Of a DNA stretch of 64,000 bases, positions 1 to 64,000 are shown piece after piece (within the stretch, counting starts at the first letter, position 1; every line of letters begins with the position of its first letter). Source of the stretch: a virus; the IMG/VR virus record IMGVR_UViG_3300044802_000046, positions 3,568 through 67,567 of that record. One strand, written 5' to 3'. The position numbers were made by a program, and so were the translations under genes. The notes beneath the pieces were generated by a model. That model was not told where the DNA came from and did not search any database. It saw only the letters and a program-made list of their open reading frames with translations.

Positions 1-57
1 GTTGTAATGTGAGAGTAAGAGCTTTTTGTTATCCCGCGTTATTTTAAACCAAACAAC

Positions 58-171
58 ATGAAAACTCAGCCAAAAGAAAAACCTCATTGGTACTATAGTT
101 TTTACGCAAAGTATTATGGGGATAAGATAATTAAAATGTGTGATGAATCAATTAAAAATAATAAGAAATAA
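58..171 (+). CDS. small hypothetical protein (37 aa, MKTQPKEKPHW...)
   Basis: ATG at 58 after an A-rich leader, TAA at 169-171; below the ORF-track cutoff. Confidence 0.35.
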   Translation: MKTQPKEKPHWYYSFYAKYYGDKIIKMCDESIKNNKK

Positions 172-443
172 AATCGCCCTGTTTATTCGGATCAGTTTTT
201 CATTGTGCCAAAAAGTTTGTACCGGCGGAGAAGATAATGAACTTTTTAGGGTATTATCCAGACGAAGATTGCGATTTCGATCAAATAGACTTCAATCAAT
301 TTATATACAATTTCAATAATAACGACAAGTACAATTTTTTGGAAATGTATTGAAATTAATAAATTGCTAATTTCTTGGCATTTTTGGTTAGCCGATCAGA
401 ATCGTTTCGGAAAAGACATTATTGACATAAATACTATAGAATA

Positions 444-953
444 ATGATAACGCACTCCACTTTTTTAAAAAGTACTATTATAAGCAAACAGGTTCGGATT
501 GATATGCGCATATTCTTCAACCTGTCCGAACAAGAATTAAACTTCCTCTTAGCATCCATGTTGATTTTTATGGATGAGGATTACAATAACAAAGTGTTTA
601 CAGCAAGACTAATCACTGTATCTGCTAAAAATTATTTAGGACTAAGCTTACCGTCAAGGTCATTATTAAAAACAATGAAAGATTTGACCGAAAAAGGATA
701 CTTTGTATTTGTTGGTAATATTTATGTTCCTAGCGTTGATATTCGCGATAACTTCCGGATAAGCGCTAAATTCAGTATTGTAAAAGAAAAAATAAATTAT
801 TTCATAGCGGTTCACCAGTCTTTCATAGATTTAGAATCCGGATATTATAATAATATAAAAGAAGTTAAGTTGGGAACTACTTTTTTTAAGAATACTAAGA
901 AAGATGTTGTAAAACATATGCGAGAATTGAAAAAATTAAAAAGAAAGAAGTAA
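444..953 (+). CDS. hypothetical protein, possibly winged-HTH DNA-binding
   Basis: 169-aa ORF; helix-helix-strand pattern (SRSLLKTMKDLTEKGYFVFVG) and basic C-terminus. Confidence 0.55.
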   Translation: MITHSTFLKSTIISKQVRIDMRIFFNLSEQELNFLLASMLIFMDEDYNNKVFTARLITVSAKNYLGLSLPSRSLLKTMKDLTEKGYFVFVGNIYVPSVDIRDNFRISAKFSIVKEKINYFIAVHQSFIDLESGYYNNIKEVKLGTTFFKNTKKDVVKHMRELKKLKRKK

Positions 954-962
954 ATTTGAATT

Positions 963-2342
963 ATGAAAATAGAAAAACTTACACCAGAACAAGAGGCCAA
1001 AATACCGATATATTTAAAAAGGTATTTTGACAAAGTGTATTCTTCTAAGCCTATCATAAAAGAAGATGCAAAAACCAGTATTGAATATATTTATAATAAC
1101 GCTGGTTATAAAATACCTTTTATATGGTATTGCGATAGTCCGTTAATGATGCAAATTATTGGTAATTTATTTACTAATAAAGATCTTCGGGCCAATCTTG
1201 GGGCCAATCTTGAGGCCAATCTTTGGGACAATCTTCGGGCCAATCTTGAGGCCAATCTTTGGGACAATCTTCGGGCCAATCTTTGGGCCAATCTTCGGGA
1301 CAATCTTCGGGACAATCTTCGGGCCAATCTTCGGGCCAATCTTTGGGCCAATCTTGGGGCCAATCTTGGGGCCAATCTTCGGGACAATCTTCGGGACAAT
1401 CTTCGGGACAATCTTCGGGCCAATCTTTGGGACAATCTTCGGGACAATCTTCGGGCCAATCTTTGGGCCAATCTTGGGGCCAATCTTGGGGCCAATCTTG
1501 GGGCCAATCTTGGGGCCAATCTTTGGGACAATCTTGGGGACAATCTTCGGGCCAATCTTTGGGCCAATCTTTGGGCCAATCTTGGGGCCAATCTTGGGGC
1601 CAATCTTCGGGACAATCTTTGGGACAATCTTGGGGACAATCTTGAATATATATCAACATCGCATTATGGTAATTTGTCCGATTATGGATGGACATGTTTT
1701 TACGATTTTATTAATAATGAACTTTTACCTTCCTATAATTTAGAATTATGGAATAAATGGAAGATATTGATAAATTCAAATGTGTATGATATGATCCAAT
1801 TAGACGAATTGTGCATAGTTTGTTCAATGCCGAATATTGTGAATATTGATATAAATAAAAGAATTCATTCCGAAAATTCATGCTCAGTACATTTTAAAGA
1901 TGGATATGAAATATACTCATGGCATGGTACTATTATTCCGAAATCGTGGATTACAAACAAAGATTTGATAACAAAAGATACGATACTTAACGAACAAAAT
2001 GCTGAAAAACGCAGAGTATTACAAGAAATATTAGGCTCTGAAGAGTTTTGTAAAAGACTTGAATGTGAAATAATAGACTCTAAAATAGATGGACAGGGAA
2101 ACTTGATGTCGCTTTGGAGGTCTAAAGATAAAGACATTATATGTAATGAGTTTATTCAGTATTACGATTGCATATGCCCGTCAACCAAAAGAAGATACTT
2201 TTTGTGTGTGCCTGAAACGTATAAAAACGTAGAGGATGCAAAACGATATACTTTCAAGGATAAAAATATCGAAATAAGACATGGAGATTTAGGCTTTTTG
2301 AACCTGAAAAAAGAGTTTAATCAACCAATTTTTGAATCATAA
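963..2342 (+). CDS. DUF6745-like protein with central NL(R/W/G/E)(A/D) tetrapeptide repeats
   Basis: N-terminal IEKLTPEQEA...CDSP and C-terminal RIHSE..SVHFKDGYEIYSWHG, NAEKRRV, CPSTKRRYFLCVP motifs typical of this phage family. Confidence 0.75.
   Translation: MKIEKLTPEQEAKIPIYLKRYFDKVYSSKPIIKEDAKTSIEYIYNNAGYKIPFIWYCDSPLMMQIIGNLFTNKDLRANLGANLEANLWDNLRANLEANLWDNLRANLWANLRDNLRDNLRANLRANLWANLGANLGANLRDNLRDNLRDNLRANLWDNLRDNLRANLWANLGANLGANLGANLGANLWDNLGDNLRANLWANLWANLGANLGANLRDNLWDNLGDNLEYISTSHYGNLSDYGWTCFYDFINNELLPSYNLELWNKWKILINSNVYDMIQLDELCIVCSMPNIVNIDINKRIHSENSCSVHFKDGYEIYSWHGTIIPKSWITNKDLITKDTILNEQNAEKRRVLQEILGSEEFCKRLECEIIDSKIDGQGNLMSLWRSKDKDIICNEFIQYYDCICPSTKRRYFLCVPETYKNVEDAKRYTFKDKNIEIRHGDLGFLNLKKEFNQPIFES
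1182..1643 (+). repeat. 12-bp tandem repeat, 38 units plus a partial, consensus AATCTT(C/T/G)GGG(A/C)C
   Basis: Read directly from the sequence; explains the overlapping repetitive ORFs in other frames. Confidence 0.98.
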
Positions 2343-2358
2343 TTTTAAAACAATAAAT

Positions 2359-2661
2359 ATGAAAACAAGAGATTTGTCAAAAAGAGAATCAAGAATTATT
2401 ACTAGGGGTGAACAGTCGAACCATTCTCACATCATAACTGGCGATTGTGAAATTTGGGAAGACAACGACGAAGTATTTGTCAAGGCAGGTAAAAACTGTG
2501 CGATCAAACACTTGCTTGAATCAATATTTGTCGAACAGGGTGTTGAGAAGTGGACAGGCGAACATACTGACATTGCATTAGCCGAAGGTGAAACATACAT
2601 GTACGTTCAGCAAGTAGAGTATAATCCTTATGAAAAGGCAATCCGTAACGTTAAAGATTAA
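2359..2661 (+). CDS. small His-motif protein, usual partner of DUF6745-like proteins
   Basis: RGEQSNHSH, IKH, GEHTDI, QVEYNP motifs; ATG 2359 preferred over 2332. Confidence 0.7.
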   Translation: MKTRDLSKRESRIITRGEQSNHSHIITGDCEIWEDNDEVFVKAGKNCAIKHLLESIFVEQGVEKWTGEHTDIALAEGETYMYVQQVEYNPYEKAIRNVKD

Positions 2662-2683
2662 TTAACAATTTAAAACAAATAAA

Positions 2684-3436
2684 ATGCTTGGATCAAACAC
2701 TGGAACACCAAAAATTTATCTTACTGTTGGTTTTGGTAAGATAAGACAAAAATCATTTGAGAACAAAACCAAGGTTGATGCAAATACGCCCGGCGCCGTC
2801 AAGAGATTAACAAAGGCAGGGGCCGAATCATGGGCTATGGAGCACGATTTTATCGGCGGAATAATCGAGGGAATATTCTATAAAGAAGATAAAGAGTACG
2901 GAAATTCATTCGAAGTTACTTTGTCTGATGGTCCCGATGTTTATCAACTGTCTTTTTCTGAAGATAGTTTATTCTGGACTGCTTTTATGGAAAGGTTGCC
3001 AAATATCGTTTTGGATAGGCCGATTGTAATTCACGTCTATGATTTCGAGGATAAGGACAGAAAAAGAAGAGCGGGGCTTAATGTTGAGCAGGATAATAAC
3101 GCCAATACAACTAAAAAAGAAAAGAAGTCTGGCGAAGTAGTTTACAATGTAAATTCAGCCTACCGGGAATGGGTTGGAGTAGCCCCAAATGGCTCAATGG
3201 TATTTAAAAATGGATTCCCGGATTCTGATGGTGTTAATTTTAAAGACCCGGAAGACCAAAAGATCTATTTTTTACAAGTTAAGAAGTTCTTGAGAGGTCA
3301 ATTTAATAAATTGGTTTTTAATAAACCTGTACAAAGTAATCCGGCATCATCTTCAAATCCTGGGGCGGCTTATGATATTCCGGCGGATAATTTTGTAGGG
3401 GCTGAAGGTGACGGATCTGACGACCTTCCATTTTAA
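2684..3436 (+). CDS. putative single-stranded DNA-binding protein
   Basis: Beta-rich core, low-complexity linker and acidic C-terminal DDLPF tail; recombination-module context. Confidence 0.7.
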   Translation: MLGSNTGTPKIYLTVGFGKIRQKSFENKTKVDANTPGAVKRLTKAGAESWAMEHDFIGGIIEGIFYKEDKEYGNSFEVTLSDGPDVYQLSFSEDSLFWTAFMERLPNIVLDRPIVIHVYDFEDKDRKRRAGLNVEQDNNANTTKKEKKSGEVVYNVNSAYREWVGVAPNGSMVFKNGFPDSDGVNFKDPEDQKIYFLQVKKFLRGQFNKLVFNKPVQSNPASSSNPGAAYDIPADNFVGAEGDGSDDLPF

Positions 3437-3502
3437 TTAACTTATTAATATTAAATTAATTAAATATTAAAAATAAAGAATTTTAATTTAATTTTAAACA
3501 AA

Positions 3503-3913
3503 ATGAGTATTTATTCAAAACTTTATTGGCTAACTAGGCTAGATGGAATTCAAGGATTGTTTATTGCATTTGCCGTAATTGCTTTTGTCGCAGCCATAGC
3601 TATAGCTGTATATGCAATATGTAGTGCAGATTTTGATGAATTTCATGAAAAGGAAATTGAAAAACGAAAGGCGTCAAGAAAGTCGTTGCTTAAAAAAATA
3701 AATTGGATTATTCCTTTAGGGTTTACATTTACTATCATAAGTATTTTAATTCCAAATAAAAACGAAATGATATTCATTGTTGCCGGAGGTAAAACAATTG
3801 ATTGGGTTCAAAAGGATACTAGTATCTGTAAAATACCATCTCAAACAACTGCTATTATTTCTGATTTCTTAGATAAGCAAATTAAGAAGATGAACGAAAA
3901 ACCTGATAAATAA
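3503..3913 (+). CDS. two-TM membrane protein
   Basis: LYWLTRLD start and two hydrophobic segments. Confidence 0.7.
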   Translation: MSIYSKLYWLTRLDGIQGLFIAFAVIAFVAAIAIAVYAICSADFDEFHEKEIEKRKASRKSLLKKINWIIPLGFTFTIISILIPNKNEMIFIVAGGKTIDWVQKDTSICKIPSQTTAIISDFLDKQIKKMNEKPDK

Positions 3914-4863
3914 TGGAAACATCAGAAATAAGAGATATTGAAGTTGTCGAAAACATGCTCAGGATCGGCAACTTCAATAAAATGTTCAGAGTAAACTACA
4001 TGGGCTATAGGCTCTACATTCAGCAAGAACCATTTGAGTACTTCTCTGGACTTACAGGGGCTTTGAGCGCAGCAACCTTTGTCGGTAATCCCGACCATAA
4101 AAGGCTTGTAAAGTGGCGCGAAAAAATGGTCGGTTCATTCGGTGAAAAAAATACTGACGACTACGTAGGTATGACGGCAGATTTTGGAACCCTACTTCAC
4201 ATGGCTCTAGTTACCATAAAAGAAAAAGGCGGCATCAATTGGAGTGAAGAGAAAGACAAAGCTTATGATTATTTTGTAAATGCTTACAAGGCAAAGAGTC
4301 TTGAACCGGATCTTCGGGTAACAAAAGCGATGTCTTACGAATACTGTAAACACGTGGCCTCTCTCATGCAATTTATCTTTGAAAGAGTCCATGAAATTTA
4401 CGCCATTGAAACTCCGGCCATTTGGAAGACGATGAAAATAGCTACGCCAATTGATTTATTTTGCTCGTGCCGATGTACTGAGAAAGGAGCGTTTAAAAAC
4501 GTAACTATAAATCTAAAGACCTCGAATCAAATTTCAGGTCACCAGATGGAGCAAGTTGCTTGCGAACAATTAATGTGGAATGAGACATATGAAATTCAAG
4601 CTGAAAATACGGCTATCCTAAGAACTAAGGATTGGATAGATTCTAAAGTGCCAACCTTCGACTTTAAATACCTAGGATTGGAAGAATCCACTGCTTTATG
4701 TCAAAATGCCGCAAATAGGCTCTGGATTTGTTTAAATAGTGATTCGAGCTATTACCCTTCGCCTACGAACAAATCGTTCAGTGGAGTTACTAAAATAGGG
4801 GAGAAGCCGGTTATTATCACTAAGACCCTTAAGGAGGAATGGGAAAGCGTATTAATTCTTTGA
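3913..4863 (+). CDS. PD-(D/E)xK-like exonuclease
   Basis: ADFGTLLH, IE, TPID, INLKTS, Q...Y/W motif order. Confidence 0.6.
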   Translation: METSEIRDIEVVENMLRIGNFNKMFRVNYMGYRLYIQQEPFEYFSGLTGALSAATFVGNPDHKRLVKWREKMVGSFGEKNTDDYVGMTADFGTLLHMALVTIKEKGGINWSEEKDKAYDYFVNAYKAKSLEPDLRVTKAMSYEYCKHVASLMQFIFERVHEIYAIETPAIWKTMKIATPIDLFCSCRCTEKGAFKNVTINLKTSNQISGHQMEQVACEQLMWNETYEIQAENTAILRTKDWIDSKVPTFDFKYLGLEESTALCQNAANRLWICLNSDSSYYPSPTNKSFSGVTKIGEKPVIITKTLKEEWESVLIL

Positions 4864-4899
4864 AAATAATAGTACTAAATTTAATTTAAAATCGTAAAA

Positions 4900-5424
4900 A
4901 TGAAAAATTTATTTTATTTGTTGATCTTATGTTCATTACTTTATAGCTGCGATCAGGATCAGTCTGGAATTCCTAAATCCGCCTCAGGAGTATCTAAGGC
5001 AAATGTCAAGGTGCAAGTAGATGAAAACGGGAACAGTGTTGAACAGAATAATATTATTGAAAGACTTCGCCGGGATAACCTTCCTGGATCTATCAAGCAT
5101 TTATATGTTATTTCGGCATATTCCGGGCAGGTTATAATATATTCAACAGTAAAGGGAAAGGTTACGAGCTCAAGTAAAAGACTAACTCCTGGTAATGTAA
5201 GTAATGAGTTGGGGTTTAGAGTGGATATTGATAACGAGTCTTTTCATACAAAGGAAGTTCTTGGCGATGACGGATCTTATGGGAGTTCGGACCCTTACAT
5301 ATATTGGTTCGATGTAAAAGGAGTTTACCACCAACATTACTTATCTGGAGGTCAAATAGTCCATATTTCAGATCAGCCAATTGCGGTTAAGTCAGTTATT
5401 ATAAATATGGAAAGCGAGAAGTAA
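4900..5424 (+). CDS. conserved phage lipoprotein
   Basis: Signal peptide ending LYSC; EQNNI, VKGKVTS, DDGSYG motifs. Confidence 0.7.
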   Translation: MKNLFYLLILCSLLYSCDQDQSGIPKSASGVSKANVKVQVDENGNSVEQNNIIERLRRDNLPGSIKHLYVISAYSGQVIIYSTVKGKVTSSSKRLTPGNVSNELGFRVDIDNESFHTKEVLGDDGSYGSSDPYIYWFDVKGVYHQHYLSGGQIVHISDQPIAVKSVIINMESEK

Positions 5425-5876
5425 TGAAAACATTTGCTTGGATAATTTTAGGAGTATTGGGATTAGGACTTTTATCCTTATTTGGAACCTGCGTAAGATC
5501 TTGCAGTAATGCCGAAGAGACGGCTTATAAAGAATTTAATGCTTCCGCTCTACTTAAAAAGTATGAATACTTTAAAGATATTTCATCTCAATTGGATAAG
5601 AAGGTTGCCGACTTATCCGTATTTACAGTAAAAATAAAAAGCTTAAAGGCGGATTATGTTGGTAAGGACAGGTCTAAGTGGGCTAGGGATGATCGAGAGC
5701 AACTTTCTATTTGGCAAAGTGAATTAGATGGCATGAAAGCTAGTTATAATGAATTAGCAGCTCAATACAATTCTGCGATGTCAAAATTTAATTATGCTTT
5801 TTGCAATGTAGGGTCATTACCTAAAGGGGCAGCCGACCCGCTGCCAAGAGAGTTTAAACCGTACATCATAGATTAG
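5424..5876 (+). CDS. membrane-anchored coiled-coil protein (LemA-like)
   Basis: N-terminal TM, YEYFKD, YNELAAQYN; overlaps the upstream stop. Confidence 0.65.
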   Translation: MKTFAWIILGVLGLGLLSLFGTCVRSCSNAEETAYKEFNASALLKKYEYFKDISSQLDKKVADLSVFTVKIKSLKADYVGKDRSKWARDDREQLSIWQSELDGMKASYNELAAQYNSAMSKFNYAFCNVGSLPKGAADPLPREFKPYIID

Positions 5877-5877
5877 C

Positions 5878-6441
5878 ATGGAAAAACTATTCTTTTACGA
5901 TCTCGAAACCACTGGCGTTAAATACTGGCGCAATGGTATTCATCAAATGTCCGGCGCAATTATGATCGACGGTGAAATTGTTGAAAAATTCAACTTCAAA
6001 GTGAAGCCCTTTGAGAAGGCCGAAATTGAAGACGAAGCTCTGAAAGTTGGCAATGCTACCCGTGAACAAATTGCAAAATATCTTGAGATGAATTTTGTAT
6101 ATAAGGAACTTGTAAGTATGCTTGCAAAATACGTGGATAAATTCAATAAGACAGATAAATTTCATCTTGTCGGGTACAACAATAATTCATTCGACAATCC
6201 TTTCTTTAGAGCCTTCTTTGTCCAAAATGGAGATCAATATTTTGGCTCGTGGTTTTGGCCGGACTCGATAGATTGTTATGTGTTGGCTTCGAATAAATTT
6301 AAAGGAGAACGAGCTTCTTTTCCAAATTTTCAACAGCGGACAGTTGCTAAAAAACTTGGAATTAAAGTTGATGAAACTAAGCTTCATGATGCCGAATATG
6401 ACGTATCACTATTAATTCAAATTTACAAATTAGTATCATAA
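5878..6441 (+). CDS. DEDDh 3'-5' exonuclease (DnaQ/epsilon-like)
   Basis: ExoI DLETTG, ExoII GYNNNSFD, ExoIII HDAEYD. Confidence 0.92.
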   Translation: MEKLFFYDLETTGVKYWRNGIHQMSGAIMIDGEIVEKFNFKVKPFEKAEIEDEALKVGNATREQIAKYLEMNFVYKELVSMLAKYVDKFNKTDKFHLVGYNNNSFDNPFFRAFFVQNGDQYFGSWFWPDSIDCYVLASNKFKGERASFPNFQQRTVAKKLGIKVDETKLHDAEYDVSLLIQIYKLVS

Positions 6442-6471
6442 TACATTTAATTAATCTTTAATATTAAGAAC

Positions 6472-6738
6472 ATGACAAGAGTAGAAATTTTAAAATCAAA
6501 AGCAGACAAAGAAAAGAATTCTGATTTCCTTTCAGTAGGTAAAAAGGATCAGGCCGTTATTAACGCTCTTAAGAGTAAGGCAGAGCTTGAGCTTATCGAT
6601 GCTGAACAATTCGTCGATGATTGGATTGCCGATCCTAACTTATCCCTAGATGATCAATTCTTGGCACTTTACGCTAAGCTTAAAAAAGCCCAGGAACGCA
6701 TTGATTTGCTCAACGAAATTGAAGCCAAGTATTTATAA
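6472..6738 (+). CDS. hypothetical coiled-coil protein
   Basis: 88-aa ORF in operon context. Confidence 0.7.
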   Translation: MTRVEILKSKADKEKNSDFLSVGKKDQAVINALKSKAELELIDAEQFVDDWIADPNLSLDDQFLALYAKLKKAQERIDLLNEIEAKYL

Positions 6739-6739
6739 T

Positions 6740-8143
6740 ATGAATATTATCTTCAAAAACAAAGGAATCCTCTCATTGTTGGACATAACAACAATGGGGG
6801 ACTCCATTAAAAGAGACGATCCGACAAAGATCGGAAAGTTTGACTCTGGGCTTAAGTACGCTCTCGCTGTTCTGTACCGAAACGGAATAGAAGTTAGTAT
6901 ATTAAGTGGCGATTCTGTATACGAATTCGATACAACTACTATTACGGCTGATGATTCAACCAAAAAAACAAAAGAATTATTAGTTGTAAATGAGTATAAA
7001 GTGAATTCAGAACCTTCTGAAAGTATATGTAAAAAATGTGCTGATATTTATTATAATGGATATGTTAATACAGGACCGCATAATCTATGCGAAGGAGCTC
7101 ACTGTTCAGATATGAATGACTCAGATGAAGATCCTATAATTCACGTAACAGCATTTAGCCCTCAGCTTGGGTATGAATGGAAGGTTTGGATGGCGATACG
7201 CGAATTATATAGCAATTGCCTTGACGAAGGCGGGGAGGTAGAGTTTGTCAATACCAATATTTCGCCCAATGCAATACCGGGTTCAACTATTATATTTATT
7301 CGTAATAAAACATCGCTTATTATTAATGAAATAATAGAAAATTGGAATAAATATTTTCTTAAAGATGAAACGCCTATTTACGAATACGACGATCTAAAGA
7401 TATTCGAAAATTCAGACCCCGATTCGCATTTAAGATTATATAAAAACAAGATTCTTATACACGAAAACAAAAGTGTTAAAAGTAGATTCGTATATGATTT
7501 CAAAAGAGCTTCTATTGATGAGATGAGACTTCTTAATGATTATAATTCATACGAAAGTCATATTGAAAAATGTATGTGCTATTGTAAGGACAAGGCTTTT
7601 ATTCAAAAATTAATAGAACGTCATGATGAAGATTTATTTGAATCTAAATTATCCTTCTACTGTTCATTGAGTGACGAATGGGTTAATGTTATTAATGACA
7701 CATACCCCTCCCTTACAGAAAAGGGTGAAGTATTTGTGACAAATTCGAATCTATTTACAAAACTCATGGAGGACCCACGAATAGATATTGGATTCAAGAA
7801 AGTGAAAGTTAATTCCCCCAGCTATTGTTGGGCAGATACTAAGGTTGAGATAATAAATCCAAGCTTAAGTGTAACTAAAGAAAAGACATTTGAAGAAGAA
7901 ATTTTGGGAATATGCAAAGCAAATAATTTTACTGTCACGTTCCCGGTTATCGAATCTAAAATAAGTGGACTTACCTGTGTGGCCGATGTTCATAAAAAAG
8001 TCATATATGTGTCTAAAAATTTCAAAGATTCGGATATGTGGGAGATGGTAAAGTCTCAATTTAGAATTGAATCAGATGACGATCCGGAATATTGTTTTAA
8101 GCAATACGCAAAACTTATTAATAATAAGTATAATGGACAATAA
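6740..8143 (+). CDS. GHKL/HATPase-like protein with permuted motif order
   Basis: IGKFDSGLKYA (G2-like) precedes AIRELYSNCLDEGG (N-box); ATG 6740 follows the upstream stop. Confidence 0.6.
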   Translation: MNIIFKNKGILSLLDITTMGDSIKRDDPTKIGKFDSGLKYALAVLYRNGIEVSILSGDSVYEFDTTTITADDSTKKTKELLVVNEYKVNSEPSESICKKCADIYYNGYVNTGPHNLCEGAHCSDMNDSDEDPIIHVTAFSPQLGYEWKVWMAIRELYSNCLDEGGEVEFVNTNISPNAIPGSTIIFIRNKTSLIINEIIENWNKYFLKDETPIYEYDDLKIFENSDPDSHLRLYKNKILIHENKSVKSRFVYDFKRASIDEMRLLNDYNSYESHIEKCMCYCKDKAFIQKLIERHDEDLFESKLSFYCSLSDEWVNVINDTYPSLTEKGEVFVTNSNLFTKLMEDPRIDIGFKKVKVNSPSYCWADTKVEIINPSLSVTKEKTFEEEILGICKANNFTVTFPVIESKISGLTCVADVHKKVIYVSKNFKDSDMWEMVKSQFRIESDDDPEYCFKQYAKLINNKYNGQ

Positions 8144-8309
8144 AAACAGTAATGAAAGGTCTGAATTGTCAAACATTGTCACAAAGACAATGTCGGAAAG
8201 TGAGCGTAAGGAATGGATATACAACCATGTAGATGATACAATTATTGGGTTGATTATATATTCAATGAATGATAGTGAGGTTGAAAATGAATTAAATAAA
8301 ATAAAATGA
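8133..8309 (+). CDS. small hypothetical protein
   Basis: ATG 8133 overlaps the upstream gene end; stop overlaps the next start (ATGA). Confidence 0.5.
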   Translation: MDNKNSNERSELSNIVTKTMSESERKEWIYNHVDDTIIGLIIYSMNDSEVENELNKIK

Positions 8310-8596
8310 ATAGTAATTTAAAGCACACGCCGGGGCCTTGGTTCGCAGTTGAGTATGCCGGAAGATATAGTTTTCAAAGAAAGGATGAATATGGGGGCCC
8401 GGACTTGCTTGACCAGGATTCATGCAGTAGGGCATGTTACAATGCAAAATTAGCTGCTGCTGCACCCGAACTTTTAAAAGAATTAATGTATCTCGTAAGA
8501 TTATTAGAACCTTTAGAAAGAGAAGGCTCTTTAGATGTTCCCGGTTTAGTAACATTAAATGGAGCTAGAAATGCAATAAAAAAAGCAATAGAATGA
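8306..8596 (+). CDS. conserved small phage protein (KHTPGPW...NAKLAAAAPELL family)
   Basis: Both signature motifs present. Confidence 0.85.
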   Translation: MNSNLKHTPGPWFAVEYAGRYSFQRKDEYGGPDLLDQDSCSRACYNAKLAAAAPELLKELMYLVRLLEPLEREGSLDVPGLVTLNGARNAIKKAIE

Positions 8597-9105
8597 AAAT
8601 ACAAACATGGGTTGACGTAAACGAATTTGGCAGAAAGGAAATACACGAAAGAGAAAAATTCCAAGATGCCATTTCGAATCTTAAATATGGCCGATACATA
8701 TACACTATTGAAAAGATTGAAAACATAAGAAGTCTCGACCAAAACAATGCAATGTGGGGCATTCCTTATGCATTTTTCAATAGGGTATTGAAAGAAACCG
8801 GCCATTTTGAGAATCCTTCCAAGGAGCAAACCCATGAATTTTGTATGTACTATTGCCTTCCTGATGATTACAAGGAAAGGCTTAAAAAGGAATGGGAAGC
8901 TATACCGTCTTTAAGGGATATAAGAACCGGTGAGCTATTTAAAACACCATTCCGGTTAACAACTAAGAAAATGAGTGTTGAAGATTCAATGCACTATTAC
9001 TCAAACATGCAGAAATTCTATGCCGAGAACTTTGCATCAGGCCGGGAAGAGGATTTTATTCCAGATCCTATCCCGGCTCTTTCTAAGAAAAATAAAACAA
9101 AGTAA
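8593..9105 (+). CDS. NinB-like recombination protein
   Basis: RSLDQNNAMWG and TTKKMSVED..Y motifs. Confidence 0.7.
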   Translation: MKIQTWVDVNEFGRKEIHEREKFQDAISNLKYGRYIYTIEKIENIRSLDQNNAMWGIPYAFFNRVLKETGHFENPSKEQTHEFCMYYCLPDDYKERLKKEWEAIPSLRDIRTGELFKTPFRLTTKKMSVEDSMHYYSNMQKFYAENFASGREEDFIPDPIPALSKKNKTK

Positions 9106-9112
9106 GATAAAA

Positions 9113-9243
9113 TTATAACGTTGGTAATAATAAATGTATGGGATTTAAAATCAGTAACCTATCTACATACGCCGAAATAAATTAAAGGTACAATTGCACA
9201 ATTTATCACTACCGCGCATATGTTTTTTTATTGTGTGTTAGCG
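9113..9243 (+). repeat. attC-like hairpin site E1
   Basis: TAAC (9116-9119)-GTTG-imperfect stem with G.T pairs...stem-GT-GTTAGCG (9237-9243); interior similar to E2. Confidence 0.7.
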
Positions 9244-9261
9244 GTTGTTATTCAATTTTTT

Positions 9262-9465
9262 ATGAAAACAAATAAATCAAGACTTGAAGTAGGAGATAAA
9301 GTAGAATTTCACAGCGGAAATTTTGAAGGTTTGACAGGGGAAATAATTCATACAGACTGGAATTCGAAGCGCGAAAAATCGATCTACGGAATAAGACATA
9401 CGGTTGAATTGTCAAATGGAGAAATTGGATATATAGAAAAAGCCGAACATTGGCACTTCATTTAA
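9262..9465 (+). CDS. cassette-1 ORF, small KOW/SH3-like protein (67 aa)
   Basis: LEVGDKVEFHSGNFEGLTGEII; ATG 9262 lies just after E1 and the stop abuts E2. Confidence 0.75.
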   Translation: MKTNKSRLEVGDKVEFHSGNFEGLTGEIIHTDWNSKREKSIYGIRHTVELSNGEIGYIEKAEHWHFI

Positions 9466-9469
9466 TAAT

Positions 9470-9598
9470 TATTAACGTTTATAATATCAAATGGCTGGGA
9501 TTCGGTGCTACTAACTTATCTCTCGCCACAAAACTAAAAGGTAGCAAGCTGGCTAATAAACCCACTGACACCCAGCTATTTTATATTATGTGTTAGCG
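9470..9598 (+). repeat. attC-like hairpin site E2
   Basis: TAAC (9473-9476)-GTTT-ATAATATCAAATGGCTGGG...CCCAGCTATTTTATATTAT-GT-GTTAGCG; 17/19 Watson-Crick stem. Confidence 0.8.
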
Positions 9599-9608
9599 GT
9601 AGTTATTT

Positions 9609-9992
9609 ATGGAACATTTAGAATTTTCTGAAAAATTAAATCAATTAGGCTGTTCATTTAGAAGCACGAATATTGAAAATAAAGTTAAAACTATTGAAAT
9701 ACCCAACACATTTGGAAAATCAGAATTTGTTGAGATTAAGAATTTTCAATGTGAATATGTTGGGCTTAACGCATTTTCAAGACCAACGCCACTTCAAGCT
9801 GTGATAAGCGAAGCAATAGATATTGATAGCTGGAAACATAGTTGGCACAATGAAATAAAACCAGAGAATTATGAAAAATTCAGAGAGATTATTCAGGAGA
9901 AAATGATTAAAAGAGCGGAAGAAATGGACTTTTTATCAACTGTCTATTTTCAATTGCAACATGAAATATCAAATCGGAGTGCGGATTTATAA
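9609..9992 (+). CDS. cassette-2 ORF, hypothetical protein (127 aa)
   Basis: ORF fills the space between E2 and E3. Confidence 0.75.
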   Translation: MEHLEFSEKLNQLGCSFRSTNIENKVKTIEIPNTFGKSEFVEIKNFQCEYVGLNAFSRPTPLQAVISEAIDIDSWKHSWHNEIKPENYEKFREIIQEKMIKRAEEMDFLSTVYFQLQHEISNRSADL

Positions 9993-9996
9993 TTAC

Positions 9997-10086
9997 CACT
10001 AACGATGGGCATAAGAAACGTGGCCTTGCAACCACTTTCAAAATGCCTACCAGCTTTCCGGCCATGTTTTTTATGCCGTGTTATGT
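9997..10086 (+). repeat. attC-like hairpin site E3
   Basis: CACTAAC-GATG-GGCATAAGAAACGTGGCC...GGCCATGTTTTTTATGCC-GT-GTTATGT; 16/18 Watson-Crick plus 2 G.T. Confidence 0.8.
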
Positions 10087-10148
10087 ACTGGCGCATTATC
10101 AGGCACATAGCACACAACGAAGCACGGTAATTTTATTATTTTTTTAGG

Positions 10149-10328
10149 GTGGGTTATTTTTCTTTAAAATTACTTGTCAGTATTGTACAAGATATATCCG
10201 CCATCCTTGGTTTAAAAACTTTAACCTCTTTTTCGAAAAGTGAAAAAATATCATATCCAGCTGCTGCAAAAAGAAAGACTGATAGATTAAAAATAGATAC
10301 TATTGAGTTTATAATTGACAATGAATAA
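10149..10328 (+). pseudogene. 59-aa HTH-like ORF, possibly 5'-truncated
   Basis: GTG-start frame ...LKTLTSFSKSEKISYPAAAKRK...EFIIDNE; stop 2 nt before the next ATG; no in-frame ATG. Confidence 0.45.
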
Positions 10329-10330
10329 TT

Positions 10331-10669
10331 ATGACAAAAATAAAAATGTTTCACATATCTAAAGAGCAAAAAATAATTGCCCTGAAAGAGGAGATGAGGA
10401 AAACCTTCATTACAATACCTGATGGACGAATTAGCCTACTTGACTTATGCGAAAAGGTTGGCATTAAAAACAGGATTACGTACTTCAACTTTATTGAGAA
10501 GAGAGTTGAAAGTAAAAGTAGAACAATTAACAATGACTATAAAGTAGTTAAAACCGTTCACGATCGTGGATTTGTATTTAACAATGGAATTGAAATTAGA
10601 AAGGTTGACAATAACATATTTAACCTATATCCGAGTATTGATATAATTGAAAGAAAAGAACGTAAATAA
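10331..10669 (+). CDS. hypothetical protein
   Basis: 112-aa ORF in operon. Confidence 0.65.
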   Translation: MTKIKMFHISKEQKIIALKEEMRKTFITIPDGRISLLDLCEKVGIKNRITYFNFIEKRVESKSRTINNDYKVVKTVHDRGFVFNNGIEIRKVDNNIFNLYPSIDIIERKERK

Positions 10670-10676
10670 TGAAACC

Positions 10677-10850
10677 ATGAGAAATTTAAAGCAAATTTTA
10701 CACAGACTTTATAGGGTTATAGGATTTTCATTGACCGTAACTTTTGGGACTATAATTATAATACCTGCGTGTGTAGGTTATTACATAATTACCGGGAAGG
10801 ATGTATTGCCAAGAGTGACTGCTCGCATATTTGACTTCTGGGGATTTTAA
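10677..10850 (+). CDS. small membrane protein
   Basis: Hydrophobic segment; ATG 10677. Confidence 0.6.
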   Translation: MRNLKQILHRLYRVIGFSLTVTFGTIIIIPACVGYYIITGKDVLPRVTARIFDFWGF

Positions 10851-10852
10851 TT

Positions 10853-11203
10853 ATGGCAAAAATAGCACAAGGCTGGCAATGTCCAGTATGTTTAACGGTC
10901 CATGCACCGTCAGTAACTCAATGTTCGTGCCAGGGAATCAGCCCTGGCACAACAACTAAAAAGACAAGGGAATTATTTACCCCTCCAGATATTCAAGATG
11001 TCTACTTTTATTGCAAGGAAAGAAAGAATGATGTAGATCCGGATAAGTGGTTCAACTTTTATACAGCTAAGAACTGGATGATCGGTAAAAATAAAATGAA
11101 AGACTGGAAGGCCGCAGTAAGAACTTGGGAAAAGAGTAGTAACTCTTCTGTAGGACAGGATACTAAAATAAGTATAAGATTGCCACAATTTAAAAAACTT
11201 TAG
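10853..11203 (+). CDS. Zn-ribbon plus replisome-organizer/helicase-loader C-terminal domain
   Basis: GWQCPVC..HAP....CSC then FTPP...V..YC.ER...FY....W.IGKNKMKDWKAAVRTWE; directly upstream of DnaB. Confidence 0.75.
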   Translation: MAKIAQGWQCPVCLTVHAPSVTQCSCQGISPGTTTKKTRELFTPPDIQDVYFYCKERKNDVDPDKWFNFYTAKNWMIGKNKMKDWKAAVRTWEKSSNSSVGQDTKISIRLPQFKKL

Positions 11204-11206
11204 AGT

Positions 11207-12658
11207 ATGGATATTAATTTGGGTAAAATACCACCTCAATGCATCGAAATAGAGGAATCTTTACTCGCTGACATTATTGCATTTTCGGATCTATTGGACG
11301 AGGCAGTAGATTTGAAGGTAGAATACTTCTATAAAGATGCGCATCAAAAAATATTCTCCGCTATTCTGGAGCTTAATTCTAGGAATCTCCCAATAGACCT
11401 TATGACAGTTTGTGATCAAATGAGTAAAACAAACACATTGGATGAAGTTGGGGGGAGATATTTCTTAACTCAGCTAATGAGTGTCGGAGCGGTATATCAC
11501 AATATTCCTTTTTTTGTCGCCCTTATTAAGGAAAAGGCTTTTAAGAGAGAGATGATTCGGGTTGGAATGGAGATTGTCAATAAGGCTTATGACGATTTGG
11601 TGGATGTTGAGGATTTAATGAGTGAATCGGTAAATATGGTCGATGCCGCTTCGAATATTGTATCTACTGAATCGGATAGAGATTTATCTTTCCCAAAATT
11701 ACTTAAGAAAGCATCTGATCAAGCCCAACAAAGGGAAATATTGCGTAAAAAAGGAGAGGTTCTTGGGATAAAAACCCCTCTTAAAAAACTAGATCAGTTT
11801 ACCGGAGGATGGAGAGGGGGTGATCTTATAACTATAGGGGCCCGGCCGTCTACTGGTAAAACAGCTCTGGCCGTAGCGATAGCAAAGGAGGATGCGAGGT
11901 GTGGTGGGCACCCCAATTTTTATTCTTTAGAAACTATTGACGTTAAAATAGCGGATAGGATATTTGCCGGAGAAGCCGATGTGAGCTATGATAATTACAC
12001 CATGGGCTTGCTAACTCCAGGAGAATGGGTAAAGCTTTCTAATGCCGAATATAATTTATCTAAAATGGATATAATAATCGACGACGGGTTTGTAGCCTCT
12101 ATAGATACTATAAAAAGTCGATCTAGGAAGCTTAAAAAACAAGGAAGGTGTACCATGATTATCATAGATTACTTACAGCTTGTCAAAGAAAATATTAAAG
12201 GAGGAAATCGAGAGCAGGAAATTTCAACCATAAGCAGGAAGTGCAAACAAATGGCTAAGGAATTAAATGTGCCTGTATTTATTTTGGCTCAATTAAACAG
12301 GAAGGTTGAAGACAGGCAAAGCAGAAGACCGCAGATGAGCGACATTAGAGAGTCAGGATCGGCCGAGCAAGACTCTGATTTAGTGATACTTCCGTATAGA
12401 CCGGCTCAATACGGAATCCTAGAAGACGAAAACGGAAACAGTACTGTGGGCAGAGGGATTTTAATCTTGGCTAAAAATAAAGAGGGTGATACCGGTGATA
12501 TAGATTTTGGTCACAATAAGTCTTTGACTCGAATATTCGATGTTGATGATGATCCTTTGCCTATAATAAGCAAAGAAAAAGCTCATCCGGACACAAACAC
12601 TGCTCCGGGATATTCAATAGAATCAAACAGGGATTTAGAATCAAACGAAGATTTTTAA
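11207..12658 (+). CDS. dnaB: replicative DNA helicase DnaB
   Basis: PPQ.IEIEE N-domain, Walker A GARPSTGKT, IIDYLQL, LAQLNR, SDIRESGSAEQDSD. Confidence 0.97.
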   Translation: MDINLGKIPPQCIEIEESLLADIIAFSDLLDEAVDLKVEYFYKDAHQKIFSAILELNSRNLPIDLMTVCDQMSKTNTLDEVGGRYFLTQLMSVGAVYHNIPFFVALIKEKAFKREMIRVGMEIVNKAYDDLVDVEDLMSESVNMVDAASNIVSTESDRDLSFPKLLKKASDQAQQREILRKKGEVLGIKTPLKKLDQFTGGWRGGDLITIGARPSTGKTALAVAIAKEDARCGGHPNFYSLETIDVKIADRIFAGEADVSYDNYTMGLLTPGEWVKLSNAEYNLSKMDIIIDDGFVASIDTIKSRSRKLKKQGRCTMIIIDYLQLVKENIKGGNREQEISTISRKCKQMAKELNVPVFILAQLNRKVEDRQSRRPQMSDIRESGSAEQDSDLVILPYRPAQYGILEDENGNSTVGRGILILAKNKEGDTGDIDFGHNKSLTRIFDVDDDPLPIISKEKAHPDTNTAPGYSIESNRDLESNEDF

Positions 12659-12660
12659 TT

Positions 12661-13269
12661 ATGGAAACTTTAACTATTGAAACCGTAAAAATAGAGGTGG
12701 CTAAATTTTTTAACCTTCCAGTCGAAAGACTATCGGAAGATACCCGAAAAAAAGAAATTGTAAAGCCGAGACAGATTGCTATGTTTTTATCTAGGGAATT
12801 GAAAATAGGGTCTGATGAGTTTATAGGAAGTAGTTTTAATAGAGATAGGACCTCGGTTGTTCATTCATGTAAAACAGTAGTTTCGGATTGTGCAACAAAT
12901 AAAAAGTATGCCCATGAATTTGAAGAAATAGATGAAAAATTAAAAGTACTATTTAATATCGAGAGATGGAGGCCGATTTATGGGTTCGAAGATTATTACG
13001 AAGCATCTAATTTTGGAAATATAAGGTCGGTAAACAGGGTTATAAATTTAAAAAATGGATTTAAACTTAAACGTAAAGGAAAAATAAGATCATGTTCTAA
13101 TGAAATATGTTTAAATTTTAAAGGTAAAATATTGAGAAGAAATTACTTAAGGTTAATAGCCTCTACCTGGATACCAAATCCTCACAATCTGAGATTTGCA
13201 ATAAAAAAAGACATTCATGGAAATAATCATATAGATAACATAGAATGGTCCGATCGTATGCGAAGTTAA
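12661..13269 (+). CDS. DnaA C-terminal (domain IV) fused to NUMOD4 and a degenerate HNH domain
   Basis: RKKEIVKPRQIAMFL...IG..FNRDRTSVVHS; then ERWRPIYGFEDYYEASNFGNIRS and NNHIDNIEW. Confidence 0.8.
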   Translation: METLTIETVKIEVAKFFNLPVERLSEDTRKKEIVKPRQIAMFLSRELKIGSDEFIGSSFNRDRTSVVHSCKTVVSDCATNKKYAHEFEEIDEKLKVLFNIERWRPIYGFEDYYEASNFGNIRSVNRVINLKNGFKLKRKGKIRSCSNEICLNFKGKILRRNYLRLIASTWIPNPHNLRFAIKKDIHGNNHIDNIEWSDRMRS

Positions 13270-13297
13270 ATAATATATCCCGTATAAACTTATTGAT

Positions 13298-13305
13298 TAA
13301 ATTTG
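13298..13305 (+). promoter_or_regulatory. Bacteroidota -7 promoter element TAAATTTG
   Basis: Matches TAnnTTTG, intergenic, 13 nt before ATG 13319. Confidence 0.6.
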
Positions 13306-13318
13306 TAAAAACAAATAT

Positions 13319-13708
13319 ATGGCAACATTACATACGATTATCATAGAATTTACGGACGATCCAAATACGATCGACAACCATGGACTAGGAACTTACAAGA
13401 CTCTTCCCAATGGAAATAAAATCATCAAGGCGTATATGAAGAATGGAGACTCGTATAACGAAGCGTTCCTTATAAGCTTACACGAACTTATTGAACAAAG
13501 ATTAACCGAAATAAGAGGTATTAAAGAAGAGGATATAGACGCTTTCGATAGAAAAATAGACCAAGAAGGCGGCGTTGCCGATGAGGCTGGCGACGAACCG
13601 AACAGTCCTTACCTCAGAGAACACAGATTTGCCGAAAATATCGAAAGATTAATGGCATACGAAATGGGCGTTAATTGGCAGGAATATTACAATAATTACC
13701 AAGTATAA
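13319..13708 (+). CDS. small zincin-like protein (HExxE + EH)
   Basis: SLHELIE and PYLREHRFAENIER motifs; coupled to the ATP-grasp gene. Confidence 0.6.
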   Translation: MATLHTIIIEFTDDPNTIDNHGLGTYKTLPNGNKIIKAYMKNGDSYNEAFLISLHELIEQRLTEIRGIKEEDIDAFDRKIDQEGGVADEAGDEPNSPYLREHRFAENIERLMAYEMGVNWQEYYNNYQV

Positions 13709-14991
13709 TGGAAAATTTAAAAGATAAAATAGCTGTTGTTGCCGATTGTGGCTTATTTGTAGAGTTAGCGCTCACATTAGCTAAGTCATTTAAAAAAGTA
13801 TATTATTTTACTCCGTGGAATTACGGCGGATTTCCCGACAGGTTACCAGAACTATCCGGAGTGGGATTCTCCGAGATAACTTCTATTGACTATCTATTCA
13901 CTACGAACGATAGAAGCACAGACTACAACTTTGACAAAGTTGACATTTTCATTTTTCCTGAACTTTACTTTTCTGATATTGAAATCCACCTTCGATCGCT
14001 AGGAAAAAGAGTTTGGGGTTCCGCAGATGGACAATGGCTAGAACTCGATAGATACGATTCTAAAAAGATTATGACTAAGAGTGGGATGCCAGTTAATAAA
14101 ACCATTAAGGTAAAGGGGATTTCAAAACTCAAGGATTACCTCAAGGACCATGACGATTTATACGTTAAAATATCTCATTGGAGAGGCTTAGTTGAAAGTT
14201 TCAAGCATGACAATTACAGACTAACCGAGCCTTTATTGACTAACCTTGAAAATGAGCTTGGGGCCATAAAGGAATCCACTGATTTTATCTTGGAGCAACC
14301 AGTAGACTGTATTGTTGAGACGGGGATAGATACATACATAATAGACGGCCAAATACCCGAAAATGTACTATCCGGAATCGAATTAAAAGACCAATGTTAT
14401 GCCGGAAAGATATTTGAATATAATAAATTGCCAAAATCGATAAAGTTATGTACTGATAATCTTGCATGGTATTTTAAAGAAAAGCAATACAGGAATTTTT
14501 ATTCTAATGAAATAAGGATTGATCATAAAAAAGTGCCATATCTAATAGATTTTACGTGCAGAGCTCCTTCGCCACCTATGCCATTAGTATTAAACATGAT
14601 GACTAATTTAGCTCAAGCTATATGGTTCGGTGCAGAAGGGATAATGATTCAACCAAAATATTCTCACGAATACGGAGTTTTACTCATAGGCAACTCCGAC
14701 TTTCTTCGAGAAAATTTTCTTCCCATATACTTCCCTGAAGAGATACGGGATAATGTAAAACTTCGTTTTGGAATGAAGCAAAAAGGGACTTACTATTTAA
14801 TCCCTCAAACAACCCAATCAACAGAAGCAATTGATGTTGTTGCGACCGGGGATTCATTTGAAGAATGCTACAAGAAGATTAGAAAATATGCTGAGCAAAT
14901 AAAAGCTTACGGACTAGTTTTAAATTGCGGCATTTTAGACAAAGTGCAAGAGGAATTAGATAAGTCAAGTAAAATAGGCCTCATATTCTAA
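13708..14991 (+). CDS. PurD-like ATP-grasp ligase
   Basis: VWGS....LELDR..SK, YVK, FILEQ, ETG.D, LIDFTCR...P follow the GAR-synthetase-like ATP-grasp pattern. Confidence 0.75.
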   Translation: MENLKDKIAVVADCGLFVELALTLAKSFKKVYYFTPWNYGGFPDRLPELSGVGFSEITSIDYLFTTNDRSTDYNFDKVDIFIFPELYFSDIEIHLRSLGKRVWGSADGQWLELDRYDSKKIMTKSGMPVNKTIKVKGISKLKDYLKDHDDLYVKISHWRGLVESFKHDNYRLTEPLLTNLENELGAIKESTDFILEQPVDCIVETGIDTYIIDGQIPENVLSGIELKDQCYAGKIFEYNKLPKSIKLCTDNLAWYFKEKQYRNFYSNEIRIDHKKVPYLIDFTCRAPSPPMPLVLNMMTNLAQAIWFGAEGIMIQPKYSHEYGVLLIGNSDFLRENFLPIYFPEEIRDNVKLRFGMKQKGTYYLIPQTTQSTEAIDVVATGDSFEECYKKIRKYAEQIKAYGLVLNCGILDKVQEELDKSSKIGLIF

Positions 14992-15040
14992 ACATGTTTT
15001 ATAACATGCAAAATAATTAGCCATCATCCTTCGTAATATC

Positions 15041-15048
15041 TACCTTTG
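15041..15048 (+). promoter_or_regulatory. -7 promoter element TACCTTTG
   Basis: TAnnTTTG, intergenic, before ATG 15064. Confidence 0.55.
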
Positions 15049-15063
15049 TTAAAACAAATAAGG

Positions 15064-15246
15064 ATGGAATCAATTACTACGGACCTTTGTGTCTATTGTC
15101 TGGATAAGGCTTGCGAAACCCGCAAAACCGAATTGTACGAAGTGGGATTGTGCGAAAAACACAAACATATTACCGATAAAAGTATAAATAAAATAATAGG
15201 AAATATAGACACGTATAGTACTAGTGCAAATAACCATAAAAACTAA
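15064..15246 (+). CDS. small Zn-finger-like protein
   Basis: CVYC...LCEKH. Confidence 0.55.
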   Translation: MESITTDLCVYCLDKACETRKTELYEVGLCEKHKHITDKSINKIIGNIDTYSTSANNHKN

Positions 15247-15249
15247 TCA

Positions 15250-15702
15250 ATGAAAATTTGTACTCATTCAGATTGCAATCGCCCCGTATTCAGTAAAGGC
15301 TTTTGCATATACCATTACAAGAAAAAAAGAACAAGAACTAGTCTAAATAAATTACCTAAAAAGACTGGCGAAGCTGACTTATTTAATAAGATATGGAATA
15401 GTAGGCCACATAAGTCAGAATTGAGCGGTATTTCACTTGAAAGATATGAAGGAACTGAGTATTTCTATTGGATGTTTGCTCATATCCTGGATAAGAAAAA
15501 CTATCCTTTATTTAGACTTGAAGAGGAGAATATAATGATCGTGGAACCGTTTAATGAACATCGATTACTCGACCAAGGATCTTCCGATCAGCGCATTAGT
15601 TTCAATAATAATTCAAAGCGTATCGTTAATTGGGACTTGTTTTATCAGAAAAAGGAGTATTTACTTAAAAAGTATCATGAACATTTAAAACAATTATTAT
15701 GA
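15250..15702 (+). CDS. Zn-finger plus HNH-like (NinG-like) nuclease
   Basis: CTHSDC...FCIYH; FAHIL.K..YP.FRL...NI....EH. Confidence 0.65.
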   Translation: MKICTHSDCNRPVFSKGFCIYHYKKKRTRTSLNKLPKKTGEADLFNKIWNSRPHKSELSGISLERYEGTEYFYWMFAHILDKKNYPLFRLEEENIMIVEPFNEHRLLDQGSSDQRISFNNNSKRIVNWDLFYQKKEYLLKKYHEHLKQLL

Positions 15703-15905
15703 GTAATATAATTAAATATGTAATATTTATTACTGTTTTAACAGTAATAATTGGGATGTTAGTATTATTAATATTTCCATTAATAGATGTGTACAATACA
15801 TGTAAAGTATGCATGATAATACCTATTATTTTCATGTTAATATTTCTGTCGTTTGGATTTGTATTTATTGCTGAAGTCCTTGACTTAGGTAAAAATAAAT
15901 TATAA
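15699..15905 (+). CDS. small two-TM membrane protein
   Basis: Two hydrophobic segments. Confidence 0.55.
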   Translation: MSNIIKYVIFITVLTVIIGMLVLLIFPLIDVYNTCKVCMIIPIIFMLIFLSFGFVFIAEVLDLGKNKL

Positions 15906-16601
15906 TTTAGTGATTAGAATCCCGGCTATAATTCCGATTGCCCCAGCTTTCAAAGTTGTCCAAAGTGTTTTATTGGTCACCGGAGTCTTTTGATACACTT
16001 TCATGGCCGTAGTCTCACTACTCGGATTCAAATTAGTTATTAAGGCGTATGGCTTTCTTTTAAACCATCCGTCTGGTTCACTACCTACAACAATACTGTA
16101 TTCATTGAATATTGAAAGTGAATCTTCAAATATATTTTTACCAAGTTTTATATTTTCATATCTCCATCTACTTGAAATTATCTTCTGGTAGATGGGATAT
16201 ATGAAAGTACTATCGCCTCTATGCTCGACCGTACCGCCTATAACAAGGTTAGTCAATGAGTCCTTGAGTATAGATATAGTTTTATCTCTAAAGGCAATGG
16301 CGACTTCTACTTCCCTTCTTTTTTTACTTTCCGATTTCACCGCGTCCTGGAGTTGTAATATAAGACTGTCGCTAGATTTTAACTGAAGGAAGTATTTATT
16401 ATTACTGGCTTGTAGTACTTCTGATTTTGATACCTGTTGGCCAAGTGAGTTTCGATAAGTAATCATGCTGTCATGGGAAACCTTGTACATATTGTTGATT
16501 TCACTAAGCTTCTTATTGCTACTTATAAGCAAGTGGATTATTATATACAATACAACTCCAATTATTACTATCGCGATAATGCTGTACTTTGAAATCTTCA
16601 T
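15900..16601 (-). CDS. membrane-anchored coiled-coil protein, spanin-like
   Basis: N-terminal TM, coiled coil and C-terminal hydrophobic tail; end of late operon. Confidence 0.55.
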   Translation of the reverse strand: MKISKYSIIAIVIIGVVLYIIIHLLISSNKKLSEINNMYKVSHDSMITYRNSLGQQVSKSEVLQASNNKYFLQLKSSDSLILQLQDAVKSESKKRREVEVAIAFRDKTISILKDSLTNLVIGGTVEHRGDSTFIYPIYQKIISSRWRYENIKLGKNIFEDSLSIFNEYSIVVGSEPDGWFKRKPYALITNLNPSSETTAMKVYQKTPVTNKTLWTTLKAGAIGIIAGILITKL

Positions 16602-16963
16602 TTTCTTTTAATTACAGTCTGGTTTTTATTTGAATTTAATAGGTGATCATACACATTTTGCATTAAAGTATGAGTCTCCTCTTGGCTGTCTATAACTGCA
16701 TCTAATTTTACATGCAATATCGTAAGATCTGTAATATCGGCTTTTCTATCAATCTTATCATGGATATCCTTAAGCTCGGCTTTCTTTATTTGCATGGAGA
16801 ATTTATATAAAAATCCTCCAAATGTAGCCATCGCCCCGTATCCTAAAACTAGAATATGCTCTTTATTCTCCCATCCAATCTTAAATATCAAAGACCAGAT
16901 TATAAAACCCGCAGCGCATCCCGCAAACCATGTTATCATTCCTTGCCAAAAGGATCTTGCCAT
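16598..16963 (-). CDS. holin-like membrane protein
   Basis: Two TMs plus charged coiled tail. Confidence 0.5.
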   Translation of the reverse strand: MARSFWQGMITWFAGCAAGFIIWSLIFKIGWENKEHILVLGYGAMATFGGFLYKFSMQIKKAELKDIHDKIDRKADITDLTILHVKLDAVIDSQEETHTLMQNVYDHLLNSNKNQTVIKRK

Positions 16964-16966
16964 ATG

Positions 16967-17341
16967 CTACTTTTTATAAAAGTCAATAAATAAACTTAGT
17001 AATAATAAAAAGGCAATTGATCCCGCAAAAACATAACCTTGTAATTTCGAAGTGCAATATTTAATCCAATCTGTAGTTTCGGCATTTATAAGCACTACAT
17101 TAAACACCACCATCTCTGCAAAGAAAACTATGATAGACCAGACTAGTAACGAGCTTAATGTACTATAGGTTAAAGGAAGTAACGTAACAAATATCGCCAT
17201 TGGAAGCGAGTACATTATTACATAATAATACGAACGCCAGAAATTTTTATAAATAAATACTTTGTCTGAGTATATCATGTATACTGAGAACAATACAATG
17301 TAAATTATTCCCTCTGCAATTATCTTATCTGTAATTCTCAT
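16967..17341 (-). CDS. four-TM membrane protein
   Basis: Hydrophobicity pattern. Confidence 0.65.
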   Translation of the reverse strand: MRITDKIIAEGIIYIVLFSVYMIYSDKVFIYKNFWRSYYYVIMYSLPMAIFVTLLPLTYSTLSSLLVWSIIVFFAEMVVFNVVLINAETTDWIKYCTSKLQGYVFAGSIAFLLLLSLFIDFYKK

Positions 17342-17646
17342 GGCTTACCTCCGCCTTGTGGAGGATTAGGATCTTGAACTGGCATATCTTCTACTTTTAA
17401 ATTGTTACTTTCTGACTTTTCTGGTTCTTTTACGTCTGGCCCATAATGTCCGTTTTTATTTAAGATAGCTTGATGAGCTAAAAAAGATACGAGGGCGAAA
17501 CCGCATCCCTTTAAAATAAAAACATAGTCAAAATTATGGGACATCAAAGCTTCTTCGAGCAATCCGGCTGCATATGTAATAACTGAAATAACAGCAGCCT
17601 TGACGAAGTCCCAAACATTTAACCATAAAAATTTTGAATGCTTCAT
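17338..17646 (-). CDS. holin-like protein
   Basis: SKFLWLNVWDFVKA start, two TMs, N..G after TM2; ATG 17646. Confidence 0.6.
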   Translation of the reverse strand: MKHSKFLWLNVWDFVKAAVISVITYAAGLLEEALMSHNFDYVFILKGCGFALVSFLAHQAILNKNGHYGPDVKEPEKSESNNLKVEDMPVQDPNPPQGGGKP

Positions 17647-17650
17647 ATAT

Positions 17651-17977
17651 TTACCATTTTGGTGTACAATATCCAATTAATGTTGATCGAAGGGTTGCGG
17701 CATCAGCTATGGCGACCGTCGGCGATGCGGATAAGGCCCAGCTTGCGGGAACAAGTTCTATAATTGAGTTATTTTTCATAGAATTGTCGATTTGGGTAAT
17801 GGTATTTATAATAACCATTCCGGTTCCTTCATTCGAGGTTGTATTGTAATGCGAAACAATGGCCGTGATATTAATCTTTGGAATATCATAGGTTGACATT
17901 AAATTACCTGTAGTCTGGCTATACATATCAAATGTTATATAGCCTGTATTATTCGTGATAACATTAAGTTTTGCCAT
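17651..17977 (-). CDS. hypothetical protein, possibly virion-associated
   Basis: 108-aa ORF with upstream TAACTTTG. Confidence 0.65.
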   Translation of the reverse strand: MAKLNVITNNTGYITFDMYSQTTGNLMSTYDIPKINITAIVSHYNTTSNEGTGMVIINTITQIDNSMKNNSIIELVPASWALSASPTVAIADAATLRSTLIGYCTPKW

Positions 17978-17994
17978 CTCTTTATTTATTTTTA

Positions 17995-18002
17995 CAAAGT
18001 TA
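17995..18002 (-). promoter_or_regulatory. -7 promoter element TAACTTTG
   Basis: Intergenic, before ATG 17977. Confidence 0.55.
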
Positions 18003-18018
18003 ACTTATTTTTTAATAG

Positions 18019-21000
18019 TTATCTTGACTCTCTTATAGCTCTGCCTTTCTGGCGTCTTGACATCTTATCTTCCACTGTAAGTTTGCCATACAGTCTATTT
18101 AAATCCTGAGTTACTCTAAATCTACTTTTTGAATTATATGAATTTATAAACATATCTGCATTTTCATTGACTATTTTACCGTATTTATCATCCATTTTAT
18201 TTGAAGTAACATAATCTATGACTTTTTTAAGTTTATTAAATTCGGTTTTATTCTTTTCATAGAAGTTTACGCGGTCTTTTAAATCATTGTCCGAGATATA
18301 TTTCTTCATCTCTGCGGAGCCTTCTTTTTTGAATATATCATTTATCTTAGTCATATCACTTGACAACTTATTTATAGTGTTGACTGATTGGTACTCTTTA
18401 GGTATTTCTCCAGATGACCTTATGGTGGCCAAAGTACTTTCCGCTAATCTTGCGGCGGCAGTATTTATCTCTTTGACTACTTTTTGTCTTATATCTCTAT
18501 CCATTTTAACCTTTTCAAGTTCAGTAAGTTTACTTCTAAGTTCAGTTATCTCTTTAGCTGTTTTAGCTATCAAATATTTATACTTAAAAAGCTTCCTGTC
18601 TTGATCAGTTATGTTTCGAGGATTTATCTTATTCTTCTCTCCAAAACTCAATGTCTTTTCAACTGAAGACAATCTCTTATATTCATCGTAAAATTCCTGA
18701 ACACTTACGCCTCCAAGTCCAGTCGTACTTGACCTTGTAAATAACCTTCCTATGATTGGATAATCAGCTCTTTCTTTATATTGCTTTGGAAAAGCATTTA
18801 GAATATCAGTTGCTAGTCCTCCTGTATATCCGCTAAGTAAATGATCTATATTTAATGGCGCTACATTTAGCACTTCTCCTAGTTTAATGGCTAATTTGCT
18901 AGAATGAGATGTGTATTGTTGTGGGGGTAATAATCCTTCTTGACTCATAGATACGATAGGGCCATCTCTAAATATATCCCAATTGAAATATACTTCCATA
19001 GCTGGTTTTACAAGGGCGGGAAGAGCGGGAGGAGCTACTGCTCCAACAGATTCTTCAGCGGCCTTTTTGAAGTATGTAGGATCTTTTGTATATAATGAAT
19101 TGGCTATACCTTCTGGAATAGCTCCGAATAGGTACCCCCATTCGAAAGGCTTAGAAAGACGGACTATTTCATCTCCTATTTTAAAATTGAAGAATCCGTA
19201 CTTTTGCCAGTCTGGAAGATTTTTATACCAATCTTCATCTTTGTGCATATACCATAAAGCTAATGTAGGAGCTGTCATCCATGCCATAGCTCTGAATCCT
19301 GACCTTACCGGATGTTCATATATAGTACGCCCCATTCGGCTTAATCCCTGTATTGACGGGTTGAAAAATGGCACAATTTGATTTATAACCGCAGCGTAAG
19401 ATCCAGCACGTTTAAAGTTAACCGTAACTTCATTTGCTGCATTGGAAGCTTCGATCGCTGCATCTTCTTTCAACTTCTTAAGCTCGACTAAATCTCCGTC
19501 GGATTGCGCTTTATCAAATAGCAGTTCATATTTTTTCATTACAGATTCGAACTCTGCCATCCTAGTTCCGGCTTCAGTAAATGATAATATTTTTCTGAGC
19601 GCTTCTATCGGATGCTTTACAACGTTTAACGCTTTTCTCTGTACGTTGTCAGCTAAAATCTCTTCTACTGTATTTTTAAGCATCTTTCTATCGAGCCCTA
19701 ATGGCTGAGCCATCTCTCCGCCCGATCTTTTAAATGCTTGAGTATACTTCCCTTTACCGACCAGTTCTTCTATAATAGCTTTCCCAACATTGCCTACTCT
19801 GGAAGTGCCGGTATACTCATTCTGTAAAACAAAAGTTTGAAAATCTCGAATAGGGTTGGTTATTAAAGAAAATCCAGCTCTAATACCTGTAGCTCCAAGC
19901 CTAACTAGCCTGGAAGCTGACCCGAATGTACTGTCAATAAACCAAGGTAAGGTCACGTTATCCAATCCTTTCATAGAATCGTATAAATCCTTATGTAATT
20001 GATAAAATTCTCTTTTACCATCTTTATAAATAGAGACGATATTATCTTTTCCGTAATAATCTCCCTGAGAAAATAAATTTATAAGTGAACTTTTATCTAC
20101 TGATGACAGATCTCCTCCAAGCGACTCTATTTGCTTGGATATATCTTCCAGTTCAATTATTGTCTTTTTTAATGGCGCCGGAACCTTTTCAATCCACTTT
20201 CCGGCACCTGAATATTTATCGGCTAAATCAACGAGAGCACGAGAAACTCTTGCCTTGTCAGCAACGCTTATTATTTGCTCTGTCATGGCAATCATTGACT
20301 CAAGTGGATCTACAATTTCCCTTCCACTACCTTTTATTTTTTTTATGGGGCTTCCTAAGTCAACAAACCCTTTACCAGTTGCGGCAGATACTCCTTGATC
20401 AACAAAAGATCTTTTAAGTGGAATGTAGAAAGGATTGGACGCTCTCATTATATCTGCGGCCTCCCTTGATAGCCCTCCAGCATCCACTAAGTAATCCACT
20501 AAATGAGATGACCATTGAGTAAAATCTTGAGAGAATTGTTCGTATTCTGGCTTGGCATTGTTTTTTAATACATATTCTGCATCAACACGACTTATGCCAG
20601 GGTTTATGCCTCTATCTAATAATGTAATTGCATGTTTCGAATAAGCATATGCAATTGCATTTTTAATATCTTTTGAAACTGGAGTAACCACATCTTTTAA
20701 ACTCTCTCCGGTTTTATTTAATTGAAAATCGAACGAACCGTCCATTATGAATTGCCTGGCCTTGGCTGAAGCTGTTTTAGCTACACTCATGGCTATTTCA
20801 TAAGGATCTTCACTCGACCTTATTTTACCTTCACCAATTATTTTATTTACAACATATTTTAAAGGGTACAGTCTGTTTGTAAATCTTCCCCTAACTTTAA
20901 TATCAAAAGATCCTAATCTTTCCTTTAAGGATAAGTCGGATTTAAGGCCGTTAAAATCAACTTGACTCAATACTCTATTTAAAGAACCTTGTTCTCTCCA

Positions 21001-24000
21001 TTTTGTTATTGAACTAGTCGCTTCTGAAATTATTTTTTTTTCAGTAGGATTTTTTGATAAAATTTCCTTTTCAAAATAGTCATGAAATTTTGGTGCGACA
21101 TCTTGACTGTCCCCAATAGTGAGATAGTGCCGAATAAACTCCGCGAAACCCTCATTGACTCTTTTTTTAGATTGATCATAATCGAGACTCTTTAATTCAT
21201 TTTTAAGATCATTAGGAACCGAATTTGATATATCTAATTTCTTGTCTATGAAATGGGCAACTTCATGAGACGTAGTTGCTAAGTCATTGTATTCTTTTGT
21301 TCTAATGACTTCGGGATGAACTTTAAATATCCCTAACGCTTTCTTCCTTATTTTACCAATCCTTATTGGAACGCCAAGCTCTTTAGACAATTTACTTATA
21401 ATGGTCGAAGCTTTAATAGGTTCAGATTTTGGCTCTGTAGACACGGGAATAAAAGCCTTACTTTCCAAGCTTTGTTCGGTTTCTTTTATGGCTTTTTTAG
21501 TTGACTCTACTGATTGAATTTTATCCGGATTTACTTTATGGATAATACCATCCTCTGTTTTTACCTTATACCTACCATCGGATTCTTTTGACATTACTTC
21601 TCCAATACGATTATTTTTAATCATATCTTTAAAACCAATTTGCTCTCCAATTTTAGGCTCAATAACTTTAGATGGCGCTTTTTCTCCTCCTATCATTCGG
21701 TAAGATCCATCTGGCATCTTTTCAGCCTCCTTTGATTTAACCAAAGAGTCCCATAATCCCTTAGCTGAACCTGATATTTTATCAGGACGGTCGGATTTTA
21801 CAACTTTACCTTCCGATTGAGCCTGTTTGTTTAATTCACGATAAATTTGTTTCCCATATCCCTTACCCTTCTCATTTACCATTACGTATTTAACTTCCCA
21901 ACCTTCCGGCTTTTCTTCTATATGAACTTCTCCAAGTTCCTTTCCGTCTTTCTTGATTTCTCTTGAGAAAACATTTTTATCCCCGGTAGACAATATCTTT
22001 TTCATCGCCTCCGGAGTTTTTGTTTTCTCTCCAATTTCAACTTTTCCAGTTTTCGTACCGGCAGGTTCTGGCTCGGCCATTCCCTCCGGCACAAACTCTG
22101 GTATTTCCTCTATTTCTTCCGGGACCTTCTTTTCTCCTCCAGACTTACCGCTACCGCTTGCTTGTCCGCCTTCTCCTTCCCGAACTTTCTCTTTGTTGCC
22201 GCGTACGTCTTCCCTTTGTGGAATTCGCTTATGTTCTGGCTCACTACTTTCTGAGACTTTCCTTTTTTGAGTGGCATCTTCTATCCCTTTCTCAATTTTG
22301 GTTTCTTTTTCACCACTACCTGTCCCGATCCGCTCGGTGGCGCCGGAATTGTTTTTCCCTTGGGCTTCATTTGAGCCATACTCCCCTTGGAGATCCCTTT
22401 TTTTAACTTTTTCATTTTTTACTCCTTTTTTACTTACCAGCTTTTGCCCCTTGACTTCATTTTCGACTTTGGAGCCTTTTTGGGTGCCGGGACTTCCTTT
22501 CCCACTCTTGTTTTTGGTTTTGACAGGTTGTAAGTTCCCTTGCTCCCCGATACTCCCTTTTCCTTTTTCATACTCTTTACTTTTTAATTGTTCTTGTTTA
22601 TTTAATTCAAATATATCTAAAGGTTTAGACATTTCATTTTTAGCCTCGGCTGAAAGGCTTTTTTTACGACTCTCTAGCCCTTCTATTAATAAGGGCTTAT
22701 TTTCTTCTGGAATCGATGTATTTTCCTTCAGAGTTTGAATTTCCTTATCGACATTTGATATTTCATTTATTGAAGGCTCAGATGCTTTTATCCTAGGATC
22801 GTTTTTAGCGACAAATTGATTTACTTTTTCAGTGTAAAAATCCTTTTCAGGATCAGATAATTTAGGATCTTCTTTAATTCCTCTTATAAAGGTTTCAGGG
22901 TCGGATAATATTTGTTTCCCGATAGCTTTTACGTCAATATAACCATCCAAAGTCTGAGAAGATAATTCTAGCTCTTCTTTTTTCTTAGGATCTTTTTCAT
23001 TTTTTATCTGATCGTCTAGTTTTATCTGCTCTTCCCTGAGTTGCTCAACGGTCTTAGGTATGTCGTGAATCTTACTTACATCTTCAATAGATGAAGTGAA
23101 GAACTTATCAGATGCACTTTTCTGCTTAGATTCCAGATTTTCTTTAACAGATTTACCTAATAATAGATCCATGCCTAATCCTAAAACCCCACTGGCTACT
23201 ATTTCTTTAGGATTTAACTTTCCAGACATGTATTGTTCGGTCGCGGTCATTCCTCCGAATAATGTACCGCTAGAAAGAGAGGATGCTAATTTTGATGCAA
23301 AATTACTTCCGGTCACTCCTTTTATATACCCACCAGCTTCAGATGATAGGTAACCGAAAGAGTGCATTAATGATCCTTCGATAGCGCCCACCCCGGCAGC
23401 CTTCAATGTTTCTGTTAGTTTATTGGCTTCTGGATTTTCTTGGCTATCTAATTCTTGATATTTATTCAGAGCGTTTGTAGCAGCCATGTACGGAACTATC
23501 CCAGGAATAGACTTAACTAATCCGCCTGTAGCGGCTCCAATATAAGACAACTTAGTCTCTGGAGCTAATACCATTAACGGAAGATCTATTAAAGCACTCC
23601 CAGCTCCTTCCGCAACCATCCCAGCTATATTTCCCGGAGCTTTTGTTTTTGCATTTTTCAGACTCTCATCTATTTTATCGGCCATCTGACCAAAAGTGCC
23701 GGACATAGGGATCTTAGTTACATCACTTATGATTCTGGCCGCTCCATCCATAGTTCTTAATGTAGTTGCCGTGGCTTTATTTATACCATGAACAAATCCC
23801 CACATATAACTATCCTCAGGCTTAAAGGCGGACTGCTCATCATTTTTTTGCTTTAGAAATCTTTTAAAATCTACTTGGCTAAGTAATTCCTCCTGATCCT
23901 TTGGCTGTAATATCTTTTGTGGATTTTGGTTATGGTTCTCCTCTGGCGATATAGAAAATTCCTTATTAAACTCCTCAACGGATCGTGGTTTTTCATAAAC

Positions 24001-24417
24001 CTTCTGGCGTATCTTATCTTCTTTTTTATTGACTTGTATCAATGGTTTTTCAGAAAGAGTACTCAACACTGTCTCTTCCTGGTTATATTGTGGTTTTTGT
24101 TTTGGAGATCCTACAGTTCTAAAATCAGTACTTTGTGATTTCGATGTATTTTCCTGACCAACTAATCCTGATTGAGAATTTTCCTGAGAGATATCCGAAG
24201 ATACGCTTGAAGAGTCTTTTTTTTTTAAAGGTTTTGCTCCGGGGTATTCCTTTAAGAAACCATCAACCTCTTCTTTAGGGATATCAAAAGTATCTTTTCC
24301 GGAAACGTAACTCTCAACTTCCTGAGCCTTTGGATATGCCTTTAAGAAGCCGTCTGATTCAGATTCAGGGATATCAAAAACATCTTTACCGACTTTATAT
24401 GTCTTGGTATTAGGCAT
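18019..24417 (-). CDS. large ejection/polyvalent protein (GNAT-like, zincin MPTase-like and LPD38-like domains)
   Basis: KGKGYGKQIY (GNAT), SHEVAH...EGFAEF (zincin), YKNLPDWQK...KPFEWG...IDHLLSGYTGGL (LPD38-like). Confidence 0.75.
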   Translation of the reverse strand: MPNTKTYKVGKDVFDIPESESDGFLKAYPKAQEVESYVSGKDTFDIPKEEVDGFLKEYPGAKPLKKKDSSSVSSDISQENSQSGLVGQENTSKSQSTDFRTVGSPKQKPQYNQEETVLSTLSEKPLIQVNKKEDKIRQKVYEKPRSVEEFNKEFSISPEENHNQNPQKILQPKDQEELLSQVDFKRFLKQKNDEQSAFKPEDSYMWGFVHGINKATATTLRTMDGAARIISDVTKIPMSGTFGQMADKIDESLKNAKTKAPGNIAGMVAEGAGSALIDLPLMVLAPETKLSYIGAATGGLVKSIPGIVPYMAATNALNKYQELDSQENPEANKLTETLKAAGVGAIEGSLMHSFGYLSSEAGGYIKGVTGSNFASKLASSLSSGTLFGGMTATEQYMSGKLNPKEIVASGVLGLGMDLLLGKSVKENLESKQKSASDKFFTSSIEDVSKIHDIPKTVEQLREEQIKLDDQIKNEKDPKKKEELELSSQTLDGYIDVKAIGKQILSDPETFIRGIKEDPKLSDPEKDFYTEKVNQFVAKNDPRIKASEPSINEISNVDKEIQTLKENTSIPEENKPLLIEGLESRKKSLSAEAKNEMSKPLDIFELNKQEQLKSKEYEKGKGSIGEQGNLQPVKTKNKSGKGSPGTQKGSKVENEVKGQKLVSKKGVKNEKVKKRDLQGEYGSNEAQGKNNSGATERIGTGSGEKETKIEKGIEDATQKRKVSESSEPEHKRIPQREDVRGNKEKVREGEGGQASGSGKSGGEKKVPEEIEEIPEFVPEGMAEPEPAGTKTGKVEIGEKTKTPEAMKKILSTGDKNVFSREIKKDGKELGEVHIEEKPEGWEVKYVMVNEKGKGYGKQIYRELNKQAQSEGKVVKSDRPDKISGSAKGLWDSLVKSKEAEKMPDGSYRMIGGEKAPSKVIEPKIGEQIGFKDMIKNNRIGEVMSKESDGRYKVKTEDGIIHKVNPDKIQSVESTKKAIKETEQSLESKAFIPVSTEPKSEPIKASTIISKLSKELGVPIRIGKIRKKALGIFKVHPEVIRTKEYNDLATTSHEVAHFIDKKLDISNSVPNDLKNELKSLDYDQSKKRVNEGFAEFIRHYLTIGDSQDVAPKFHDYFEKEILSKNPTEKKIISEATSSITKWREQGSLNRVLSQVDFNGLKSDLSLKERLGSFDIKVRGRFTNRLYPLKYVVNKIIGEGKIRSSEDPYEIAMSVAKTASAKARQFIMDGSFDFQLNKTGESLKDVVTPVSKDIKNAIAYAYSKHAITLLDRGINPGISRVDAEYVLKNNAKPEYEQFSQDFTQWSSHLVDYLVDAGGLSREAADIMRASNPFYIPLKRSFVDQGVSAATGKGFVDLGSPIKKIKGSGREIVDPLESMIAMTEQIISVADKARVSRALVDLADKYSGAGKWIEKVPAPLKKTIIELEDISKQIESLGGDLSSVDKSSLINLFSQGDYYGKDNIVSIYKDGKREFYQLHKDLYDSMKGLDNVTLPWFIDSTFGSASRLVRLGATGIRAGFSLITNPIRDFQTFVLQNEYTGTSRVGNVGKAIIEELVGKGKYTQAFKRSGGEMAQPLGLDRKMLKNTVEEILADNVQRKALNVVKHPIEALRKILSFTEAGTRMAEFESVMKKYELLFDKAQSDGDLVELKKLKEDAAIEASNAANEVTVNFKRAGSYAAVINQIVPFFNPSIQGLSRMGRTIYEHPVRSGFRAMAWMTAPTLALWYMHKDEDWYKNLPDWQKYGFFNFKIGDEIVRLSKPFEWGYLFGAIPEGIANSLYTKDPTYFKKAAEESVGAVAPPALPALVKPAMEVYFNWDIFRDGPIVSMSQEGLLPPQQYTSHSSKLAIKLGEVLNVAPLNIDHLLSGYTGGLATDILNAFPKQYKERADYPIIGRLFTRSSTTGLGGVSVQEFYDEYKRLSSVEKTLSFGEKNKINPRNITDQDRKLFKYKYLIAKTAKEITELRSKLTELEKVKMDRDIRQKVVKEINTAAARLAESTLATIRSSGEIPKEYQSVNTINKLSSDMTKINDIFKKEGSAEMKKYISDNDLKDRVNFYEKNKTEFNKLKKVIDYVTSNKMDDKYGKIVNENADMFINSYNSKSRFRVTQDLNRLYGKLTVEDKMSRRQKGRAIRESR

Positions 24418-24419
24418 TA

Positions 24420-25784
24420 TTACTTCCTTTTATATTTATCAAAATTAGTCTTTTTAACTACACTTTGAGCCTTTTCTTCCTCCGGTTGTTGCCCTGCTTT
24501 TGGTTTTATTTCCATTGGAATATCTTCTACATCTTTCGCTAATTTAGGAAATCTAGTCTTAAGCTTAGTCTTAAGTTCTGGGGTTAAATCTAAACCTATA
24601 CTTCCGTAATCTCCCTTAGTAACTAAGACTGGTTTTATATAGAAATTGTTTTTTAATCCACCTTTTTCATTCAGGTAATTTTTGCCAGAAGCCAAAAGTC
24701 CAGTTCCGGCTATAGGAACATATTTAATATAAGGATCTACTAGCGGTATATCCTGTCCGATATTAGCTTTTTTCTTCTCTCCTGTTTCCATATCAAAATA
24801 TTGCCTAGAAGAAACTACTCCATACCTTCCAGTTGGTAAATCTACCCCTCCCCATACGTCTACATCTTCTGGATTATCAGCACTACCTTTTATTTGAATC
24901 TTATCTGAAGGGCTATCGTAATTAATAGAACTGACAACTCTTTGTCCTGATCCGGATCTGCTTGGAAGTCGAGTAGTATTCTTATTCTCTTTTACGGCAT
25001 ACTTCCCGGCTGTATCATAATTCCAATCAGCAATAGCGTCTCCCAACTTATCCGACCCTTGATGCTTATCAAGATATTTTTTCTTTTCTTCAATAGGTAG
25101 TTTCGAGAAATCTTCAGTAACCGTCCGGTACAATCCAATATTTTTAGGATCAAATAAATCATTCTTTATTTGGGACTTAATTTCGTCTTCCGACATGGCT
25201 ACCTTGCCAGTATGAACATTACCGGTTGGATCAGTAAACGTCTTTTCCTTCAATCCGAGCCAATTTTTTCCCTCGTAATAACCCTTTCTATCTCCTATTC
25301 TTGGTGGTAATAAAATATCGTCATCAAGTTCGCCTGTTTTCTGCCATTTGTCAATCTTGTTCTTAAAATTTGCCCTATCGTATTTTATACCGTATGGATC
25401 ATTCTGAATAATCTTAGCCGCTTGAGCATATTGTTGCTGATTCGCTTTCAATTTTTGCTGCCATCCATACAAAGCTTGTTTATGATTTTGAATATCAATT
25501 TGATCATCTAACGTTGGCTTATTTTCTGATCTATGATATACATTTGTAAGAAAATCCTGAAACTCCTTAATCTTATCCCCCTGTTCTTTTTGCCAATAAG
25601 AGGACATGTTAAAAACAGGATCAACCTTAGCTTGTTTTAAATAACTAGCTTCGGATTCCTTTCTATCTTGACGTTCATTTTCTTGGTCTTGGCGATAGTT
25701 ATTTACAAGCTGCCCCAGTTGCTTGCTGATATTAATATTTATAGGAGTTTCCTTCGGAGATCGCGTGTAACTAGTTATTGCCAT
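24420..25784 (-). CDS. putative ejection (cargo) protein
   Basis: Helical Q/K-rich protein between pilot-like and large ejection genes. Confidence 0.55.
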   Translation of the reverse strand: MAITSYTRSPKETPININISKQLGQLVNNYRQDQENERQDRKESEASYLKQAKVDPVFNMSSYWQKEQGDKIKEFQDFLTNVYHRSENKPTLDDQIDIQNHKQALYGWQQKLKANQQQYAQAAKIIQNDPYGIKYDRANFKNKIDKWQKTGELDDDILLPPRIGDRKGYYEGKNWLGLKEKTFTDPTGNVHTGKVAMSEDEIKSQIKNDLFDPKNIGLYRTVTEDFSKLPIEEKKKYLDKHQGSDKLGDAIADWNYDTAGKYAVKENKNTTRLPSRSGSGQRVVSSINYDSPSDKIQIKGSADNPEDVDVWGGVDLPTGRYGVVSSRQYFDMETGEKKKANIGQDIPLVDPYIKYVPIAGTGLLASGKNYLNEKGGLKNNFYIKPVLVTKGDYGSIGLDLTPELKTKLKTRFPKLAKDVEDIPMEIKPKAGQQPEEEKAQSVVKKTNFDKYKRK

Positions 25785-25786
25785 TA

Positions 25787-26458
25787 TTAAAAATTAGGAG
25801 TTGAAGCAAAATTACCTATCTGGCTTGCTTGACTTGATAATGGCTTATTAGCCATACTTGTCCATGGGTTTGATGATTGAGCCGAAGACCCTCCTTCTGA
25901 TCCGCCAAACATAGACGCGCCGCTCATTGCAGCTCCCGCCACTGAATTTAATCCGCTATTCAAAGTTTGCTGGCCAGATTCGTATTGGCCTATTGCTTTG
26001 TTATACTGTCTCTGCCACGGAGAGTTTACATTATATTCAAATTCCTGATCAGCATATTGAGCAGACTTCTGGAATGCCTGACCGAGCCTATCTTGATTCG
26101 ATTGATAATATTGAGCTTGCTGCATGGCTAAATTATTATGCGCGCCTACTTCGGATTGATATAATTTCTGAATAGCTCCGGCATCTAATTGACCGGTCTC
26201 TTCCAGTTTTGAGATTGTGGATTGAGTAGACTGTTGATTATTCTGCTCCATCTGAGTCTGGCCAGGCATATTTGAATTAGCATTCGTCTTAGCCATTTCA
26301 AGATACTGCTTAATTTCATCAGGACGAGAATATACTGGGCGATTACTTTCAAGATCAGACATTTTTTTGTTAGCCTGACTAGATTTTGTACCTCCGTAAA
26401 TAGATTGCCCGATACCAACCGCTGCGCCAATTCCAGCAGAAATTAATGGTGATGCCAT
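25787..26458 (-). CDS. putative ejection/pilot protein
   Basis: Gly/Ala hydrophobic N-terminus followed by Gln-rich helices. Confidence 0.6.
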   Translation of the reverse strand: MASPLISAGIGAAVGIGQSIYGGTKSSQANKKMSDLESNRPVYSRPDEIKQYLEMAKTNANSNMPGQTQMEQNNQQSTQSTISKLEETGQLDAGAIQKLYQSEVGAHNNLAMQQAQYYQSNQDRLGQAFQKSAQYADQEFEYNVNSPWQRQYNKAIGQYESGQQTLNSGLNSVAGAAMSGASMFGGSEGGSSAQSSNPWTSMANKPLSSQASQIGNFASTPNF

Positions 26459-26471
26459 AATCCTTTTTTTA

Positions 26472-26479
26472 CAAAATTA
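26472..26479 (-). promoter_or_regulatory. -7 promoter element TAATTTTG
   Basis: Intergenic, before ATG 26458. Confidence 0.5.
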
Positions 26480-26491
26480 ATCATTTTTAAA

Positions 26492-29400
26492 TTAGTATTT
26501 ATCACTAAGATCCCAGCCAACTTGAGATTCCAATACCCAAACTTCGGCATCTTCTAAATTTTCCATTTGATGCTTAATGTAAAAACCTCGAAGCTCATCA
26601 CCATTAAATAAATCTAGCACTGACGGTGTATTAGAAGTAGTCTTCATATTATTCAAATAGGCCGCGCTAAAACTGCCTTCCTTAAGCTCAAAATGATTTG
26701 TCTTAAGAAGACTGGACATGCCACGCGTATACGTAGCGTCAGATTCGATTATTATTAATGGGACATCCCACGCTTTATTAGACTTTATACCCAATACCTT
26801 AAATACCTTTTTAAGTATTGGATTAGCGTTACTATACCAATTAATCTGTTGTTTATATTTAGTTCCGTAAAAATTAGCCCGAACTACATTATTGGAATTA
26901 TGCTTATACCCCATTACTCCAGAAAAAGACAATAAAGTGGTGCCTAAAGAGGAATAATGATCTGGCATAAAAGAATAAAAACTTATCCATCTTGGTTTCG
27001 CCCCTTCAATATTTGGATCATAAAAACCAATTGTCTCGGAATTGACCCCCATGATAAATGTAAGTACATACATTTTATTCTCTTCGTCGTACGCTCCTCT
27101 TACGTCGGCATTAGCTATTCCAAAAGATGCGATTTGACTAGCCTTAGATCTAAAATAAGTACGCATTCCATATTCAGAAACAGGATATTGACCATTTGGA
27201 GATGTTCGGATAACTTCGCCTCTATAATAATCAAAATAATATATATCCCTATTGTGAACAACGACGGATCTTGGAAATATAGTCCCTCTGTCTTCGTCAT
27301 ACTTATTGGCTGTTCCGAGCAATGCTGTTGACTTAACAACATTTGATGTATTATCGGCATTCTGCATTTCAGTTCGACTTATGTAAATCGAAGTCTCCTT
27401 TCTATCCTGGAGAACCTTCATAACATTTCCGACTTCTTTCAAAATGTTTATCGATCCAAATTTGGATTTTAACGTTTCGAGATCTTCTGATTTGAATTGA
27501 TTTAATTTATTAACCTTGGTATTTTCAAGTAATGATCCAGAATTTCTCATACCCGAAATAAGCTCCTCTTCCTTCGCATCTGCATCAAATAGTCCAGGCA
27601 TTCCGAGTCCATAACTATTAGATTCGTAATAATCAGAATAATTATCATCTACGGATGGATATAGATATTTAGCAAACCTTTCTTTTAAATAAGAGTCTCC
27701 AGGATTGCACAATACGATAGCAGGGGAAGATACTGGAGATGCGGGATTTTGATTTTGAATATTCCCTATATGATAATTACTGGAAGTACCCGGATTCCCT
27801 ATAGAGCCAAAATATACCGGAAAATAATATGGATTCGAAGATTCTTTTTTGGGACTATACAACTCCATAACAAAGTCTGAAGTTATATTTCTATCCACGA
27901 CGGATAATGCAGGAACGTCGAGTCTAGTTATTTGAACTATAACAACTTGACTATATGGAGCACTGACTTTGTTTCCGCTTGAATCTGTTATATATGATGG
28001 TGTTGCGGCATAATCTTTTTCGTATTGACTATCTACTTCCGGATACTCGGTACCTTTAATTAAAAAATCATAATTAAATGAACTAATATCGCCACTATGT
28101 ATCTTGATCCTATCTCCATCTGTAAAAACATAATTATTTATTTTTAAGTTGGTATCAATTTCTCGACTATCGTTTATAAGTCTATTGACCTGTATTCTTA
28201 AATAATTGTCAATTTCATCAAAATACGCATATCCAGAAGCCACGGTACCTGCATACTCAGTAGCTCTAGCAAGTAATTTTACATAGCTATTTATAATTAT
28301 CCTCTTAGTGAATACTAAAGCATAAAAATATGCATATTCAGGAGGCTTATTCCTAATACTACATGTTAGATCGTAATAATAACTTTGACCATACATGCTT
28401 TCGACTGCAATAGGAGTACTGAATTTATTTACAGATGAATACCTTAAATCTTTATCGTAATATCGTATTCCGCCAAGATAATAGTCCTCATTTTTCATCG
28501 TCTTATAAGTACTATTCAGCCCAGAAGTATACCCAATCGGAATAGTTATAAAATATGGAATCGTAGAACTACTTGGACCTTGATCCACTTCCATACCTAC
28601 GGATATGTAATAATACGCAGGACTCGTATTGTGTTTAACACTAGGATCAGTCCAACCTAATCTATTTGTTATTGATTTCCTTATCCTGTATTTTATATTT
28701 AAAGCCAAAGCTTTCAATATAGACTGTTCGGTATCTCCAGGTTTTGATACATAGTACACTGTAATGTTAAATGCCTTAAATGTTAAATCTTCACTACCGT
28801 AATCTGTACTAGCTATATTTAATATTATGCCATAAAAAGTATTTATAGGATATGAGGGCCATCTAACCCTCCATCCATCTGAAGCTAAAGACACGATCAT
28901 GGAAGAGCTTTCAACAGTAAATGTGGCTAAATTCCTGTTTACAGTAGTCAATATATCTAACACCGTATGGTCAAACCCTTCGGTTATATCCCCGTAAATA
29001 ATCCTATCCTTTTCTATTAACTCCTGTGTTCCGGCTAATTTAGGAAGAAAATCATATGGTCTAGCTAAATCATCTTGATCTACATTTTGCTTTACCTTAT
29101 CGTCTAGGAATACATAGTTCATAAATTCAGTAAGGGAAAATGTGTAAGGGGCTGAGGGAACTGATTTCTTATATATACTTCCGTTATAAACACAAGCATA
29201 AATACTTCCATTAGAAGCAACCGCCATTCCTTCCCATAGTCTAGTGGCTTGGCCTTGATCTATAAAATTTCCGGTACCGGCAAACTGGATGTAAATACCG
29301 CTGCCTTCAACACATGCATATATGTTTCCGAACGAGTCGCATGTCATGCCCTCCCAATTACGAGCGCTTTGCCCTAAGGCTATAAAATTACCAGATCCAG

Positions 29401-30928
29401 AAGTTTGCTTATATATATCTCCTCCGAATACACAAGCGTATACATTTCCAGAAGGGTCGCATGTCATTCCCTCCCAGCTTCTGCTTGTTTGACCTAGCGC
29501 TATAAAGTTTCCGGTACCCGATGTCTGCTTGTAGATATCTCCGGCTGCTACACATGCGTACACATTTCCGGATGGAGTAGCGGCCATGCCTCTCCAATTT
29601 CTTGCTGTCTGACTCAAGGCTACAAAATTACCGGTTCCGGCAGTTTGCTTATAGATGTCCCCTCCGCTCTGAACAGATGCATACACATTGCCACTGACTG
29701 TGGTTGCCATTCCAACCCAACTCCTAAAGGTCTGGCTTAGTCCAATAAAACTTCCAGTTCCATTAGTTTGCATACATATATCACCGTCAGTTATACATGC
29801 ATATACATTATTACCTCTAGCGGTCATAGCCCTCCATTTAGAAGCAACTTGGCTTAAGTCTACAAAACTACTTATCTCGGCTATTACAGGGCTTATTCCT
29901 AATACATAGTTAGACCCAGATGTCAATTTCTCACCTACGGTATATGTATTTGAGTTATAAGTTATCTGCATTCCAACAGGGATGGAGTCGTATATAGATT
30001 TAGATACAGTACCCCTTACGTCATTTATATCTGCGGCTCCATTATTATACGAACCCAAAGAGAAATATGTAAATACGAATGAATTTGTTTTAGGATTACT
30101 TATTTTATCGTATAGGTACCAATTCCCGAAATCGCTATTCCGGACAAATAATTCAATAGAGTCAATATCAGTTGAAGCTCCATTTACAATTTCAAAAAGC
30201 CTTAAATTTAAAAATAGTGCATATGCGCTAGATGCAGTAGTTCCGCTTCCGTCCGGAAAGACATATTTATCAGTAAAAAATACATCCGAAAAAGGAGACA
30301 ATACACTTTTTTCGTAATCATCGTATATATACCTATAAGCAAACTGATATATCTTATTTCTTATGACTTTTTTAGCTGAATCCGAGTATGCGCCGGAAAT
30401 AACTGGCCTATATGATGGCGGACGCTTATACGCCTCTATGATATAATCTGACATTGCCAGGTATTTATAACTCGTAGATACTCCATGAGTATAATTATAG
30501 GCCCTGATATAATTTATCTTTTTTGGAGGATTTGCGCCATCTGTCCATAGCAATAAGTCTCCAATCACATTTGCGACTATACTACTCCCTAATATTAAGA
30601 AGCTTTGGAATATTATATAGTCGGAAGTATTGGCTGCTACATCGTAATACCAAATAGAATTATTCGAATAATTACTTTTGACAAAAAATATGATTCTATT
30701 CCTAGCCTCATCTCGGCATGATCCGACTACTATTGGAGGGGTGGGGTCGGAATTATAACTAGATGTTAAATCGATGACCTTTTCGTTGCCCTTAATATTT
30801 ACAGCAACGCCAAACCTACCGTCAGACTGAATTATGGTATTTAAAATATAATCCGAACCTTTATTTAATTTAGGATCGGTATCGGTATCCAAATACGAAT
30901 CTCCAAATATTTTTACATCTTTTTCCAT
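26492..30928 (-). CDS. tail muzzle/stabilization (nozzle) protein, Crassvirales-like
   Basis: LDTD.DP, NIKGN, LLWTDG.NPPKKIN, YQFAYRY.Y.D.EKS..SPFS, VSEYGMRTYF, WISFYSF.P; follows the ring proteins. Confidence 0.8.
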   Translation of the reverse strand: MEKDVKIFGDSYLDTDTDPKLNKGSDYILNTIIQSDGRFGVAVNIKGNEKVIDLTSSYNSDPTPPIVVGSCRDEARNRIIFFVKSNYSNNSIWYYDVAANTSDYIIFQSFLILGSSIVANVIGDLLLWTDGANPPKKINYIRAYNYTHGVSTSYKYLAMSDYIIEAYKRPPSYRPVISGAYSDSAKKVIRNKIYQFAYRYIYDDYEKSVLSPFSDVFFTDKYVFPDGSGTTASSAYALFLNLRLFEIVNGASTDIDSIELFVRNSDFGNWYLYDKISNPKTNSFVFTYFSLGSYNNGAADINDVRGTVSKSIYDSIPVGMQITYNSNTYTVGEKLTSGSNYVLGISPVIAEISSFVDLSQVASKWRAMTARGNNVYACITDGDICMQTNGTGSFIGLSQTFRSWVGMATTVSGNVYASVQSGGDIYKQTAGTGNFVALSQTARNWRGMAATPSGNVYACVAAGDIYKQTSGTGNFIALGQTSRSWEGMTCDPSGNVYACVFGGDIYKQTSGSGNFIALGQSARNWEGMTCDSFGNIYACVEGSGIYIQFAGTGNFIDQGQATRLWEGMAVASNGSIYACVYNGSIYKKSVPSAPYTFSLTEFMNYVFLDDKVKQNVDQDDLARPYDFLPKLAGTQELIEKDRIIYGDITEGFDHTVLDILTTVNRNLATFTVESSSMIVSLASDGWRVRWPSYPINTFYGIILNIASTDYGSEDLTFKAFNITVYYVSKPGDTEQSILKALALNIKYRIRKSITNRLGWTDPSVKHNTSPAYYYISVGMEVDQGPSSSTIPYFITIPIGYTSGLNSTYKTMKNEDYYLGGIRYYDKDLRYSSVNKFSTPIAVESMYGQSYYYDLTCSIRNKPPEYAYFYALVFTKRIIINSYVKLLARATEYAGTVASGYAYFDEIDNYLRIQVNRLINDSREIDTNLKINNYVFTDGDRIKIHSGDISSFNYDFLIKGTEYPEVDSQYEKDYAATPSYITDSSGNKVSAPYSQVVIVQITRLDVPALSVVDRNITSDFVMELYSPKKESSNPYYFPVYFGSIGNPGTSSNYHIGNIQNQNPASPVSSPAIVLCNPGDSYLKERFAKYLYPSVDDNYSDYYESNSYGLGMPGLFDADAKEEELISGMRNSGSLLENTKVNKLNQFKSEDLETLKSKFGSINILKEVGNVMKVLQDRKETSIYISRTEMQNADNTSNVVKSTALLGTANKYDEDRGTIFPRSVVVHNRDIYYFDYYRGEVIRTSPNGQYPVSEYGMRTYFRSKASQIASFGIANADVRGAYDEENKMYVLTFIMGVNSETIGFYDPNIEGAKPRWISFYSFMPDHYSSLGTTLLSFSGVMGYKHNSNNVVRANFYGTKYKQQINWYSNANPILKKVFKVLGIKSNKAWDVPLIIIESDATYTRGMSSLLKTNHFELKEGSFSAAYLNNMKTTSNTPSVLDLFNGDELRGFYIKHQMENLEDAEVWVLESQVGWDLSDKY
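29166..29870 (-). repeat. six ~40-aa beta-propeller repeats inside the muzzle protein
   Basis: W.GM....GNVYACV..GDIYKQT.GTGNF..L.Q..R. six times; boundaries approximate. Confidence 0.9.
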
Positions 30929-31635
30929 TACCGATTATAAGTTCCTGAGTATTCAGATAACAATGCGTCGTAAACTTCATCAAGTGTCGGCCCTTCAAAA
31001 GCAACGAGTTTATTGACCTCTTGTTCGTATAGATCTTTAAAGTAATCCGCGCCTCTATAGTCAATCGGCTCCCTTAATTTAATCTTCCATCTGGAATAAT
31101 TTATAATCGCTTCTTTAAACCTTATAGGGATAACAGTATCCTTATCTGTTACGCCTGAGCTTATGTAGCCAAGCAGTACATTTGCTGGATTTGCGCCTAT
31201 TATGAAAAATCGCCTGTTTGCCTCGTCTTCGGTATAGTAAAAATCGTTTTTCCCGCCCTTGGTTCCGTATCCGACTACTTGTCCTTCCGGAGGCACTACG
31301 CCTTCTCCTTGGGATGGCGTTAAAGTTTCTTGGCCGTTAACCAATGTTGTTGTAGTGATTAAATTATTATCTCTTGTAAGAGTCCATAACTGCCCGTTTC
31401 GTGGCACTCCAAGAAAACATAATCCAATGTAATCGTCGGGCCAGTCAATGGTATTGGTAGATGGATCTACGATGACCTTAGCGACTTTTGTTTTTTTTGT
31501 ATGAAACATGTGAATATCCCGGATAGCATTGAGCGCAAATTGGCCTAAATACTTCCAATCTTCCATTCCGTATCCACCTTCAAAATGAATATCTTTTACG
31601 ATTTGCTTAAGAGTTCTGTATCCGGGCGTGTCCAT
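30928..31635 (-). CDS. tail ring/tubular protein
   Basis: IDWPDDY (LP.DY-type) motif, V.IP..FKEAI..Y..W. Confidence 0.7.
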   Translation of the reverse strand: MDTPGYRTLKQIVKDIHFEGGYGMEDWKYLGQFALNAIRDIHMFHTKKTKVAKVIVDPSTNTIDWPDDYIGLCFLGVPRNGQLWTLTRDNNLITTTTLVNGQETLTPSQGEGVVPPEGQVVGYGTKGGKNDFYYTEDEANRRFFIIGANPANVLLGYISSGVTDKDTVIPIRFKEAIINYSRWKIKLREPIDYRGADYFKDLYEQEVNKLVAFEGPTLDEVYDALLSEYSGTYNR

Positions 31636-32240
31636 TAGGCTACTTCGTTTTGATTATTTAGTTTATCAATAGGCTTTAATGCATACATTTGACGTATGAT
31701 ATTAATAACTTCTAAATCTTGGCCACTGGGTATCGGAACGTCTTCATCTAAATTCCACTCGGTAAAATCAACTACTAAATCCATTTTAACTGCCGTGATT
31801 ATAGGGTCAAAATTAAAATAGTCTACCCGACTCCCGCTTAAGGAATATCCTATCACATCGTCAATGTTACCAAATTCAGACTCAAACATAAGCTCTCTCT
31901 CATTCATTTGAATTGGAACAAATGAAACATCTCTTCCGGTCATCGTATTTATGTTCCATATCCCATCACCACATATCGGGTATTGAATGACTTTTGCCGG
32001 CAATATTGAATAGTACGTTTGAGTTGAAGATTCGTAAGCTACTGCCACATTTAAGTAAGGTTTAGAATACCTATCAAGATTACTCGGATCTTTTTTGAAT
32101 GTCTTGAAAAAAATAGTATTTAAGGCTGCGGCAATATCAAGCTCTACTCGGCGGGGATCGGCAAGATGCAGCCTGTCGACAGTTTCTTTCCCGCCAAAGA
32201 TGTTAATTCTAATTAACTCAATATATTTCGATTTAATCAT
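31635..32240 (-). CDS. tail ring protein
   Basis: YSILP motif, DEDVPIP; position in the ring-gene series. Confidence 0.6.
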   Translation of the reverse strand: MIKSKYIELIRINIFGGKETVDRLHLADPRRVELDIAAALNTIFFKTFKKDPSNLDRYSKPYLNVAVAYESSTQTYYSILPAKVIQYPICGDGIWNINTMTGRDVSFVPIQMNERELMFESEFGNIDDVIGYSLSGSRVDYFNFDPIITAVKMDLVVDFTEWNLDEDVPIPSGQDLEVINIIRQMYALKPIDKLNNQNEVA

Positions 32241-32986
32241 GATTGCTTCCCTTCTACTTCGCGAACGTAAGCTCTGACTTGCTCGTCTTTAAGCTGGATT
32301 CCAACCTTTTGTAATACTTCATTGCAAAATTCTATATGCCATAAAGGATTCCACTCCAATTCAACTGTGTTTGATGTTACGGTAGTACCCGCTGTCTGCC
32401 CTGCTGAACCAACTTCCCCAGTTGTCAACAAATGAGTTGCGCCTACAGCAAGGTATATCAAGTTGAAATTTGCATCAAAATAATAATCGAAAACAGGAAT
32501 CGCCGGGTTTTTCATGAATACAAATTCGGCAGCAGTGATGTTTAAAGGAAAAACTTTTATTAAATTACCCAATATCATAGCCGCTGGATAGTCTTCCAGT
32601 TGAGGGGCCATTAAATTTGTTCTACGAATGGTCAAATCCCTGTCCGTCAATATTTCTATTTCACGATAAGCCCCATTATATAGCGCTATCATTGACAACC
32701 AATAAGCATAACTATTTACCAAGGTCGTCATATCGAAAGATCCGGCTGTAAAAGTTATGTTTTCCCTTACATGAAACTCCCTCAATGCCATATGCTCATA
32801 AAGAGTCTCGTTAAAAGGCATCTTAGATTGAATAGCTAATAATTGAGCCTCCTGAACCTTTCTATTATACATATTAGTATTGGACGCGGGAAATATAAAA
32901 TTCAACTGATCCGGCTTAAGAGTACTTCCGGAATTCTCTTTTACGCATATATAGTTAACGTATTTTAATATCTGATTCAGTGTCAT
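32237..32986 (-). CDS. tail ring protein
   Basis: Shares EILT, YP, ELEW...H motifs with 32990-33676. Confidence 0.7.
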   Translation of the reverse strand: MTLNQILKYVNYICVKENSGSTLKPDQLNFIFPASNTNMYNRKVQEAQLLAIQSKMPFNETLYEHMALREFHVRENITFTAGSFDMTTLVNSYAYWLSMIALYNGAYREIEILTDRDLTIRRTNLMAPQLEDYPAAMILGNLIKVFPLNITAAEFVFMKNPAIPVFDYYFDANFNLIYLAVGATHLLTTGEVGSAGQTAGTTVTSNTVELEWNPLWHIEFCNEVLQKVGIQLKDEQVRAYVREVEGKQS

Positions 32987-32989
32987 AGC

Positions 32990-33676
32990 TTATACTCCTT
33001 GCGCTTTTTTAGTTTCTATGTAATTGGACAGATTCATGTCTTTTGATGGAGGGGATAAATACCCAATAAGCATTCTTACGATGTCGGAATGATATTGTTC
33101 GGGCCACTCTAATTCTATAGAATTATCGGCATCATAAACATCTATTCCATTTTCTTGTTTTATGGCATAAATTGGCGTTACCGGCAATCTTAAATATGAC
33201 ATACTTACATTCAATAAATCTATTGGGTAAAATTGAATGTATGTATTTTCGTATATAGCAACCGGATATTCTTTTTCAGGAACTACTATGTAATTACTTA
33301 TCCTATCGTCAGCTTCCTCATGTGTTAGTATTTCAACTGGACGTTGCCTACTCGTAACTGAGTTGAAGTATCCTATGCGGCTTAAATGTACAAATCCGGC
33401 TGGATATGATAAATGCCCGCTTCCGTCTACTGTATAATTTTGAAATGGAACTATAAATGTTTTTAATGCTTCAGTATTTTGGGCTGCTACCTGCCATCCT
33501 CGGGAAGTTACTGGTTGTCCTGGCAGCCATTGTTCGGGAAGGCCGCACCATAGCTTGAAGTAGTCGTAATTAGCAAGTTTTAAGAATAGATTAAACCTGT
33601 CGATCCCAAACATTAAGTTAGGATCAACCTGATTTAAAGTAGAAGATACGCTATGTAATATTTCTTTCAGATTCAT
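32990..33676 (-). CDS. tail ring protein
   Basis: FNLF...A..DYF, IQFYP, YLRLP.TP, IELEWP..YH. Confidence 0.7.
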   Translation of the reverse strand: MNLKEILHSVSSTLNQVDPNLMFGIDRFNLFLKLANYDYFKLWCGLPEQWLPGQPVTSRGWQVAAQNTEALKTFIVPFQNYTVDGSGHLSYPAGFVHLSRIGYFNSVTSRQRPVEILTHEEADDRISNYIVVPEKEYPVAIYENTYIQFYPIDLLNVSMSYLRLPVTPIYAIKQENGIDVYDADNSIELEWPEQYHSDIVRMLIGYLSPPSKDMNLSNYIETKKAQGV

Positions 33677-33680
33677 ACTA

Positions 33681-33688
33681 CAAATTTA
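33681..33688 (-). promoter_or_regulatory. -7 promoter element TAAATTTG
   Basis: Directly after a terminator, 4 nt before ATG 33676. Confidence 0.45.
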
Positions 33689-33702
33689 CAAAAAATATAA
33701 AC

Positions 33703-33738
33703 TATAAAATAGCCATATATTTCAATGGCTATTTTATA
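33703..33738 (-). terminator. intrinsic terminator
   Basis: Perfect 14-bp inverted repeat TATAAAATAGCCAT/ATGGCTATTTTATA just after the 33740 stop. Confidence 0.75.
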
Positions 33739-33739
33739 A

Positions 33740-34033
33740 TTAAGACAATCCGTCAGAGCATATTAATGTAAACACTTTAGCCGCATGTACAAATGCAAGA
33801 TGCACTCTCGTTAAACCATCACTGGTATACACATCTTGAACTTTGACATCAAGCTTCATACTTACATTTTCAGTAGGAGTATTATTTTCATAGAAAACAG
33901 CAAGAGATAGTAATACATTTTCCAAATCTTGTTTTTTTCTATAAACTTGATACGCGTTAATATCGTTAACGACTAAGCCTAAATTGTCCTCGACAATTTG
34001 AACATTAGATTTTATAGTATCTAAGTTATTCAT
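33740..34033 (-). CDS. hypothetical protein
   Basis: 97-aa ORF coupled to the upstream gene. Confidence 0.7.
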   Translation of the reverse strand: MNNLDTIKSNVQIVEDNLGLVVNDINAYQVYRKKQDLENVLLSLAVFYENNTPTENVSMKLDVKVQDVYTSDGLTRVHLAFVHAAKVFTLICSDGLS

Positions 34034-34275
34034 TAGGCTGGTTCCTCTACTCCATCACCATAAACAGCTCCTACTGAAGTTATGTAATCTACTATAAATT
34101 GCTTATTAGTAGATACCATAGTAAACCTATTTGGAAGAGCCGTACTGGTACTAGATACACCGCCACTAGTTCCTTGAACATTAAAAAACCCCTCCACTAT
34201 CTTAGGAGTTTCATCTTCTTTCACTACCGCAAAATAAGTCGGAGTAGTTGTCGCGAAAATTTGTATTCCAATCAT
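34033..34275 (-). CDS. hypothetical protein
   Basis: ATG 34275 (MIGIQIF) downstream of the LRR gene stop. Confidence 0.65.
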   Translation of the reverse strand: MIGIQIFATTTPTYFAVVKEDETPKIVEGFFNVQGTSGGVSSTSTALPNRFTMVSTNKQFIVDYITSVGAVYGDGVEEPA

Positions 34276-34285
34276 GATTTTAATT

Positions 34286-35782
34286 TTAATTAACAAATAT
34301 AAATAAAGTCTTTCCCGCTGCTCCAAATATTGATTGCAAATTAACTATGTCAGTATTACTCCCGCCTCCCGTTGGCGAAGAATTAGTTCCTCCATTTAAC
34401 GTTACGGTTAAATTAGCAGTTGGGGTATTAGCCGAATACCATGTATTCAATTTAGCCAATACATCATCAACTGTAGTTAGGTTTAAGGCACAACTTCCCG
34501 CGTTAAAAGTTGTGAATTGCCTGTTTATAGTTGGTAATATAATCGTAGTCAAAAGAGAATTAGAATGAACCTGGAAACTACCTCCTAAATTAGACAGGCC
34601 TGATACATTTAAAGTTCCAGTTAAATTACAAGAATAAGCCCAATAGGTGCCGAATACTTGAGACGAAGTTGGATTTATTATTGATATTAAAAGAGGATTG
34701 AGATGAACCTGGACACTACCTCCTAAATTAGACAGGCCTGATACATTTAAAGTTCCAGTTAAATTACAAGAATAAGCAAAATAAATACTAAATATTTGAG
34801 ATGAAGTTGGATTTGTTATTGATGTTAAAAGGGAATTAAAATAAACCCTAAAATCACCTCCTAGCCCAGTTAAGGTAGAAACGTCTAAAGTCCCGGTTAA
34901 ATTGCAAGAATACGCCCAATAGATACTAAACACCTTGGATGAAACTGGATTTACTATCGAAGTTAAATGAACATTAGACTGGACTCTGAATTCACTACCT
35001 AACCCAGTTAACGTTGAAACATCTAAAGCTCCAGTTAAATTGCAAGAATAAGCCCAATATGAATTAAATGTTTGAGATGATATTGGATTAGATATTGAAG
35101 TTAAAAGAGGGTTTAAATGAACCTGAAAATTATTTCTAAGTCCAGTTAATGTTGAAACGTCTAAATTTCCAGTTAAGTTACATGAATAAGCTGCATATGT
35201 AGTAAATAATCTGGATGAAGTTGGATTTATTATTGAAGTCAAAAGAGGATTATAGTAAACCTGAAAGTTACCTCCAAACCCAGTTAATGTTGAAATATCT
35301 AAAGTTCCAGTTAAATTACACGAATAGGCAAAATAATTATTAAACAATTGAGATGAAACCGGATTTAATATCGAAATTAAAAGTGGATTAGATTGAACCT
35401 GAAAATTATCTCCAAAATTAGATAATAATGATATGTTTAAAATTCCGACAATATTATCATCAGACATATCTACAGTCAATATGGATAAAGATCCAATAGT
35501 TGTACCCTTAAATACCTTTACATTTTTAGTTAACGAATCTGCATATGTATATGAAAATGAATTTGATTTTATAGTACCTCCATCCCCCAGTGACCATCTA
35601 AGCATACCAGAACTTACCGTAAATGCCGGATCAAATGTCTTCGAAGACGGTGAGTTTGTCTGAAATGTCAATATTGGCTTTTCAAGAATAGGTACATTCC
35701 TCCTGTAATCAGTTGCTAATAACTGACCAGTATTGACCAATGGTCCCAACTCTCTCCTATTCCTGAAAATATTGTGACTCAT
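34286..35782 (-). CDS. leucine-rich-repeat-like virion/receptor-binding protein
   Basis: About seven 46-aa repeats (SCNLTG.LDVS.L..LG..F.V..N..LTSI.NP.SS..F..Y.AY); PKD-like WSLGDG N-domain; TVDDVL..L cap. Confidence 0.8.
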   Translation of the reverse strand: MSHNIFRNRRELGPLVNTGQLLATDYRRNVPILEKPILTFQTNSPSSKTFDPAFTVSSGMLRWSLGDGGTIKSNSFSYTYADSLTKNVKVFKGTTIGSLSILTVDMSDDNIVGILNISLLSNFGDNFQVQSNPLLISILNPVSSQLFNNYFAYSCNLTGTLDISTLTGFGGNFQVYYNPLLTSIINPTSSRLFTTYAAYSCNLTGNLDVSTLTGLRNNFQVHLNPLLTSISNPISSQTFNSYWAYSCNLTGALDVSTLTGLGSEFRVQSNVHLTSIVNPVSSKVFSIYWAYSCNLTGTLDVSTLTGLGGDFRVYFNSLLTSITNPTSSQIFSIYFAYSCNLTGTLNVSGLSNLGGSVQVHLNPLLISIINPTSSQVFGTYWAYSCNLTGTLNVSGLSNLGGSFQVHSNSLLTTIILPTINRQFTTFNAGSCALNLTTVDDVLAKLNTWYSANTPTANLTVTLNGGTNSSPTGGGSNTDIVNLQSIFGAAGKTLFIFVN

Positions 35783-36141
35783 TAAGCTATTTCATTTACA
35801 AATCCAATTATACTAATGACATTTGTAGTTGCTGCAAAAGCTTTTATTGTAAGAGCAGTTGCATTCCCCTGAATAATTAGACCTGGAGATATTAATGATA
35901 GTCCGGCCTTGGAGGATATAGATGTAATTATATTATGATCTGGAGCTGTAGCGTCTCCAAATTCAATTGTCAATATAACATCAGCCGTATGATTATTCTG
36001 AGCCCATAACCATATTTCTTGCAAAGTTGTTGTACTGGTAGGGCCAGTGTGAATTACAGTTCCAGGGGTCGCCGTAGCTACAACTTTTACCCCTTTACCA
36101 TCCGTAGATCCACTTAATATTTTTTTTGTGTACGTAGCCAT
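35782..36141 (-). CDS. small tail-fibre-associated beta protein
   Basis: LSGSTDGK.VKV.ATAT.GT.IHT...EIWLWA; coupled to the fibre gene. Confidence 0.7.
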   Translation of the reverse strand: MATYTKKILSGSTDGKGVKVVATATPGTVIHTGPTSTTTLQEIWLWAQNNHTADVILTIEFGDATAPDHNIITSISSKAGLSLISPGLIIQGNATALTIKAFAATTNVISIIGFVNEIA

Positions 36142-39100
36142 TATGAAAAAATTTGATTTTGTAAAATATTTTGACTGTTAATATATATATCTGGATTTAC
36201 AATCAGGTCTTGTTTTCCGGAGGTCATAACTCGATTTCCTGTACCAGTAATAGATACGGCTACAAAAAGACCGTTTCCATAGGCGACTGAAGGCCAATTA
36301 TTATCTGCCGCACTAGTTCGGGATGTCCAGTTTATGCCGTCCGGAGAGGTCATGACTCGATCACCAGTGCCAGTATGACTTACAGCTACAAATAGTCTAT
36401 TTCCATACGTTATTGATGCCCAGTTATTGTCTACTGAGTTAGTACGGGAGGTCCATGTTATTCCGTTCGGAGAGGTCATAACCCTATTTCCGGTTCCACT
36501 TGAACTTACTGCTACGAAAAGACCGTTACCATAGGCCACAGAATTCCATATATTATCAGCCGCGCTCGTACGAGAGGTCCAGGTTATACCATCAGGGGAA
36601 CTCATTACTCGATTTCCGGTTCCGTCTTGGCTTACAGCTACGAAAAGACCATTTCCATAGGTGACGGAAAGCCACCCATTATCCGCTGCACTCGTGCGGG
36701 ATACCCAATTTACCCCATCGGAAGAAGTCATTACTCGGTTTCCGGTTCCACTTGAACTTACCGCTACGAAAATACCGCCGCCATAGGCTACTGAATTCCA
36801 ATTGTTATCTACTGCGCTCGTGCGATAGGCCCAGTTTATACCATCAGGAGAAGTCATTACTCGATTTCCAGTACCAGAGTCGCTTACGGCTACGAATATA
36901 CCATTGCCATAAGCAACAGACTCCCAGTTATTATCCGCCGAGCTCGTACGGGAGGTCCAGTTAATTCCGTCGGGAGAGGTCATTACTCGATTACCAGTTC
37001 CGCTAGAACTTACGGCTACGAAAAGGCCGTTTCCATAGACAATAGAACGCCAATCGTTATCTACCGCACCCGTACGTGAAGTCCAAGCTATCCCTTTTGA
37101 AATAATATTCCCGGCAACTTCTAATTTTTCAGATCCCGTACCTGGAACTACTCCAATTCCTACATTGCCATAAAGTATGCTCTTAACTATAGTCGAAGTT
37201 CCTAATGTAACTGAGTTAGATCCATTTCCAACAGCATTGTATCCTATTACAATTTCATTAACCCCTCCGTCGGCCAATGCTTTGGTTGACGAACCGATAT
37301 AAACAGATGTGGTCGATGTGATATTAGCGACAGAACCTCCGGTAATCCATCTTCCCGAATTATACCCGATAGCAACATTGTCATTTCCGGTTATACTGTA
37401 TAATGAATTTATACCAAGGGCTACATTTGATCCCGAAGTTATGTTATCATGCAAGGCATTAGTACCTATTCCTAAATTTCCAGCCCCTGTCGTATTTGAA
37501 AATAATGACAAAACACCTACCCCAACATTATCGGTACCTGTCGTGTTTGCCGTCAATGATTGTGAGCCTATAGCCGTATTGCCCCCAGCGGTTGACACTA
37601 ATAAAGCATTATTTCCAATAGCGACAGACGCGCTTCCTGTTATTAATCCTTTCAAGGCTTGAAATCCGACCGCGACATTACTGCTTCCACTAGTGTGGGC
37701 TAACATTGAATTGGAGCCTATGGAAACATTGTTAGATCCATCGCTAACAAGCATGGCACTATACCCAATAGCGGTATTATTTCCATTCGTAGTTGCCCGG
37801 AGCGCCCAAGTACCTACCGCAGTATTATAACTCCCGGAAACATTTGTCAATAAAGCTTCGTATCCAATAGCTACGGTAGAGCCTCCTGTGGAAACATTAT
37901 AAGCGGCATGGTACCCAACAGCAGTACTATAACTAAATGTAGTTAAGCTTTTAAGAGCGCCTACACCGACCGCTGTGCTATAAAATGTTGTTGTGGCTGA
38001 ATATAATGCTTGATAACCTATAGCTACATTATCATGACCTGTAGTTATCGACAATAATGAACCTGTTCCTATTCCTAAATTGTAAGACCCTTGAGATCCT
38101 GTGCCGCTCGCGCTAGTTCCGCCATTTCCAATAAAAAGATTATTCCCAGTTAGTCCAGAAGCTTTAAATGTGTTTATGGATATAGCATCTCCATTTGTAT
38201 TTACATCGACAAATCCACTTGAATACAAATCCTTAACGTAAAGATCCCCATCATAATTAAGCCTTGTGGTATGAATAGGAACGACCGTACCTGTATAAAA
38301 ATATCCGTCATTTTGTGTTGATCCAGATGTTTTTAAAACAGAAGTTGTAAGATTATTAGCGGTCATTCTCGCTCTGTAGGTAATAGTACCAAATATTAGG
38401 TCATTAACAAGTACTGATCCGCCTACATTTAATTGGTTTGTCCCAGTCTGATAAGCATCATAATCTGCGCCTTCAAGAGTACAGAAATAAGCATTTACTA
38501 TTGAATTGTTTGTAACAGAAGAAGTTGACGCTACTGCAATATTCGTTGTCGCCCCACCTGGAAGTGCCTTACAAACAGAAGTAGATAAATTTAACGTAAG
38601 AGTTTGAGCGCAATTTGAATTATCAGCATAAAAGCACCATCCATTATCTCCGCCAGTTCCCGATTGCACTATCCCTGTTACGGAAAAACAATCACAAACA
38701 GAGGGGCCGGTTGTTAAAGTATTATTATAAAAATATAGCCCTATTGCATCGCTATCTGCCGAAATGACATAAAATGTTATATTCCTTAATACGGCATTTG
38801 AACCATATAGCATAATTCCCTGTGCTAATCCAGAACAATTTACAATTACATCTACATTCGTTAAAACAATACCATCTAAATTGTTTGAAGTTGTTACCCC
38901 CGTGCTATCGCCGCCTGTTAAATTTATTGATAAATGCGCCAACCTTACATTTGTACTTTGTATGCTAAAACAAACAAGGCCAGAAATACTAGAGCTTTGT
39001 ATTAAAGTGCCGTGTCCAGCAGCAGAAGGTATTGTATAGTACCCTGCATTGCCTTGTCCAACAATATTTAATGCCTTGTTTATGGTTATACCGCTAGTTA

Positions 39101-42100
39101 TAGTATATTCACCACTCGCTAATATTAAAGTATCTCCAGCTACAGCGTTGTTTACATAAGTTTGAATATCTCCATCTATAGGAACATATATTACATTACC
39201 ACCAATCCAGTCCGCTTCTTTATATAAAGATTTATTTACCCAAAAATTTCCATCATAATTAAGTCTTGTAGTATGAACCGGATCTGTAGTGCTGCTATCA
39301 AAACTACCGGAAACTTGAGAAGTAAATGGAGCGTATGCCGATCCTGTCCATTGCAACACATTATCAGATATAGCTACCCAACTTTCAGTCGTGCCATTTG
39401 TTGTTAAATAATTACCATTATGTCCTGTTTGGGATGGAAGTCCAGAATATTTAGAATCAAATATAATCCAGTCTCCAGAAGATAGGGCTCCATTAGTTGA
39501 TGACGAAGATAATCCAAGAGATAATATTTGTCCTGTAGCTATACTTAATCCATTTGCAGTTCCAATAGTTACTTCAGCATGGGTATTGACTAATGATCCA
39601 TTACTGTATATGGCTGTAGCATAAAAATAACCATCATAATTTACTCTATTTGTAGCTGTTGGATTAGTCGTACCTTTATAAAGCTTACCAGCACTGGACA
39701 CTCCTCCGGCTTCAGTTTTATCGGTATAAAACCTGTAATTTATATTTGTGGTATCAAACTTTGCAAAATCATCCGTAAATGGAGCGAATGGAATTGTTGT
39801 ATAAGTTCCGTTATCAGCTAAATATTGATTCCCTGATCCACTAGTAACTATTACTGAAGCCTTATTCCAAGTTGTTTTATTCCCGGCTGTTATGGATACA
39901 ACTGCTGCATAATCTGTAAAATCACCTTTCAAAGAATTGTACGTACCATCCATTAACTGAACTAACTTGACCGGAGAACCAGTATTAGCTACGCCATCTT
40001 GGAATGTAATATTATTTGAAGAATCGGCCATTATACTATTTACCGCAGATCTGAATAATACACGATGCGAAGTCGGGAATGTAAGATCGGCATTAAAAGT
40101 CAAAAGTCTATTTGAAAACTCACCGTATATTAATGGTGTACTAGTGTTTGTATTGTGAATGTATAATTTATCGTTACCAGTTTCATTGTCTCCGGCATTA
40201 GGTCCTAATAATAAGTTTCCATTTTTATATCTTAAATATGAACTATTAAAATATGTCGCCTCTATATTCCCATTAACTGTTAATGCTTCGTCAAGAGTTG
40301 ACGGAGAGTTTACCCCTACAAATCCTGCATAATAAATACCTCCAGACATACTAGTCCAGAAATTGGTGGCCCCACTTATCAAAGATGCTAATGTTACCGA
40401 TCCCGATACGGCATCCGTAAACACCATATTATTAGAAACATCCTTTGATATATAAGTAGTTAAATTTTCTACATAATGAGTTATAGAAACTATTTGATCT
40501 ACAGTAAGCCTCTTATTTACATTATCAAATAAGAAATTAGTGTCCCCGGAAGGAACTGTTCCATTTATATAAACAACCTGAGTGTCTAATCCGGCAGATA
40601 GAGTTATAGGCTTATACGTTCCATCATCAGCTAAAAATTGACTTCCAGTTCCAGTGTTAATAACACTTGCGGCTGGAGACGATGTTGATAATGCATTGGT
40701 AATGCCATATCCGGCTAATGTTGTTGGAGTGGATGTAATCGCACTCCAAGCCCATGTTTTTGCATCTACCTCAGTTTTTGTATATGCATTAGTTATTCCA
40801 TATCCAGATATGGTAGTAGGAGTAGAAGTTATGGCACTCCAAAGCCAAGTCTTATTATCAACCTCCGTCTTTGTGTAGGCATTTGTAATCCCATACCCAG
40901 CTATAGTCGTCGGAATTCCAGATGTTATTTTACTCCAAGGTAAGGCAGGAATATCAGATGCTGACAGATCTACACCTCCTGTGACTAATCCTTTTGAATC
41001 ATAAGATATTTTAGTGTGGGTAGCTCCGGTTATAGGAGAATTTCCAGCCATAGCATCCGTGATACCATAACCGGATATAGTAGTAGGGTGATTCGTTATA
41101 TTTCCCCAGTGAACCGAGGCTTGCCCTGAAGTCTGGAGATTAGTTTTAGTATATACATTTGCAGCTAATGCGTATCCAGCAACTGCGTGATTGCCCCATC
41201 CAAATGCAGTTTGCCAGTTAGTTATATTAGCCCCTGTAATGGCTGTAACTGAAGCGTAATCGTTAAAATCTGACTTAAGAGCATATCCTCCAGAACTAAA
41301 AGTGTGAAAATTACCATCCCCGCCTAAATAATCTGTGGCATTACCACTTAACGCAGTCAGCATGCCTCCGCTTGAGGTAGTAGCTAGGCTGAATGTTAAA
41401 ACTTGAGATGAATTTATACTTACGCCGTATGGCGGAGTTGCTATTGATACCGGTGGATGCGATGACCCTCCAGTATTATTTACAAATGGAATTATCTGGG
41501 CCGGGAATGTTATGGTTACGTAATCACTTAACTCTTTAACTATATCTACAGTTCTTAAATATGCGGTTAATAAGTCATTATAAAATAATGCTAAATCATA
41601 TTCTGAATAAGCTGTATTTATCTTTGTTAACGATATTTCTATCCTGTAAGCAAGTTCCTTGTTTGAAGCCCTGGCCTGATCGAAAAGTATCTTAAAGTTT
41701 TCTATGTATCCCCTAATAACATTCATGTCATTAAGGTATGCTGTTACGGTTTTAGTAGCGGTTAATGTTGCGTTTATTATTAAACCGTCACTCATCAAAT
41801 AAGTTAGTATGGTAGTAATCTGACTAGTCCATACCCCACTCCAAATATTAGGAACATAACTTATTGTCTGATTACTATTTGACACTACAGACAATGGACT
41901 ACCTACTGGAGGTGTAACTGTATGAATTCTTGATATACTAGCATACGATCCATATATACTACTATCGACAGAAGAAAATACAGAATTATACCCATCCGCT
42001 GTTTGGGTTATATCGATCGCCGGTATTATGAACGAATAAGTATACGTATGACTTGTTGTAGATATAGATCCGTCTACAGAATAAAGTACATGGTAATCTA

Positions 42101-42359
42101 CTGTATAAACACCTGCTAATACAAATCCCAGGGCATTTACGGGTAGATTAATATATCCTGAAGATAAACTTACACTTGGATTTACATCTGGAGCTAGATA
42201 ATTAGTATTATCATATATGACTCCTCTTGGAGATGTCATTTTAACGACACCTTTGACATTAGCTAACGAAACTCCCTGACCAGAATAGTTAGACGTATCT
42301 TGTATCTTAAATTTTCGCTGGACAACATCGAATACCGTACTAAAACTAAGCGTAATCAT
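36141..42359 (-). CDS. multi-module tail fibre/spike (2072 aa)
   Basis: N-terminal IQDTSNY anchor, PTT(I/L).GYGIT repeats, beta-helix region, N(T/V)A(V/I)G YadA-head-like repeats, C-terminal S.DG..W propeller. Confidence 0.88.
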   Translation of the reverse strand: MITLSFSTVFDVVQRKFKIQDTSNYSGQGVSLANVKGVVKMTSPRGVIYDNTNYLAPDVNPSVSLSSGYINLPVNALGFVLAGVYTVDYHVLYSVDGSISTTSHTYTYSFIIPAIDITQTADGYNSVFSSVDSSIYGSYASISRIHTVTPPVGSPLSVVSNSNQTISYVPNIWSGVWTSQITTILTYLMSDGLIINATLTATKTVTAYLNDMNVIRGYIENFKILFDQARASNKELAYRIEISLTKINTAYSEYDLALFYNDLLTAYLRTVDIVKELSDYVTITFPAQIIPFVNNTGGSSHPPVSIATPPYGVSINSSQVLTFSLATTSSGGMLTALSGNATDYLGGDGNFHTFSSGGYALKSDFNDYASVTAITGANITNWQTAFGWGNHAVAGYALAANVYTKTNLQTSGQASVHWGNITNHPTTISGYGITDAMAGNSPITGATHTKISYDSKGLVTGGVDLSASDIPALPWSKITSGIPTTIAGYGITNAYTKTEVDNKTWLWSAITSTPTTISGYGITNAYTKTEVDAKTWAWSAITSTPTTLAGYGITNALSTSSPAASVINTGTGSQFLADDGTYKPITLSAGLDTQVVYINGTVPSGDTNFLFDNVNKRLTVDQIVSITHYVENLTTYISKDVSNNMVFTDAVSGSVTLASLISGATNFWTSMSGGIYYAGFVGVNSPSTLDEALTVNGNIEATYFNSSYLRYKNGNLLLGPNAGDNETGNDKLYIHNTNTSTPLIYGEFSNRLLTFNADLTFPTSHRVLFRSAVNSIMADSSNNITFQDGVANTGSPVKLVQLMDGTYNSLKGDFTDYAAVVSITAGNKTTWNKASVIVTSGSGNQYLADNGTYTTIPFAPFTDDFAKFDTTNINYRFYTDKTEAGGVSSAGKLYKGTTNPTATNRVNYDGYFYATAIYSNGSLVNTHAEVTIGTANGLSIATGQILSLGLSSSSTNGALSSGDWIIFDSKYSGLPSQTGHNGNYLTTNGTTESWVAISDNVLQWTGSAYAPFTSQVSGSFDSSTTDPVHTTRLNYDGNFWVNKSLYKEADWIGGNVIYVPIDGDIQTYVNNAVAGDTLILASGEYTITSGITINKALNIVGQGNAGYYTIPSAAGHGTLIQSSSISGLVCFSIQSTNVRLAHLSINLTGGDSTGVTTSNNLDGIVLTNVDVIVNCSGLAQGIMLYGSNAVLRNITFYVISADSDAIGLYFYNNTLTTGPSVCDCFSVTGIVQSGTGGDNGWCFYADNSNCAQTLTLNLSTSVCKALPGGATTNIAVASTSSVTNNSIVNAYFCTLEGADYDAYQTGTNQLNVGGSVLVNDLIFGTITYRARMTANNLTTSVLKTSGSTQNDGYFYTGTVVPIHTTRLNYDGDLYVKDLYSSGFVDVNTNGDAISINTFKASGLTGNNLFIGNGGTSASGTGSQGSYNLGIGTGSLLSITTGHDNVAIGYQALYSATTTFYSTAVGVGALKSLTTFSYSTAVGYHAAYNVSTGGSTVAIGYEALLTNVSGSYNTAVGTWALRATTNGNNTAIGYSAMLVSDGSNNVSIGSNSMLAHTSGSSNVAVGFQALKGLITGSASVAIGNNALLVSTAGGNTAIGSQSLTANTTGTDNVGVGVLSLFSNTTGAGNLGIGTNALHDNITSGSNVALGINSLYSITGNDNVAIGYNSGRWITGGSVANITSTTSVYIGSSTKALADGGVNEIVIGYNAVGNGSNSVTLGTSTIVKSILYGNVGIGVVPGTGSEKLEVAGNIISKGIAWTSRTGAVDNDWRSIVYGNGLFVAVSSSGTGNRVMTSPDGINWTSRTSSADNNWESVAYGNGIFVAVSDSGTGNRVMTSPDGINWAYRTSAVDNNWNSVAYGGGIFVAVSSSGTGNRVMTSSDGVNWVSRTSAADNGWLSVTYGNGLFVAVSQDGTGNRVMSSPDGITWTSRTSAADNIWNSVAYGNGLFVAVSSSGTGNRVMTSPNGITWTSRTNSVDNNWASITYGNRLFVAVSHTGTGDRVMTSPDGINWTSRTSAADNNWPSVAYGNGLFVAVSITGTGNRVMTSGKQDLIVNPDIYINSQNILQNQIFS
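36215..37086 (-). repeat. seven 42-aa (126-bp) Asp-box/BNR-like propeller repeats
   Basis: WTSRTSAADNNW.SVAYGNGLFVAVS.SGTGNRVMTSPDGIN consensus. Confidence 0.95.
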
Positions 42360-42374
42360 TCATTTTCGTTTTTA

Positions 42375-42382
42375 CAAATTTA
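42375..42382 (-). promoter_or_regulatory. -7 promoter element TAAATTTG
   Basis: Intergenic, before tail-fibre ATG 42359. Confidence 0.55.
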
Positions 42383-42412
42383 CATAATTTTAAATTATGA
42401 TTTATATCATAT

Positions 42413-42442
42413 AAAAAATCCCCGATATTTACACACCGGGGA
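42413..42442 (-). terminator. intrinsic terminator
   Basis: TCCCCG/CGGGGA stem followed by T6 on the minus strand. Confidence 0.6.
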
Positions 42443-42468
42443 CTAAAACCAACTAAGCCGAGAAACTA

Positions 42469-43503
42469 TTAAACTGCCGTTTCTTTCGAAGCATCTAAGG
42501 CTACAAGAGCTTCTATGATGTCTTCCTGTTTCATGCCATAAGTGTTTATTTCACGATCCTTGGCCATCTTTTTAAGATCTGACCATCCAAGGCTTGCGTA
42601 TTTTCCTTGTGGACCTGCGTATATAACTTGCTTTATAGTTTCAAATAATTGCGCGTTGTTACGGATTGCATCAAACAATAAATTATCTTTTTGCGACAAA
42701 CTTACTACCGGTACAAAAACTATTGGCTGAACAAAGTCCTTGGTTGTAGAGTCTAAGAAATACCATCCCTTATCTTTATTGTTCCATCCAATAACCTGTC
42801 TGTCTTTAGCCAATTGAACTAAAGACCTGTATTCCGAGAATACATCTTCCCCGTTTACTTCGGCCACAAACTCGTCAATTCCGCGCCTGGTTACGCTGTA
42901 ATTTTTATGTGATTCATAAATACGATCAAGGAGATTTTTTCTTAGAGTATCGATATGCAGAAGATCTGAGTTTGAAATACCCCAAGAAGCTGCGAGCTGT
43001 TTCAATTTCTTGTGGTCATCATAAATAGGACTCAATTTGCTGCATAGGTAAAAATCAAGCGCTGCATTTTCGCCAAGTTTCTCAACCGCCTCAGTGTTTT
43101 TCTTGTCAAGATCTTCGACTTCATAAAGTCCTGTTTTTAGAATACCGCTTAAGTTAATAACAAAATAAGCAAGGTCGGTCTGTTTCACAGGATCTAATAC
43201 TAAGTCTCCCTTTTGAATAAAAATAGACCTTTCAGAAAAATCAAGTTTGCCATCTTTTAATTTCGGAGTACTCTTAGCGTACATCCATGTTTCAGATTCG
43301 CCATTTTTATTTGGCATTGTAGCTTGCAAAGGCCACATATGGGAAGGTATGGGCTCTGGGATTCCGGTTTTATTTATATCAATTTTAGAAGTTGACCTGA
43401 TACGTATTGGATTTTTCATCCTCCTTATTTTTGCAAATTCAGGTTCCAGATGCTTCCAACCATCATCTTTTAATCTGACTAATTCTTCATTACAATACAG
43501 CAT
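42469..43503 (-). CDS. conserved protein downstream of the capsid gene with C-terminal HeH/Rho-N-like domain
   Basis: WSDLKKMAKDREINTYGMKQEDIIEAL; synteny. Confidence 0.65.
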   Translation of the reverse strand: MLYCNEELVRLKDDGWKHLEPEFAKIRRMKNPIRIRSTSKIDINKTGIPEPIPSHMWPLQATMPNKNGESETWMYAKSTPKLKDGKLDFSERSIFIQKGDLVLDPVKQTDLAYFVINLSGILKTGLYEVEDLDKKNTEAVEKLGENAALDFYLCSKLSPIYDDHKKLKQLAASWGISNSDLLHIDTLRKNLLDRIYESHKNYSVTRRGIDEFVAEVNGEDVFSEYRSLVQLAKDRQVIGWNNKDKGWYFLDSTTKDFVQPIVFVPVVSLSQKDNLLFDAIRNNAQLFETIKQVIYAGPQGKYASLGWSDLKKMAKDREINTYGMKQEDIIEALVALDASKETAV

Positions 43504-43527
43504 ATTTATAGTTTTATAGTTTCACCG

Positions 43528-43557
43528 AAAAAAGGGAGAGTAAATACCCTCCCTTTT
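43528..43557 (-). terminator. intrinsic terminator after the capsid gene
   Basis: AAAAGGGAG/CTCCCTTTT stem with T-tracts on both strands. Confidence 0.8.
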
Positions 43558-43569
43558 GATTTTATTTTC

Positions 43570-45030
43570 TTATAATTTATTTACCAAAACCATTTTCTGA
43601 ACACTCGTTGGTACGAACATATATTCAGATAACATCATCCCTTTTACGGTATCGGTTGATTGTACGATAGGAAGATTCTGACCAGTCATACCATTTAAAT
43701 ATCCAACAACCCTTGCGCGACTTTCGCCGTTATGATTTGGATACCCAATCATCAAACTTGAGATCTTAACTTTTTTATCCACGTTTGGTCCGCCGCCTTC
43801 GATAGTTACAGGATTTTCACCCATAGGAACGATAAAACCCCCTGAACGATAACGATCACCGTAAGCGGCCAGGCCCATGCCGGCGGGGTTACTAAAATTA
43901 CCAATTTCTTTTAAGATATAACGGAAATTAAGCTTTTCGAATATCTTAAAGCTAAGACCTACCTCATCAAGTCTTTTCATTACATCGGTAGCCGATGAAT
44001 TTTCTTTGATAAAATTATATCCAGAATTTTCAAGGTTGGCGTACAGTAAATCACCCATCGCAAACAACATTTCTTGAGCAGAAACACCGACGGAAATCAT
44101 AAGAGTTTTAATATCATCAAAATCATTAACCTCAAACTTATCTGCATAAGTCTTTTTAAGGGCAAGCTTCTGAAGCCACTGTAAGAATCCGCGCTGAGCT
44201 TTAATTGGGACACTATTGCCAAAAGCATCATTCATAACAAATGAAGTATTGTCAGCTTCCTGGCCCATCCAAATGTTATAATTAATCTTCCGGTTATGTT
44301 CAAATTCCTGCTGAACAGATGCGGCGTTAAAACGTCCAACTCCCATTCCACCTTTTAATGGAACGTCATCAAGATAATTTTCTTGATAAAGAAGACCACC
44401 GGCCATGTCAAAAGTAGACTTTGAAAGCATGGTGTAAAACGCACGTTGAAACGATCCATTAGTCTTACCTTTTGGCTGATCAGTACCCAGAGCCCATGAA
44501 TCACCAGCAACCATAAGTTTGGTTCCAGCAGGAACAATAGTTGTTATCCTGGCAGCAGTAAAATTAGTACCCGCTTTATTATGAGGGGTGGCAGTATAAA
44601 TTTTATTAGCTGCAACGCCAGTATCTTCACTCATGAGTCGATATAAATAATCCTGCGAAGGATCAGTTGTATATAAACCTGGAATTAAGAAACTTTCTCC
44701 AATATTTATCGGGCCGTTACCTTGAGCGTCGTAATCTCCAGCGTCAAGTTTAAAGGTAATGTCGGCGCCAATAGCACCTGTTGCGATGCCTCCATTACCA
44801 ATGGTAATTGGACGTTCGTAAGCGTACTGTTCAAAAATATTTAACGTGTCGCCCTTAATATCGATGGTTTCTCCCATCAAATCAATAAAATCGAAAACGT
44901 CAAATAAATGACCGTACTGTTTATATATTTTCTTCCACACCTGTGGGACTTTTTCGAATGCATAAAGCGATTGCCAAAGGTTCGTCCATTGACCTCTCGC
45001 TGCAAAACTTGTAGGAACTTGTAAAGCCAT
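43570..45030 (-). CDS. major capsid protein (HK97 fold, Crassvirales-like)
   Basis: 486 aa; portal-scaffold-MCP synteny; strong downstream terminator; LSE...V....K C-terminus. Confidence 0.8.
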   Translation of the reverse strand: MALQVPTSFAARGQWTNLWQSLYAFEKVPQVWKKIYKQYGHLFDVFDFIDLMGETIDIKGDTLNIFEQYAYERPITIGNGGIATGAIGADITFKLDAGDYDAQGNGPINIGESFLIPGLYTTDPSQDYLYRLMSEDTGVAANKIYTATPHNKAGTNFTAARITTIVPAGTKLMVAGDSWALGTDQPKGKTNGSFQRAFYTMLSKSTFDMAGGLLYQENYLDDVPLKGGMGVGRFNAASVQQEFEHNRKINYNIWMGQEADNTSFVMNDAFGNSVPIKAQRGFLQWLQKLALKKTYADKFEVNDFDDIKTLMISVGVSAQEMLFAMGDLLYANLENSGYNFIKENSSATDVMKRLDEVGLSFKIFEKLNFRYILKEIGNFSNPAGMGLAAYGDRYRSGGFIVPMGENPVTIEGGGPNVDKKVKISSLMIGYPNHNGESRARVVGYLNGMTGQNLPIVQSTDTVKGMMLSEYMFVPTSVQKMVLVNKL

Positions 45031-45048
45031 AATTAAATTTTTTAAAAA

Positions 45049-46242
45049 TTACATTATTGAATCGAGTTTAGCGGACATCTTATCCCAAATATTACCTTCC
45101 TGAGATTTTGGTTTAGTTTTTTCAGACAATGGAGCATCGTTATTGACCTTTGCATGCCACTCATCATTTAACTTAGTCGCAACCTGCGTAGCATGACTCT
45201 TCATTATCTTAGGAAGCTCCCTTGCTATGTATCTGCCTTTAATTCCTTCCAGCACATCAGTAATAGTATTCTCATTAATGGGCTGCCCGGTATAGGCTAA
45301 AAAATCAACATACTTAGAAACTTCGGATTTAAAAGAATCGCTTACTTCAGGAATGTACTTGTACAACTCCTTACCATCTTCATCTGGAATAATCAATTCG
45401 GTAAAATTAGCTACCATTTTATCGACAATAGGCGACCATGCTTGTTTAGATTGTTCAATGCGTGAAGTTTCTTTTGAAAGAATACTCTGTCTTTCTTTTT
45501 CGACATCAATCGTAAGAGGCAACTCAACATCTTGCAAAGCCTTAAACTCGATCCGAGCTTCTTTGCCAGCTTTTGCAATCTTTGCTTTCGTTACATTATC
45601 CCACGATTCAGGATCGTTAAGATCTACACTACCAAACCTATCGGCTACAACTTCCCTAACGTCGGAATCATCCATTCCTTTATATACATCAGGATCATTT
45701 AGTCGTGCCTGTTTTACTAACAAATCAACGGTATCTGCCTGGTCAAGATTAATATTACTAATTGCAGTCATTATAGAAATATCTTTATCTGGATATTTCT
45801 TACGCATCTCGCTAATTTTCAATAAATCCTCGCCGACATATTTTCGTAAATCAACATATTTTAAAGATTCTTTTTCAGAATCATACTTGGTCTGCAACTC
45901 TTCGAATTGCTTTTTAGTAAGGCCGTGTTCTGATTCCAAATTTTTTACCTTATTTTCATACTCCGTTATTTTGGTTGGAGCTGAAAATAATTCTTGAAGC
46001 TCTTTTTCTTCCTTAATCTCTCTACCGAATTTCTTACCGTATTTAGTGTTAAATTCAGAAGGATCAAAAATCTCACTAGCAGTTTTAGAAGGATCGGGAA
46101 TAACAGGAGCAGGAGGATCGGTAGTAGTAACGGTATTAGTATTGGCACTATCATTAGTACCAATACTACCGGGTATTGTAGTATCGGTTTTATCATCTTT
46201 CTGAGGATATGCTTCCTTAAAAGCTTTAACAATCTCGTCCAT
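45049..46242 (-). CDS. capsid scaffolding protein
   Basis: Acidic, coiled-coil, low-complexity N-terminus; directly upstream of MCP. Confidence 0.7.
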   Translation of the reverse strand: MDEIVKAFKEAYPQKDDKTDTTIPGSIGTNDSANTNTVTTTDPPAPVIPDPSKTASEIFDPSEFNTKYGKKFGREIKEEKELQELFSAPTKITEYENKVKNLESEHGLTKKQFEELQTKYDSEKESLKYVDLRKYVGEDLLKISEMRKKYPDKDISIMTAISNINLDQADTVDLLVKQARLNDPDVYKGMDDSDVREVVADRFGSVDLNDPESWDNVTKAKIAKAGKEARIEFKALQDVELPLTIDVEKERQSILSKETSRIEQSKQAWSPIVDKMVANFTELIIPDEDGKELYKYIPEVSDSFKSEVSKYVDFLAYTGQPINENTITDVLEGIKGRYIARELPKIMKSHATQVATKLNDEWHAKVNNDAPLSEKTKPKSQEGNIWDKMSAKLDSIM

Positions 46243-46265
46243 AAATTTTACTTAGTTTCTCGACA

Positions 46266-46273
46266 CAAAGTTA
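46266..46273 (-). promoter_or_regulatory. -7 promoter element TAACTTTG (scaffold-MCP)
   Basis: Intergenic TAnnTTTG. Confidence 0.55.
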
Positions 46274-46314
46274 ACATATATTTTTTTATGATTTTTATCA
46301 TATATTTTTAATAA

Positions 46315-46605
46315 TTATCTACCGGCTATATATCTTCCTGGAGCTTTGCTATTGGAAAATAAATTGTCGCCCTTGTAAACTTCGTATTGTTTAATTATAA
46401 CCTCCTCATCTATTTGTATTAATGATGATGCCTCATAATCTATCTCCCCAAACTTGGCAATAACCTCTCTGACATGAGATAATCTTTCCTCACCTTCTCT
46501 TAAATATTTATAAATAAATCTTGAGTCTGTAACATAATTATCATCAAGTTTAATATAATATTTAAATTCTTGGCCTAGTTTAATTCTGGCTAATGATATG
46601 ATCAT
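46315..46605 (-). CDS. hypothetical protein
   Basis: 96-aa ORF in operon. Confidence 0.6.
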   Translation of the reverse strand: MIISLARIKLGQEFKYYIKLDDNYVTDSRFIYKYLREGEERLSHVREVIAKFGEIDYEASSLIQIDEEVIIKQYEVYKGDNLFSNSKAPGRYIAGR

Positions 46606-46606
46606 T

Positions 46607-47575
46607 TTATTTATTTTTTAAAACCGACATTTTCTGTTCTGCAATCTTTTTATTTTCACCTTCAAGTGTGCTTGGATCTAATTCTTCCACATATTTATTC
46701 TTTATATGTTGAGGAAGATTGTTAAACTGCTTCATGGTTTTATAACTACTTTCGTCTATTGGCTCCCGCGTACCATCATCGTATACTTTATAAAAATTCC
46801 AGCCTGGATCTTTGAATATTACACCTTCGTCTGTTTTTTTAGTTATCGAAGGGTCATATCCGGAAATAACTTTAGATAATCTTCGGACATAAGTCTGAGG
46901 AGTTGTTTTGGATGGATCTTCTGGGTTTATATTGCTATACATAGTATACCCCGTATATTTATCTTCAGATTCTGGATTATAATTTTCAACTCTTTTAAAT
47001 GTACTTGTGTCTTTATATTGCTTATTTGTCTCTGCTGGTTCTATAGTTAATGTGGATGATGCTGGATTGAAAGCTACCGAATGTCTCGCGCCGGCCTTCC
47101 ACGTCTCTGGCTTATTTGGATCGTCACCTTCTCCGATTAACTGAAGATCCTTTCCATACTTACCTCTTAATCCTACGTATTTATCCCAATCTTCACCAAG
47201 AACTTTTTTCTGCTCATCGGGAGACAGGTAAAAGTCTGGGTTCTTTTCCGCAAATTTTTCAGCGCCAGTGACCCTCGTTTTAGGAGATAATGGCTTTGAC
47301 TCGTCCCATCCGTATTTAGACATTAAATCCTTATACAACTTTGGATTCTTCTTTTCAAGCTCGCTATTTAATTTCTGTCCAAAATTATATAACTCAGACT
47401 TGTCCCTTAAATAGCCCTCATTCCTATCTACAAAATTATTATAATCCTCAAATTTAGGGTTCTCAGATATTTTACTTTCCGGAACAGGATTACTTTGAAA
47501 AAAAGGCTCGTACTCTGGATGATCTTTTACAAATTTATCAATCTGAGGATCTTTATGTTTTTTATTGTCCGGCAT
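46607..47575 (-). CDS. hypothetical protein
   Basis: 322-aa hydrophilic ORF overlapping the portal end. Confidence 0.75.
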   Translation of the reverse strand: MPDNKKHKDPQIDKFVKDHPEYEPFFQSNPVPESKISENPKFEDYNNFVDRNEGYLRDKSELYNFGQKLNSELEKKNPKLYKDLMSKYGWDESKPLSPKTRVTGAEKFAEKNPDFYLSPDEQKKVLGEDWDKYVGLRGKYGKDLQLIGEGDDPNKPETWKAGARHSVAFNPASSTLTIEPAETNKQYKDTSTFKRVENYNPESEDKYTGYTMYSNINPEDPSKTTPQTYVRRLSKVISGYDPSITKKTDEGVIFKDPGWNFYKVYDDGTREPIDESSYKTMKQFNNLPQHIKNKYVEELDPSTLEGENKKIAEQKMSVLKNK

Positions 47576-49913
47576 TTTGCATATTATTAGATTCCTGTTC
47601 CTTCATTTTACTTTCCTGATCTATTTTATACCGTTCCATGCCCTGCTTTAACTGCTCAAGATCCATATTATGCTCATGCTTCTTATCTTCAATCATAAGC
47701 TGGGCTTTAATATTCATCTGCATATTCTGTGCGGCAGTTTGCGATTTTATTTGTTCTAGTTGAGTGTTCTGTTGACCCTGTGCTTGAATTGCAGCTTGCC
47801 TTTCTTTTTCCTGCCGATCAAGTTCCTTATCAATTGCATTTGATAAATAAAGTCTAACATCACTTATATTAGCCCCTCTCATCAATTTCTCTTTAATATA
47901 AAGCTTGACATCAAAACGAATAAGAGGTTTGCCGTCTTTTCCAGGCATGGACGCTGTTTCAATATCCCGGTATAAGCTCTGCAACTCTTCAGTTGTTGGC
48001 CTAGGGATGAGTCTTATTCCAAGTTGCCTTGAGTCGTAATCACTATTTGCCAGAGCATCTACATCATTATTTCCAACAACAGGGATATACGCTCGACGAC
48101 AATCTTCATCGTTTCTTAGTGCGAGCCTTATCGCACCGGCCAAAAACTCGGCCGATCCAGTTTTTACGGTAAATATAGCATCTATGATAGGTCGGAGTAT
48201 CTTTGTTGTATTCTGAATTGAAATTTCTGTCTGTCCTAATCCTTGCTTATCATTTGGTTGAGATCCTATTGAAACCGGATTTATACCCGTAACATATTCC
48301 ACCATTCGAATAGCATTCTCAAATAACTTTATGGCTTCATCTATTCGGTTCATTAAAGTTGATGGAATTATATCGATAGGTTTAACTGCGCCACCACCAT
48401 ATTTTCCGTTAATAGGAAGAGATCTGAAAGGTAAAACGTGCGTCTTTTTTGCGTGTTTTAATATCTTAAGGGTATCCCATTTCTCACCACCCATCGTTAT
48501 TCTTTCAAGAACACTTTGATCTAAAGTAAGTATCTCCCCAAAAGACTCTGCGATTTCATTCTGAAGTTTAAGCCATGTTATCTGGAAATTATCAAATATT
48601 GGAATTAATCTTTGGGTTATGGCGGCCTCGGTCCCATTATAAATATGAAAAGACATTAAAGGTCTTTTATTGCCATTATCTCTAGGCTGACTTGGGCTTA
48701 ACCGGTGGTCATAAATAAGATCTGATCCTATAACCCACTTGGCTTCATATTTTCTTTTAATTGTAGTAACCCTGGTCTTATTGTGGTCGGTATCCCTTAC
48801 TCGGCCAAAATCCTGGTCATAAATACTTCTTATACCGCGCCTACTTGTGTTGATAGTTTTATACTCAAGATCATTATCAATCCATTCTGTTTCAAGTACA
48901 AGACATTTGTAAAAATCGTACATCCAGTTTCCGTAGCGATCCTTTTGGTTAAAGTCTAACCATTGCGACTGAATAGGATTACTAAGAAGCCCTCCCCAGT
49001 TCTGGGCTAGTTGTCCAATTTCTTCTTCAGTATAACCTACATCTTCGAGCTTATGCCTTATTTCTGAAACTGTTTTCTCTCTTATAACTCCAAAATAACA
49101 ACTATCTGCATAGTCCCTTTTATCCGAAAACTGAGCTATAACCCTTGTTACGTCTTCGTAATCTGTCTTCCACTTACATTCTTCATAGTCGTAGTAGTCA
49201 TGTAGGCAAACTGCATTGAAATTTACAATATCCTTGATTAATTTCTCTTTAACACTTTCCCAGTCGGATATTTCATAAGTGTGTTTGAGTAATTTTTCAA
49301 GTGCTTTAGCTATGCCGGTTTTAAACTCTCCAAGATCATCCATAAGCTGAAGCTCATCGAGATCTTTTGGATATTTAGTATCGCTATTAGTCGGTATCCC
49401 GGCCTGTTGTTTTATTGCATTTAAAAAATCAAGGTGTTGTGATTCGGCATATATCTTACTCTTCATCCATTCTTGTTCGAAGCCAGAATCAGGGTCAATA
49501 GTTTCTGCAACTAAATTATAGTCAACATCTTTAAATGAACCTAAAATGGCTTGCATTATCCGAGGCCCAAGACTTAATATTTCTCGGTTTAAATTTCCTA
49601 AGCCCTTTCTTTTACCCTGCTTTGAGGTCCAGTCGCCATCAACACTAGTCATTATCCTCCCCGGTTCGGCGGGATCGGATGGATTTATTCTCTCTTCGTA
49701 TTTTGCGGGATCTTGTTTCCCGTCTGAGTATTGACGGACTTCATTATAATAGTATAGTAGTGAATACGGAAAACTAGCTTTATCTCCAACGTAGGTTGTA
49801 TATATTGCGGTTGCCATCCTGATACCATAATCCTTAGTAAGTTTTAGTCTTGGATCTATATCCCTACTTGGAAATAAAGCAGTTTCCCGCTGATATTTTT
49901 CGTCAAATTTCAT
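47562..49913 (-). CDS. portal protein
   Basis: K...YG...A.AI, Y.DG.QD..KY, YVTGIN, Gln-rich C-terminal barrel; ATG 49913 preferred (promoter at 49931-49938). Confidence 0.88.
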   Translation of the reverse strand: MKFDEKYQRETALFPSRDIDPRLKLTKDYGIRMATAIYTTYVGDKASFPYSLLYYYNEVRQYSDGKQDPAKYEERINPSDPAEPGRIMTSVDGDWTSKQGKRKGLGNLNREILSLGPRIMQAILGSFKDVDYNLVAETIDPDSGFEQEWMKSKIYAESQHLDFLNAIKQQAGIPTNSDTKYPKDLDELQLMDDLGEFKTGIAKALEKLLKHTYEISDWESVKEKLIKDIVNFNAVCLHDYYDYEECKWKTDYEDVTRVIAQFSDKRDYADSCYFGVIREKTVSEIRHKLEDVGYTEEEIGQLAQNWGGLLSNPIQSQWLDFNQKDRYGNWMYDFYKCLVLETEWIDNDLEYKTINTSRRGIRSIYDQDFGRVRDTDHNKTRVTTIKRKYEAKWVIGSDLIYDHRLSPSQPRDNGNKRPLMSFHIYNGTEAAITQRLIPIFDNFQITWLKLQNEIAESFGEILTLDQSVLERITMGGEKWDTLKILKHAKKTHVLPFRSLPINGKYGGGAVKPIDIIPSTLMNRIDEAIKLFENAIRMVEYVTGINPVSIGSQPNDKQGLGQTEISIQNTTKILRPIIDAIFTVKTGSAEFLAGAIRLALRNDEDCRRAYIPVVGNNDVDALANSDYDSRQLGIRLIPRPTTEELQSLYRDIETASMPGKDGKPLIRFDVKLYIKEKLMRGANISDVRLYLSNAIDKELDRQEKERQAAIQAQGQQNTQLEQIKSQTAAQNMQMNIKAQLMIEDKKHEHNMDLEQLKQGMERYKIDQESKMKEQESNNMQNAGQ

Positions 49914-49930
49914 GAAAAATAATATTTCTA

Positions 49931-49938
49931 CAAAGTTA
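49931..49938 (-). promoter_or_regulatory. -7 promoter element TAACTTTG (portal)
   Basis: TAnnTTTG 17 nt before ATG 49913. Confidence 0.55.
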
Positions 49939-50006
49939 TAAATAATAATTTCATTTTTAATAAACAAATATTTTACGTATCTTTATAATATATAATTATA
50001 TATAAC

Positions 50007-50522
50007 ATGGATACTGAAATTTGGAAAGACATTCCAGGATTCAATGGGATGTACAAAGCTAGCAACTTAGGTAAAATTAAAAGCGTAAATTATAATCACA
50101 CAAAATCCGAAAAAGTACTTAAAATAAATCTGTACAAAAACGGATATGGTAGAATATGCTTATGTAAAAATAACACAAGTAAAACGTATTTAGTTCATAG
50201 ATTGATAGCAATAACATTCATACCTAATCCTGAAAACAAACCTCAAATAAATCACAAAGACATTAATAAACAAAATAATAATATTTTAAACCTTGAATGG
50301 AATACATATTCTGAAAACAATAAACACTCATTTTCTTCTGGAGCTAATAAAAATATAGGCGAAAAACATATAAATTCAAAACTAACAAAAGAAAAAGTAA
50401 GGGAAATAAGGCTTAAATATAATGGTAGAAAATATGGATCGACAAGACTTTCTAAAGAATACAATGTACATCAATCTACTATATGGAGTATAATAAAAAA
50501 TGAAACTTGGAACAATATTTAA
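50007..50522 (+). CDS. NUMOD4-HNH homing endonuclease with C-terminal HTH
   Basis: EIWKDIPGF.G.YKASNLG, VHRLIA..FIPNP....INHKD.NK.NN...NLEW.T.SEN..H. Confidence 0.93.
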   Translation: MDTEIWKDIPGFNGMYKASNLGKIKSVNYNHTKSEKVLKINLYKNGYGRICLCKNNTSKTYLVHRLIAITFIPNPENKPQINHKDINKQNNNILNLEWNTYSENNKHSFSSGANKNIGEKHINSKLTKEKVREIRLKYNGRKYGSTRLSKEYNVHQSTIWSIIKNETWNNI

Positions 50523-50544
50523 TGTAGATATAAAATATTTTAGC

Positions 50545-50552
50545 TATCTTTG
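50545..50552 (+). promoter_or_regulatory. -7 promoter element TATCTTTG
   Basis: Upstream of the structured leader. Confidence 0.6.
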
Positions 50553-50568
50553 CATAAGAAAATATTTG

Positions 50569-50672
50569 GATCAGTTGCGTTGATCGGACCTAAAATATAC
50601 AGGATTTATCCTGCTTTCTTCTCTAGTAAGAAGAATTACCCGTAAGACGCAACCTTATGGGTTTTTCTTTTT
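50569..50672 (+). promoter_or_regulatory. structured 5' leader: four hairpins, kissing-loop potential, terminator-like last hairpin
   Basis: Loop GTTGCGT (50574-50580) is the reverse complement of loop ACGCAAC (50647-50653); T-tract then ATG 50673. Confidence 0.65.
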
Positions 50673-51410
50673 ATGAAACTACAAATAGATATATCGTATC
50701 TCGACTCATTGAAATGCAATCATAATCATATGAAGGCATTTTCACTGTACCTTAAGTTTAAAATAAGGTACAGGAATGGTATGATATATAACTATAACCC
50801 AGAAACAATATCTAAAGAATTTAAAATATCTACTTATCAGGCCAGAAAGTGTCTTGGTGATCTAAAAAAATTAGAACTGGTAAGAGTGTCCGGTAAAACC
50901 GTGCTATTAAATTCTTTCAAACATATAAAATCTGGTAATAAAGTTAGAAAAGAAGTAAATATACACATGACAGATTCTATGTCTGTTGTGGTTACAAAAT
51001 TACAATTCGCATTACTTAGATATAATCTTATTGATAAACAGTTATATATAAAAAAAACACTTACAAATTTTGATGATATCGCTCACTCTAAGGGTGAGAA
51101 TATAAAGGCAAAACGGGCTTACAGAAAGCTAGTAAAACTTGGATATTCTTATTCTGAAAACGTAAATGTTAAAATATGTGCTGGTTACCGAAAGATGGCA
51201 AAAATAATGGGAATAAGTACCTCCTCTGTAAGAACAGTGTTGTGGAAGCTTATTAAGTGGAAGTACATAAAAGGTATCAAATATTTAATAGAAAAAATGT
51301 TTAATATCGACTATGGTACATTTATAAGTACAAGAAAATACATTGACGGTTTTTCTTTCTACAAAGCCGGATGTGTGTATAGGCACAATGGTACTTTAAT
51401 TGATATGTAG
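50673..51410 (+). CDS. basic protein with two HTH-like segments, possibly a replication initiator or regulator
   Basis: PETISKEFKISTYQARKCLGDLKKLELV and YRKMAKIMGISTSSVRTVLWKLIKWKYI. Confidence 0.6.
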   Translation: MKLQIDISYLDSLKCNHNHMKAFSLYLKFKIRYRNGMIYNYNPETISKEFKISTYQARKCLGDLKKLELVRVSGKTVLLNSFKHIKSGNKVRKEVNIHMTDSMSVVVTKLQFALLRYNLIDKQLYIKKTLTNFDDIAHSKGENIKAKRAYRKLVKLGYSYSENVNVKICAGYRKMAKIMGISTSSVRTVLWKLIKWKYIKGIKYLIEKMFNIDYGTFISTRKYIDGFSFYKAGCVYRHNGTLIDM

Positions 51411-51473
51411 GTTTAGGTGTATGGTATATCATAACTTGTACAATTTTCGATTTTGACAAAAAATATAAAAATA

Positions 51474-53780
51474 CTACATGTTTCTCCACCATTCAAAATC
51501 ATTCTTTGAGTCCTCGACCGATTCTAACATTTTTATTCCTATACCCTGGGATCCCAGTCCCGCACATCCAGAAGCAGCGGCTAAATCAAGTTTATTCAAA
51601 TCTTCAAACGTTTTTAGTTTGGATATCTCAATAAGTATTGAGGCGTGATTTTCTTTGTGACTCCTGAATTCTATATAATTTTGAAAGAAAGACCACATTT
51701 GTTCCTTTGATTTTTCCAAAGTATAGCACCCTGGCCGATCCTTCTGCTTACCAGTGGCCGGATCAATATCATACAGTAAATATCCATCATAATTATTCTG
51801 TAGGCAATATTCCCAAAGAGTCCCTGCGTTTGTTTCAGGATAAATTACAAACCCAAAGTACTGAGCACATTTTATAACATCTTCATTGTATTCATCAGAA
51901 AGAGGCCTATTCCTATATGCTGCGACAAATGTCGGAGTCACGCATTCATAAATACTCTTTTCTTCAGGATCTATCCTATAGTCCCGTATCCTAAAAGCAG
52001 ATATTCCACCATCAGACTGATAACTACCCGTAGATATAGCCATTTGCTTGTCACCTTTGAATTTAAAAGCATCGGCTCCTACTATACCTCTATTTGAACT
52101 TGCAGGAGCGTAGCAATCCTTATACTCTCCGGTTATAGGGTCTATAAGTGTTATCTTTACTTTCCGGTTTGATTCTGCTTCTGAAAGTATCCAACTAACT
52201 TCAAATTTTCCGTCTTGCCTTGGAACAAAAACAACAGTTCCGAATCTAATTCCATTCAACCATTCAAAATTTCCTCTTATGAACGGCTCCTTAATCCTTC
52301 TTAATTCTGCAAGTCTTTTGTCTATATTCTCCATGTTCCAACTTGTAGAACCGACAGTGAGTTTAAAACACTCGTCAAGTGTAAAGGGAAATTTAACTAC
52401 AAGCCTTCTATATTCAATTTTGTCTTTAGGGTTTTTACTGTTAAGTAACATGTCCCTGTTACTTTGAAGATATTTTTTGGACCCGTGCCTAAAACTAAAT
52501 CCATTAGCAATCTGTTCTTTTGTCGGATCATCTATTATAGATTCTCCATATTTACCTATAAATTTTTCCATACCTTCGTATCCCGGAAAGAACACGGTGG
52601 CTAGCCCACTTTTTGTCTGGCCGGTTACCGGGTTTCTCTGGTAGAAATCTGATCCAAATATTAGGTCCTGATAATTTTTACCATTATCCATATCCATATC
52701 TTCTACAGTTGACGGATGGATAGAATATCCTATTATTTCAGCGCCATCCCCTATTGACATGCCTTGTTTGTGAGTGGCCCATCTTTCGGTAACATCACAC
52801 TCTGAAACCTTACCAGACTCATCGAATATGGCAAATGTTAATCGCTCCTGGTCAAATTCTTTCCCAAAGGCACTTTGAGCATAAGTTATTATACTGTTTA
52901 GTTGATCTCCGAATACAACGTTTCTTGGAAGTTTAAACTCTATTGACTCAGATTGCTTAAAATAACCATCCCATACCGGAAGGTAGAAGAATGGCATATT
53001 TTGCCATGACTGAACGGTTTTGTTTATAAACAAAGACTGGGCGCTGGGACCTGTTCGGGAAAATATGGCTCCTATATCTCCAATGCTTTTTGATACCTTC
53101 TCGAATTGGGCCGCTTGGGACATATTGGTTGTTCCACCGCGCCTATTCTTTGGCTGGACTACTCCAAAGAATGTCTTTGTAGGCATTTCTATAGTTTCGT
53201 ATTCTCCATTTTCATTTGGGATGGCGTATCCGTTATTGTCATAGTTTTTAAATGCTTCTTTAGTACCATATATATACCACCAAAATAAAATATTCTTTCT
53301 GTCCCTGTCTCTGTATTCAGGATAAATACGTCCTTCAATCTTCCACCATGACAAATAAAAGTAGTGCCATCCGCATATGTAAGTTGGTTTCCCATTATTA
53401 AAGAACCAGTACCCGTATATCCGATGCCACCACTCATTTTTTATAAACTCTATTTCCTTTTTATATAGTTCGTAGTTATTCTCAAGTTTTGACCATAGCG
53501 CCTCTATTGTCTTGTATCCAGTTATGGTTTCATTTTTTTTTATACTAGACTCAAGTTCTTTTTTAACTTGTTTTTCTAGTTGGACTAGTCTTGGTGGAAT
53601 TTGCGGTCTTTTCCAGTATTGATCTTTTGGATCTAGTCCATATCCATCTATTAGTTTTAAGTCAGGCGGTTCAGGAAGTGATATTCGTATTGGCTTTAAT
53701 GATAAGTCTGGATCAGTCCCATTAGGATGTCCACAGTTTACTATGAATGAATCGTCATGAGACTTGTATTCAAAATTCAT
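51474..53780 (-). CDS. terL: terminase large subunit
   Basis: GYWFFNNGKPTYI.G.HYFYL, Walker A KNRRGGTT, Walker B IFDESGK, nuclease GADAF. Confidence 0.93.
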   Translation of the reverse strand: MNFEYKSHDDSFIVNCGHPNGTDPDLSLKPIRISLPEPPDLKLIDGYGLDPKDQYWKRPQIPPRLVQLEKQVKKELESSIKKNETITGYKTIEALWSKLENNYELYKKEIEFIKNEWWHRIYGYWFFNNGKPTYICGWHYFYLSWWKIEGRIYPEYRDRDRKNILFWWYIYGTKEAFKNYDNNGYAIPNENGEYETIEMPTKTFFGVVQPKNRRGGTTNMSQAAQFEKVSKSIGDIGAIFSRTGPSAQSLFINKTVQSWQNMPFFYLPVWDGYFKQSESIEFKLPRNVVFGDQLNSIITYAQSAFGKEFDQERLTFAIFDESGKVSECDVTERWATHKQGMSIGDGAEIIGYSIHPSTVEDMDMDNGKNYQDLIFGSDFYQRNPVTGQTKSGLATVFFPGYEGMEKFIGKYGESIIDDPTKEQIANGFSFRHGSKKYLQSNRDMLLNSKNPKDKIEYRRLVVKFPFTLDECFKLTVGSTSWNMENIDKRLAELRRIKEPFIRGNFEWLNGIRFGTVVFVPRQDGKFEVSWILSEAESNRKVKITLIDPITGEYKDCYAPASSNRGIVGADAFKFKGDKQMAISTGSYQSDGGISAFRIRDYRIDPEEKSIYECVTPTFVAAYRNRPLSDEYNEDVIKCAQYFGFVIYPETNAGTLWEYCLQNNYDGYLLYDIDPATGKQKDRPGCYTLEKSKEQMWSFFQNYIEFRSHKENHASILIEISKLKTFEDLNKLDLAAASGCAGLGSQGIGIKMLESVEDSKNDFEWWRNM

Positions 53781-54436
53781 TTGTGGCTTTTGTATTTTAA
53801 AGGAGACGGTTTGTATCCATCATACGGGCCAGCTCCTATTATATCATCAATATCATCTGCCGAAGCCATAATTTCCGGCCTTGGGAGTCTTAAATTTTCT
53901 TTTTCTACAGCTTCATATAATGCACTTTGAATACTCTTCATCTCATCGCCTCCAAATAAGTACTCAACGCATTCGTTGATCTTACTCTCTAGGATCGAGA
54001 TATTTCCGATGGTACTTTTATAGTCGCTTGAATCTTTGTTTACAGCTACGTTATCATATTCTGCTGATAAGATAGACCAATAGTATACAAGAGAGATATA
54101 TTTAGAAGAACCGAATAGTCTTATGTATTTTGATATAGCCTTATTCACCTTCTCATTGGCGCCTAGGATTACTTTTTCGTACTTTTCTTTCAGCTTATCG
54201 CCTACTTTTTCAAATCCTGCCAGTTCTGATGCTACAAGTTTCCTTTTATTAAAATGAGGAAACTCTTTTCTTAACTGGGAATTCATGTCATATAAAAGTA
54301 TGATGTAAGCTATGATTTTAGATTTATCAATGCCAAAATCTTCTATAAACTCATCGTATTCCTCAAGTCTACTTACTGTTTTTGGATCAAATGGATCAAA
54401 CATTAACAATTTAACATCGACATCACTTTTTTTCAT
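53777..54436 (-). CDS. hypothetical protein, candidate terminase small subunit
   Basis: Helical; overlaps the terL start. Confidence 0.5.
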   Translation of the reverse strand: MKKSDVDVKLLMFDPFDPKTVSRLEEYDEFIEDFGIDKSKIIAYIILLYDMNSQLRKEFPHFNKRKLVASELAGFEKVGDKLKEKYEKVILGANEKVNKAISKYIRLFGSSKYISLVYYWSILSAEYDNVAVNKDSSDYKSTIGNISILESKINECVEYLFGGDEMKSIQSALYEAVEKENLRLPRPEIMASADDIDDIIGAGPYDGYKPSPLKYKSHK

Positions 54437-55313
54437 TCATCATCCATTTAATGGTTTCTTCGATTCCAGTCTGTAGATCATAAACAGGTTTCCATGATAA
54501 TGATTCTTCGGCCTTTTTAATATCCAAGCATCTTCTATTGATCTTGTCAATATCTCTTTTGACGGTAAATATAATTTCTGACTTAGATCCTATAGCATCC
54601 CTTATGACTGAAGCGAGTTTAAATGAAGATGTTTCAACTCCAGTTCCAATGTTTATTTCAGTGTTCTGAGCCTTATTTGTACATGCAATTCTAAGAGCCC
54701 TTACTACATCATCTATGTAAGTATAATCTCTTGTGTCACTTCCATCTCCATTTATATTAATCGGTTTGTCTTCAATCATATTTCCAAGGAATCTTCCGAT
54801 GACTCCGCAGTATGGATTCTTTGGTCTTTGGTTGGTGCCATATACATTACTTAGCCTTAATGTGGTGTAATTTCCTCTTAATATAAGGTAGTTTTCAAGT
54901 ATGGATTTACTCTGATCGTATGCGTTTGATAACTTAACTCCAGATTCTTCAGTTGTCGGAAATGAATCAGCTTGGCCATATACTGAACTTGTACTAGTAT
55001 AAACTACTTTGCCTTTAAATTTATCTATAAATTTGATACTATCAAATCCATTTGTCTTAAAAGCCATTTGACCATATTTCATAGCATATATTATATTTAC
55101 ACATGCAACATGAACAACAACATCGAATTCATTTAGGTAATTTGAATCTACATGTTGAAATCCTACTCTTTCCCATGCGATTTCTTTGTTTACATTCTCT
55201 TCGTATCCAAATATTAAGTTGTCACAACCTCCAATTTCATGTCCCAGATCATGCATTTTATTAGCACAGTTACTACCGATGAAACCTGCTATTCCGCTAA
55301 CGAAAATTTTCAT
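54423..55313 (-). CDS. NAD-dependent nucleotide-sugar epimerase/dehydratase
   Basis: GIAGFIG, STSSVYG, YDQSK, NVYG, GDG..TRDY.Y.DD. Confidence 0.95.
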   Translation of the reverse strand: MKIFVSGIAGFIGSNCANKMHDLGHEIGGCDNLIFGYEENVNKEIAWERVGFQHVDSNYLNEFDVVVHVACVNIIYAMKYGQMAFKTNGFDSIKFIDKFKGKVVYTSTSSVYGQADSFPTTEESGVKLSNAYDQSKSILENYLILRGNYTTLRLSNVYGTNQRPKNPYCGVIGRFLGNMIEDKPININGDGSDTRDYTYIDDVVRALRIACTNKAQNTEINIGTGVETSSFKLASVIRDAIGSKSEIIFTVKRDIDKINRRCLDIKKAEESLSWKPVYDLQTGIEETIKWMMNEKK

Positions 55314-56107
55314 ATCTCTCCTTTTCTTAATTTTTCCAAGTAGTCTTCAAATGTTATTTGGCCGAACCTTTCAATATTGAATATGATAAAATTCTTCCAT
55401 TCCCGAAGCAATCTTGAAGTTCCTTCGTTTCCTTTTTCATAATCAGTGTGCTCGACTATGTAATCTGGAAGCATGCACCATTTATAACCAAGTTCTTTCA
55501 TGGCCATTAATGAGGCGTGTTCTATATTTCCATATATAGGATGACTATCTAAGAAAGGCACTCCTCCCATGTCATTTAAAAAATAACCTGAAAAACCTCC
55601 CTGAGCCCAATTTATATTACCAATTATTTCCCATATTCTTTCTCCCCCAACATTTCGTTCTATAGTGTTTGTTTTATTAAGTATTGGAAGATGTTCTAGC
55701 ATTGTAAGGCTAACCCATGCATAGTTATCATCTCCTCTTATGACATTTCCTATGGCCTTTATCCAGTCTTTGTTTTTAGGATGTTCATCCGGATCGGCGC
55801 AGCAAAGAATGTCCTCATCATCCATATTAAAATACTCATAAACTTTTGTCCAATTCTGGGATACGCCTTCATTGTCTAGTCTGATATAATCAGATCCATA
55901 TCGACTCGCAAGATCCTTAAGTTTTATTGTATTCTTATAAATCGATCCTCTAATATTTGTCGGCAATTCATCAGTTGACAATGGGAACCCAAGATCAACT
56001 ATCACATGCTTAAAATCCTTTTTATTATTTAAGTCGTATAATAAATCGACCGCCTTCTCAACTTCTGACGGAAAATTCCAACAAAGAGTATGTACGTAAT
56101 TAGGCAT
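55310..56107 (-). CDS. putative GT-A fold glycosyltransferase
   Basis: VIVDLG, NEGVSQNW, DPD motif, IVEH. Confidence 0.6.
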   Translation of the reverse strand: MPNYVHTLCWNFPSEVEKAVDLLYDLNNKKDFKHVIVDLGFPLSTDELPTNIRGSIYKNTIKLKDLASRYGSDYIRLDNEGVSQNWTKVYEYFNMDDEDILCCADPDEHPKNKDWIKAIGNVIRGDDNYAWVSLTMLEHLPILNKTNTIERNVGGERIWEIIGNINWAQGGFSGYFLNDMGGVPFLDSHPIYGNIEHASLMAMKELGYKWCMLPDYIVEHTDYEKGNEGTSRLLREWKNFIIFNIERFGQITFEDYLEKLRKGEI

Positions 56108-56774
56108 TATCTACATTTTTATAAGGTTCAAAAACTCCCTCGGTATTGTAATCAACAAATAACTGACATCCAGTAGCGGCCAGAGGCCATCCAGAACATA
56201 TCCATGTTTCGGCATTGTACCTATTCTTATTATCCAACGACTCTATGCTATCAAGAGTGGCCACATACTCTGAATTGAACCAAAAGAAGTTTCCAGAATA
56301 ATGCATGTTGAATGCTGGTGGATTACTAGGTGGAATAAGTTTTACACCGTAAGTATGGTATCCTATATCAAGATTCTTAACCGCTTTTTTCCACTCAGTA
56401 AGATTGTAATGATTCATATAATCTAACCAATACTTTCCGCCTTCATTTCCTGGGTAATTACATCCTTTTGTATGAATGTAGAATCCATAGAATTTGTCTG
56501 AATTTTGAGATTCAAAGTGAAGAATATCCAAAGTAAAGAATTCGTATTTAAGGATGTCATGATTATAGGCCTCGACCGATATTTTATCATATGGAGCTAT
56601 CAATGCCAGTAAATTGTTTAAACCTTCTTTGTTTCCAAGGCATCCAATATATAAATTGTCAATCCGGTCATACAATTCAGACTTAATTATAAGATCAATT
56701 TGTTCCTTAACTATATCTAAATAATTATTAATAAGGCATACATGTAAAAATCCTACAATCTTTATTTTGCTCAT
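56100..56774 (-). CDS. putative glycosyltransferase-like protein (HTKG/SGNFFW family)
   Basis: YE..TL, YIHTKG, HYSGNFFW, R..AE.WI. Confidence 0.55.
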   Translation of the reverse strand: MSKIKIVGFLHVCLINNYLDIVKEQIDLIIKSELYDRIDNLYIGCLGNKEGLNNLLALIAPYDKISVEAYNHDILKYEFFTLDILHFESQNSDKFYGFYIHTKGCNYPGNEGGKYWLDYMNHYNLTEWKKAVKNLDIGYHTYGVKLIPPSNPPAFNMHYSGNFFWFNSEYVATLDSIESLDNKNRYNAETWICSGWPLAATGCQLFVDYNTEGVFEPYKNVDNA

Positions 56775-56775
56775 A

Positions 56776-57345
56776 TTATTTCCTATAAACGATTATTGCG
56801 TTATCCCTTGTATACATAATTGGATTCAAATCATAAATCTCAAATGGAATACCAAGTTTTTCAAACTCAAGTTTCCTTTCCTGAGGATCTAATACATCTT
56901 CTATTGCCAATATTCCACCTGAATTTATAATGTCAAGAAAGTTTTTAATAACAAATAGCTGAGTTGATAATTGATGATTACTATCCTCAATGATAATATC
57001 CGGAATAAAATCAAGGTCTTCAAACCACTTTTTAGTTAATTCATGAACATTATGAAGATAAGTTTCGACCCTTTCAGTTTCATATGGTATACCATTATAC
57101 ATAGTCAACCAATCATTATCCGACTGATCAATTCCAATTATACGAGTTTCTGGATGGGTAAAGTAGTCGTCGAATAAGCGAAGAGCTCCACCTGCCGAAT
57201 GTCCAATTTCAAGTATATTGCATTTCTCATTCTTAAACTTTGAGAATAACTCATCGTATACCGGAAGATACGAGTGACCATCGCCTTTATCTGTTATGTA
57301 TTTCGGCCTTCCGTATGTATTCCACAATTCAACTAGTGTTGCCAT
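56776..57345 (-). CDS. SAM-dependent (sugar O-)methyltransferase
   Basis: TDK...HSY..VY, ILEIG...G, GID, DIIIEDSNH, GGILAIED. Confidence 0.88.
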   Translation of the reverse strand: MATLVELWNTYGRPKYITDKGDGHSYLPVYDELFSKFKNEKCNILEIGHSAGGALRLFDDYFTHPETRIIGIDQSDNDWLTMYNGIPYETERVETYLHNVHELTKKWFEDLDFIPDIIIEDSNHQLSTQLFVIKNFLDIINSGGILAIEDVLDPQERKLEFEKLGIPFEIYDLNPIMYTRDNAIIVYRK

Positions 57346-57347
57346 AA

Positions 57348-58448
57348 TTAGTCAATATCAAATAAAGCTTGGTTTCTTTGCCAAACTTTTCTTTTTACAA
57401 AGATAATATTATCTATAACTATGGTGTCAGATGGATTACTTTCAACCTCTAAAGATAATTTACTTATCAAATTTTCGTCTATAGTGTCATGATTTTCATC
57501 AAAATCGCATACGTATTCTCCTCTAATATTAAATCTTATATCGAAATAACGATTATTTAAATTTACTGGTGGCGTTCCGTCATGAACAACAATATTAAAA
57601 TTTGATCGTTTTCCCGTAAACACCATATCGAAATCTTTTACAGACTGGTCAAATAAAAAACAAACAGTAGATTCATAATTTATTATAAATGTAACTAATG
57701 GTCTAAACAATACATCATGGTCATTATTCCATATCGTCTTAGGATCTGTCCAGCTATGACCTGAAAGGTGGGACGTATACTTATCGACCGGAAAATAATC
57801 TACACCAAGTTTTTTATTCTCGGCATCTATCATATTGATTACACACGGGGCTCCATGGTTAATAAAAGGCTCAAGGGTTTTATATGTTTCTACATCGATT
57901 ATCGAGCAACATGGATGGGCATATTTAAGGACATCTGACTCATCATACGGAGCTCCGCAAGCCTGATTCTGCCTTGTAACGAGCATCAAATTTCCAGTTG
58001 CATATAGATTACTGTTTTCCTTAAACTGTTCCAGCATTCCTTCTATGTAACCATGTCTTTCGCTGATTACATCCGAATCCATCAGCAGAACGTATTTTGT
58101 AGTTATGAACTGCCTTATAGCTTCATCCATTGTTTCTCCATGAGAATTAAGTCCAATTCGATCCCATACTTTTACGTTTGGATATAATGCGGACTTATAA
58201 TGGAGGTACGAAGTTGATTCGTCTTCCGAATTACCATCAACTACGAGAACTGGAATGTCTGGATAGAATTTAAGAAGACTTTCTAGACAAAGACGAGTTG
58301 CGTCCAAAGTTTTTCTCTGGCATATCAATACGGTAATGTTTTTTTCTTCCCATATTTTTTTGTGATAGTTATCACTATTCCAAAATGGTCTCACAAGATC
58401 AGAATTTGGATTCTCTCTACTTAGTTTGTCGTATTGCTCTTGAGTCAT
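57348..58448 (-). CDS. glycosyltransferase family 2
   Basis: CLESL, VVDGNSED, LLMDSDV (DxD). Confidence 0.88.
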   Translation of the reverse strand: MTQEQYDKLSRENPNSDLVRPFWNSDNYHKKIWEEKNITVLICQRKTLDATRLCLESLLKFYPDIPVLVVDGNSEDESTSYLHYKSALYPNVKVWDRIGLNSHGETMDEAIRQFITTKYVLLMDSDVISERHGYIEGMLEQFKENSNLYATGNLMLVTRQNQACGAPYDESDVLKYAHPCCSIIDVETYKTLEPFINHGAPCVINMIDAENKKLGVDYFPVDKYTSHLSGHSWTDPKTIWNNDHDVLFRPLVTFIINYESTVCFLFDQSVKDFDMVFTGKRSNFNIVVHDGTPPVNLNNRYFDIRFNIRGEYVCDFDENHDTIDENLISKLSLEVESNPSDTIVIDNIIFVKRKVWQRNQALFDID

Positions 58449-59431
58449 AATATATTTTTTATAATTTGCATTCTTTGTTCATTAACTTTTGATAGTAATA
58501 AGTCTCTTTCTATAGTTTCTTTAGAGAGTAAATATAAGTCACGCCTTAATTTTTCGTCAGAAGTTATCTCAGATAACGTTTCTGAAAAACTGGCTTTAGA
58601 ATTATATTTCAAAGATATCGAATCTGTAAAATAATCCGGAGACACACATGCCGCACCAGCCATAGTTCCTTCTATCCATGAAATGTTAGACTTGTTCCTA
58701 TTGAATTTATTATCCGATAGTGGAACTATCATGACAGACGGATTTATATTCGCAATAAGACTCATGTATTCATGAATTCCAAATCCACCTAAATATTGGT
58801 AGTTGTCAAGTTTCCTTAATCTTCTTACGTCATGTCCTATGGCATAAAACATCCAGTCCGGATTCTTCATTAAAAATCTACTGATTTCATTTTGGTATTC
58901 ATCCATATCGTATCTATGAACTTCACCTCCTCGATATAATATAGACTTATTTTTAGATATTGGTTTTATAGAATAAACTTGATCGTTAAGTGCATTTGGA
59001 ACAACTTCTATTTTATCTTTTATATCCTTTAGGTACTCTACAAATGATTCTTTTAATCTTTCATTTGTCACTGTTACTACATCAGCACATAAAAGTATTT
59101 TCCTGAATGAAAGTTCATCGAAATTTTTATTATACTCATGATACATTGAATGTCTTTCCGGAATATACATCCAGTCATCTAGGTCAAGCCATATTTTAAG
59201 ACCAAGATCCTTGCATGCTAAAACCTGGTCGAGACAGTTTTTATGGATTGGTCTTTGAAAAAATGCTATGTCGAAAAGTCTCATAATCGACCAATCGTGT
59301 TTCCAATTACTTTCTACAATCTTTAACTTGTCCTGTCTGGATAATTCAGATAATGGTCCTCTTCCTCTCCAGAAAGAACATACTGAATTTAATTTATCAT
59401 AATATTCGAGTATTGTAGGTCTCACTTTCAT
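58445..59431 (-). CDS. GT-B (GT4-like) glycosyltransferase
   Basis: FQR, DLDDW, ADVVTVTN..L, VVPNA, PL..NKFNR.KSN..WIE...AG. Confidence 0.85.
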   Translation of the reverse strand: MKVRPTILEYYDKLNSVCSFWRGRGPLSELSRQDKLKIVESNWKHDWSIMRLFDIAFFQRPIHKNCLDQVLACKDLGLKIWLDLDDWMYIPERHSMYHEYNKNFDELSFRKILLCADVVTVTNERLKESFVEYLKDIKDKIEVVPNALNDQVYSIKPISKNKSILYRGGEVHRYDMDEYQNEISRFLMKNPDWMFYAIGHDVRRLRKLDNYQYLGGFGIHEYMSLIANINPSVMIVPLSDNKFNRNKSNISWIEGTMAGAACVSPDYFTDSISLKYNSKASFSETLSEITSDEKLRRDLYLLSKETIERDLLLSKVNEQRMQIIKNIL

Positions 59432-59456
59432 TTTGAAATATTATTTATTTTTTGAC

Positions 59457-59464
59457 TATTTTTG
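59457..59464 (+). promoter_or_regulatory. -7 promoter element TATTTTTG
   Basis: Upstream of the lone plus-strand gene at 59498. Confidence 0.45.
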
Positions 59465-59497
59465 TTAAAAATATTTTTCATTTAAAATTATTTAATT

Positions 59498-59770
59498 ATG
59501 GCACTCACGACCGTTCCTGTTTACAAAAGAGTAGAGTCTAATAATATATCTACTGGATCAAGACTCATTACTACTCCAGCTACAGAAGGGTTTGAAACAA
59601 CAAATGTTTTGTGGTTTGGCCCAAGTGTATGTGGGAGAGAAGATGATAGCACCAATATTACTAACTCCATAGTAAGCAAGATAATTCTTAAAGGAGTTTC
59701 TGGTGAATCTAATTCTACTATTACTCTCTACACAAGTACAACTGTAGCTAATATTGCTCTTTTGACCTAA
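59498..59770 (+). CDS. small Thr/Ser-rich hypothetical protein
   Basis: 90-aa ORF with its own promoter and terminator. Confidence 0.7.
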   Translation: MALTTVPVYKRVESNNISTGSRLITTPATEGFETTNVLWFGPSVCGREDDSTNITNSIVSKIILKGVSGESNSTITLYTSTTVANIALLT

Positions 59771-59805
59771 AATATATTGCCATTTTACCAATGGCGATAT
59801 ATTTT
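59769..59805. terminator. bidirectional terminator between convergent genes
   Basis: AAAATATATTGCCATT/AATGGCGATATATTTT inverted repeat. Confidence 0.75.
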
Positions 59806-60529
59806 ATTTTCTTATTACAGCCTGAATATTAAACCTCTGTTCATATCTTAGGTTTCGATCTTCAAAGAACCTGTGTTGCTCATTCTCAAGTAAACATTCA
59901 GCTCCCAATCTGAATATAACCTCATCACCAGGAATAACTTCTATATCATCTGACCTCTTAGGGTTGGCGTAATCTGTATTAAGGCTTCCAATATATCTTA
60001 CTACTCCTTTATATGTATTTATTTGTTCAGGGATGTAGATTAATTTAGATACCAATGCTTCATTTACTCGATCAAATAAGCAGAACCCATTCAACGGTAT
60101 AATCTCTTCGCCCCTTTTTGCCACTATAAGACAATTATACTGAACCACCCAATACATCTTGTCCTCTACCTTAAAAATAGGACAGTGGTGAAGGTTATAA
60201 TAGTCAGCCCACACTAAATCTCCAACCTTAATTTCCATTTCAGTCTTCCATTCAAGCTTCCACTTGCTAGACCTTCCTTTTTTTTCATAGTGAAGTTTAT
60301 CCGGAAGTTTAGCAACTACTCCCCATCGATCGAGATGCTGTGACGCGTCATATCTTTCGGCAGAATCTATACTATGAGCAGACAGCATGGTTGGATCTTG
60401 AACTATGATTAGCCCAGACTTTGTTTTGTCATCTTGATTTCGATGAGTAATTTCAATTGCTACATTATTATGAAGCAATCTCATATTTTCAAATTGTTCT
60501 GGAGTTATTTTGAATATTTCGTTTGGCAT
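59804..60529 (-). CDS. tandem two-domain GroES-like co-chaperonin
   Basis: MRLLHNNV.I...KTKSGLII, EIKVGD.V; second copy PLNGF.L...GVVRY.G...V.PGD.V.F...IQAVI. Confidence 0.8.
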   Translation of the reverse strand: MPNEIFKITPEQFENMRLLHNNVAIEITHRNQDDKTKSGLIIVQDPTMLSAHSIDSAERYDASQHLDRWGVVAKLPDKLHYEKKGRSSKWKLEWKTEMEIKVGDLVWADYYNLHHCPIFKVEDKMYWVVQYNCLIVAKRGEEIIPLNGFCLFDRVNEALVSKLIYIPEQINTYKGVVRYIGSLNTDYANPKRSDDIEVIPGDEVIFRLGAECLLENEQHRFFEDRNLRYEQRFNIQAVIRK

Positions 60530-60530
60530 A

Positions 60531-60782
60531 CTATTTATTAAGTAAGGTATCAAGTTTAATATTTGCGGCCTGTAGTCCGATTGAAATCTCCTTTAATGCA
60601 TCAATCGTTTGTTTTTTTGGAGATACATTGTACTTAATATTATTGCACTTCTTGCATAAATTCGAATAACCATCCCTGTAATTCTTATGCTTAACAAACA
60701 TTTTAAGTGGGAGTAATTGCCCTTCATGGAGTGGACCCTTGCAAGGTTTTAACTTAATTTCTTTTGGTTTAATATTCTTCAT
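60531..60782 (-). CDS. small Zn-finger protein
   Basis: CKG..H.G.LLP...F......DG....CKKC. Confidence 0.7.
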   Translation of the reverse strand: MKNIKPKEIKLKPCKGPLHEGQLLPLKMFVKHKNYRDGYSNLCKKCNNIKYNVSPKKQTIDALKEISIGLQAANIKLDTLLNK

Positions 60783-61023
60783 TCTAAAATCATTTTTTTG
60801 AAGACATGTAAAATATCATCATATTCATCCTCATCTCCATTATCGTAATAAACTATAATCACTCTTTTGTCTGGCAGAAATTTCTCTTCTATATTTGTTA
60901 CGGTTCTTTCTTCTCCAGTTACCGGGTTAATATACGAGGAATTTACGATTCTGGTGTCATTGAAAAGATCCTCTGTTTTTAAAGTGTCGAAATCAACTTG
61001 ATAAATTATCTTTTTCATGAATT
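60779..61023 (-). CDS. hypothetical protein
   Basis: ORF-track 60779-61036; start uncertain. Confidence 0.55.
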
Positions 61024-61254
61024 CATTTTCTTCCAAATTTCATCCCTAATTTCATCAAGAAGTTTTCCGACCTTTTCCCTTGCCATCTTTAATCTTTTCA
61101 TTCTTGCCATTCTCATCATATTTTGACAATCAATAAATCCTTTTTCGAATCCTTGTATTTCCCAATGATTCTTATACTGGATTAGAATTCTTGTCTTTAG
61201 ATCCCTAGCTAATCCATTTTGTAATTGATTAATTAATGAATCATCACTTATCAT
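61015..61254 (-). CDS. hypothetical protein
   Basis: First gene of the leftward unit. Confidence 0.6.
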   Translation of the reverse strand: MISDDSLINQLQNGLARDLKTRILIQYKNHWEIQGFEKGFIDCQNMMRMARMKRLKMAREKVGKLLDEIRDEIWKKMNS

Positions 61255-61278
61255 AAATAATGTATGAAATTAATGATA

Positions 61279-61348
61279 CAAATATAATAATATTTTTTAG
61301 ATATGTTTTAAAACATCTTGTTTTTTTAAAATATTTGCCGTATATTTG
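61279..61348. promoter_or_regulatory. divergent promoter pair (TATATTTG on each strand) flanking the palindrome ATGTTTTAAAACAT
   Basis: Minus 61279-61286, plus 61341-61348, palindrome 61303-61316. Confidence 0.6.
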
Positions 61349-61382
61349 TGTCGATAAGTTTAATATATTTTATTTTTAGCAA

Positions 61383-61814
61383 ATGATTTTAATAGGTATT
61401 GATCCTGATGTTGATAAGAGTGGAGTAGCTTACTATGATAGCGTAGATAGTTCTCTTGAACTTTCAAACCTTTCATTTTTTCAACTTTTTGATTACTTAT
61501 CTTGGATGAAATCAGAAAACTTAAAATTTAAGGTTATACTTGAGGCCGGATGGAAAAATGAAAAGTCAAACTGGCATGATGAGAAAAGTGGATCAAGAGT
61601 TGCCTCTTTAATAGGTAAGCATACTGGAAGAAACCATGAGACTGGAAGGAAGATTGAAGAAATGTTGATTTACCTTTTAGTTGAATACGAACTTAGAATT
61701 CCAAATAAAAATGTTCATAAAATCGAACAGTCTGAGTTTAAAAAATTAACTAAGTATAAAAAACAAACAAACCAGGATCAGAGAGACGCTGCCATGCTGG
61801 TTTTTGGATACTAA
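61383..61814 (+). CDS. RuvC-like Holliday junction resolvase
   Basis: IGIDPD..KSG.A, ILEAG, NQDQRDAAML. Confidence 0.8.
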   Translation: MILIGIDPDVDKSGVAYYDSVDSSLELSNLSFFQLFDYLSWMKSENLKFKVILEAGWKNEKSNWHDEKSGSRVASLIGKHTGRNHETGRKIEEMLIYLLVEYELRIPNKNVHKIEQSEFKKLTKYKKQTNQDQRDAAMLVFGY

Positions 61815-61818
61815 TTAT

Positions 61819-62571
61819 ATGAACGAACTAATTGAACTTATCGATCACATGCACAATATACTAAGTTCTGTATTAATAAAATACAGCTTAGGTATAGAAC
61901 TTACAGATGATGAAGAGGAAGTTATATCACAACTTTACATTTCATCGGAAGACGGAGATTTAAAAGCACTAGAGGATATTCCTCATAAAAACAATATTTA
62001 TATAAACACGTTAATTATGACACGTACAAAAGGAGCAAAGAATAAGATCAAAACTGTTGAAACTGAAAATTTAAATCAAGAAAATATTATGGAAGGACAA
62101 GAGGTTAAACCAATTATTGATGAACGCCAATTTGAAAAATCATTTGACATGATTGATAAATCAGGGCCATTATCTGATAGAAAATTAACTTTATCAGATA
62201 TTCTAAGTTTTGAAGTAAAGACAATTGAAGGTAGACCATATGGGCAACCAGATGGTGCGTGGAATCAAATCTTGCAATTGCTACAAGATCCCCAGATGAC
62301 AAAAGAAGGATTGTCTGAATTTTGTAAGTTTAAATTATCGGAAGAAGCTATGACGATAAGAAGTGCTGCAAAATTTGCACTTAGGAACTTTGAATTAGAT
62401 AAAAAAACTGGAAGTGACCTGTACGACTCCTATCGTCTTATTATGAAAATTGAAGATGGGAATAACGATATTCCCAAAGAACAGATTGAAGAAATTAAAA
62501 AGGCCGTCATGGGAGTATTTAAAAATATTGACGTAATTGGTTTTGTTGTTGATGCTTTAAATAAATCATAA
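61819..62571 (+). CDS. hypothetical protein
   Basis: Long ORF; ATG 61819; possible internal starts. Confidence 0.6.
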   Translation: MNELIELIDHMHNILSSVLIKYSLGIELTDDEEEVISQLYISSEDGDLKALEDIPHKNNIYINTLIMTRTKGAKNKIKTVETENLNQENIMEGQEVKPIIDERQFEKSFDMIDKSGPLSDRKLTLSDILSFEVKTIEGRPYGQPDGAWNQILQLLQDPQMTKEGLSEFCKFKLSEEAMTIRSAAKFALRNFELDKKTGSDLYDSYRLIMKIEDGNNDIPKEQIEEIKKAVMGVFKNIDVIGFVVDALNKS

Positions 62572-62575
62572 TCTT

Positions 62576-62926
62576 ATGTATAATATATTTATAACATTTT
62601 TTAAGAAAAAAATTGAGTTAAAATTTAACTTTTTTAAAAAGTCTAAACTTATATTTAGAAGTAGAAAGTATTCGGATATACTTAGAAATGGCATGTTCGT
62701 ATCAGACAAAAGATTTAGTATCTTAAATATTATTTATTTATATAGGTCAAACTACGGAATTGAATTTATTAAGTTGTCTTCTTATAAAGTTGACTATAGC
62801 AATAAACTACACTTTAATGATGCTTATTTTAACAGATCTTTATTAAAGATTCAGTGGACTCAAGTATCCGGAGGGTATATTATTATACTAAACATATTGT
62901 TTGTTGAAATTTTAATTAAAAAATAA
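62576..62926 (+). CDS. hypothetical protein
   Basis: 116-aa ORF filling the operon gap. Confidence 0.5.
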   Translation: MYNIFITFFKKKIELKFNFFKKSKLIFRSRKYSDILRNGMFVSDKRFSILNIIYLYRSNYGIEFIKLSSYKVDYSNKLHFNDAYFNRSLLKIQWTQVSGGYIIILNILFVEILIKK

Positions 62927-62928
62927 CT

Positions 62929-63456
62929 ATGAGACCATTCTCGGACTACCTATCAGTAATTCTTAAACACGAAGGCGGATTAGTAAATAATCCAAATGAT
63001 CCCGGAGGAATAACAAACTACGGAATATCATTAATGTTTTTAAAAGGAATTTCACTTCCTATGGCCGACATTGACCATGATGGAGACGTGGACGCTGATG
63101 ATATTCGGAAGATGACTACATCGTCAGCATCTAATCTTTACAAGACATATTTCTGGGATAAGACCAGTATTGAAAGTATAAATAACGAATTGTTAAGATT
63201 ACAGTTATTTGATATGGGAGTTAATGCCGGAAACAAGACTGCTATTAAACTTTTACAGATATTACTACAAACTGTATCAGATGGAATAATTGGTCCATCT
63301 ACGATATCTAAGATTAAGTCATATTCAGGAGACATAGTAGGAGATTATGCTAAAACAAGAAAAAATTATTACACCAATCTTACGATTAAAAAACCGAATC
63401 TCAAAGAGTTTTTAAAAGGATGGATAAACCGGGTTAATACTACAAGTTTTTTATAA
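62929..63456 (+). CDS. endolysin, glycoside hydrolase family 108 with C-terminal PG-binding motif
   Basis: HEGG.VN.P.DPGG.TNYGI, FDMGVNAG, DGIIGP.T, FLKGWINRV. Confidence 0.93.
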   Translation: MRPFSDYLSVILKHEGGLVNNPNDPGGITNYGISLMFLKGISLPMADIDHDGDVDADDIRKMTTSSASNLYKTYFWDKTSIESINNELLRLQLFDMGVNAGNKTAIKLLQILLQTVSDGIIGPSTISKIKSYSGDIVGDYAKTRKNYYTNLTIKKPNLKEFLKGWINRVNTTSFL

Positions 63457-63977
63457 TGGAAAAGTATATAAGAAAACCAGTCGAAGTTGAAGCGGAACAG
63501 TATTTCAATGGAAAAGAAATGGAGGAAGTATTTATTATTTATCCAATAATATTTACAATGACTGATTCAAATGCTAAAAAATATTTTTACATTTCTAATT
63601 GTGATGCTAAAAAATGGTTGTCTATAGAAAAACAAGAAGATGGCAAAAGAGTATCATATCCGTTTGATCATTGGTATGGAAATTGTACGGAAACTATTCA
63701 TTTTGATATAGACAATCCACTTGTGCAAATGTATCTTGAAGAATTCAATTTAGATTGGCCTATTCCTCATGCTTACCTAAAAGAATCTGCAATTAATATT
63801 AATAATTCAGATTGGATAGTAAAAGAAGATGGACGTATTAGAGTTTATAGCAATGAAAATTTTGAAAAAAAATTTAAAAAACAAGATTCGCATGTTGAAT
63901 TTTATGACCAAATGTATAAGTGTTTAGCTGAAGACAGGGAGGCATTTTCTGCCGAATTTCGTAAAGATAATTTATAA
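63456..63977 (+). CDS. conserved phage protein (RKPVEVEA.Q...DWIVK family)
   Basis: KYIRKPVEVEAEQY start; DWIVKE.G......FEKKF. Confidence 0.75.
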   Translation: MEKYIRKPVEVEAEQYFNGKEMEEVFIIYPIIFTMTDSNAKKYFYISNCDAKKWLSIEKQEDGKRVSYPFDHWYGNCTETIHFDIDNPLVQMYLEEFNLDWPIPHAYLKESAININNSDWIVKEDGRIRVYSNENFEKKFKKQDSHVEFYDQMYKCLAEDREAFSAEFRKDNL

Positions 63978-64000
63978 ATGAATACATACTGGTATCCGGA

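Follow-up and report, generated by a model that had tools for sequence, protein, structure and literature searches.

The window analysed here, a stretch of 64,000 nucleotides from the IMG/VR virus record IMGVR_UViG_3300044802_000046, contains three hairpin sites (E1, E2, and E3) that we read as folded-DNA recombination sites, similar to the attC sites of integrons, of a phage-borne gene-cassette system. We put the probability of this reading at roughly three in four. An integron-like cassette system had been proposed at this place by a first-pass annotation made from the sequence alone, and that core inference is supported: a close relative carries different cassettes in the same slot, and the two ends of a cassette obey a rule of mutual complementarity.

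All three sites lie on the plus strand, at the places and with the lengths given by the first-pass annotation. E1 (9116–9240, 125 nt) and E2 (9473–9595, 123 nt) belong to a long class of elements, and E3 (10000–10083, 84 nt) belongs to a short class. Their common layout is TAAC-G-N3-stem-interior-stem-N1–2-GTTA; like attC sites, they are imperfect palindromes with AAC and GTT cores, and their lengths of 84–125 nt fall in the attC range of 57–141 nt. Neither the window nor one E2-like element was included in the training set of a covariance model, R2, which was built from 60 long-class elements of other phage contigs and was run over the whole window on both strands with filters off. It found exactly E1 (63.5 bits, E = 6.5e-11), E2 (61.9 bits, E = 1.4e-10), and E3 (35.1 bits, E = 5e-5), the last of which lies outside its training set. 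The fourth-best match reached 14.7 bits (E = 0.87), and nothing other than E1–E3 matched at E < 0.8. The 59-bit match of a second model, R1, to E3 is not independent because E3 was in the R1 training set. The 3' motif TTTTWTNNNGTGTTA taken alone is not significant (four matches in the window versus 2.45 expected), and the window contains no 46-nt mini-element. The membership of E1–E3 in a large family of TAAC-hairpin-GTTA sites, which form co-oriented arrays in uncultured phages, is confirmed.

The hairpin stems that had been described for all three elements are intact in E2 and E3, both of which fold better than their shuffled copies (z = −2.82 and −3.58, respectively, versus 200 shuffles), and are degraded in E1. 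The minimum-energy fold of E1 contains no hairpin (z = 0.08, 200 shuffles), and 13 of 16 ungapped stem pairs are left when G:T is counted. E1 is a decayed copy, and its paralogy to E2 is apparent from sequence shared at both ends, with 80% identity over 30 nt and 90% over 29 nt; shared interior sequence had already been noticed. Copies of E2 that are 86–93% identical were found at four other loci (L004, L006, L007, and L131), and an element at 6006–6090 of locus L003 differs from E3 in stem sequence but keeps its loop motif.

Single small ORFs in the same orientation lie between the elements, as had been seen. The cassette-1 gene (9262–9465, plus strand) encodes 67 aa, or 81 aa if read from an ATG at 9220 inside E1, and the cassette-2 gene (9609–9992, plus strand) encodes 127 aa. 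The 67-aa protein matches no Pfam family, and its only PHROG match is a weak one to a transcription antiterminator (E = 0.0081). The 127-aa protein has no Pfam or PHROG function, and a fold search with its AlphaFold model (pLDDT 79.8) gave no PDB match at E ≤ 0.001. Its family is widespread, with 168 protein clusters at E ≤ 0.001, the 120 listed being 59–94% identical. A third cassette is truncated by a deletion. Its start (10084–10177, plus strand) ends in a segment of ~60 nt that is conserved in a relative, followed by a deletion junction at ~10172–10177, as judged by alignments to loci L003 and L009. Window positions 9992–10177 match L003 8710–8895 at 76%, after which the match jumps to L009 position 9146, in the middle of an ORF. 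The L009 homologue of the 59-aa, GTG-initiated ORF that follows in the window (10149–10328, plus strand) starts at ~9076, and the window aligns from 9146 on, leaving the N-terminal part deleted. No R'' box to pair with the segment after E3 was found downstream. The junction at ~10172 is an ordinary deletion and not a site-specific event.

The surroundings of the array are those of a Bacteroidota-type phage, as had been proposed. The window's genome is ~95% complete, and its terminase matches phages of Flavobacteriia only (87 of 87 records, 25–27% identity). A tblastn search with DnaB gave no hint of the host, a blastn search of 8000–12000 against isolated phages gave no match, and locus searches with NinB or DnaB alone reached one relative contig. 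The left flank of the variable slot is formed by a conserved NinB/Orf-like gene (8593–9105, plus strand; phrog_72, E = 7.9e-6). Relative G001 is 80–86% identical to the window on both sides of this slot; the alignment of window positions 8000–9105 (85.8%) ends at the ninB stop codon. From that stop codon to the next conserved segment, the window has three sites and two genes, and the same ninB-dnaB slot in G001 has six sites and five unrelated genes, one of them for an N6/N4 DNA methylase. Comparison of the ninB-dnaB interval among relatives had been suggested as a check on the proposal, and it reveals different cassettes. The whole window stretch was found in only one sequencing run, probably its source, and 23 others share about 5% of its sampled words. 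Assembled contigs from four sequencing runs contained no joints and are uninformative on excision.

A hairpin scan of 80 loci selected by a tyrosine recombinase (1.02 Mb) found 283 elements on the recombinase strand and two on the other, compared with three in block-shuffled copies of the same DNA; these counts include the near-duplicate loci L150–152, L145/146, L143/144, and L181/182. With the pattern TAACGNTN{4,6}ATATGAAA, among the matches listed, 10 of 80 fetched loci had an element, and the rest were noise. In an alignment of 48 short-class elements, 16 of the 17 stem pairs show compensatory double changes, in agreement with the earlier suggestion that structure is conserved over sequence. 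Paired cells make up 93.1% of this alignment versus 59.4% on shuffling (none of 500 shuffles reached 93.1%) and 33–57% when the partner columns are slid, a percentage that is partly circular because elements were picked by a pairing criterion. A sense ORF covers at least half of the cassette in 182 of 235 cases, and an antisense ORF does so in six of 235.

The stems also mark one strand. Among 78 candidates that had been found by Watson-Crick pairing only, the non-Watson-Crick stem pairs are nearly all G:T on the gene-sense strand, and in the minus-strand arrays of a locus, these gene-sense G:T pairs read as A:C. The first-pass annotation had remarked on the absence of obvious extrahelical bases. 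No fixed bulged bases were seen, as it said; what it missed is that the extrahelical bases of attC are replaced by fixed coding-strand G:T wobbles. On this point, the sites depart from attC.

The two ends of a cassette match each other. In a set of 228 unique cassettes, the 12-nt stretch that follows GTT pairs, on average, at 9.96 of 12 positions with the 12-nt stretch preceding the AAC of the same cassette, compared with 6.64 of 12 for the start of the next cassette (Wilcoxon p = 3.6e-28), and at least 10 of 12 pairs are formed by 150 cassettes with their own end but by 15 with that of their neighbour. Pairing falls to background beyond position 12, and position 8 is a G:T pair in 172 of the 228 cassettes. 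The result was the same in a previous set of 45 cassettes, for which 2000 permutations of the pairings had a mean of 6.59 and did not exceed 7.42. Cassette 2 of the window, of which E2 is the 5' part, follows this rule closely. Its R' box, GTT and the next 12 nt (9592–9606, plus strand), pairs at 11 of 12 positions with its own end at 9989–10000 and at three of 12 with the start of the next cassette, and its position 8 is G:T, as in the rest of the family. Its R'' box, with a TAAC core at the end (9989–10003, plus strand), forms the right border of the mobile unit. By blastn against L004, exactly 9473–10003 is aligned (87.8%), with the sequences differing past TAAC, and a contig from sequencing run X22 matches 9481–10004 at about 88% and has other neighbours on either side. 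Cassette 1 is a weak point: its ends pair at 10 of 12 positions (six of 12 Watson-Crick), and it fits the rule only by way of four G:T pairs.

In attC sites, crossover occurs at G|TT, so an attC site travels with the gene upstream of it. Breakpoints at G|TT and an attC-style linkage to the upstream gene had been expected here as well, and on both counts the phage sites behave differently. We considered pairs of elements from different loci with hairpins at least 85% identical. The hairpin and its downstream flank alone are common to 31 pairs (10 independent groups), whereas the hairpin and its upstream flank alone are common to two pairs (two groups). The alignments begin at TAACG and stop directly after the next TAAC. 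The hairpin moves with the downstream gene, and the break in homology is at TAAC, 5' of the hairpin, rather than at G|TT. Near-identical hairpins with unrelated flanks on both sides account for 1213 pairs, indicating that hairpins also spread or homogenise in ways that a simple cassette model leaves unexplained.

Arrays of this family are accompanied elsewhere by a tyrosine recombinase. In G003, a recombinase of 268 aa is encoded 320 nt downstream of an array. The recombinase query used to collect the homologous loci was itself found beside an array; in the 80 loci collected, the 436.5 kb upstream of the recombinase contains 279 elements (0.64 per kb), and the 527.8 kb downstream of it contains three (0.006 per kb). 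Where upstream DNA extends for 2.5 kb or more and identity is 48% or higher (52 loci), an element lies within 2 kb upstream of the recombinase at 49 loci, and most of 36 inspected loci have the sequence TAAC|TAnnATATATA directly upstream of the recombinase gene. An independently found array, in G010, likewise has a co-oriented recombinase downstream. The enzyme is present in two of 11 array-bearing records that were found without the recombinase query, and in none of the three of those that are at least 90% complete. It scores 151 bits against the integron-integrase model TIGR02249, for which the cut-off is 265 bits. Among solved structures, it best matches an archaeal XerA-type protein, over the full length (E = 1.4e-37), and the alignment of IntI4 to the enzyme covers residues 21–180 only. 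The first-pass annotation had suggested that the non-canonical geometry of the sites may point to a different recombinase and that a co-occurring tyrosine recombinase should be sought; an Xer-like, non-IntI enzyme is indeed what is found downstream of such arrays in other phages. The best homologues in prokaryote genomes are 38–48% identical and come mostly from Bacteroidota bins. At least two elements were found at one of 80 prokaryote recombinase loci (L219), and a single element was found at one more (L236).

As had been observed before, no integrase accompanies the window's array: the window's genome, at ~95% completeness, has no PF00589 match. The non-hairpin TAAC|TAnnATATATA site and the Xer-like recombinase are both absent from it, and the array ends at the deletion junction. 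With three sites within 1 kb in a genome devoid of a tyrosine recombinase, the array has the makings of a CALIN, but membership in that group hinges on the sites counting as attC, and strictly E1–E3 do not.

We infer that recombination takes place at the hairpin sites and that DNA, not RNA, is the acting form of the hairpins. On the coding strand, a site consists of TAAC, an unpaired spacer of 4–5 nt that starts with G, a stem of 17–19 bp with one to three G:T pairs, a loop from one of four length classes, a spacer of 1–2 nt, and a GTTA core. The mobile unit is the hairpin together with its downstream gene, and the end of the unit, 12 nt and TAAC, is complementary to the GTTA and 12 nt that follow its own hairpin. 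Given these matched ends, a 15-bp R-box would be stacked on the hairpin in a folded single strand or in an excised circular cassette; such cassette circles probably exist. The Xer-like tyrosine recombinase, as the likely enzyme of the system, would cut the folded coding strand in or beside TAAC, and cassettes would be exchanged between the hairpin sites and the conserved non-hairpin TAAC|TAnnATATATA site just upstream of the recombinase gene. Along the folded strand, cassettes, an attI-like site, and the recombinase gene come in the same order as in an integron, with only the direction of the cassette genes reversed. The window's array, partly decayed, with three sites between ninB and the dnaB module and no recombinase in the genome, would be either a fossil or dependent on an enzyme supplied in trans, perhaps from a co-infecting phage.

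The hairpins could instead act in RNA only, as processing, stability, or termination signals of a polycistronic mRNA, in which case the complementarity of cassette ends would reflect a long-range RNA stem and the turnover of cassettes would reflect phage mosaicism. The elements lie between genes and share their orientation, and all wobbles are G:U on the sense strand, which is also expected of a transcribed RNA structure and is a weak point of our reading. E2 and its gene are covered by a contig from a run labelled as a metatranscriptome, a library that may also contain DNA. However, an Rfam search of 8000–11500 in evalue mode returned three chance-level matches only (E ≤ 10) and no family at cut-off, and a terminator scan made no call at E1–E3 on the plus strand. 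Action in RNA alone also leaves unexplained why homology breaks exactly at TAAC, why a recombinase gene and a non-hairpin TAAC site are present at the 3' end of arrays, and why the window's unit occurs with different neighbours. We consider RNA-only hairpins unlikely; an RNA role besides a DNA role is possible. An improbable explanation, to our minds, is that the elements resemble PeSLs, regulatory cassettes in which intergenic stem-loops and promoters serve as hot spots of homologous recombination with no dedicated site-specific enzyme. The 1213 pairs of hairpins that are at least 85% identical and have unrelated flanks could be substrates of homologous exchange, most array-bearing genomes have no recombinase, and gene shuffling and mini-circles are known for PeSLs (PMC2839356). 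Homologous exchange is hard to reconcile with breakpoints at a 4-nt core outside the repeated hairpin and not within it, and the complementarity of own ends, with its cassette-specific "barcodes," has no role in PeSLs. Furthermore, the recombinase keeps a tightly constrained position with respect to arrays, there is no terminator call, and sigma-70-like promoters number 12 versus 11.5 expected, in a scan that does not cover Bacteroidota-type promoters.

Single-strand transposons of the IS608 type also have hairpins, a fixed adjoining tetranucleotide, and strand bias, and the strict strand bias and fixed tetranucleotide of the phage elements recall them. Insertion of non-autonomous transposable hairpins (MITE, REP, or IS200/IS605 type) between genes is nevertheless scarcely credible: the window's genome has no match to the Y1 (HUH) transposase family PF01797, arrays are associated with a tyrosine recombinase, and the elements do not move alone, as the downstream gene and matched end go along. 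It is also very improbable that the sites are canonical attC sites and that the array is a true CALIN recombined by bacterial IntI. The AAC and GTT cores, the imperfect palindrome of 84–125 nt, and the own-end rule are as in attC, and HattCI predicted one member of the family, P12002L_attC1, as attC in the accessible text of PMC9892861. In the phage family, however, the coding strand folds, with G:T wobbles in place of extrahelical bases, the border is 5' of the hairpin, and the recombinase falls below the integron-integrase cut-off, with its nearest solved structure of archaeal XerA type. P12002L_attC1 itself had no verified IntI1 recombinants as far as that text goes: it was the sole one of six phage sites for which neither IntI1 activity nor a verified junction was reported there (Qi et al. 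2023, PMC9892861).

The recombination sites that we propose are best understood by comparison with systems already described. A close published parallel is the Polaribacter phage P12002L, a virulent phage of a Flavobacteriia host for which the text of Qi et al. (2023, PMC9892861) that we could consult describes an integrase-less cluster of attC-like sites, a CALIN that shares with the phage family its attC-like sites, lack of an integrase, and methyltransferase cargo. P12002L_attC1 carries TCGTTTTAATG, the loop motif of the 46-nt class of the phage family (PMC9892861), and this motif occurs twice between the P12002L methyltransferase genes. In that source, the sites were taken as ordinary attC sites for IntI and were assayed with IntI1; the text consulted makes no mention of the family or an Xer-like partner, nor of the own-end rule and the coding-strand bias, and the words Xer, Bacteroid-, and Flavobacteri- are absent from its main text (PMC9892861). 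P12002L_attC1, as a predicted attC, is the only published member of the TAAC-hairpin-GTTA family that we found, in the same portion of PMC9892861. The PeSLs of T4-type phages are likewise repeated intergenic stem-loops in hyperplastic regions, with swaps of small genes and mini-circles, but are described as promoter-terminator units that undergo homologous recombination, in the sections available of Arbiol et al. (2010, PMC2839356) and Comeau et al. (2014, PMC4122927). The phage family differs from them in its 4-nt core, its matched cassette ends, and its associated tyrosine recombinase.

Integrons are the textbook gene-capture machine and have been thought to be bacterial, IntI-dependent, and bottom-strand. 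The phage family is like them in that cassettes are co-oriented, mostly contain a single gene, and form arrays; in that sites are imperfect palindromes with AAC...GTT cores whose structure is kept over sequence; in that one strand is marked as the folding strand; in that each cassette start complements the R'' box preceding the hairpin of that cassette; and in that a non-hairpin primary site adjoins the recombinase gene, with the same order along the folded strand. It differs in having an Xer-like recombinase that scores under the integron-integrase cut-off, G:T wobbles instead of extrahelical bases, an R-box of 15 bp instead of 7, and asymmetric spacers of 4–5 nt versus 1–2 nt, and in being carried by phages, often with no recombinase at all. 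Because the folded strand of the phage family is the coding strand, genes lie 3' of the hairpin, with transcription running towards the recombinase gene. There is also a precedent for Xer enzymes acting on folded phage DNA. The CTX phage undergoes one whole-genome integration at dif, carried out by host XerCD on a folded single strand of phage DNA. The proposed system would similarly have an Xer-type tyrosine recombinase act on a one-strand hairpin of phage DNA, but here the recombinase is phage-encoded, and its substrates would be many cassettes within the phage genome.

On balance, we lean towards the wider proposal that Bacteroidota-type phages run an integron of their own, based on folding of the coding strand and on a small Xer-like recombinase that does not have the IntI insertion. 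Enzyme-less arrays would be serviced in trans at co-infection, and the cassettes, which include DNA methylases and hundreds of small genes, would form a shared, fast-exchanged pool across unrelated lineages that range from 40-kb podoviruses to jumbo phages. If this proposal is correct, it would add a second system with the site logic of integrons, one that uses another branch of tyrosine recombinases, a reversed gene orientation, and phage carriers, and folded-strand cassette capture would have evolved, or been adapted, more than once. The window and its 86%-identical relative provide a natural before-and-after pair, in which one slot contains different cassettes, and bench tests of the idea are possible with Polaribacter phage P12002L, an isolate that has members of the family in its genome. 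As methyltransferases are recurrent cargo, the sites could help to locate accessory and anti-defence genes in phages, and cassette exchange at these sites would partly account for the hyperplastic "ORFan" regions that many uncultured phages have.

The virus record to which the window belongs is 67.6 kb long, with an estimated completeness of 95%. Its replication module lies on the plus strand and comprises an exonuclease-like gene, a 497-aa gene, a NinB-like gene (8593–9105, plus strand), small ORFs, a DnaB-like helicase gene (11207–12658, plus strand), and an HNH endonuclease gene (12661–13269) directly after dnaB. Three intergenic elements, E1 (9116–9240), E2 (9473–9595), and E3 (10000–10083, the rightmost), lie between the ninB stop codon and 10083, exactly where the first-pass annotation had placed them. 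All three have the same architecture: TAAC, G, 3–4 bases, an extended stem whose two arms enclose an interior, 1–2 bases, and GTTA. The two ends of E1 are paralogous to those of E2. E2 and E3 adopt the predicted hairpin fold (z of −2.82 and −3.58 against shuffles). For E1 there is no such fold (z 0.08), owing to decay of its stem, in which 13 of 16 pairs are left. Since the short 3′ motif by itself shows no excess over chance in the window, a covariance model (R2) was built from 60 elements of the long class to which E1 and E2 belong. These came from other phage contigs; window sequence was kept out of the training set, as was one element nearly identical to E2. Searched over the entire window on both strands with filters off, R2 scored E1 at 63.5 bits (E 6.5e-11), E2 at 61.9 bits (1.4e-10), and E3 at 35.1 bits (5e-5), the next-ranked match having an E of 0.87. 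The short-class model R1, whose training set included E3, picks out E3 alone in the window. Rfam holds no family matching E1–E3.

Co-oriented arrays with this architecture were found by a pattern scan followed by a hairpin filter in unrelated viral contigs of 12 to 191 kb. The 277 distinct elements collected over all loci form classes with lengths near 48, 79, 87–90, and 123–128 nt. Compensatory double changes occur at 16 of 17 stem pairs among 48 non-redundant short-class elements, 25 of which have G:U at one stem position. Because pairing was itself used to choose elements, the percentage paired carries some circularity; as an independent control, 285 elements were found in real DNA versus 3 in block-shuffled DNA. 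One contig, L129, has long-class elements (17379–17515, 18744–18871, and 4248–4371) with an ATG in the loop, such that an ORF apparently begins inside the hairpin and reads through the 3′ arm. The same contig carries a 46-nt mini class (2875–2921, 13537–13583, 15515–15561, 16310–16356, 19124–19170, and 19459–19505) with a nearly invariant loop, TCGTTTTAATG.

In a set of 228 unique cassettes, the 12 nt following GTT are complementary to the 12 nt that precede AAC in the same segment: on average 9.96 of 12 positions pair, compared with 6.64 of 12 for the next cassette's start. Pairing at 10 or more positions was seen 150 times with the own end and 15 times with the neighbor's (p 3.6e-28). Own-end pairing is at background past position 12, and 172 of the 228 have G:T at position 8. 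The outcome was the same in an initial set of 45 cassettes (maximum of 2000 permutations, 7.42). In the window, cassette 2 (the 127-aa gene) pairs at 11 positions with its own end and 3 with its neighbor's, and cassette 1 (the 67-aa gene) follows the rule only via four G:T pairs. The middle 6 nt of the box vary between cassettes, and pairing is therefore maintained by covariation across a few hundred bases. In integrons, a cassette's first bases have the same pairing relation to its own R″ box. The integron core is G|TTRRRY (PMC9892861, in the part available).

When elements were re-detected using Watson-Crick pairs only (78 candidates), leftover stem positions were almost always G:T, and almost never A:C, on the gene-sense strand. 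ORFs in 235 cassettes run sense in 182 and antisense in 6. The hairpins may function as RNA, either alone or besides a role as DNA. As to the unit that moves, among elements of different loci with hairpin identity of at least 85%, 31 pairs (10 independent groups) shared only the downstream flank and 2 pairs (2 groups) only the upstream one; 42 pairs shared both flanks and 1213 neither. Alignments start at TAACG and finish just past the next TAAC, the adjoining sequence being non-hairpin in two cases. The window unit 9473–10003 recurs in locus L004 at 87.8% with identical borders and again, ~88% identical, in a sequencing run X22 contig where both neighbors differ. Together, these comparisons point to a hairpin plus its downstream gene as the mobile unit, and exchange would occur in or beside TAAC. 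Two other loci (L007 1490–1634 and L131 5890–6028) share with window 9473–9617 an E2-type hairpin and the adjoining ~20 nt downstream, carrying the same R′ "barcode", at 86–92%, and the gene that follows differs; a single hairpin-and-end "chassis" is used by different genes.

Turnover of cassettes is seen against a close relative, G001 (loci L003, L009, and L134), which is 80–86% identical to the window on both flanks of the slot. Homology ends at the ninB stop codon and picks up again at E3 and a conserved ~60-nt segment. Between these points, the window has E1, the 67-aa gene, E2, the 127-aa gene, and E3, whereas G001 has six elements and five genes unrelated to the window's, including an N6/N4 DNA methylase (PF01555, E 7.7e-50) and a 266-aa protein with an NPPY motif read by eye. 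Such gain and loss of cassettes in the ninB–dnaB interval was named in the first-pass annotation as favoring the idea. Beyond E3, 1.8 kb that holds more cassettes in G001 is gone from the window. The junction, at about 10172, is within an ORF, lacks TAAC, and is an ordinary deletion truncating the third cassette; no matching end was found for the segment after E3. The ~60-nt segment (window 10118–10175, L003 8838–8895) is nearly identical between the two phages, the DNA on either side differing. It contains a T-run and then GGGTGGGTTA, resembles the 3′ end of a stemless element, and could represent a promoter or a relic site. Elsewhere, 181 nt at window 10671–10851, carrying most of a 67-aa ORF (10647–10850), are missing from G001, where the flanks adjoin at L009 9644. 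Conversely, the relative has ~1.1 kb extra in its DnaB-like gene region (L009 11145–12265 versus window 12357–12364), a candidate intein, intron, or homing endonuclease gene.

Neither a tyrosine recombinase nor a Y1 transposase was found in the window's genome. In the array-bearing record G003, a 268-aa recombinase (PF00589, PF13495) starts 320 nt past the last element, with one small ORF between. Its best profile is the archaeal XerA model (184 bits, below the cut-off of 220), it scores 151 bits against the integron-integrase model (cut-off 265), and its best solved relative is an XerC-like protein, aligned along the whole length; with IntI4 the alignment is confined to residues 21–180. In the 80 viral-contig loci that carry a homologue of it, 279 elements lie upstream of the recombinase in 436.5 kb and 3 downstream in 527.8 kb, all except 2 on its strand. 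Of 52 loci in which identity reached 48% or more and the upstream DNA was long enough (at least 2.5 kb), 49 have an element within 2 kb upstream (exceptions, L190, L196, and L209); the median gap from array element to recombinase is 659 nt. Element-free loci mostly have no upstream DNA or are at most 39% identical. In most of 36 inspected loci, a conserved TAAC|TAnnATATATA precedes the start codon by a few tens of bases and is a putative attI-like, non-hairpin array end. Of 11 array-bearing records whose discovery did not depend on the recombinase, 2 have the enzyme (G003 and G010, in each case downstream of the array and in the same orientation), and none of the three that are at least 90% complete does; enzyme-less arrays are thus common, the window's among them.

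In prokaryote genomes, the nearest recombinase homologues are 38–48% identical, mostly in Bacteroidota bins, and one of 80 loci has two or more elements. That locus, L219, has elements at 6716 and 7135 upstream of a homologue of 46% identity on a 49-kb contig in a Bacillota MAG; the contig may be a phage in the wrong bin. The window's terminase matches 87 records at 25–27% identity, 86 from phages of Flavobacterium, Cellulophaga, Tenacibaculum, or Maribacter and one uncultured, and a Bacteroidota host would fit these sequence matches. Three very large ORFs of 2132, 2072, and 1478 aa (18019–24417, 36141–42359, and 26492–30928, minus strand) adjoin a 768-aa terminase and an 801-aa portal, a gene set that we presume recalls crAss-like phages.

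The literature searched, as far as its text was available, has no description of a TAAC-hairpin-GTTA cassette family. The nearest report, also available in part, describes integrase-less attC clusters in phages (Qi et al. 2023, PMC9892861); Polaribacter phage P12002L, whose cargo includes methyltransferase genes, is one of these phages. P12002L_attC1 in its primer table carries the 46-nt-class loop TCGTTTTAATG, a motif that occurs twice between the P12002L methyltransferase genes (about 30026 and 30926 in our locus L215) versus 0.09 expected; a hairpin scan gave three further family-like elements in this phage. In the sections available, IntI1 activity among the P12002L sites is reported for attC2 only, and junctions were verified "with the exception of P12002L_attC1" (PMC9892861). 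Among functional analogues that need no dedicated enzyme, the nearest are the PeSLs of T4-type phages (PMC2839356; PMC4122927).

Overall, the sites described in the first-pass annotation are confirmed, and its integron-like interpretation is supported by slot turnover and own-end pairing, though its site geometry needed correction. Three defining features of an integron are its IntI enzyme, folding strand, and crossover side, and the phage system differs on all three. Read along the folded strand, the phage unit would be arranged like an integron cassette viewed on the bottom strand, with only gene direction differing. The window holds a small, partly decayed array without an enzyme, and the carriers of the cassette system in these data are phages. 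The evidence supports a phage cassette system that works like an integron, in which we infer that the cassettes themselves move.

Follow-up and report, generated by a model that had tools for sequence, protein, structure and literature searches.

The region at 9106–10171 of the window, the 64,000-nucleotide stretch of viral DNA analysed here, is very probably an orphan and partly decayed site-specific cassette array that belongs to an integron-like system of Bacteroidota phages and their hosts. It comprises two complete one-gene cassettes and the stump of a third, each headed by a hairpin. This reading is carried by the structure and covariation of the hairpins, the staggered complementarity of the cassette ends, the turnover of cassettes at a fixed locus, one cassette shared between phages and the adjacency of array ends and a recombinase gene.

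Layout of the locus and architecture of the hairpins

The array follows directly on a backbone gene. Its features, in window coordinates, are listed below.

8593–9105, + strand: backbone gene upstream of the array, encoding a NinB/Orf-like recombination mediator of 170 aa (PHROG 72, NinB/Orf, E = 7.9e-06)
9106–9119, + strand: left backbone half-site GATAAAATTATAAC, directly after the stop codon and ending in a TAAC core (from sequence)
9120–9236, + strand: hairpin E1, an eroded E2-type copy heading cassette 1 (direct repeats D2 and D3 with E2 at both ends)
9237–9250, + strand: start of cassette 1, a GTTA core and 10-nt extension, GTTAGCGGTTGTTA (from sequence)
9262–9465, + strand: cargo ORF of cassette 1, 67 aa (ORF list), with a weak KOW-like signal
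9463–9476, + strand: end extension and TAAC core of cassette 1, TAATAATTATTAAC, decayed by five transitions
9477–9591, + strand: hairpin E2, intact, of the class of about 122 nt, heading cassette 2 (inverted repeat I1, 27 nt, 81%)
9592–9605, + strand: start of cassette 2, a GTTA core and extension, GTTAGCGGTAGTTA (from sequence)
9609–9992, + strand: cargo ORF of cassette 2, 127 aa
9990–10003, + strand: end extension and TAAC core of cassette 2, TAATTACCACTAAC, 12/14 complementary to 9592–9605
10004–10079, + strand: hairpin E3, intact, of the class of about 85 nt, heading the third cassette (inverted repeat I4, 18 nt, 89%)
10080–10171, + strand: truncated cassette 3, holding GTTATGTACTGGCG and fused to the backbone; a start without a matching end extension

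The left limit of the variable region is the stop codon of the NinB/Orf-like gene, and homology to a sister phage, L001 (85%), ends exactly at 9105. To judge from the array ends of relatives, the half-site at 9106–9119 presumably survives from the left half of the docking site that was originally there. The right boundary of cassette 1 falls at or within the TAAC of 9463–9476. The stem arms of E2 occupy 9481–9507 and 9563–9589, and those of E3 occupy 10008–10025 and 10060–10077. The 5′ leader of cassette 3 (about 10114–10177) is common to a three-ORF cassette of L001 (9800–10563), and a contig from sequencing run X2 spans 10114–10177 and then continues L001-like. ARAGORN detected no tRNA.

Related elements were sought with a scanner that requires AAC, a 20-nt stem with at least 17 pairs and then GTTA, all within 50–175 nt. 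It returned 99 matches in the loci and the genome (both strands) against one in shuffled sequence; because AAC/GTT cores were a condition of the search, as was one G.T or more in some runs, the frequency of these features is in part a product of the search. The hairpin pattern is TAAC, a spacer of 4–5 nt, 6–7 bp, G.T, 4 bp, G.T, 6 bp, a 2-nt spacer and GTTA. Of the 86 distinct elements, 53 have both G.T positions. The spacing is fixed, the first G lying 11–12 nt from AAC and GTT 9 nt from the first T. The stems align gap-free over 18–19 bp without bulged bases and carry instead the two fixed G.T positions, 5 nt apart. Around these the stem is 92–100% Watson–Crick with three or four pair types at most positions; pairing has therefore been kept through compensatory change. 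The elements fall into two size classes of about 85 and 122 nt (AAC-to-GTT lengths of 83–125 nt), with conserved stems and variable loops.

E2 (fold z −1.99; 19 of 20 scanner pairs) and E3 (fold z −2.46; 18 of 20) both fit the pattern with its 10-nt staggered extension. E1 is an eroded copy, which folds no better than shuffles (z +1.33) and lies under the scanner threshold. Elements nearly identical to E2 occur in at least 12 other viral contigs; its right arm is identical over 16–19 nt in many contigs, and one 16-mer alone retrieved about 15 related viral contigs. In one aquatic sequencing run the E2 element has a very high summed depth and many different flanks.

The cargo ORF of cassette 1 matches the Pfam family KOW4_SPT5 at E = 0.0075, which is under the family cut-off; it has no PHROG match and weak leads only in the ESM Atlas. 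The 127-aa product of cassette 2 matches nothing in Pfam, PHROG or the ESM Atlas. DNA methyltransferases are common cargo in relatives, and the methyltransferases and the many small ORFs of phage arrays are likely to serve in counter-defence.

Complementarity of the cassette ends and the unit of exchange

The original prediction held that the sequence just outside each hairpin pairs with the far end of the same cassette and not with the other flank of its own hairpin. The 14-mers on which it was based are as described, with a complementarity of 12/14 in cassette 2 and 9/14 in cassette 1, where all five mismatches are transitions; in both cassettes the ORF stop is the first triplet of the end 14-mer (9463–9465 and 9990–9992). 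The reverse complement of the cassette 2 start, with up to two mismatches, occurs at three places in 64 kb, namely the two cassette starts and 9990–10003. The same search in shuffles gave a mean of 0.35 places, and three were reached in 0 of 100. When the invariant TAAC/GTTA is left aside cassette 2 retains 8/10 Watson–Crick pairs and one T.G; at least 8/10 is reached by 0.8% of 2317 random family start/end pairs, and the two flanks of hairpin E3 itself pair 0/10. The same calculation for cassette 1 gives 5/10 Watson–Crick, reached by 18% of random pairs and not significant alone, or 9/10 with T.G allowed, reached by 1%. The concern that such matches arise by chance is thereby answered for cassette 2 and persists for cassette 1 on Watson–Crick pairing alone. 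In addition, the end of cassette 1 pairs nearly as well with the right flank of E2 itself (4+4), because both cassettes begin with a nearly identical 14-mer. The staggered and same-hairpin readings are therefore inseparable there, and the predicted preference for the far end holds for cassette 2.

Staggered pairing is supported as a family-wide rule: at least 8/10 is found in 16 of 35 consecutive start/end pairs, against 19 of 2317 random pairs and none of 49 same-hairpin pairs. Most of the low-scoring neighbour pairs are long gaps in which the scanner probably overlooked an element. Circularization had further been expected to rebuild a longer and better-paired hairpin. With the end of cassette 2 joined to its hairpin, the DNA folds at −19.7 instead of −15.5 kcal/mol on the + strand and at −19.3 instead of −13.7 kcal/mol on the − strand, and every one of the 14 outer bases is paired. 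The cassette 1 junction shows no gain (−8.1 to −9.2 kcal/mol), so that this expectation is borne out for cassette 2 only.

The side of the cut is not the one first proposed, which was G|TT to the right of the hairpin and would give units of an ORF followed by a hairpin. Sequence comparisons place the crossover at the TAAC to the left of each hairpin, so that the hairpin heads its own ORF, because the unit shared with another phage (9473–10003) runs TAAC, E2, ORF2, TAAC, because hairpin types travel with their downstream extension and because arrays end in an extension and TAAC followed by non-hairpin docking sequence. Match starts pile up at TAAC (20 at −4), and match ends lie about 19–22 nt past GTTA. 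For cassette 2 a cut at the left TAAC would predict a circle junction at about 10003|9477 instead of 10080/9593. The supposed empty site, TATAAC joined to GTTATG, has to be given up as well: the GTTATG at 10080 begins the third, truncated cassette. Contigs of four of seven sequencing runs contained no joints, whether circle, empty-site or other, although rare junctions would escape detection in assembled contigs. One hairpin type, GGCAATATGAAAAGTTGGCT, is linked to neither of its flanks, and homologous-recombination crossovers within conserved arms may therefore also occur. The longest ORF is on the G.T strand of the hairpin in 35 of 36 phage cassettes, whereas none of five ORFs of chromosomal arrays is on that strand and all five scored cassettes there have the classical arrangement.

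Comparison with relatives upholds the idea that the units behave as integron-type cassettes: they are acquired, lost and swapped with precise limits. Sequence identity between the window and L001 is 85% as far as 9105 and once more from 10172 onwards. The stretch between these shared flanks measures 1066 bp in the window and 5215 bp in L001, which holds about nine unrelated cassettes at the same locus against the two of the window; the cassettes are wholly different, save for the short leader common to cassette 3 and one L001 cassette. An otherwise unrelated phage, L010, shares only 9473–10003 with the window (532 bp, 87.8%), and this is the sole long match between the two records. Cassette 2 is thus found whole in L010, and it also occurs in a second unrelated phage contig, L017, where it is cut off by the contig end. 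The suggestion that cassette 1 is the older agrees with its eroded hairpin and with its position at the opposite end of the array from the one at which related arrays have their docking site and recombinase.

A search for close cultured relatives (blastn of 8000–11300 against 50,697 phage records) gave no match, and tblastn with DnaB gave distant matches only, at less than 40% identity. ORF clustering of 23 loci, each with about 6 kb on either side, revealed no recombinase among the conserved neighbours; only cassette-borne methyltransferases and a few backbone genes were common to three to five loci. The contig of another relative diverges from the window directly after the NinB-like gene.

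Recombinase, docking site and alternative explanations

The genome from which the window derives (about 95% complete) has no match to the tyrosine recombinase family PF00589 at E ≤ 1. Three of the 16 array-bearing viral records searched do have such a match, to an Xer-like recombinase of 270–283 aa; many of the other 13 are fragments, but G000 is about 95% complete. The recombinase gene starts 37–60 nt after the terminal TAAC of the array, on the ORF strand, in all three recombinase-bearing records, and there it adjoins the docking-type sequence that follows the last TAAC in relatives. The putative link between recombinase and array rests on this adjacency. Over its catalytic part, a 477-aa Bacteroidota protein shares 39% identity with the phage recombinase; 71 of 301 sampled Bacteroidota genomes contain matches to this protein at E ≤ 1e-60. 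On Bacteroidota chromosomes similar hairpins lie beside the 477-aa homologue in G008:C482 and in seven of eight fetched neighbourhoods.

The array-adjacent recombinases score 208–214 bits against the integron-integrase cut-off of 265 (TIGR02249) and leave model positions of about 180–238 unmatched. Both the phage enzyme and its 477-aa homologue are thus without the segment by which integron integrases are defined, and none of five array-bearing Bacteroidota genomes (MAGs or drafts) has a match above the cut-off. The window has no attI-type site next to an integrase gene, its cassette 3 being truncated and fused to the backbone. A motif of 24–25 nt that follows some array ends (CACAGTTT...CCAATG) was not found in the window at up to three mismatches.

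In our model a unit consists, in the direction of the ORF, of the TAAC cut point, an unpaired spacer of 4–5 nt, a stem of 18–19 bp with two conserved G.T, a variable loop, a 2-nt spacer, GTTA with its 10-nt extension, at least one small ORF and the complement of the extension ending in TAAC. Excision as a circle would bring the two extensions together and lengthen the hairpin, which would explain the complementarity across the ORF. New units would enter at a docking site that, from relatives, reads TAAC|nAyTATATAaAC; in phages with the whole system it would lie 37–60 nt upstream of the gene for the Xer-like tyrosine recombinase of 270–283 aa. With entry at this end, the oldest units would therefore be those farthest from it. 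We infer that the Xer-like recombinase catalyses the exchange and acts on folded single strands as IntI does, with circles as intermediates. The window phage has lost its docking end through a deletion that truncated cassette 3. As it has no recombinase, movement of its cassettes would require an enzyme from a co-infecting phage or from the host.

A broader version of this model would give Bacteroidota and their phages an integron of their own, parallel to the classical one, in which the Xer-like enzyme is without the IntI insertion, fixed mismatches rather than bulges mark the active strand and phage cassettes mirror the host orientation (hairpin before gene, read towards the recombinase), with the window as a fossil array. 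We give this combination, taken as a whole, an even chance. The mirror orientation would let methyltransferases and small genes be expressed from phage transcripts.

By the IntegronFinder definition a CALIN has at least two attC sites, identified by covariance model, and no integron integrase nearby; the window has three hairpins and no integrase. Its hairpins might be canonical attC sites of an ordinary CALIN serviced by the classical integrase IntI of the host, as the literature proposes for phage CALINs. The hairpins do show the hallmarks of attC in their AAC...GTT cores, imperfect palindrome with a variable centre and staggered complementarity, and the Polaribacter phage P12002L has hairpins of like architecture between its methyltransferase genes. 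According to the accessible text of Qi et al. (2023; PMC9892861), IntI1 recombined one of the two attC sites predicted in P12002L into attI1. Nevertheless, we consider this explanation unlikely in view of the stems without bulged bases, the phage ORFs on the side of the hairpin opposite to the classical arrangement, recombinase scores of about 210 bits with the same stretch of the model unmatched, and the five array-holding genomes with nothing over the integrase cut-off. A role at the RNA level, with the hairpins as terminators, processing sites or stabilisers, long-range stems that loop out the ORFs and G.T standing for G.U in the transcript, would suit the finding that 35 of 36 phage cassettes have the wobble-capable strand as their sense strand. 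It would also suit the decayed end of cassette 1, which still pairs 9/10 with T.G, and the + strand, which folds slightly better than the − strand. However, none of the five chromosomal ORFs is on the G.T strand, and the asymmetry therefore follows the docking site and recombinase and not the transcript. No Rfam family matched 8000–11500 at E ≤ 1, and a promoter and terminator scan of 8900–10500 gave fewer promoter-like sites than in shuffles and no intrinsic-terminator pattern at the hairpins. The precise exchange of units between phages would also be left unexplained. The hairpins may have a secondary RNA role; as the main explanation it is very improbable.

Homologous recombination between conserved hairpin arms could shuffle cassettes without a site-specific enzyme, in the manner of the PeSL cassettes discussed below. 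Arms such as the right arm of E2, identical over 16–19 nt in many contigs, and the hairpin type linked to neither flank would fit such a process. Against it, adjacent hairpins often differ in sequence and yet the unit limits are at TAAC, the staggered complementarity requires that the cut be fixed within the base of the stem, a dedicated recombinase gene lies at the array end in three of three recombinase-bearing viral records and the scan of 8900–10500 found no sigma-70-like promoter within the hairpins; we rate its chances as very slight. MITE-like or invertible units, each ORF with its own terminal inverted repeats, had been put forward as an alternative when the cassettes were first described, and the 14-mers at both unit ends are inverted repeats. 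The uniform orientation (the 35 of 36 cassettes above) speaks against this, as does a genome without transposase or invertase. There is also no inverted copy of the shared cassette, in a plus-strand-only blastn comparison of co-oriented arrays in which all shared units were matched. This alternative has next to no probability.

Relation to integrons and other cassette systems

Integrons are the textbook bacterial gene-capture device and are defined by one enzyme family, IntI. Their attC sites have inverted AAC...GTT cores (R″ and R′), a length of about 57–141 nt and two extrahelical bases on the recombined strand; sedentary chromosomal integrons have long homogeneous attC sites, for example the Vibrio cholerae repeats. 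The present system shares with classical integrons its site-specific cassettes, the AAC/GTT cores, the imperfect palindrome with an unpaired spacer and variable centre, the staggered core complementarity, an apparent insertion beside the recombinase gene with older cassettes farther away, and a tyrosine recombinase of the Xer/IntI branch. It differs in that the recombinase is without the IntI-specific insertion and falls under the curated cut-off, that two fixed G.T positions (C.A on the other strand) take the place of extrahelical bases and that the outer stem is a longer, 14-nt pairing. In classical integrons the attC site follows the ORF, whereas in the phages the ORF follows the hairpin; the window, moreover, is without recombinase and docking site.

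The promoter-early stem-loop (PeSL) cassettes of T4-type phages have promoter-bearing repeats that are thought to recombine homologously, and circles have been proposed. Common to both systems are small accessory phage ORFs flanked by repeated stem-loops, a hyperplastic region and the proposal of circles as intermediates. In contrast to PeSL cassettes, the position of the cut is here set within the base of the stem, with flanks that are complementary to each other across the ORF and with a linked, dedicated recombinase.

The system follows integron logic yet departs from integrons in its enzyme and in the details of its sites; it is common in Bacteroidota and common to phages and hosts. If confirmed, it would widen the definition of the integron, explain part of the hyperplastic regions in Bacteroidota phages and provide a ready catalogue of mobile phage accessory genes. 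The window itself contributes modestly to this, its array being small, enzyme-less and partly decayed; what makes it useful is a close sister phage in which the cassettes at this locus have been replaced wholesale. According to the accessible text on IntegronFinder 2.0, integron software detects next to nothing in the phylum Bacteroidota.

Clusters of attC sites in phages have already been published, with 17 CALINs in 10,705 phage genomes (Qi et al., 2023, Front. Microbiol.; PMC9892861). In the accessible text of that paper they resemble the window as a row of small genes split by attC-type hairpins in a phage without integron integrase, and they resemble the relatives of the window in that DNA methyltransferases are common cargo. 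The same text treats the sites as ordinary attC under bacterial IntI and has no Xer-like recombinase, docking site or hairpin-before-ORF unit. A literature search covering few subscription journals found no paper in which Bacteroidota phages have an Xer-like recombinase together with a docking site. Hairpins of P12002L, for example those at 38035–38089, 39122–39244 and 32797–32924 (+), agree with the ones described here in their TAAC...GTTA cores and in both G.T positions.

The array locus and its cassette ends

The viral record (67.6 kb) is judged to be about 95% complete, and the window comprises all of it except the first 3,567 bases. Its + strand carries the early and replication genes. 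From the stop codon of a NinB-like gene to 10171 the region consists of three hairpin elements (E1–E3, each heading a cassette) and two small ORFs.

Features of the array locus (window coordinates)
8593–9105, + strand: NinB/Orf-like gene (PHROG 72)
9120–9236, + strand: E1 hairpin, an eroded E2-type copy
9262–9465, + strand: ORF1, 67 aa
9477–9591, + strand: E2 hairpin
9609–9992, + strand: ORF2, 127 aa
10004–10079, + strand: E3 hairpin
After E3, + strand: stump of cassette 3, beginning GTTATGTACTGGCG
11207–12658, + strand: DnaB, 483 aa

Each hairpin has TAAC on its left and GTTA on its right. Folded as single-stranded DNA, E2 and E3 are more stable than shuffled sequence (z −1.99 and −2.46, respectively), but E1 is not (z +1.33). 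Searches for tRNAs and Rfam families at the array locus gave no match.

The original prediction was that the sequence outside each hairpin pairs with the far end of the same cassette, as in integron cassettes. This staggered complementarity is confirmed. The four 14-mers lie at 9592–9605 and 9990–10003 in cassette 2 (12 of 14 paired) and at 9237–9250 and 9463–9476 in cassette 1 (9 of 14, with five transitions), and the TAA stop codon is the first triplet of both end 14-mers. The pairing of cassette 2 exceeds chance. When the reverse complement of the cassette 2 start was sought in the 64 kb window with up to two mismatches, the only matches were the two cassette starts and 9990–10003; shuffled sequence averaged 0.35 matches, with three reached in 0 of 100 shuffles. 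Eight of ten informative bases pair, a score attained by 0.8% of 2317 random start/end pairs. Cassette 1 is the weaker case, with five of ten (18% of random pairs), rising to nine of ten if T·G is allowed (1%). Since the two cassettes have similar starts, the end of cassette 1 pairs about as well with E2's right flank. With the end of cassette 2 joined to its hairpin, the fold is 4–6 kcal/mol more favourable and 14 of 14 outer bases are paired; no gain is seen for cassette 1. The suggestion that cassette 1 is the more decayed is borne out by the erosion of E1 and by the transitions at its end.

The hairpin family and the position of the crossover

An exact 16-mer from the right arm of E2 matched 34 viral stretches, about 15 of which hold the whole element, including a sister-phage contig (L001 and L008 are one contig). 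A 19-mer matched 12 genome contigs; arrays were present in four, all of them small and from Bacteroidota MAGs or drafts. A simple scanner run on both strands found 99 hairpins, against one in shuffled sequence. The stem has the form 6–7 bp, G·T, 4 bp, G·T, 6 bp in 53 of 86 distinct elements, although the scanner required the cores and, for this tally, at least one G·T, so that the prevalence of both is partly selected. Stems of this form are 92–100% Watson–Crick paired, most positions show three or four pair types, the core distances are fixed and the lengths fall into two classes, about 85 and about 122 nt. In 16 of 35 neighbouring pairs, eight or more of the ten bases after GTTA pair with the ten before the next TAAC. 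Random start/end pairs reach this level in 19 of 2317 cases and same-hairpin pairs in 0 of 49. A single T·G is found repeatedly at a distance of about ten bases from the core. Low-scoring neighbours are mostly far apart, across long gaps that probably hide overlooked elements.

In one aquatic metagenome run (X3) the summed contig depth for the E2-type hairpin at 9452–9664 exceeds 1000. Many contigs stop within this hairpin and diverge into differing flanks, indicating an element that is highly repeated and assembly-breaking in that community.

The integron-like reading holds in substance, but the side of the cut and the proposed empty site needed correction. The cut had been placed at G|TT on the right of the hairpin; three lines of sequence evidence instead put it at TAAC on the left (+ strand). 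An otherwise unrelated phage contig (L010) has in common with this genome only window 9473–10003 (TAAC, E2, ORF2, TAAC; 87.8%), and non-hairpin sequence follows this unit there. E2-type hairpins always have a GTTAGCGGTAG-like downstream extension and variable left flanks; alignment starts cluster at TAAC and ends fall about 19–22 nt beyond GTTA. Arrays end, in the ORF direction, with the extension and TAAC followed by A/T-rich TATATA-type sequence, similar to a double-stranded version of the stem base. Viewed on the opposite strand, such a cut has the classical G|TT geometry, but with the phage ORFs antisense to it. One hairpin type is linked to neither flank, and some homologous exchange within the hairpin arms is therefore possible.

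The strand bearing the G·T positions holds the longest ORF in 35 of 36 cassettes from phage arrays, whereas in chromosomal arrays this ORF is on the opposite strand in all five cassettes scored, a small sample. Host and phage cassettes thus appear to be mirror-built, which argues that the G·T asymmetry is a property of the recombination site rather than of a transcript.

Candidate recombinase and known systems

No tyrosine recombinase (PF00589, E ≤ 1) is present in the window's genome, at its completeness of about 95%. An Xer-like protein of 270–283 aa occurs in three of 16 array-bearing viral records searched (two of three among those at least 90% complete). In all three its start codon lies 37–60 nt past the terminal TAAC of the array, on the ORF strand; from this position we infer that the enzyme moves the cassettes. 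It shares 39% identity with the catalytic part of a 477 aa protein on a Bacteroidota MAG contig, whose neighbours are docking-like sequence (of the kind following an array's last TAAC) and cassettes with the same type of hairpin at their boundaries. The 477 aa protein has matches at E ≤ 1e-60 in 71 of 301 sampled Bacteroidota genomes, and like hairpins lie near seven of eight homologues whose neighbourhoods were fetched. Chromosomal arrays lie beside this recombinase at loci L063, L094–L099 and L101. The array-adjacent recombinases score 208–214 bits on the integron-integrase model (cut-off 265), with no match to the IntI-specific insertion region; one of three homologues scanned narrowly passed the 'XerA/integron integrase' model.

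Qi et al. (2023; PMC9892861) report 17 clusters of attC sites lacking an integrase (CALINs) from a screen of 10,705 phage genomes, one being in Polaribacter phage P12002L, and recombination of five of six phage attC sites by IntI1. We found hairpins of the present architecture in P12002L between its methyltransferase and Mom-like genes. Nearly no integrons in Bacteroidetes are described for IntegronFinder 2.0. In our literature search we came across no description of the Xer-like recombinase, of the docking site or of the mirror orientation. We conclude that the window's array belongs to a variant integron-like system, as an orphan and decayed member.

The sister phage and neighbouring remnants

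L001 was found through its NinB-like protein (93% identity). Directly after the same stop codon it carries a longer, different row of about nine units, each bounded by TAAC...hairpin...GTTA, with two DNA methyltransferases among the cargo. DNA homology ends at window position 9105 and returns at 10172; the interval measures 1066 bp in the window and 5215 bp in L001. Cassette 3 retains its hairpin, its start and a leader that also occurs in a three-ORF L001 cassette, and breaks off at about 10171–10177, where it is joined to a backbone gene remnant. The docking end, kept in L001 (TAAC|ACCTATATAAAC...), is lost from the window.

The remnant (10149–10328) is a 59 aa frame with a GTG start, corresponding to the C-terminal part of the gene. 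Its L001 counterpart (11659–11885) has its own ATG yet an internal TAG, and by sequence the gene seems to be damaged differently in each phage.

To the left of the window the same phage's genome has another small array (L054, 2155–3230). It carries an intact hairpin (2155–2278), an eroded one near 2850–2935, a frameshifted copy of a 75 aa cassette ORF of L001 (8118–8345) and two unit ends (AAT or AAC), followed by a conserved A/T-rich leader of about 40 nt, ACCTAAATAAT...TTTAAAATTTT...ATG, also found after the last cassette of L001.

Right after DnaB, a 202 aa ORF (12661–13269) pairs, unusually, a DnaA C-terminal helix–turn–helix domain (PF08299) with a NUMOD4 motif (PF07463). The sister-phage DnaB (G001:C1:37154–39709; L051/L052) is a single open frame of 866 aa to which the window's protein aligns as two pieces about 1 kb apart, suggesting an intein-like insertion missing from the window's gene. 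At the first bases of the genome (L054, 1–429) an open-ended ORF composed of about 13 tandem GTATAG(D/N)(E/Y) repeats may encode a repetitive fibre-like protein that is truncated where the contig stops.
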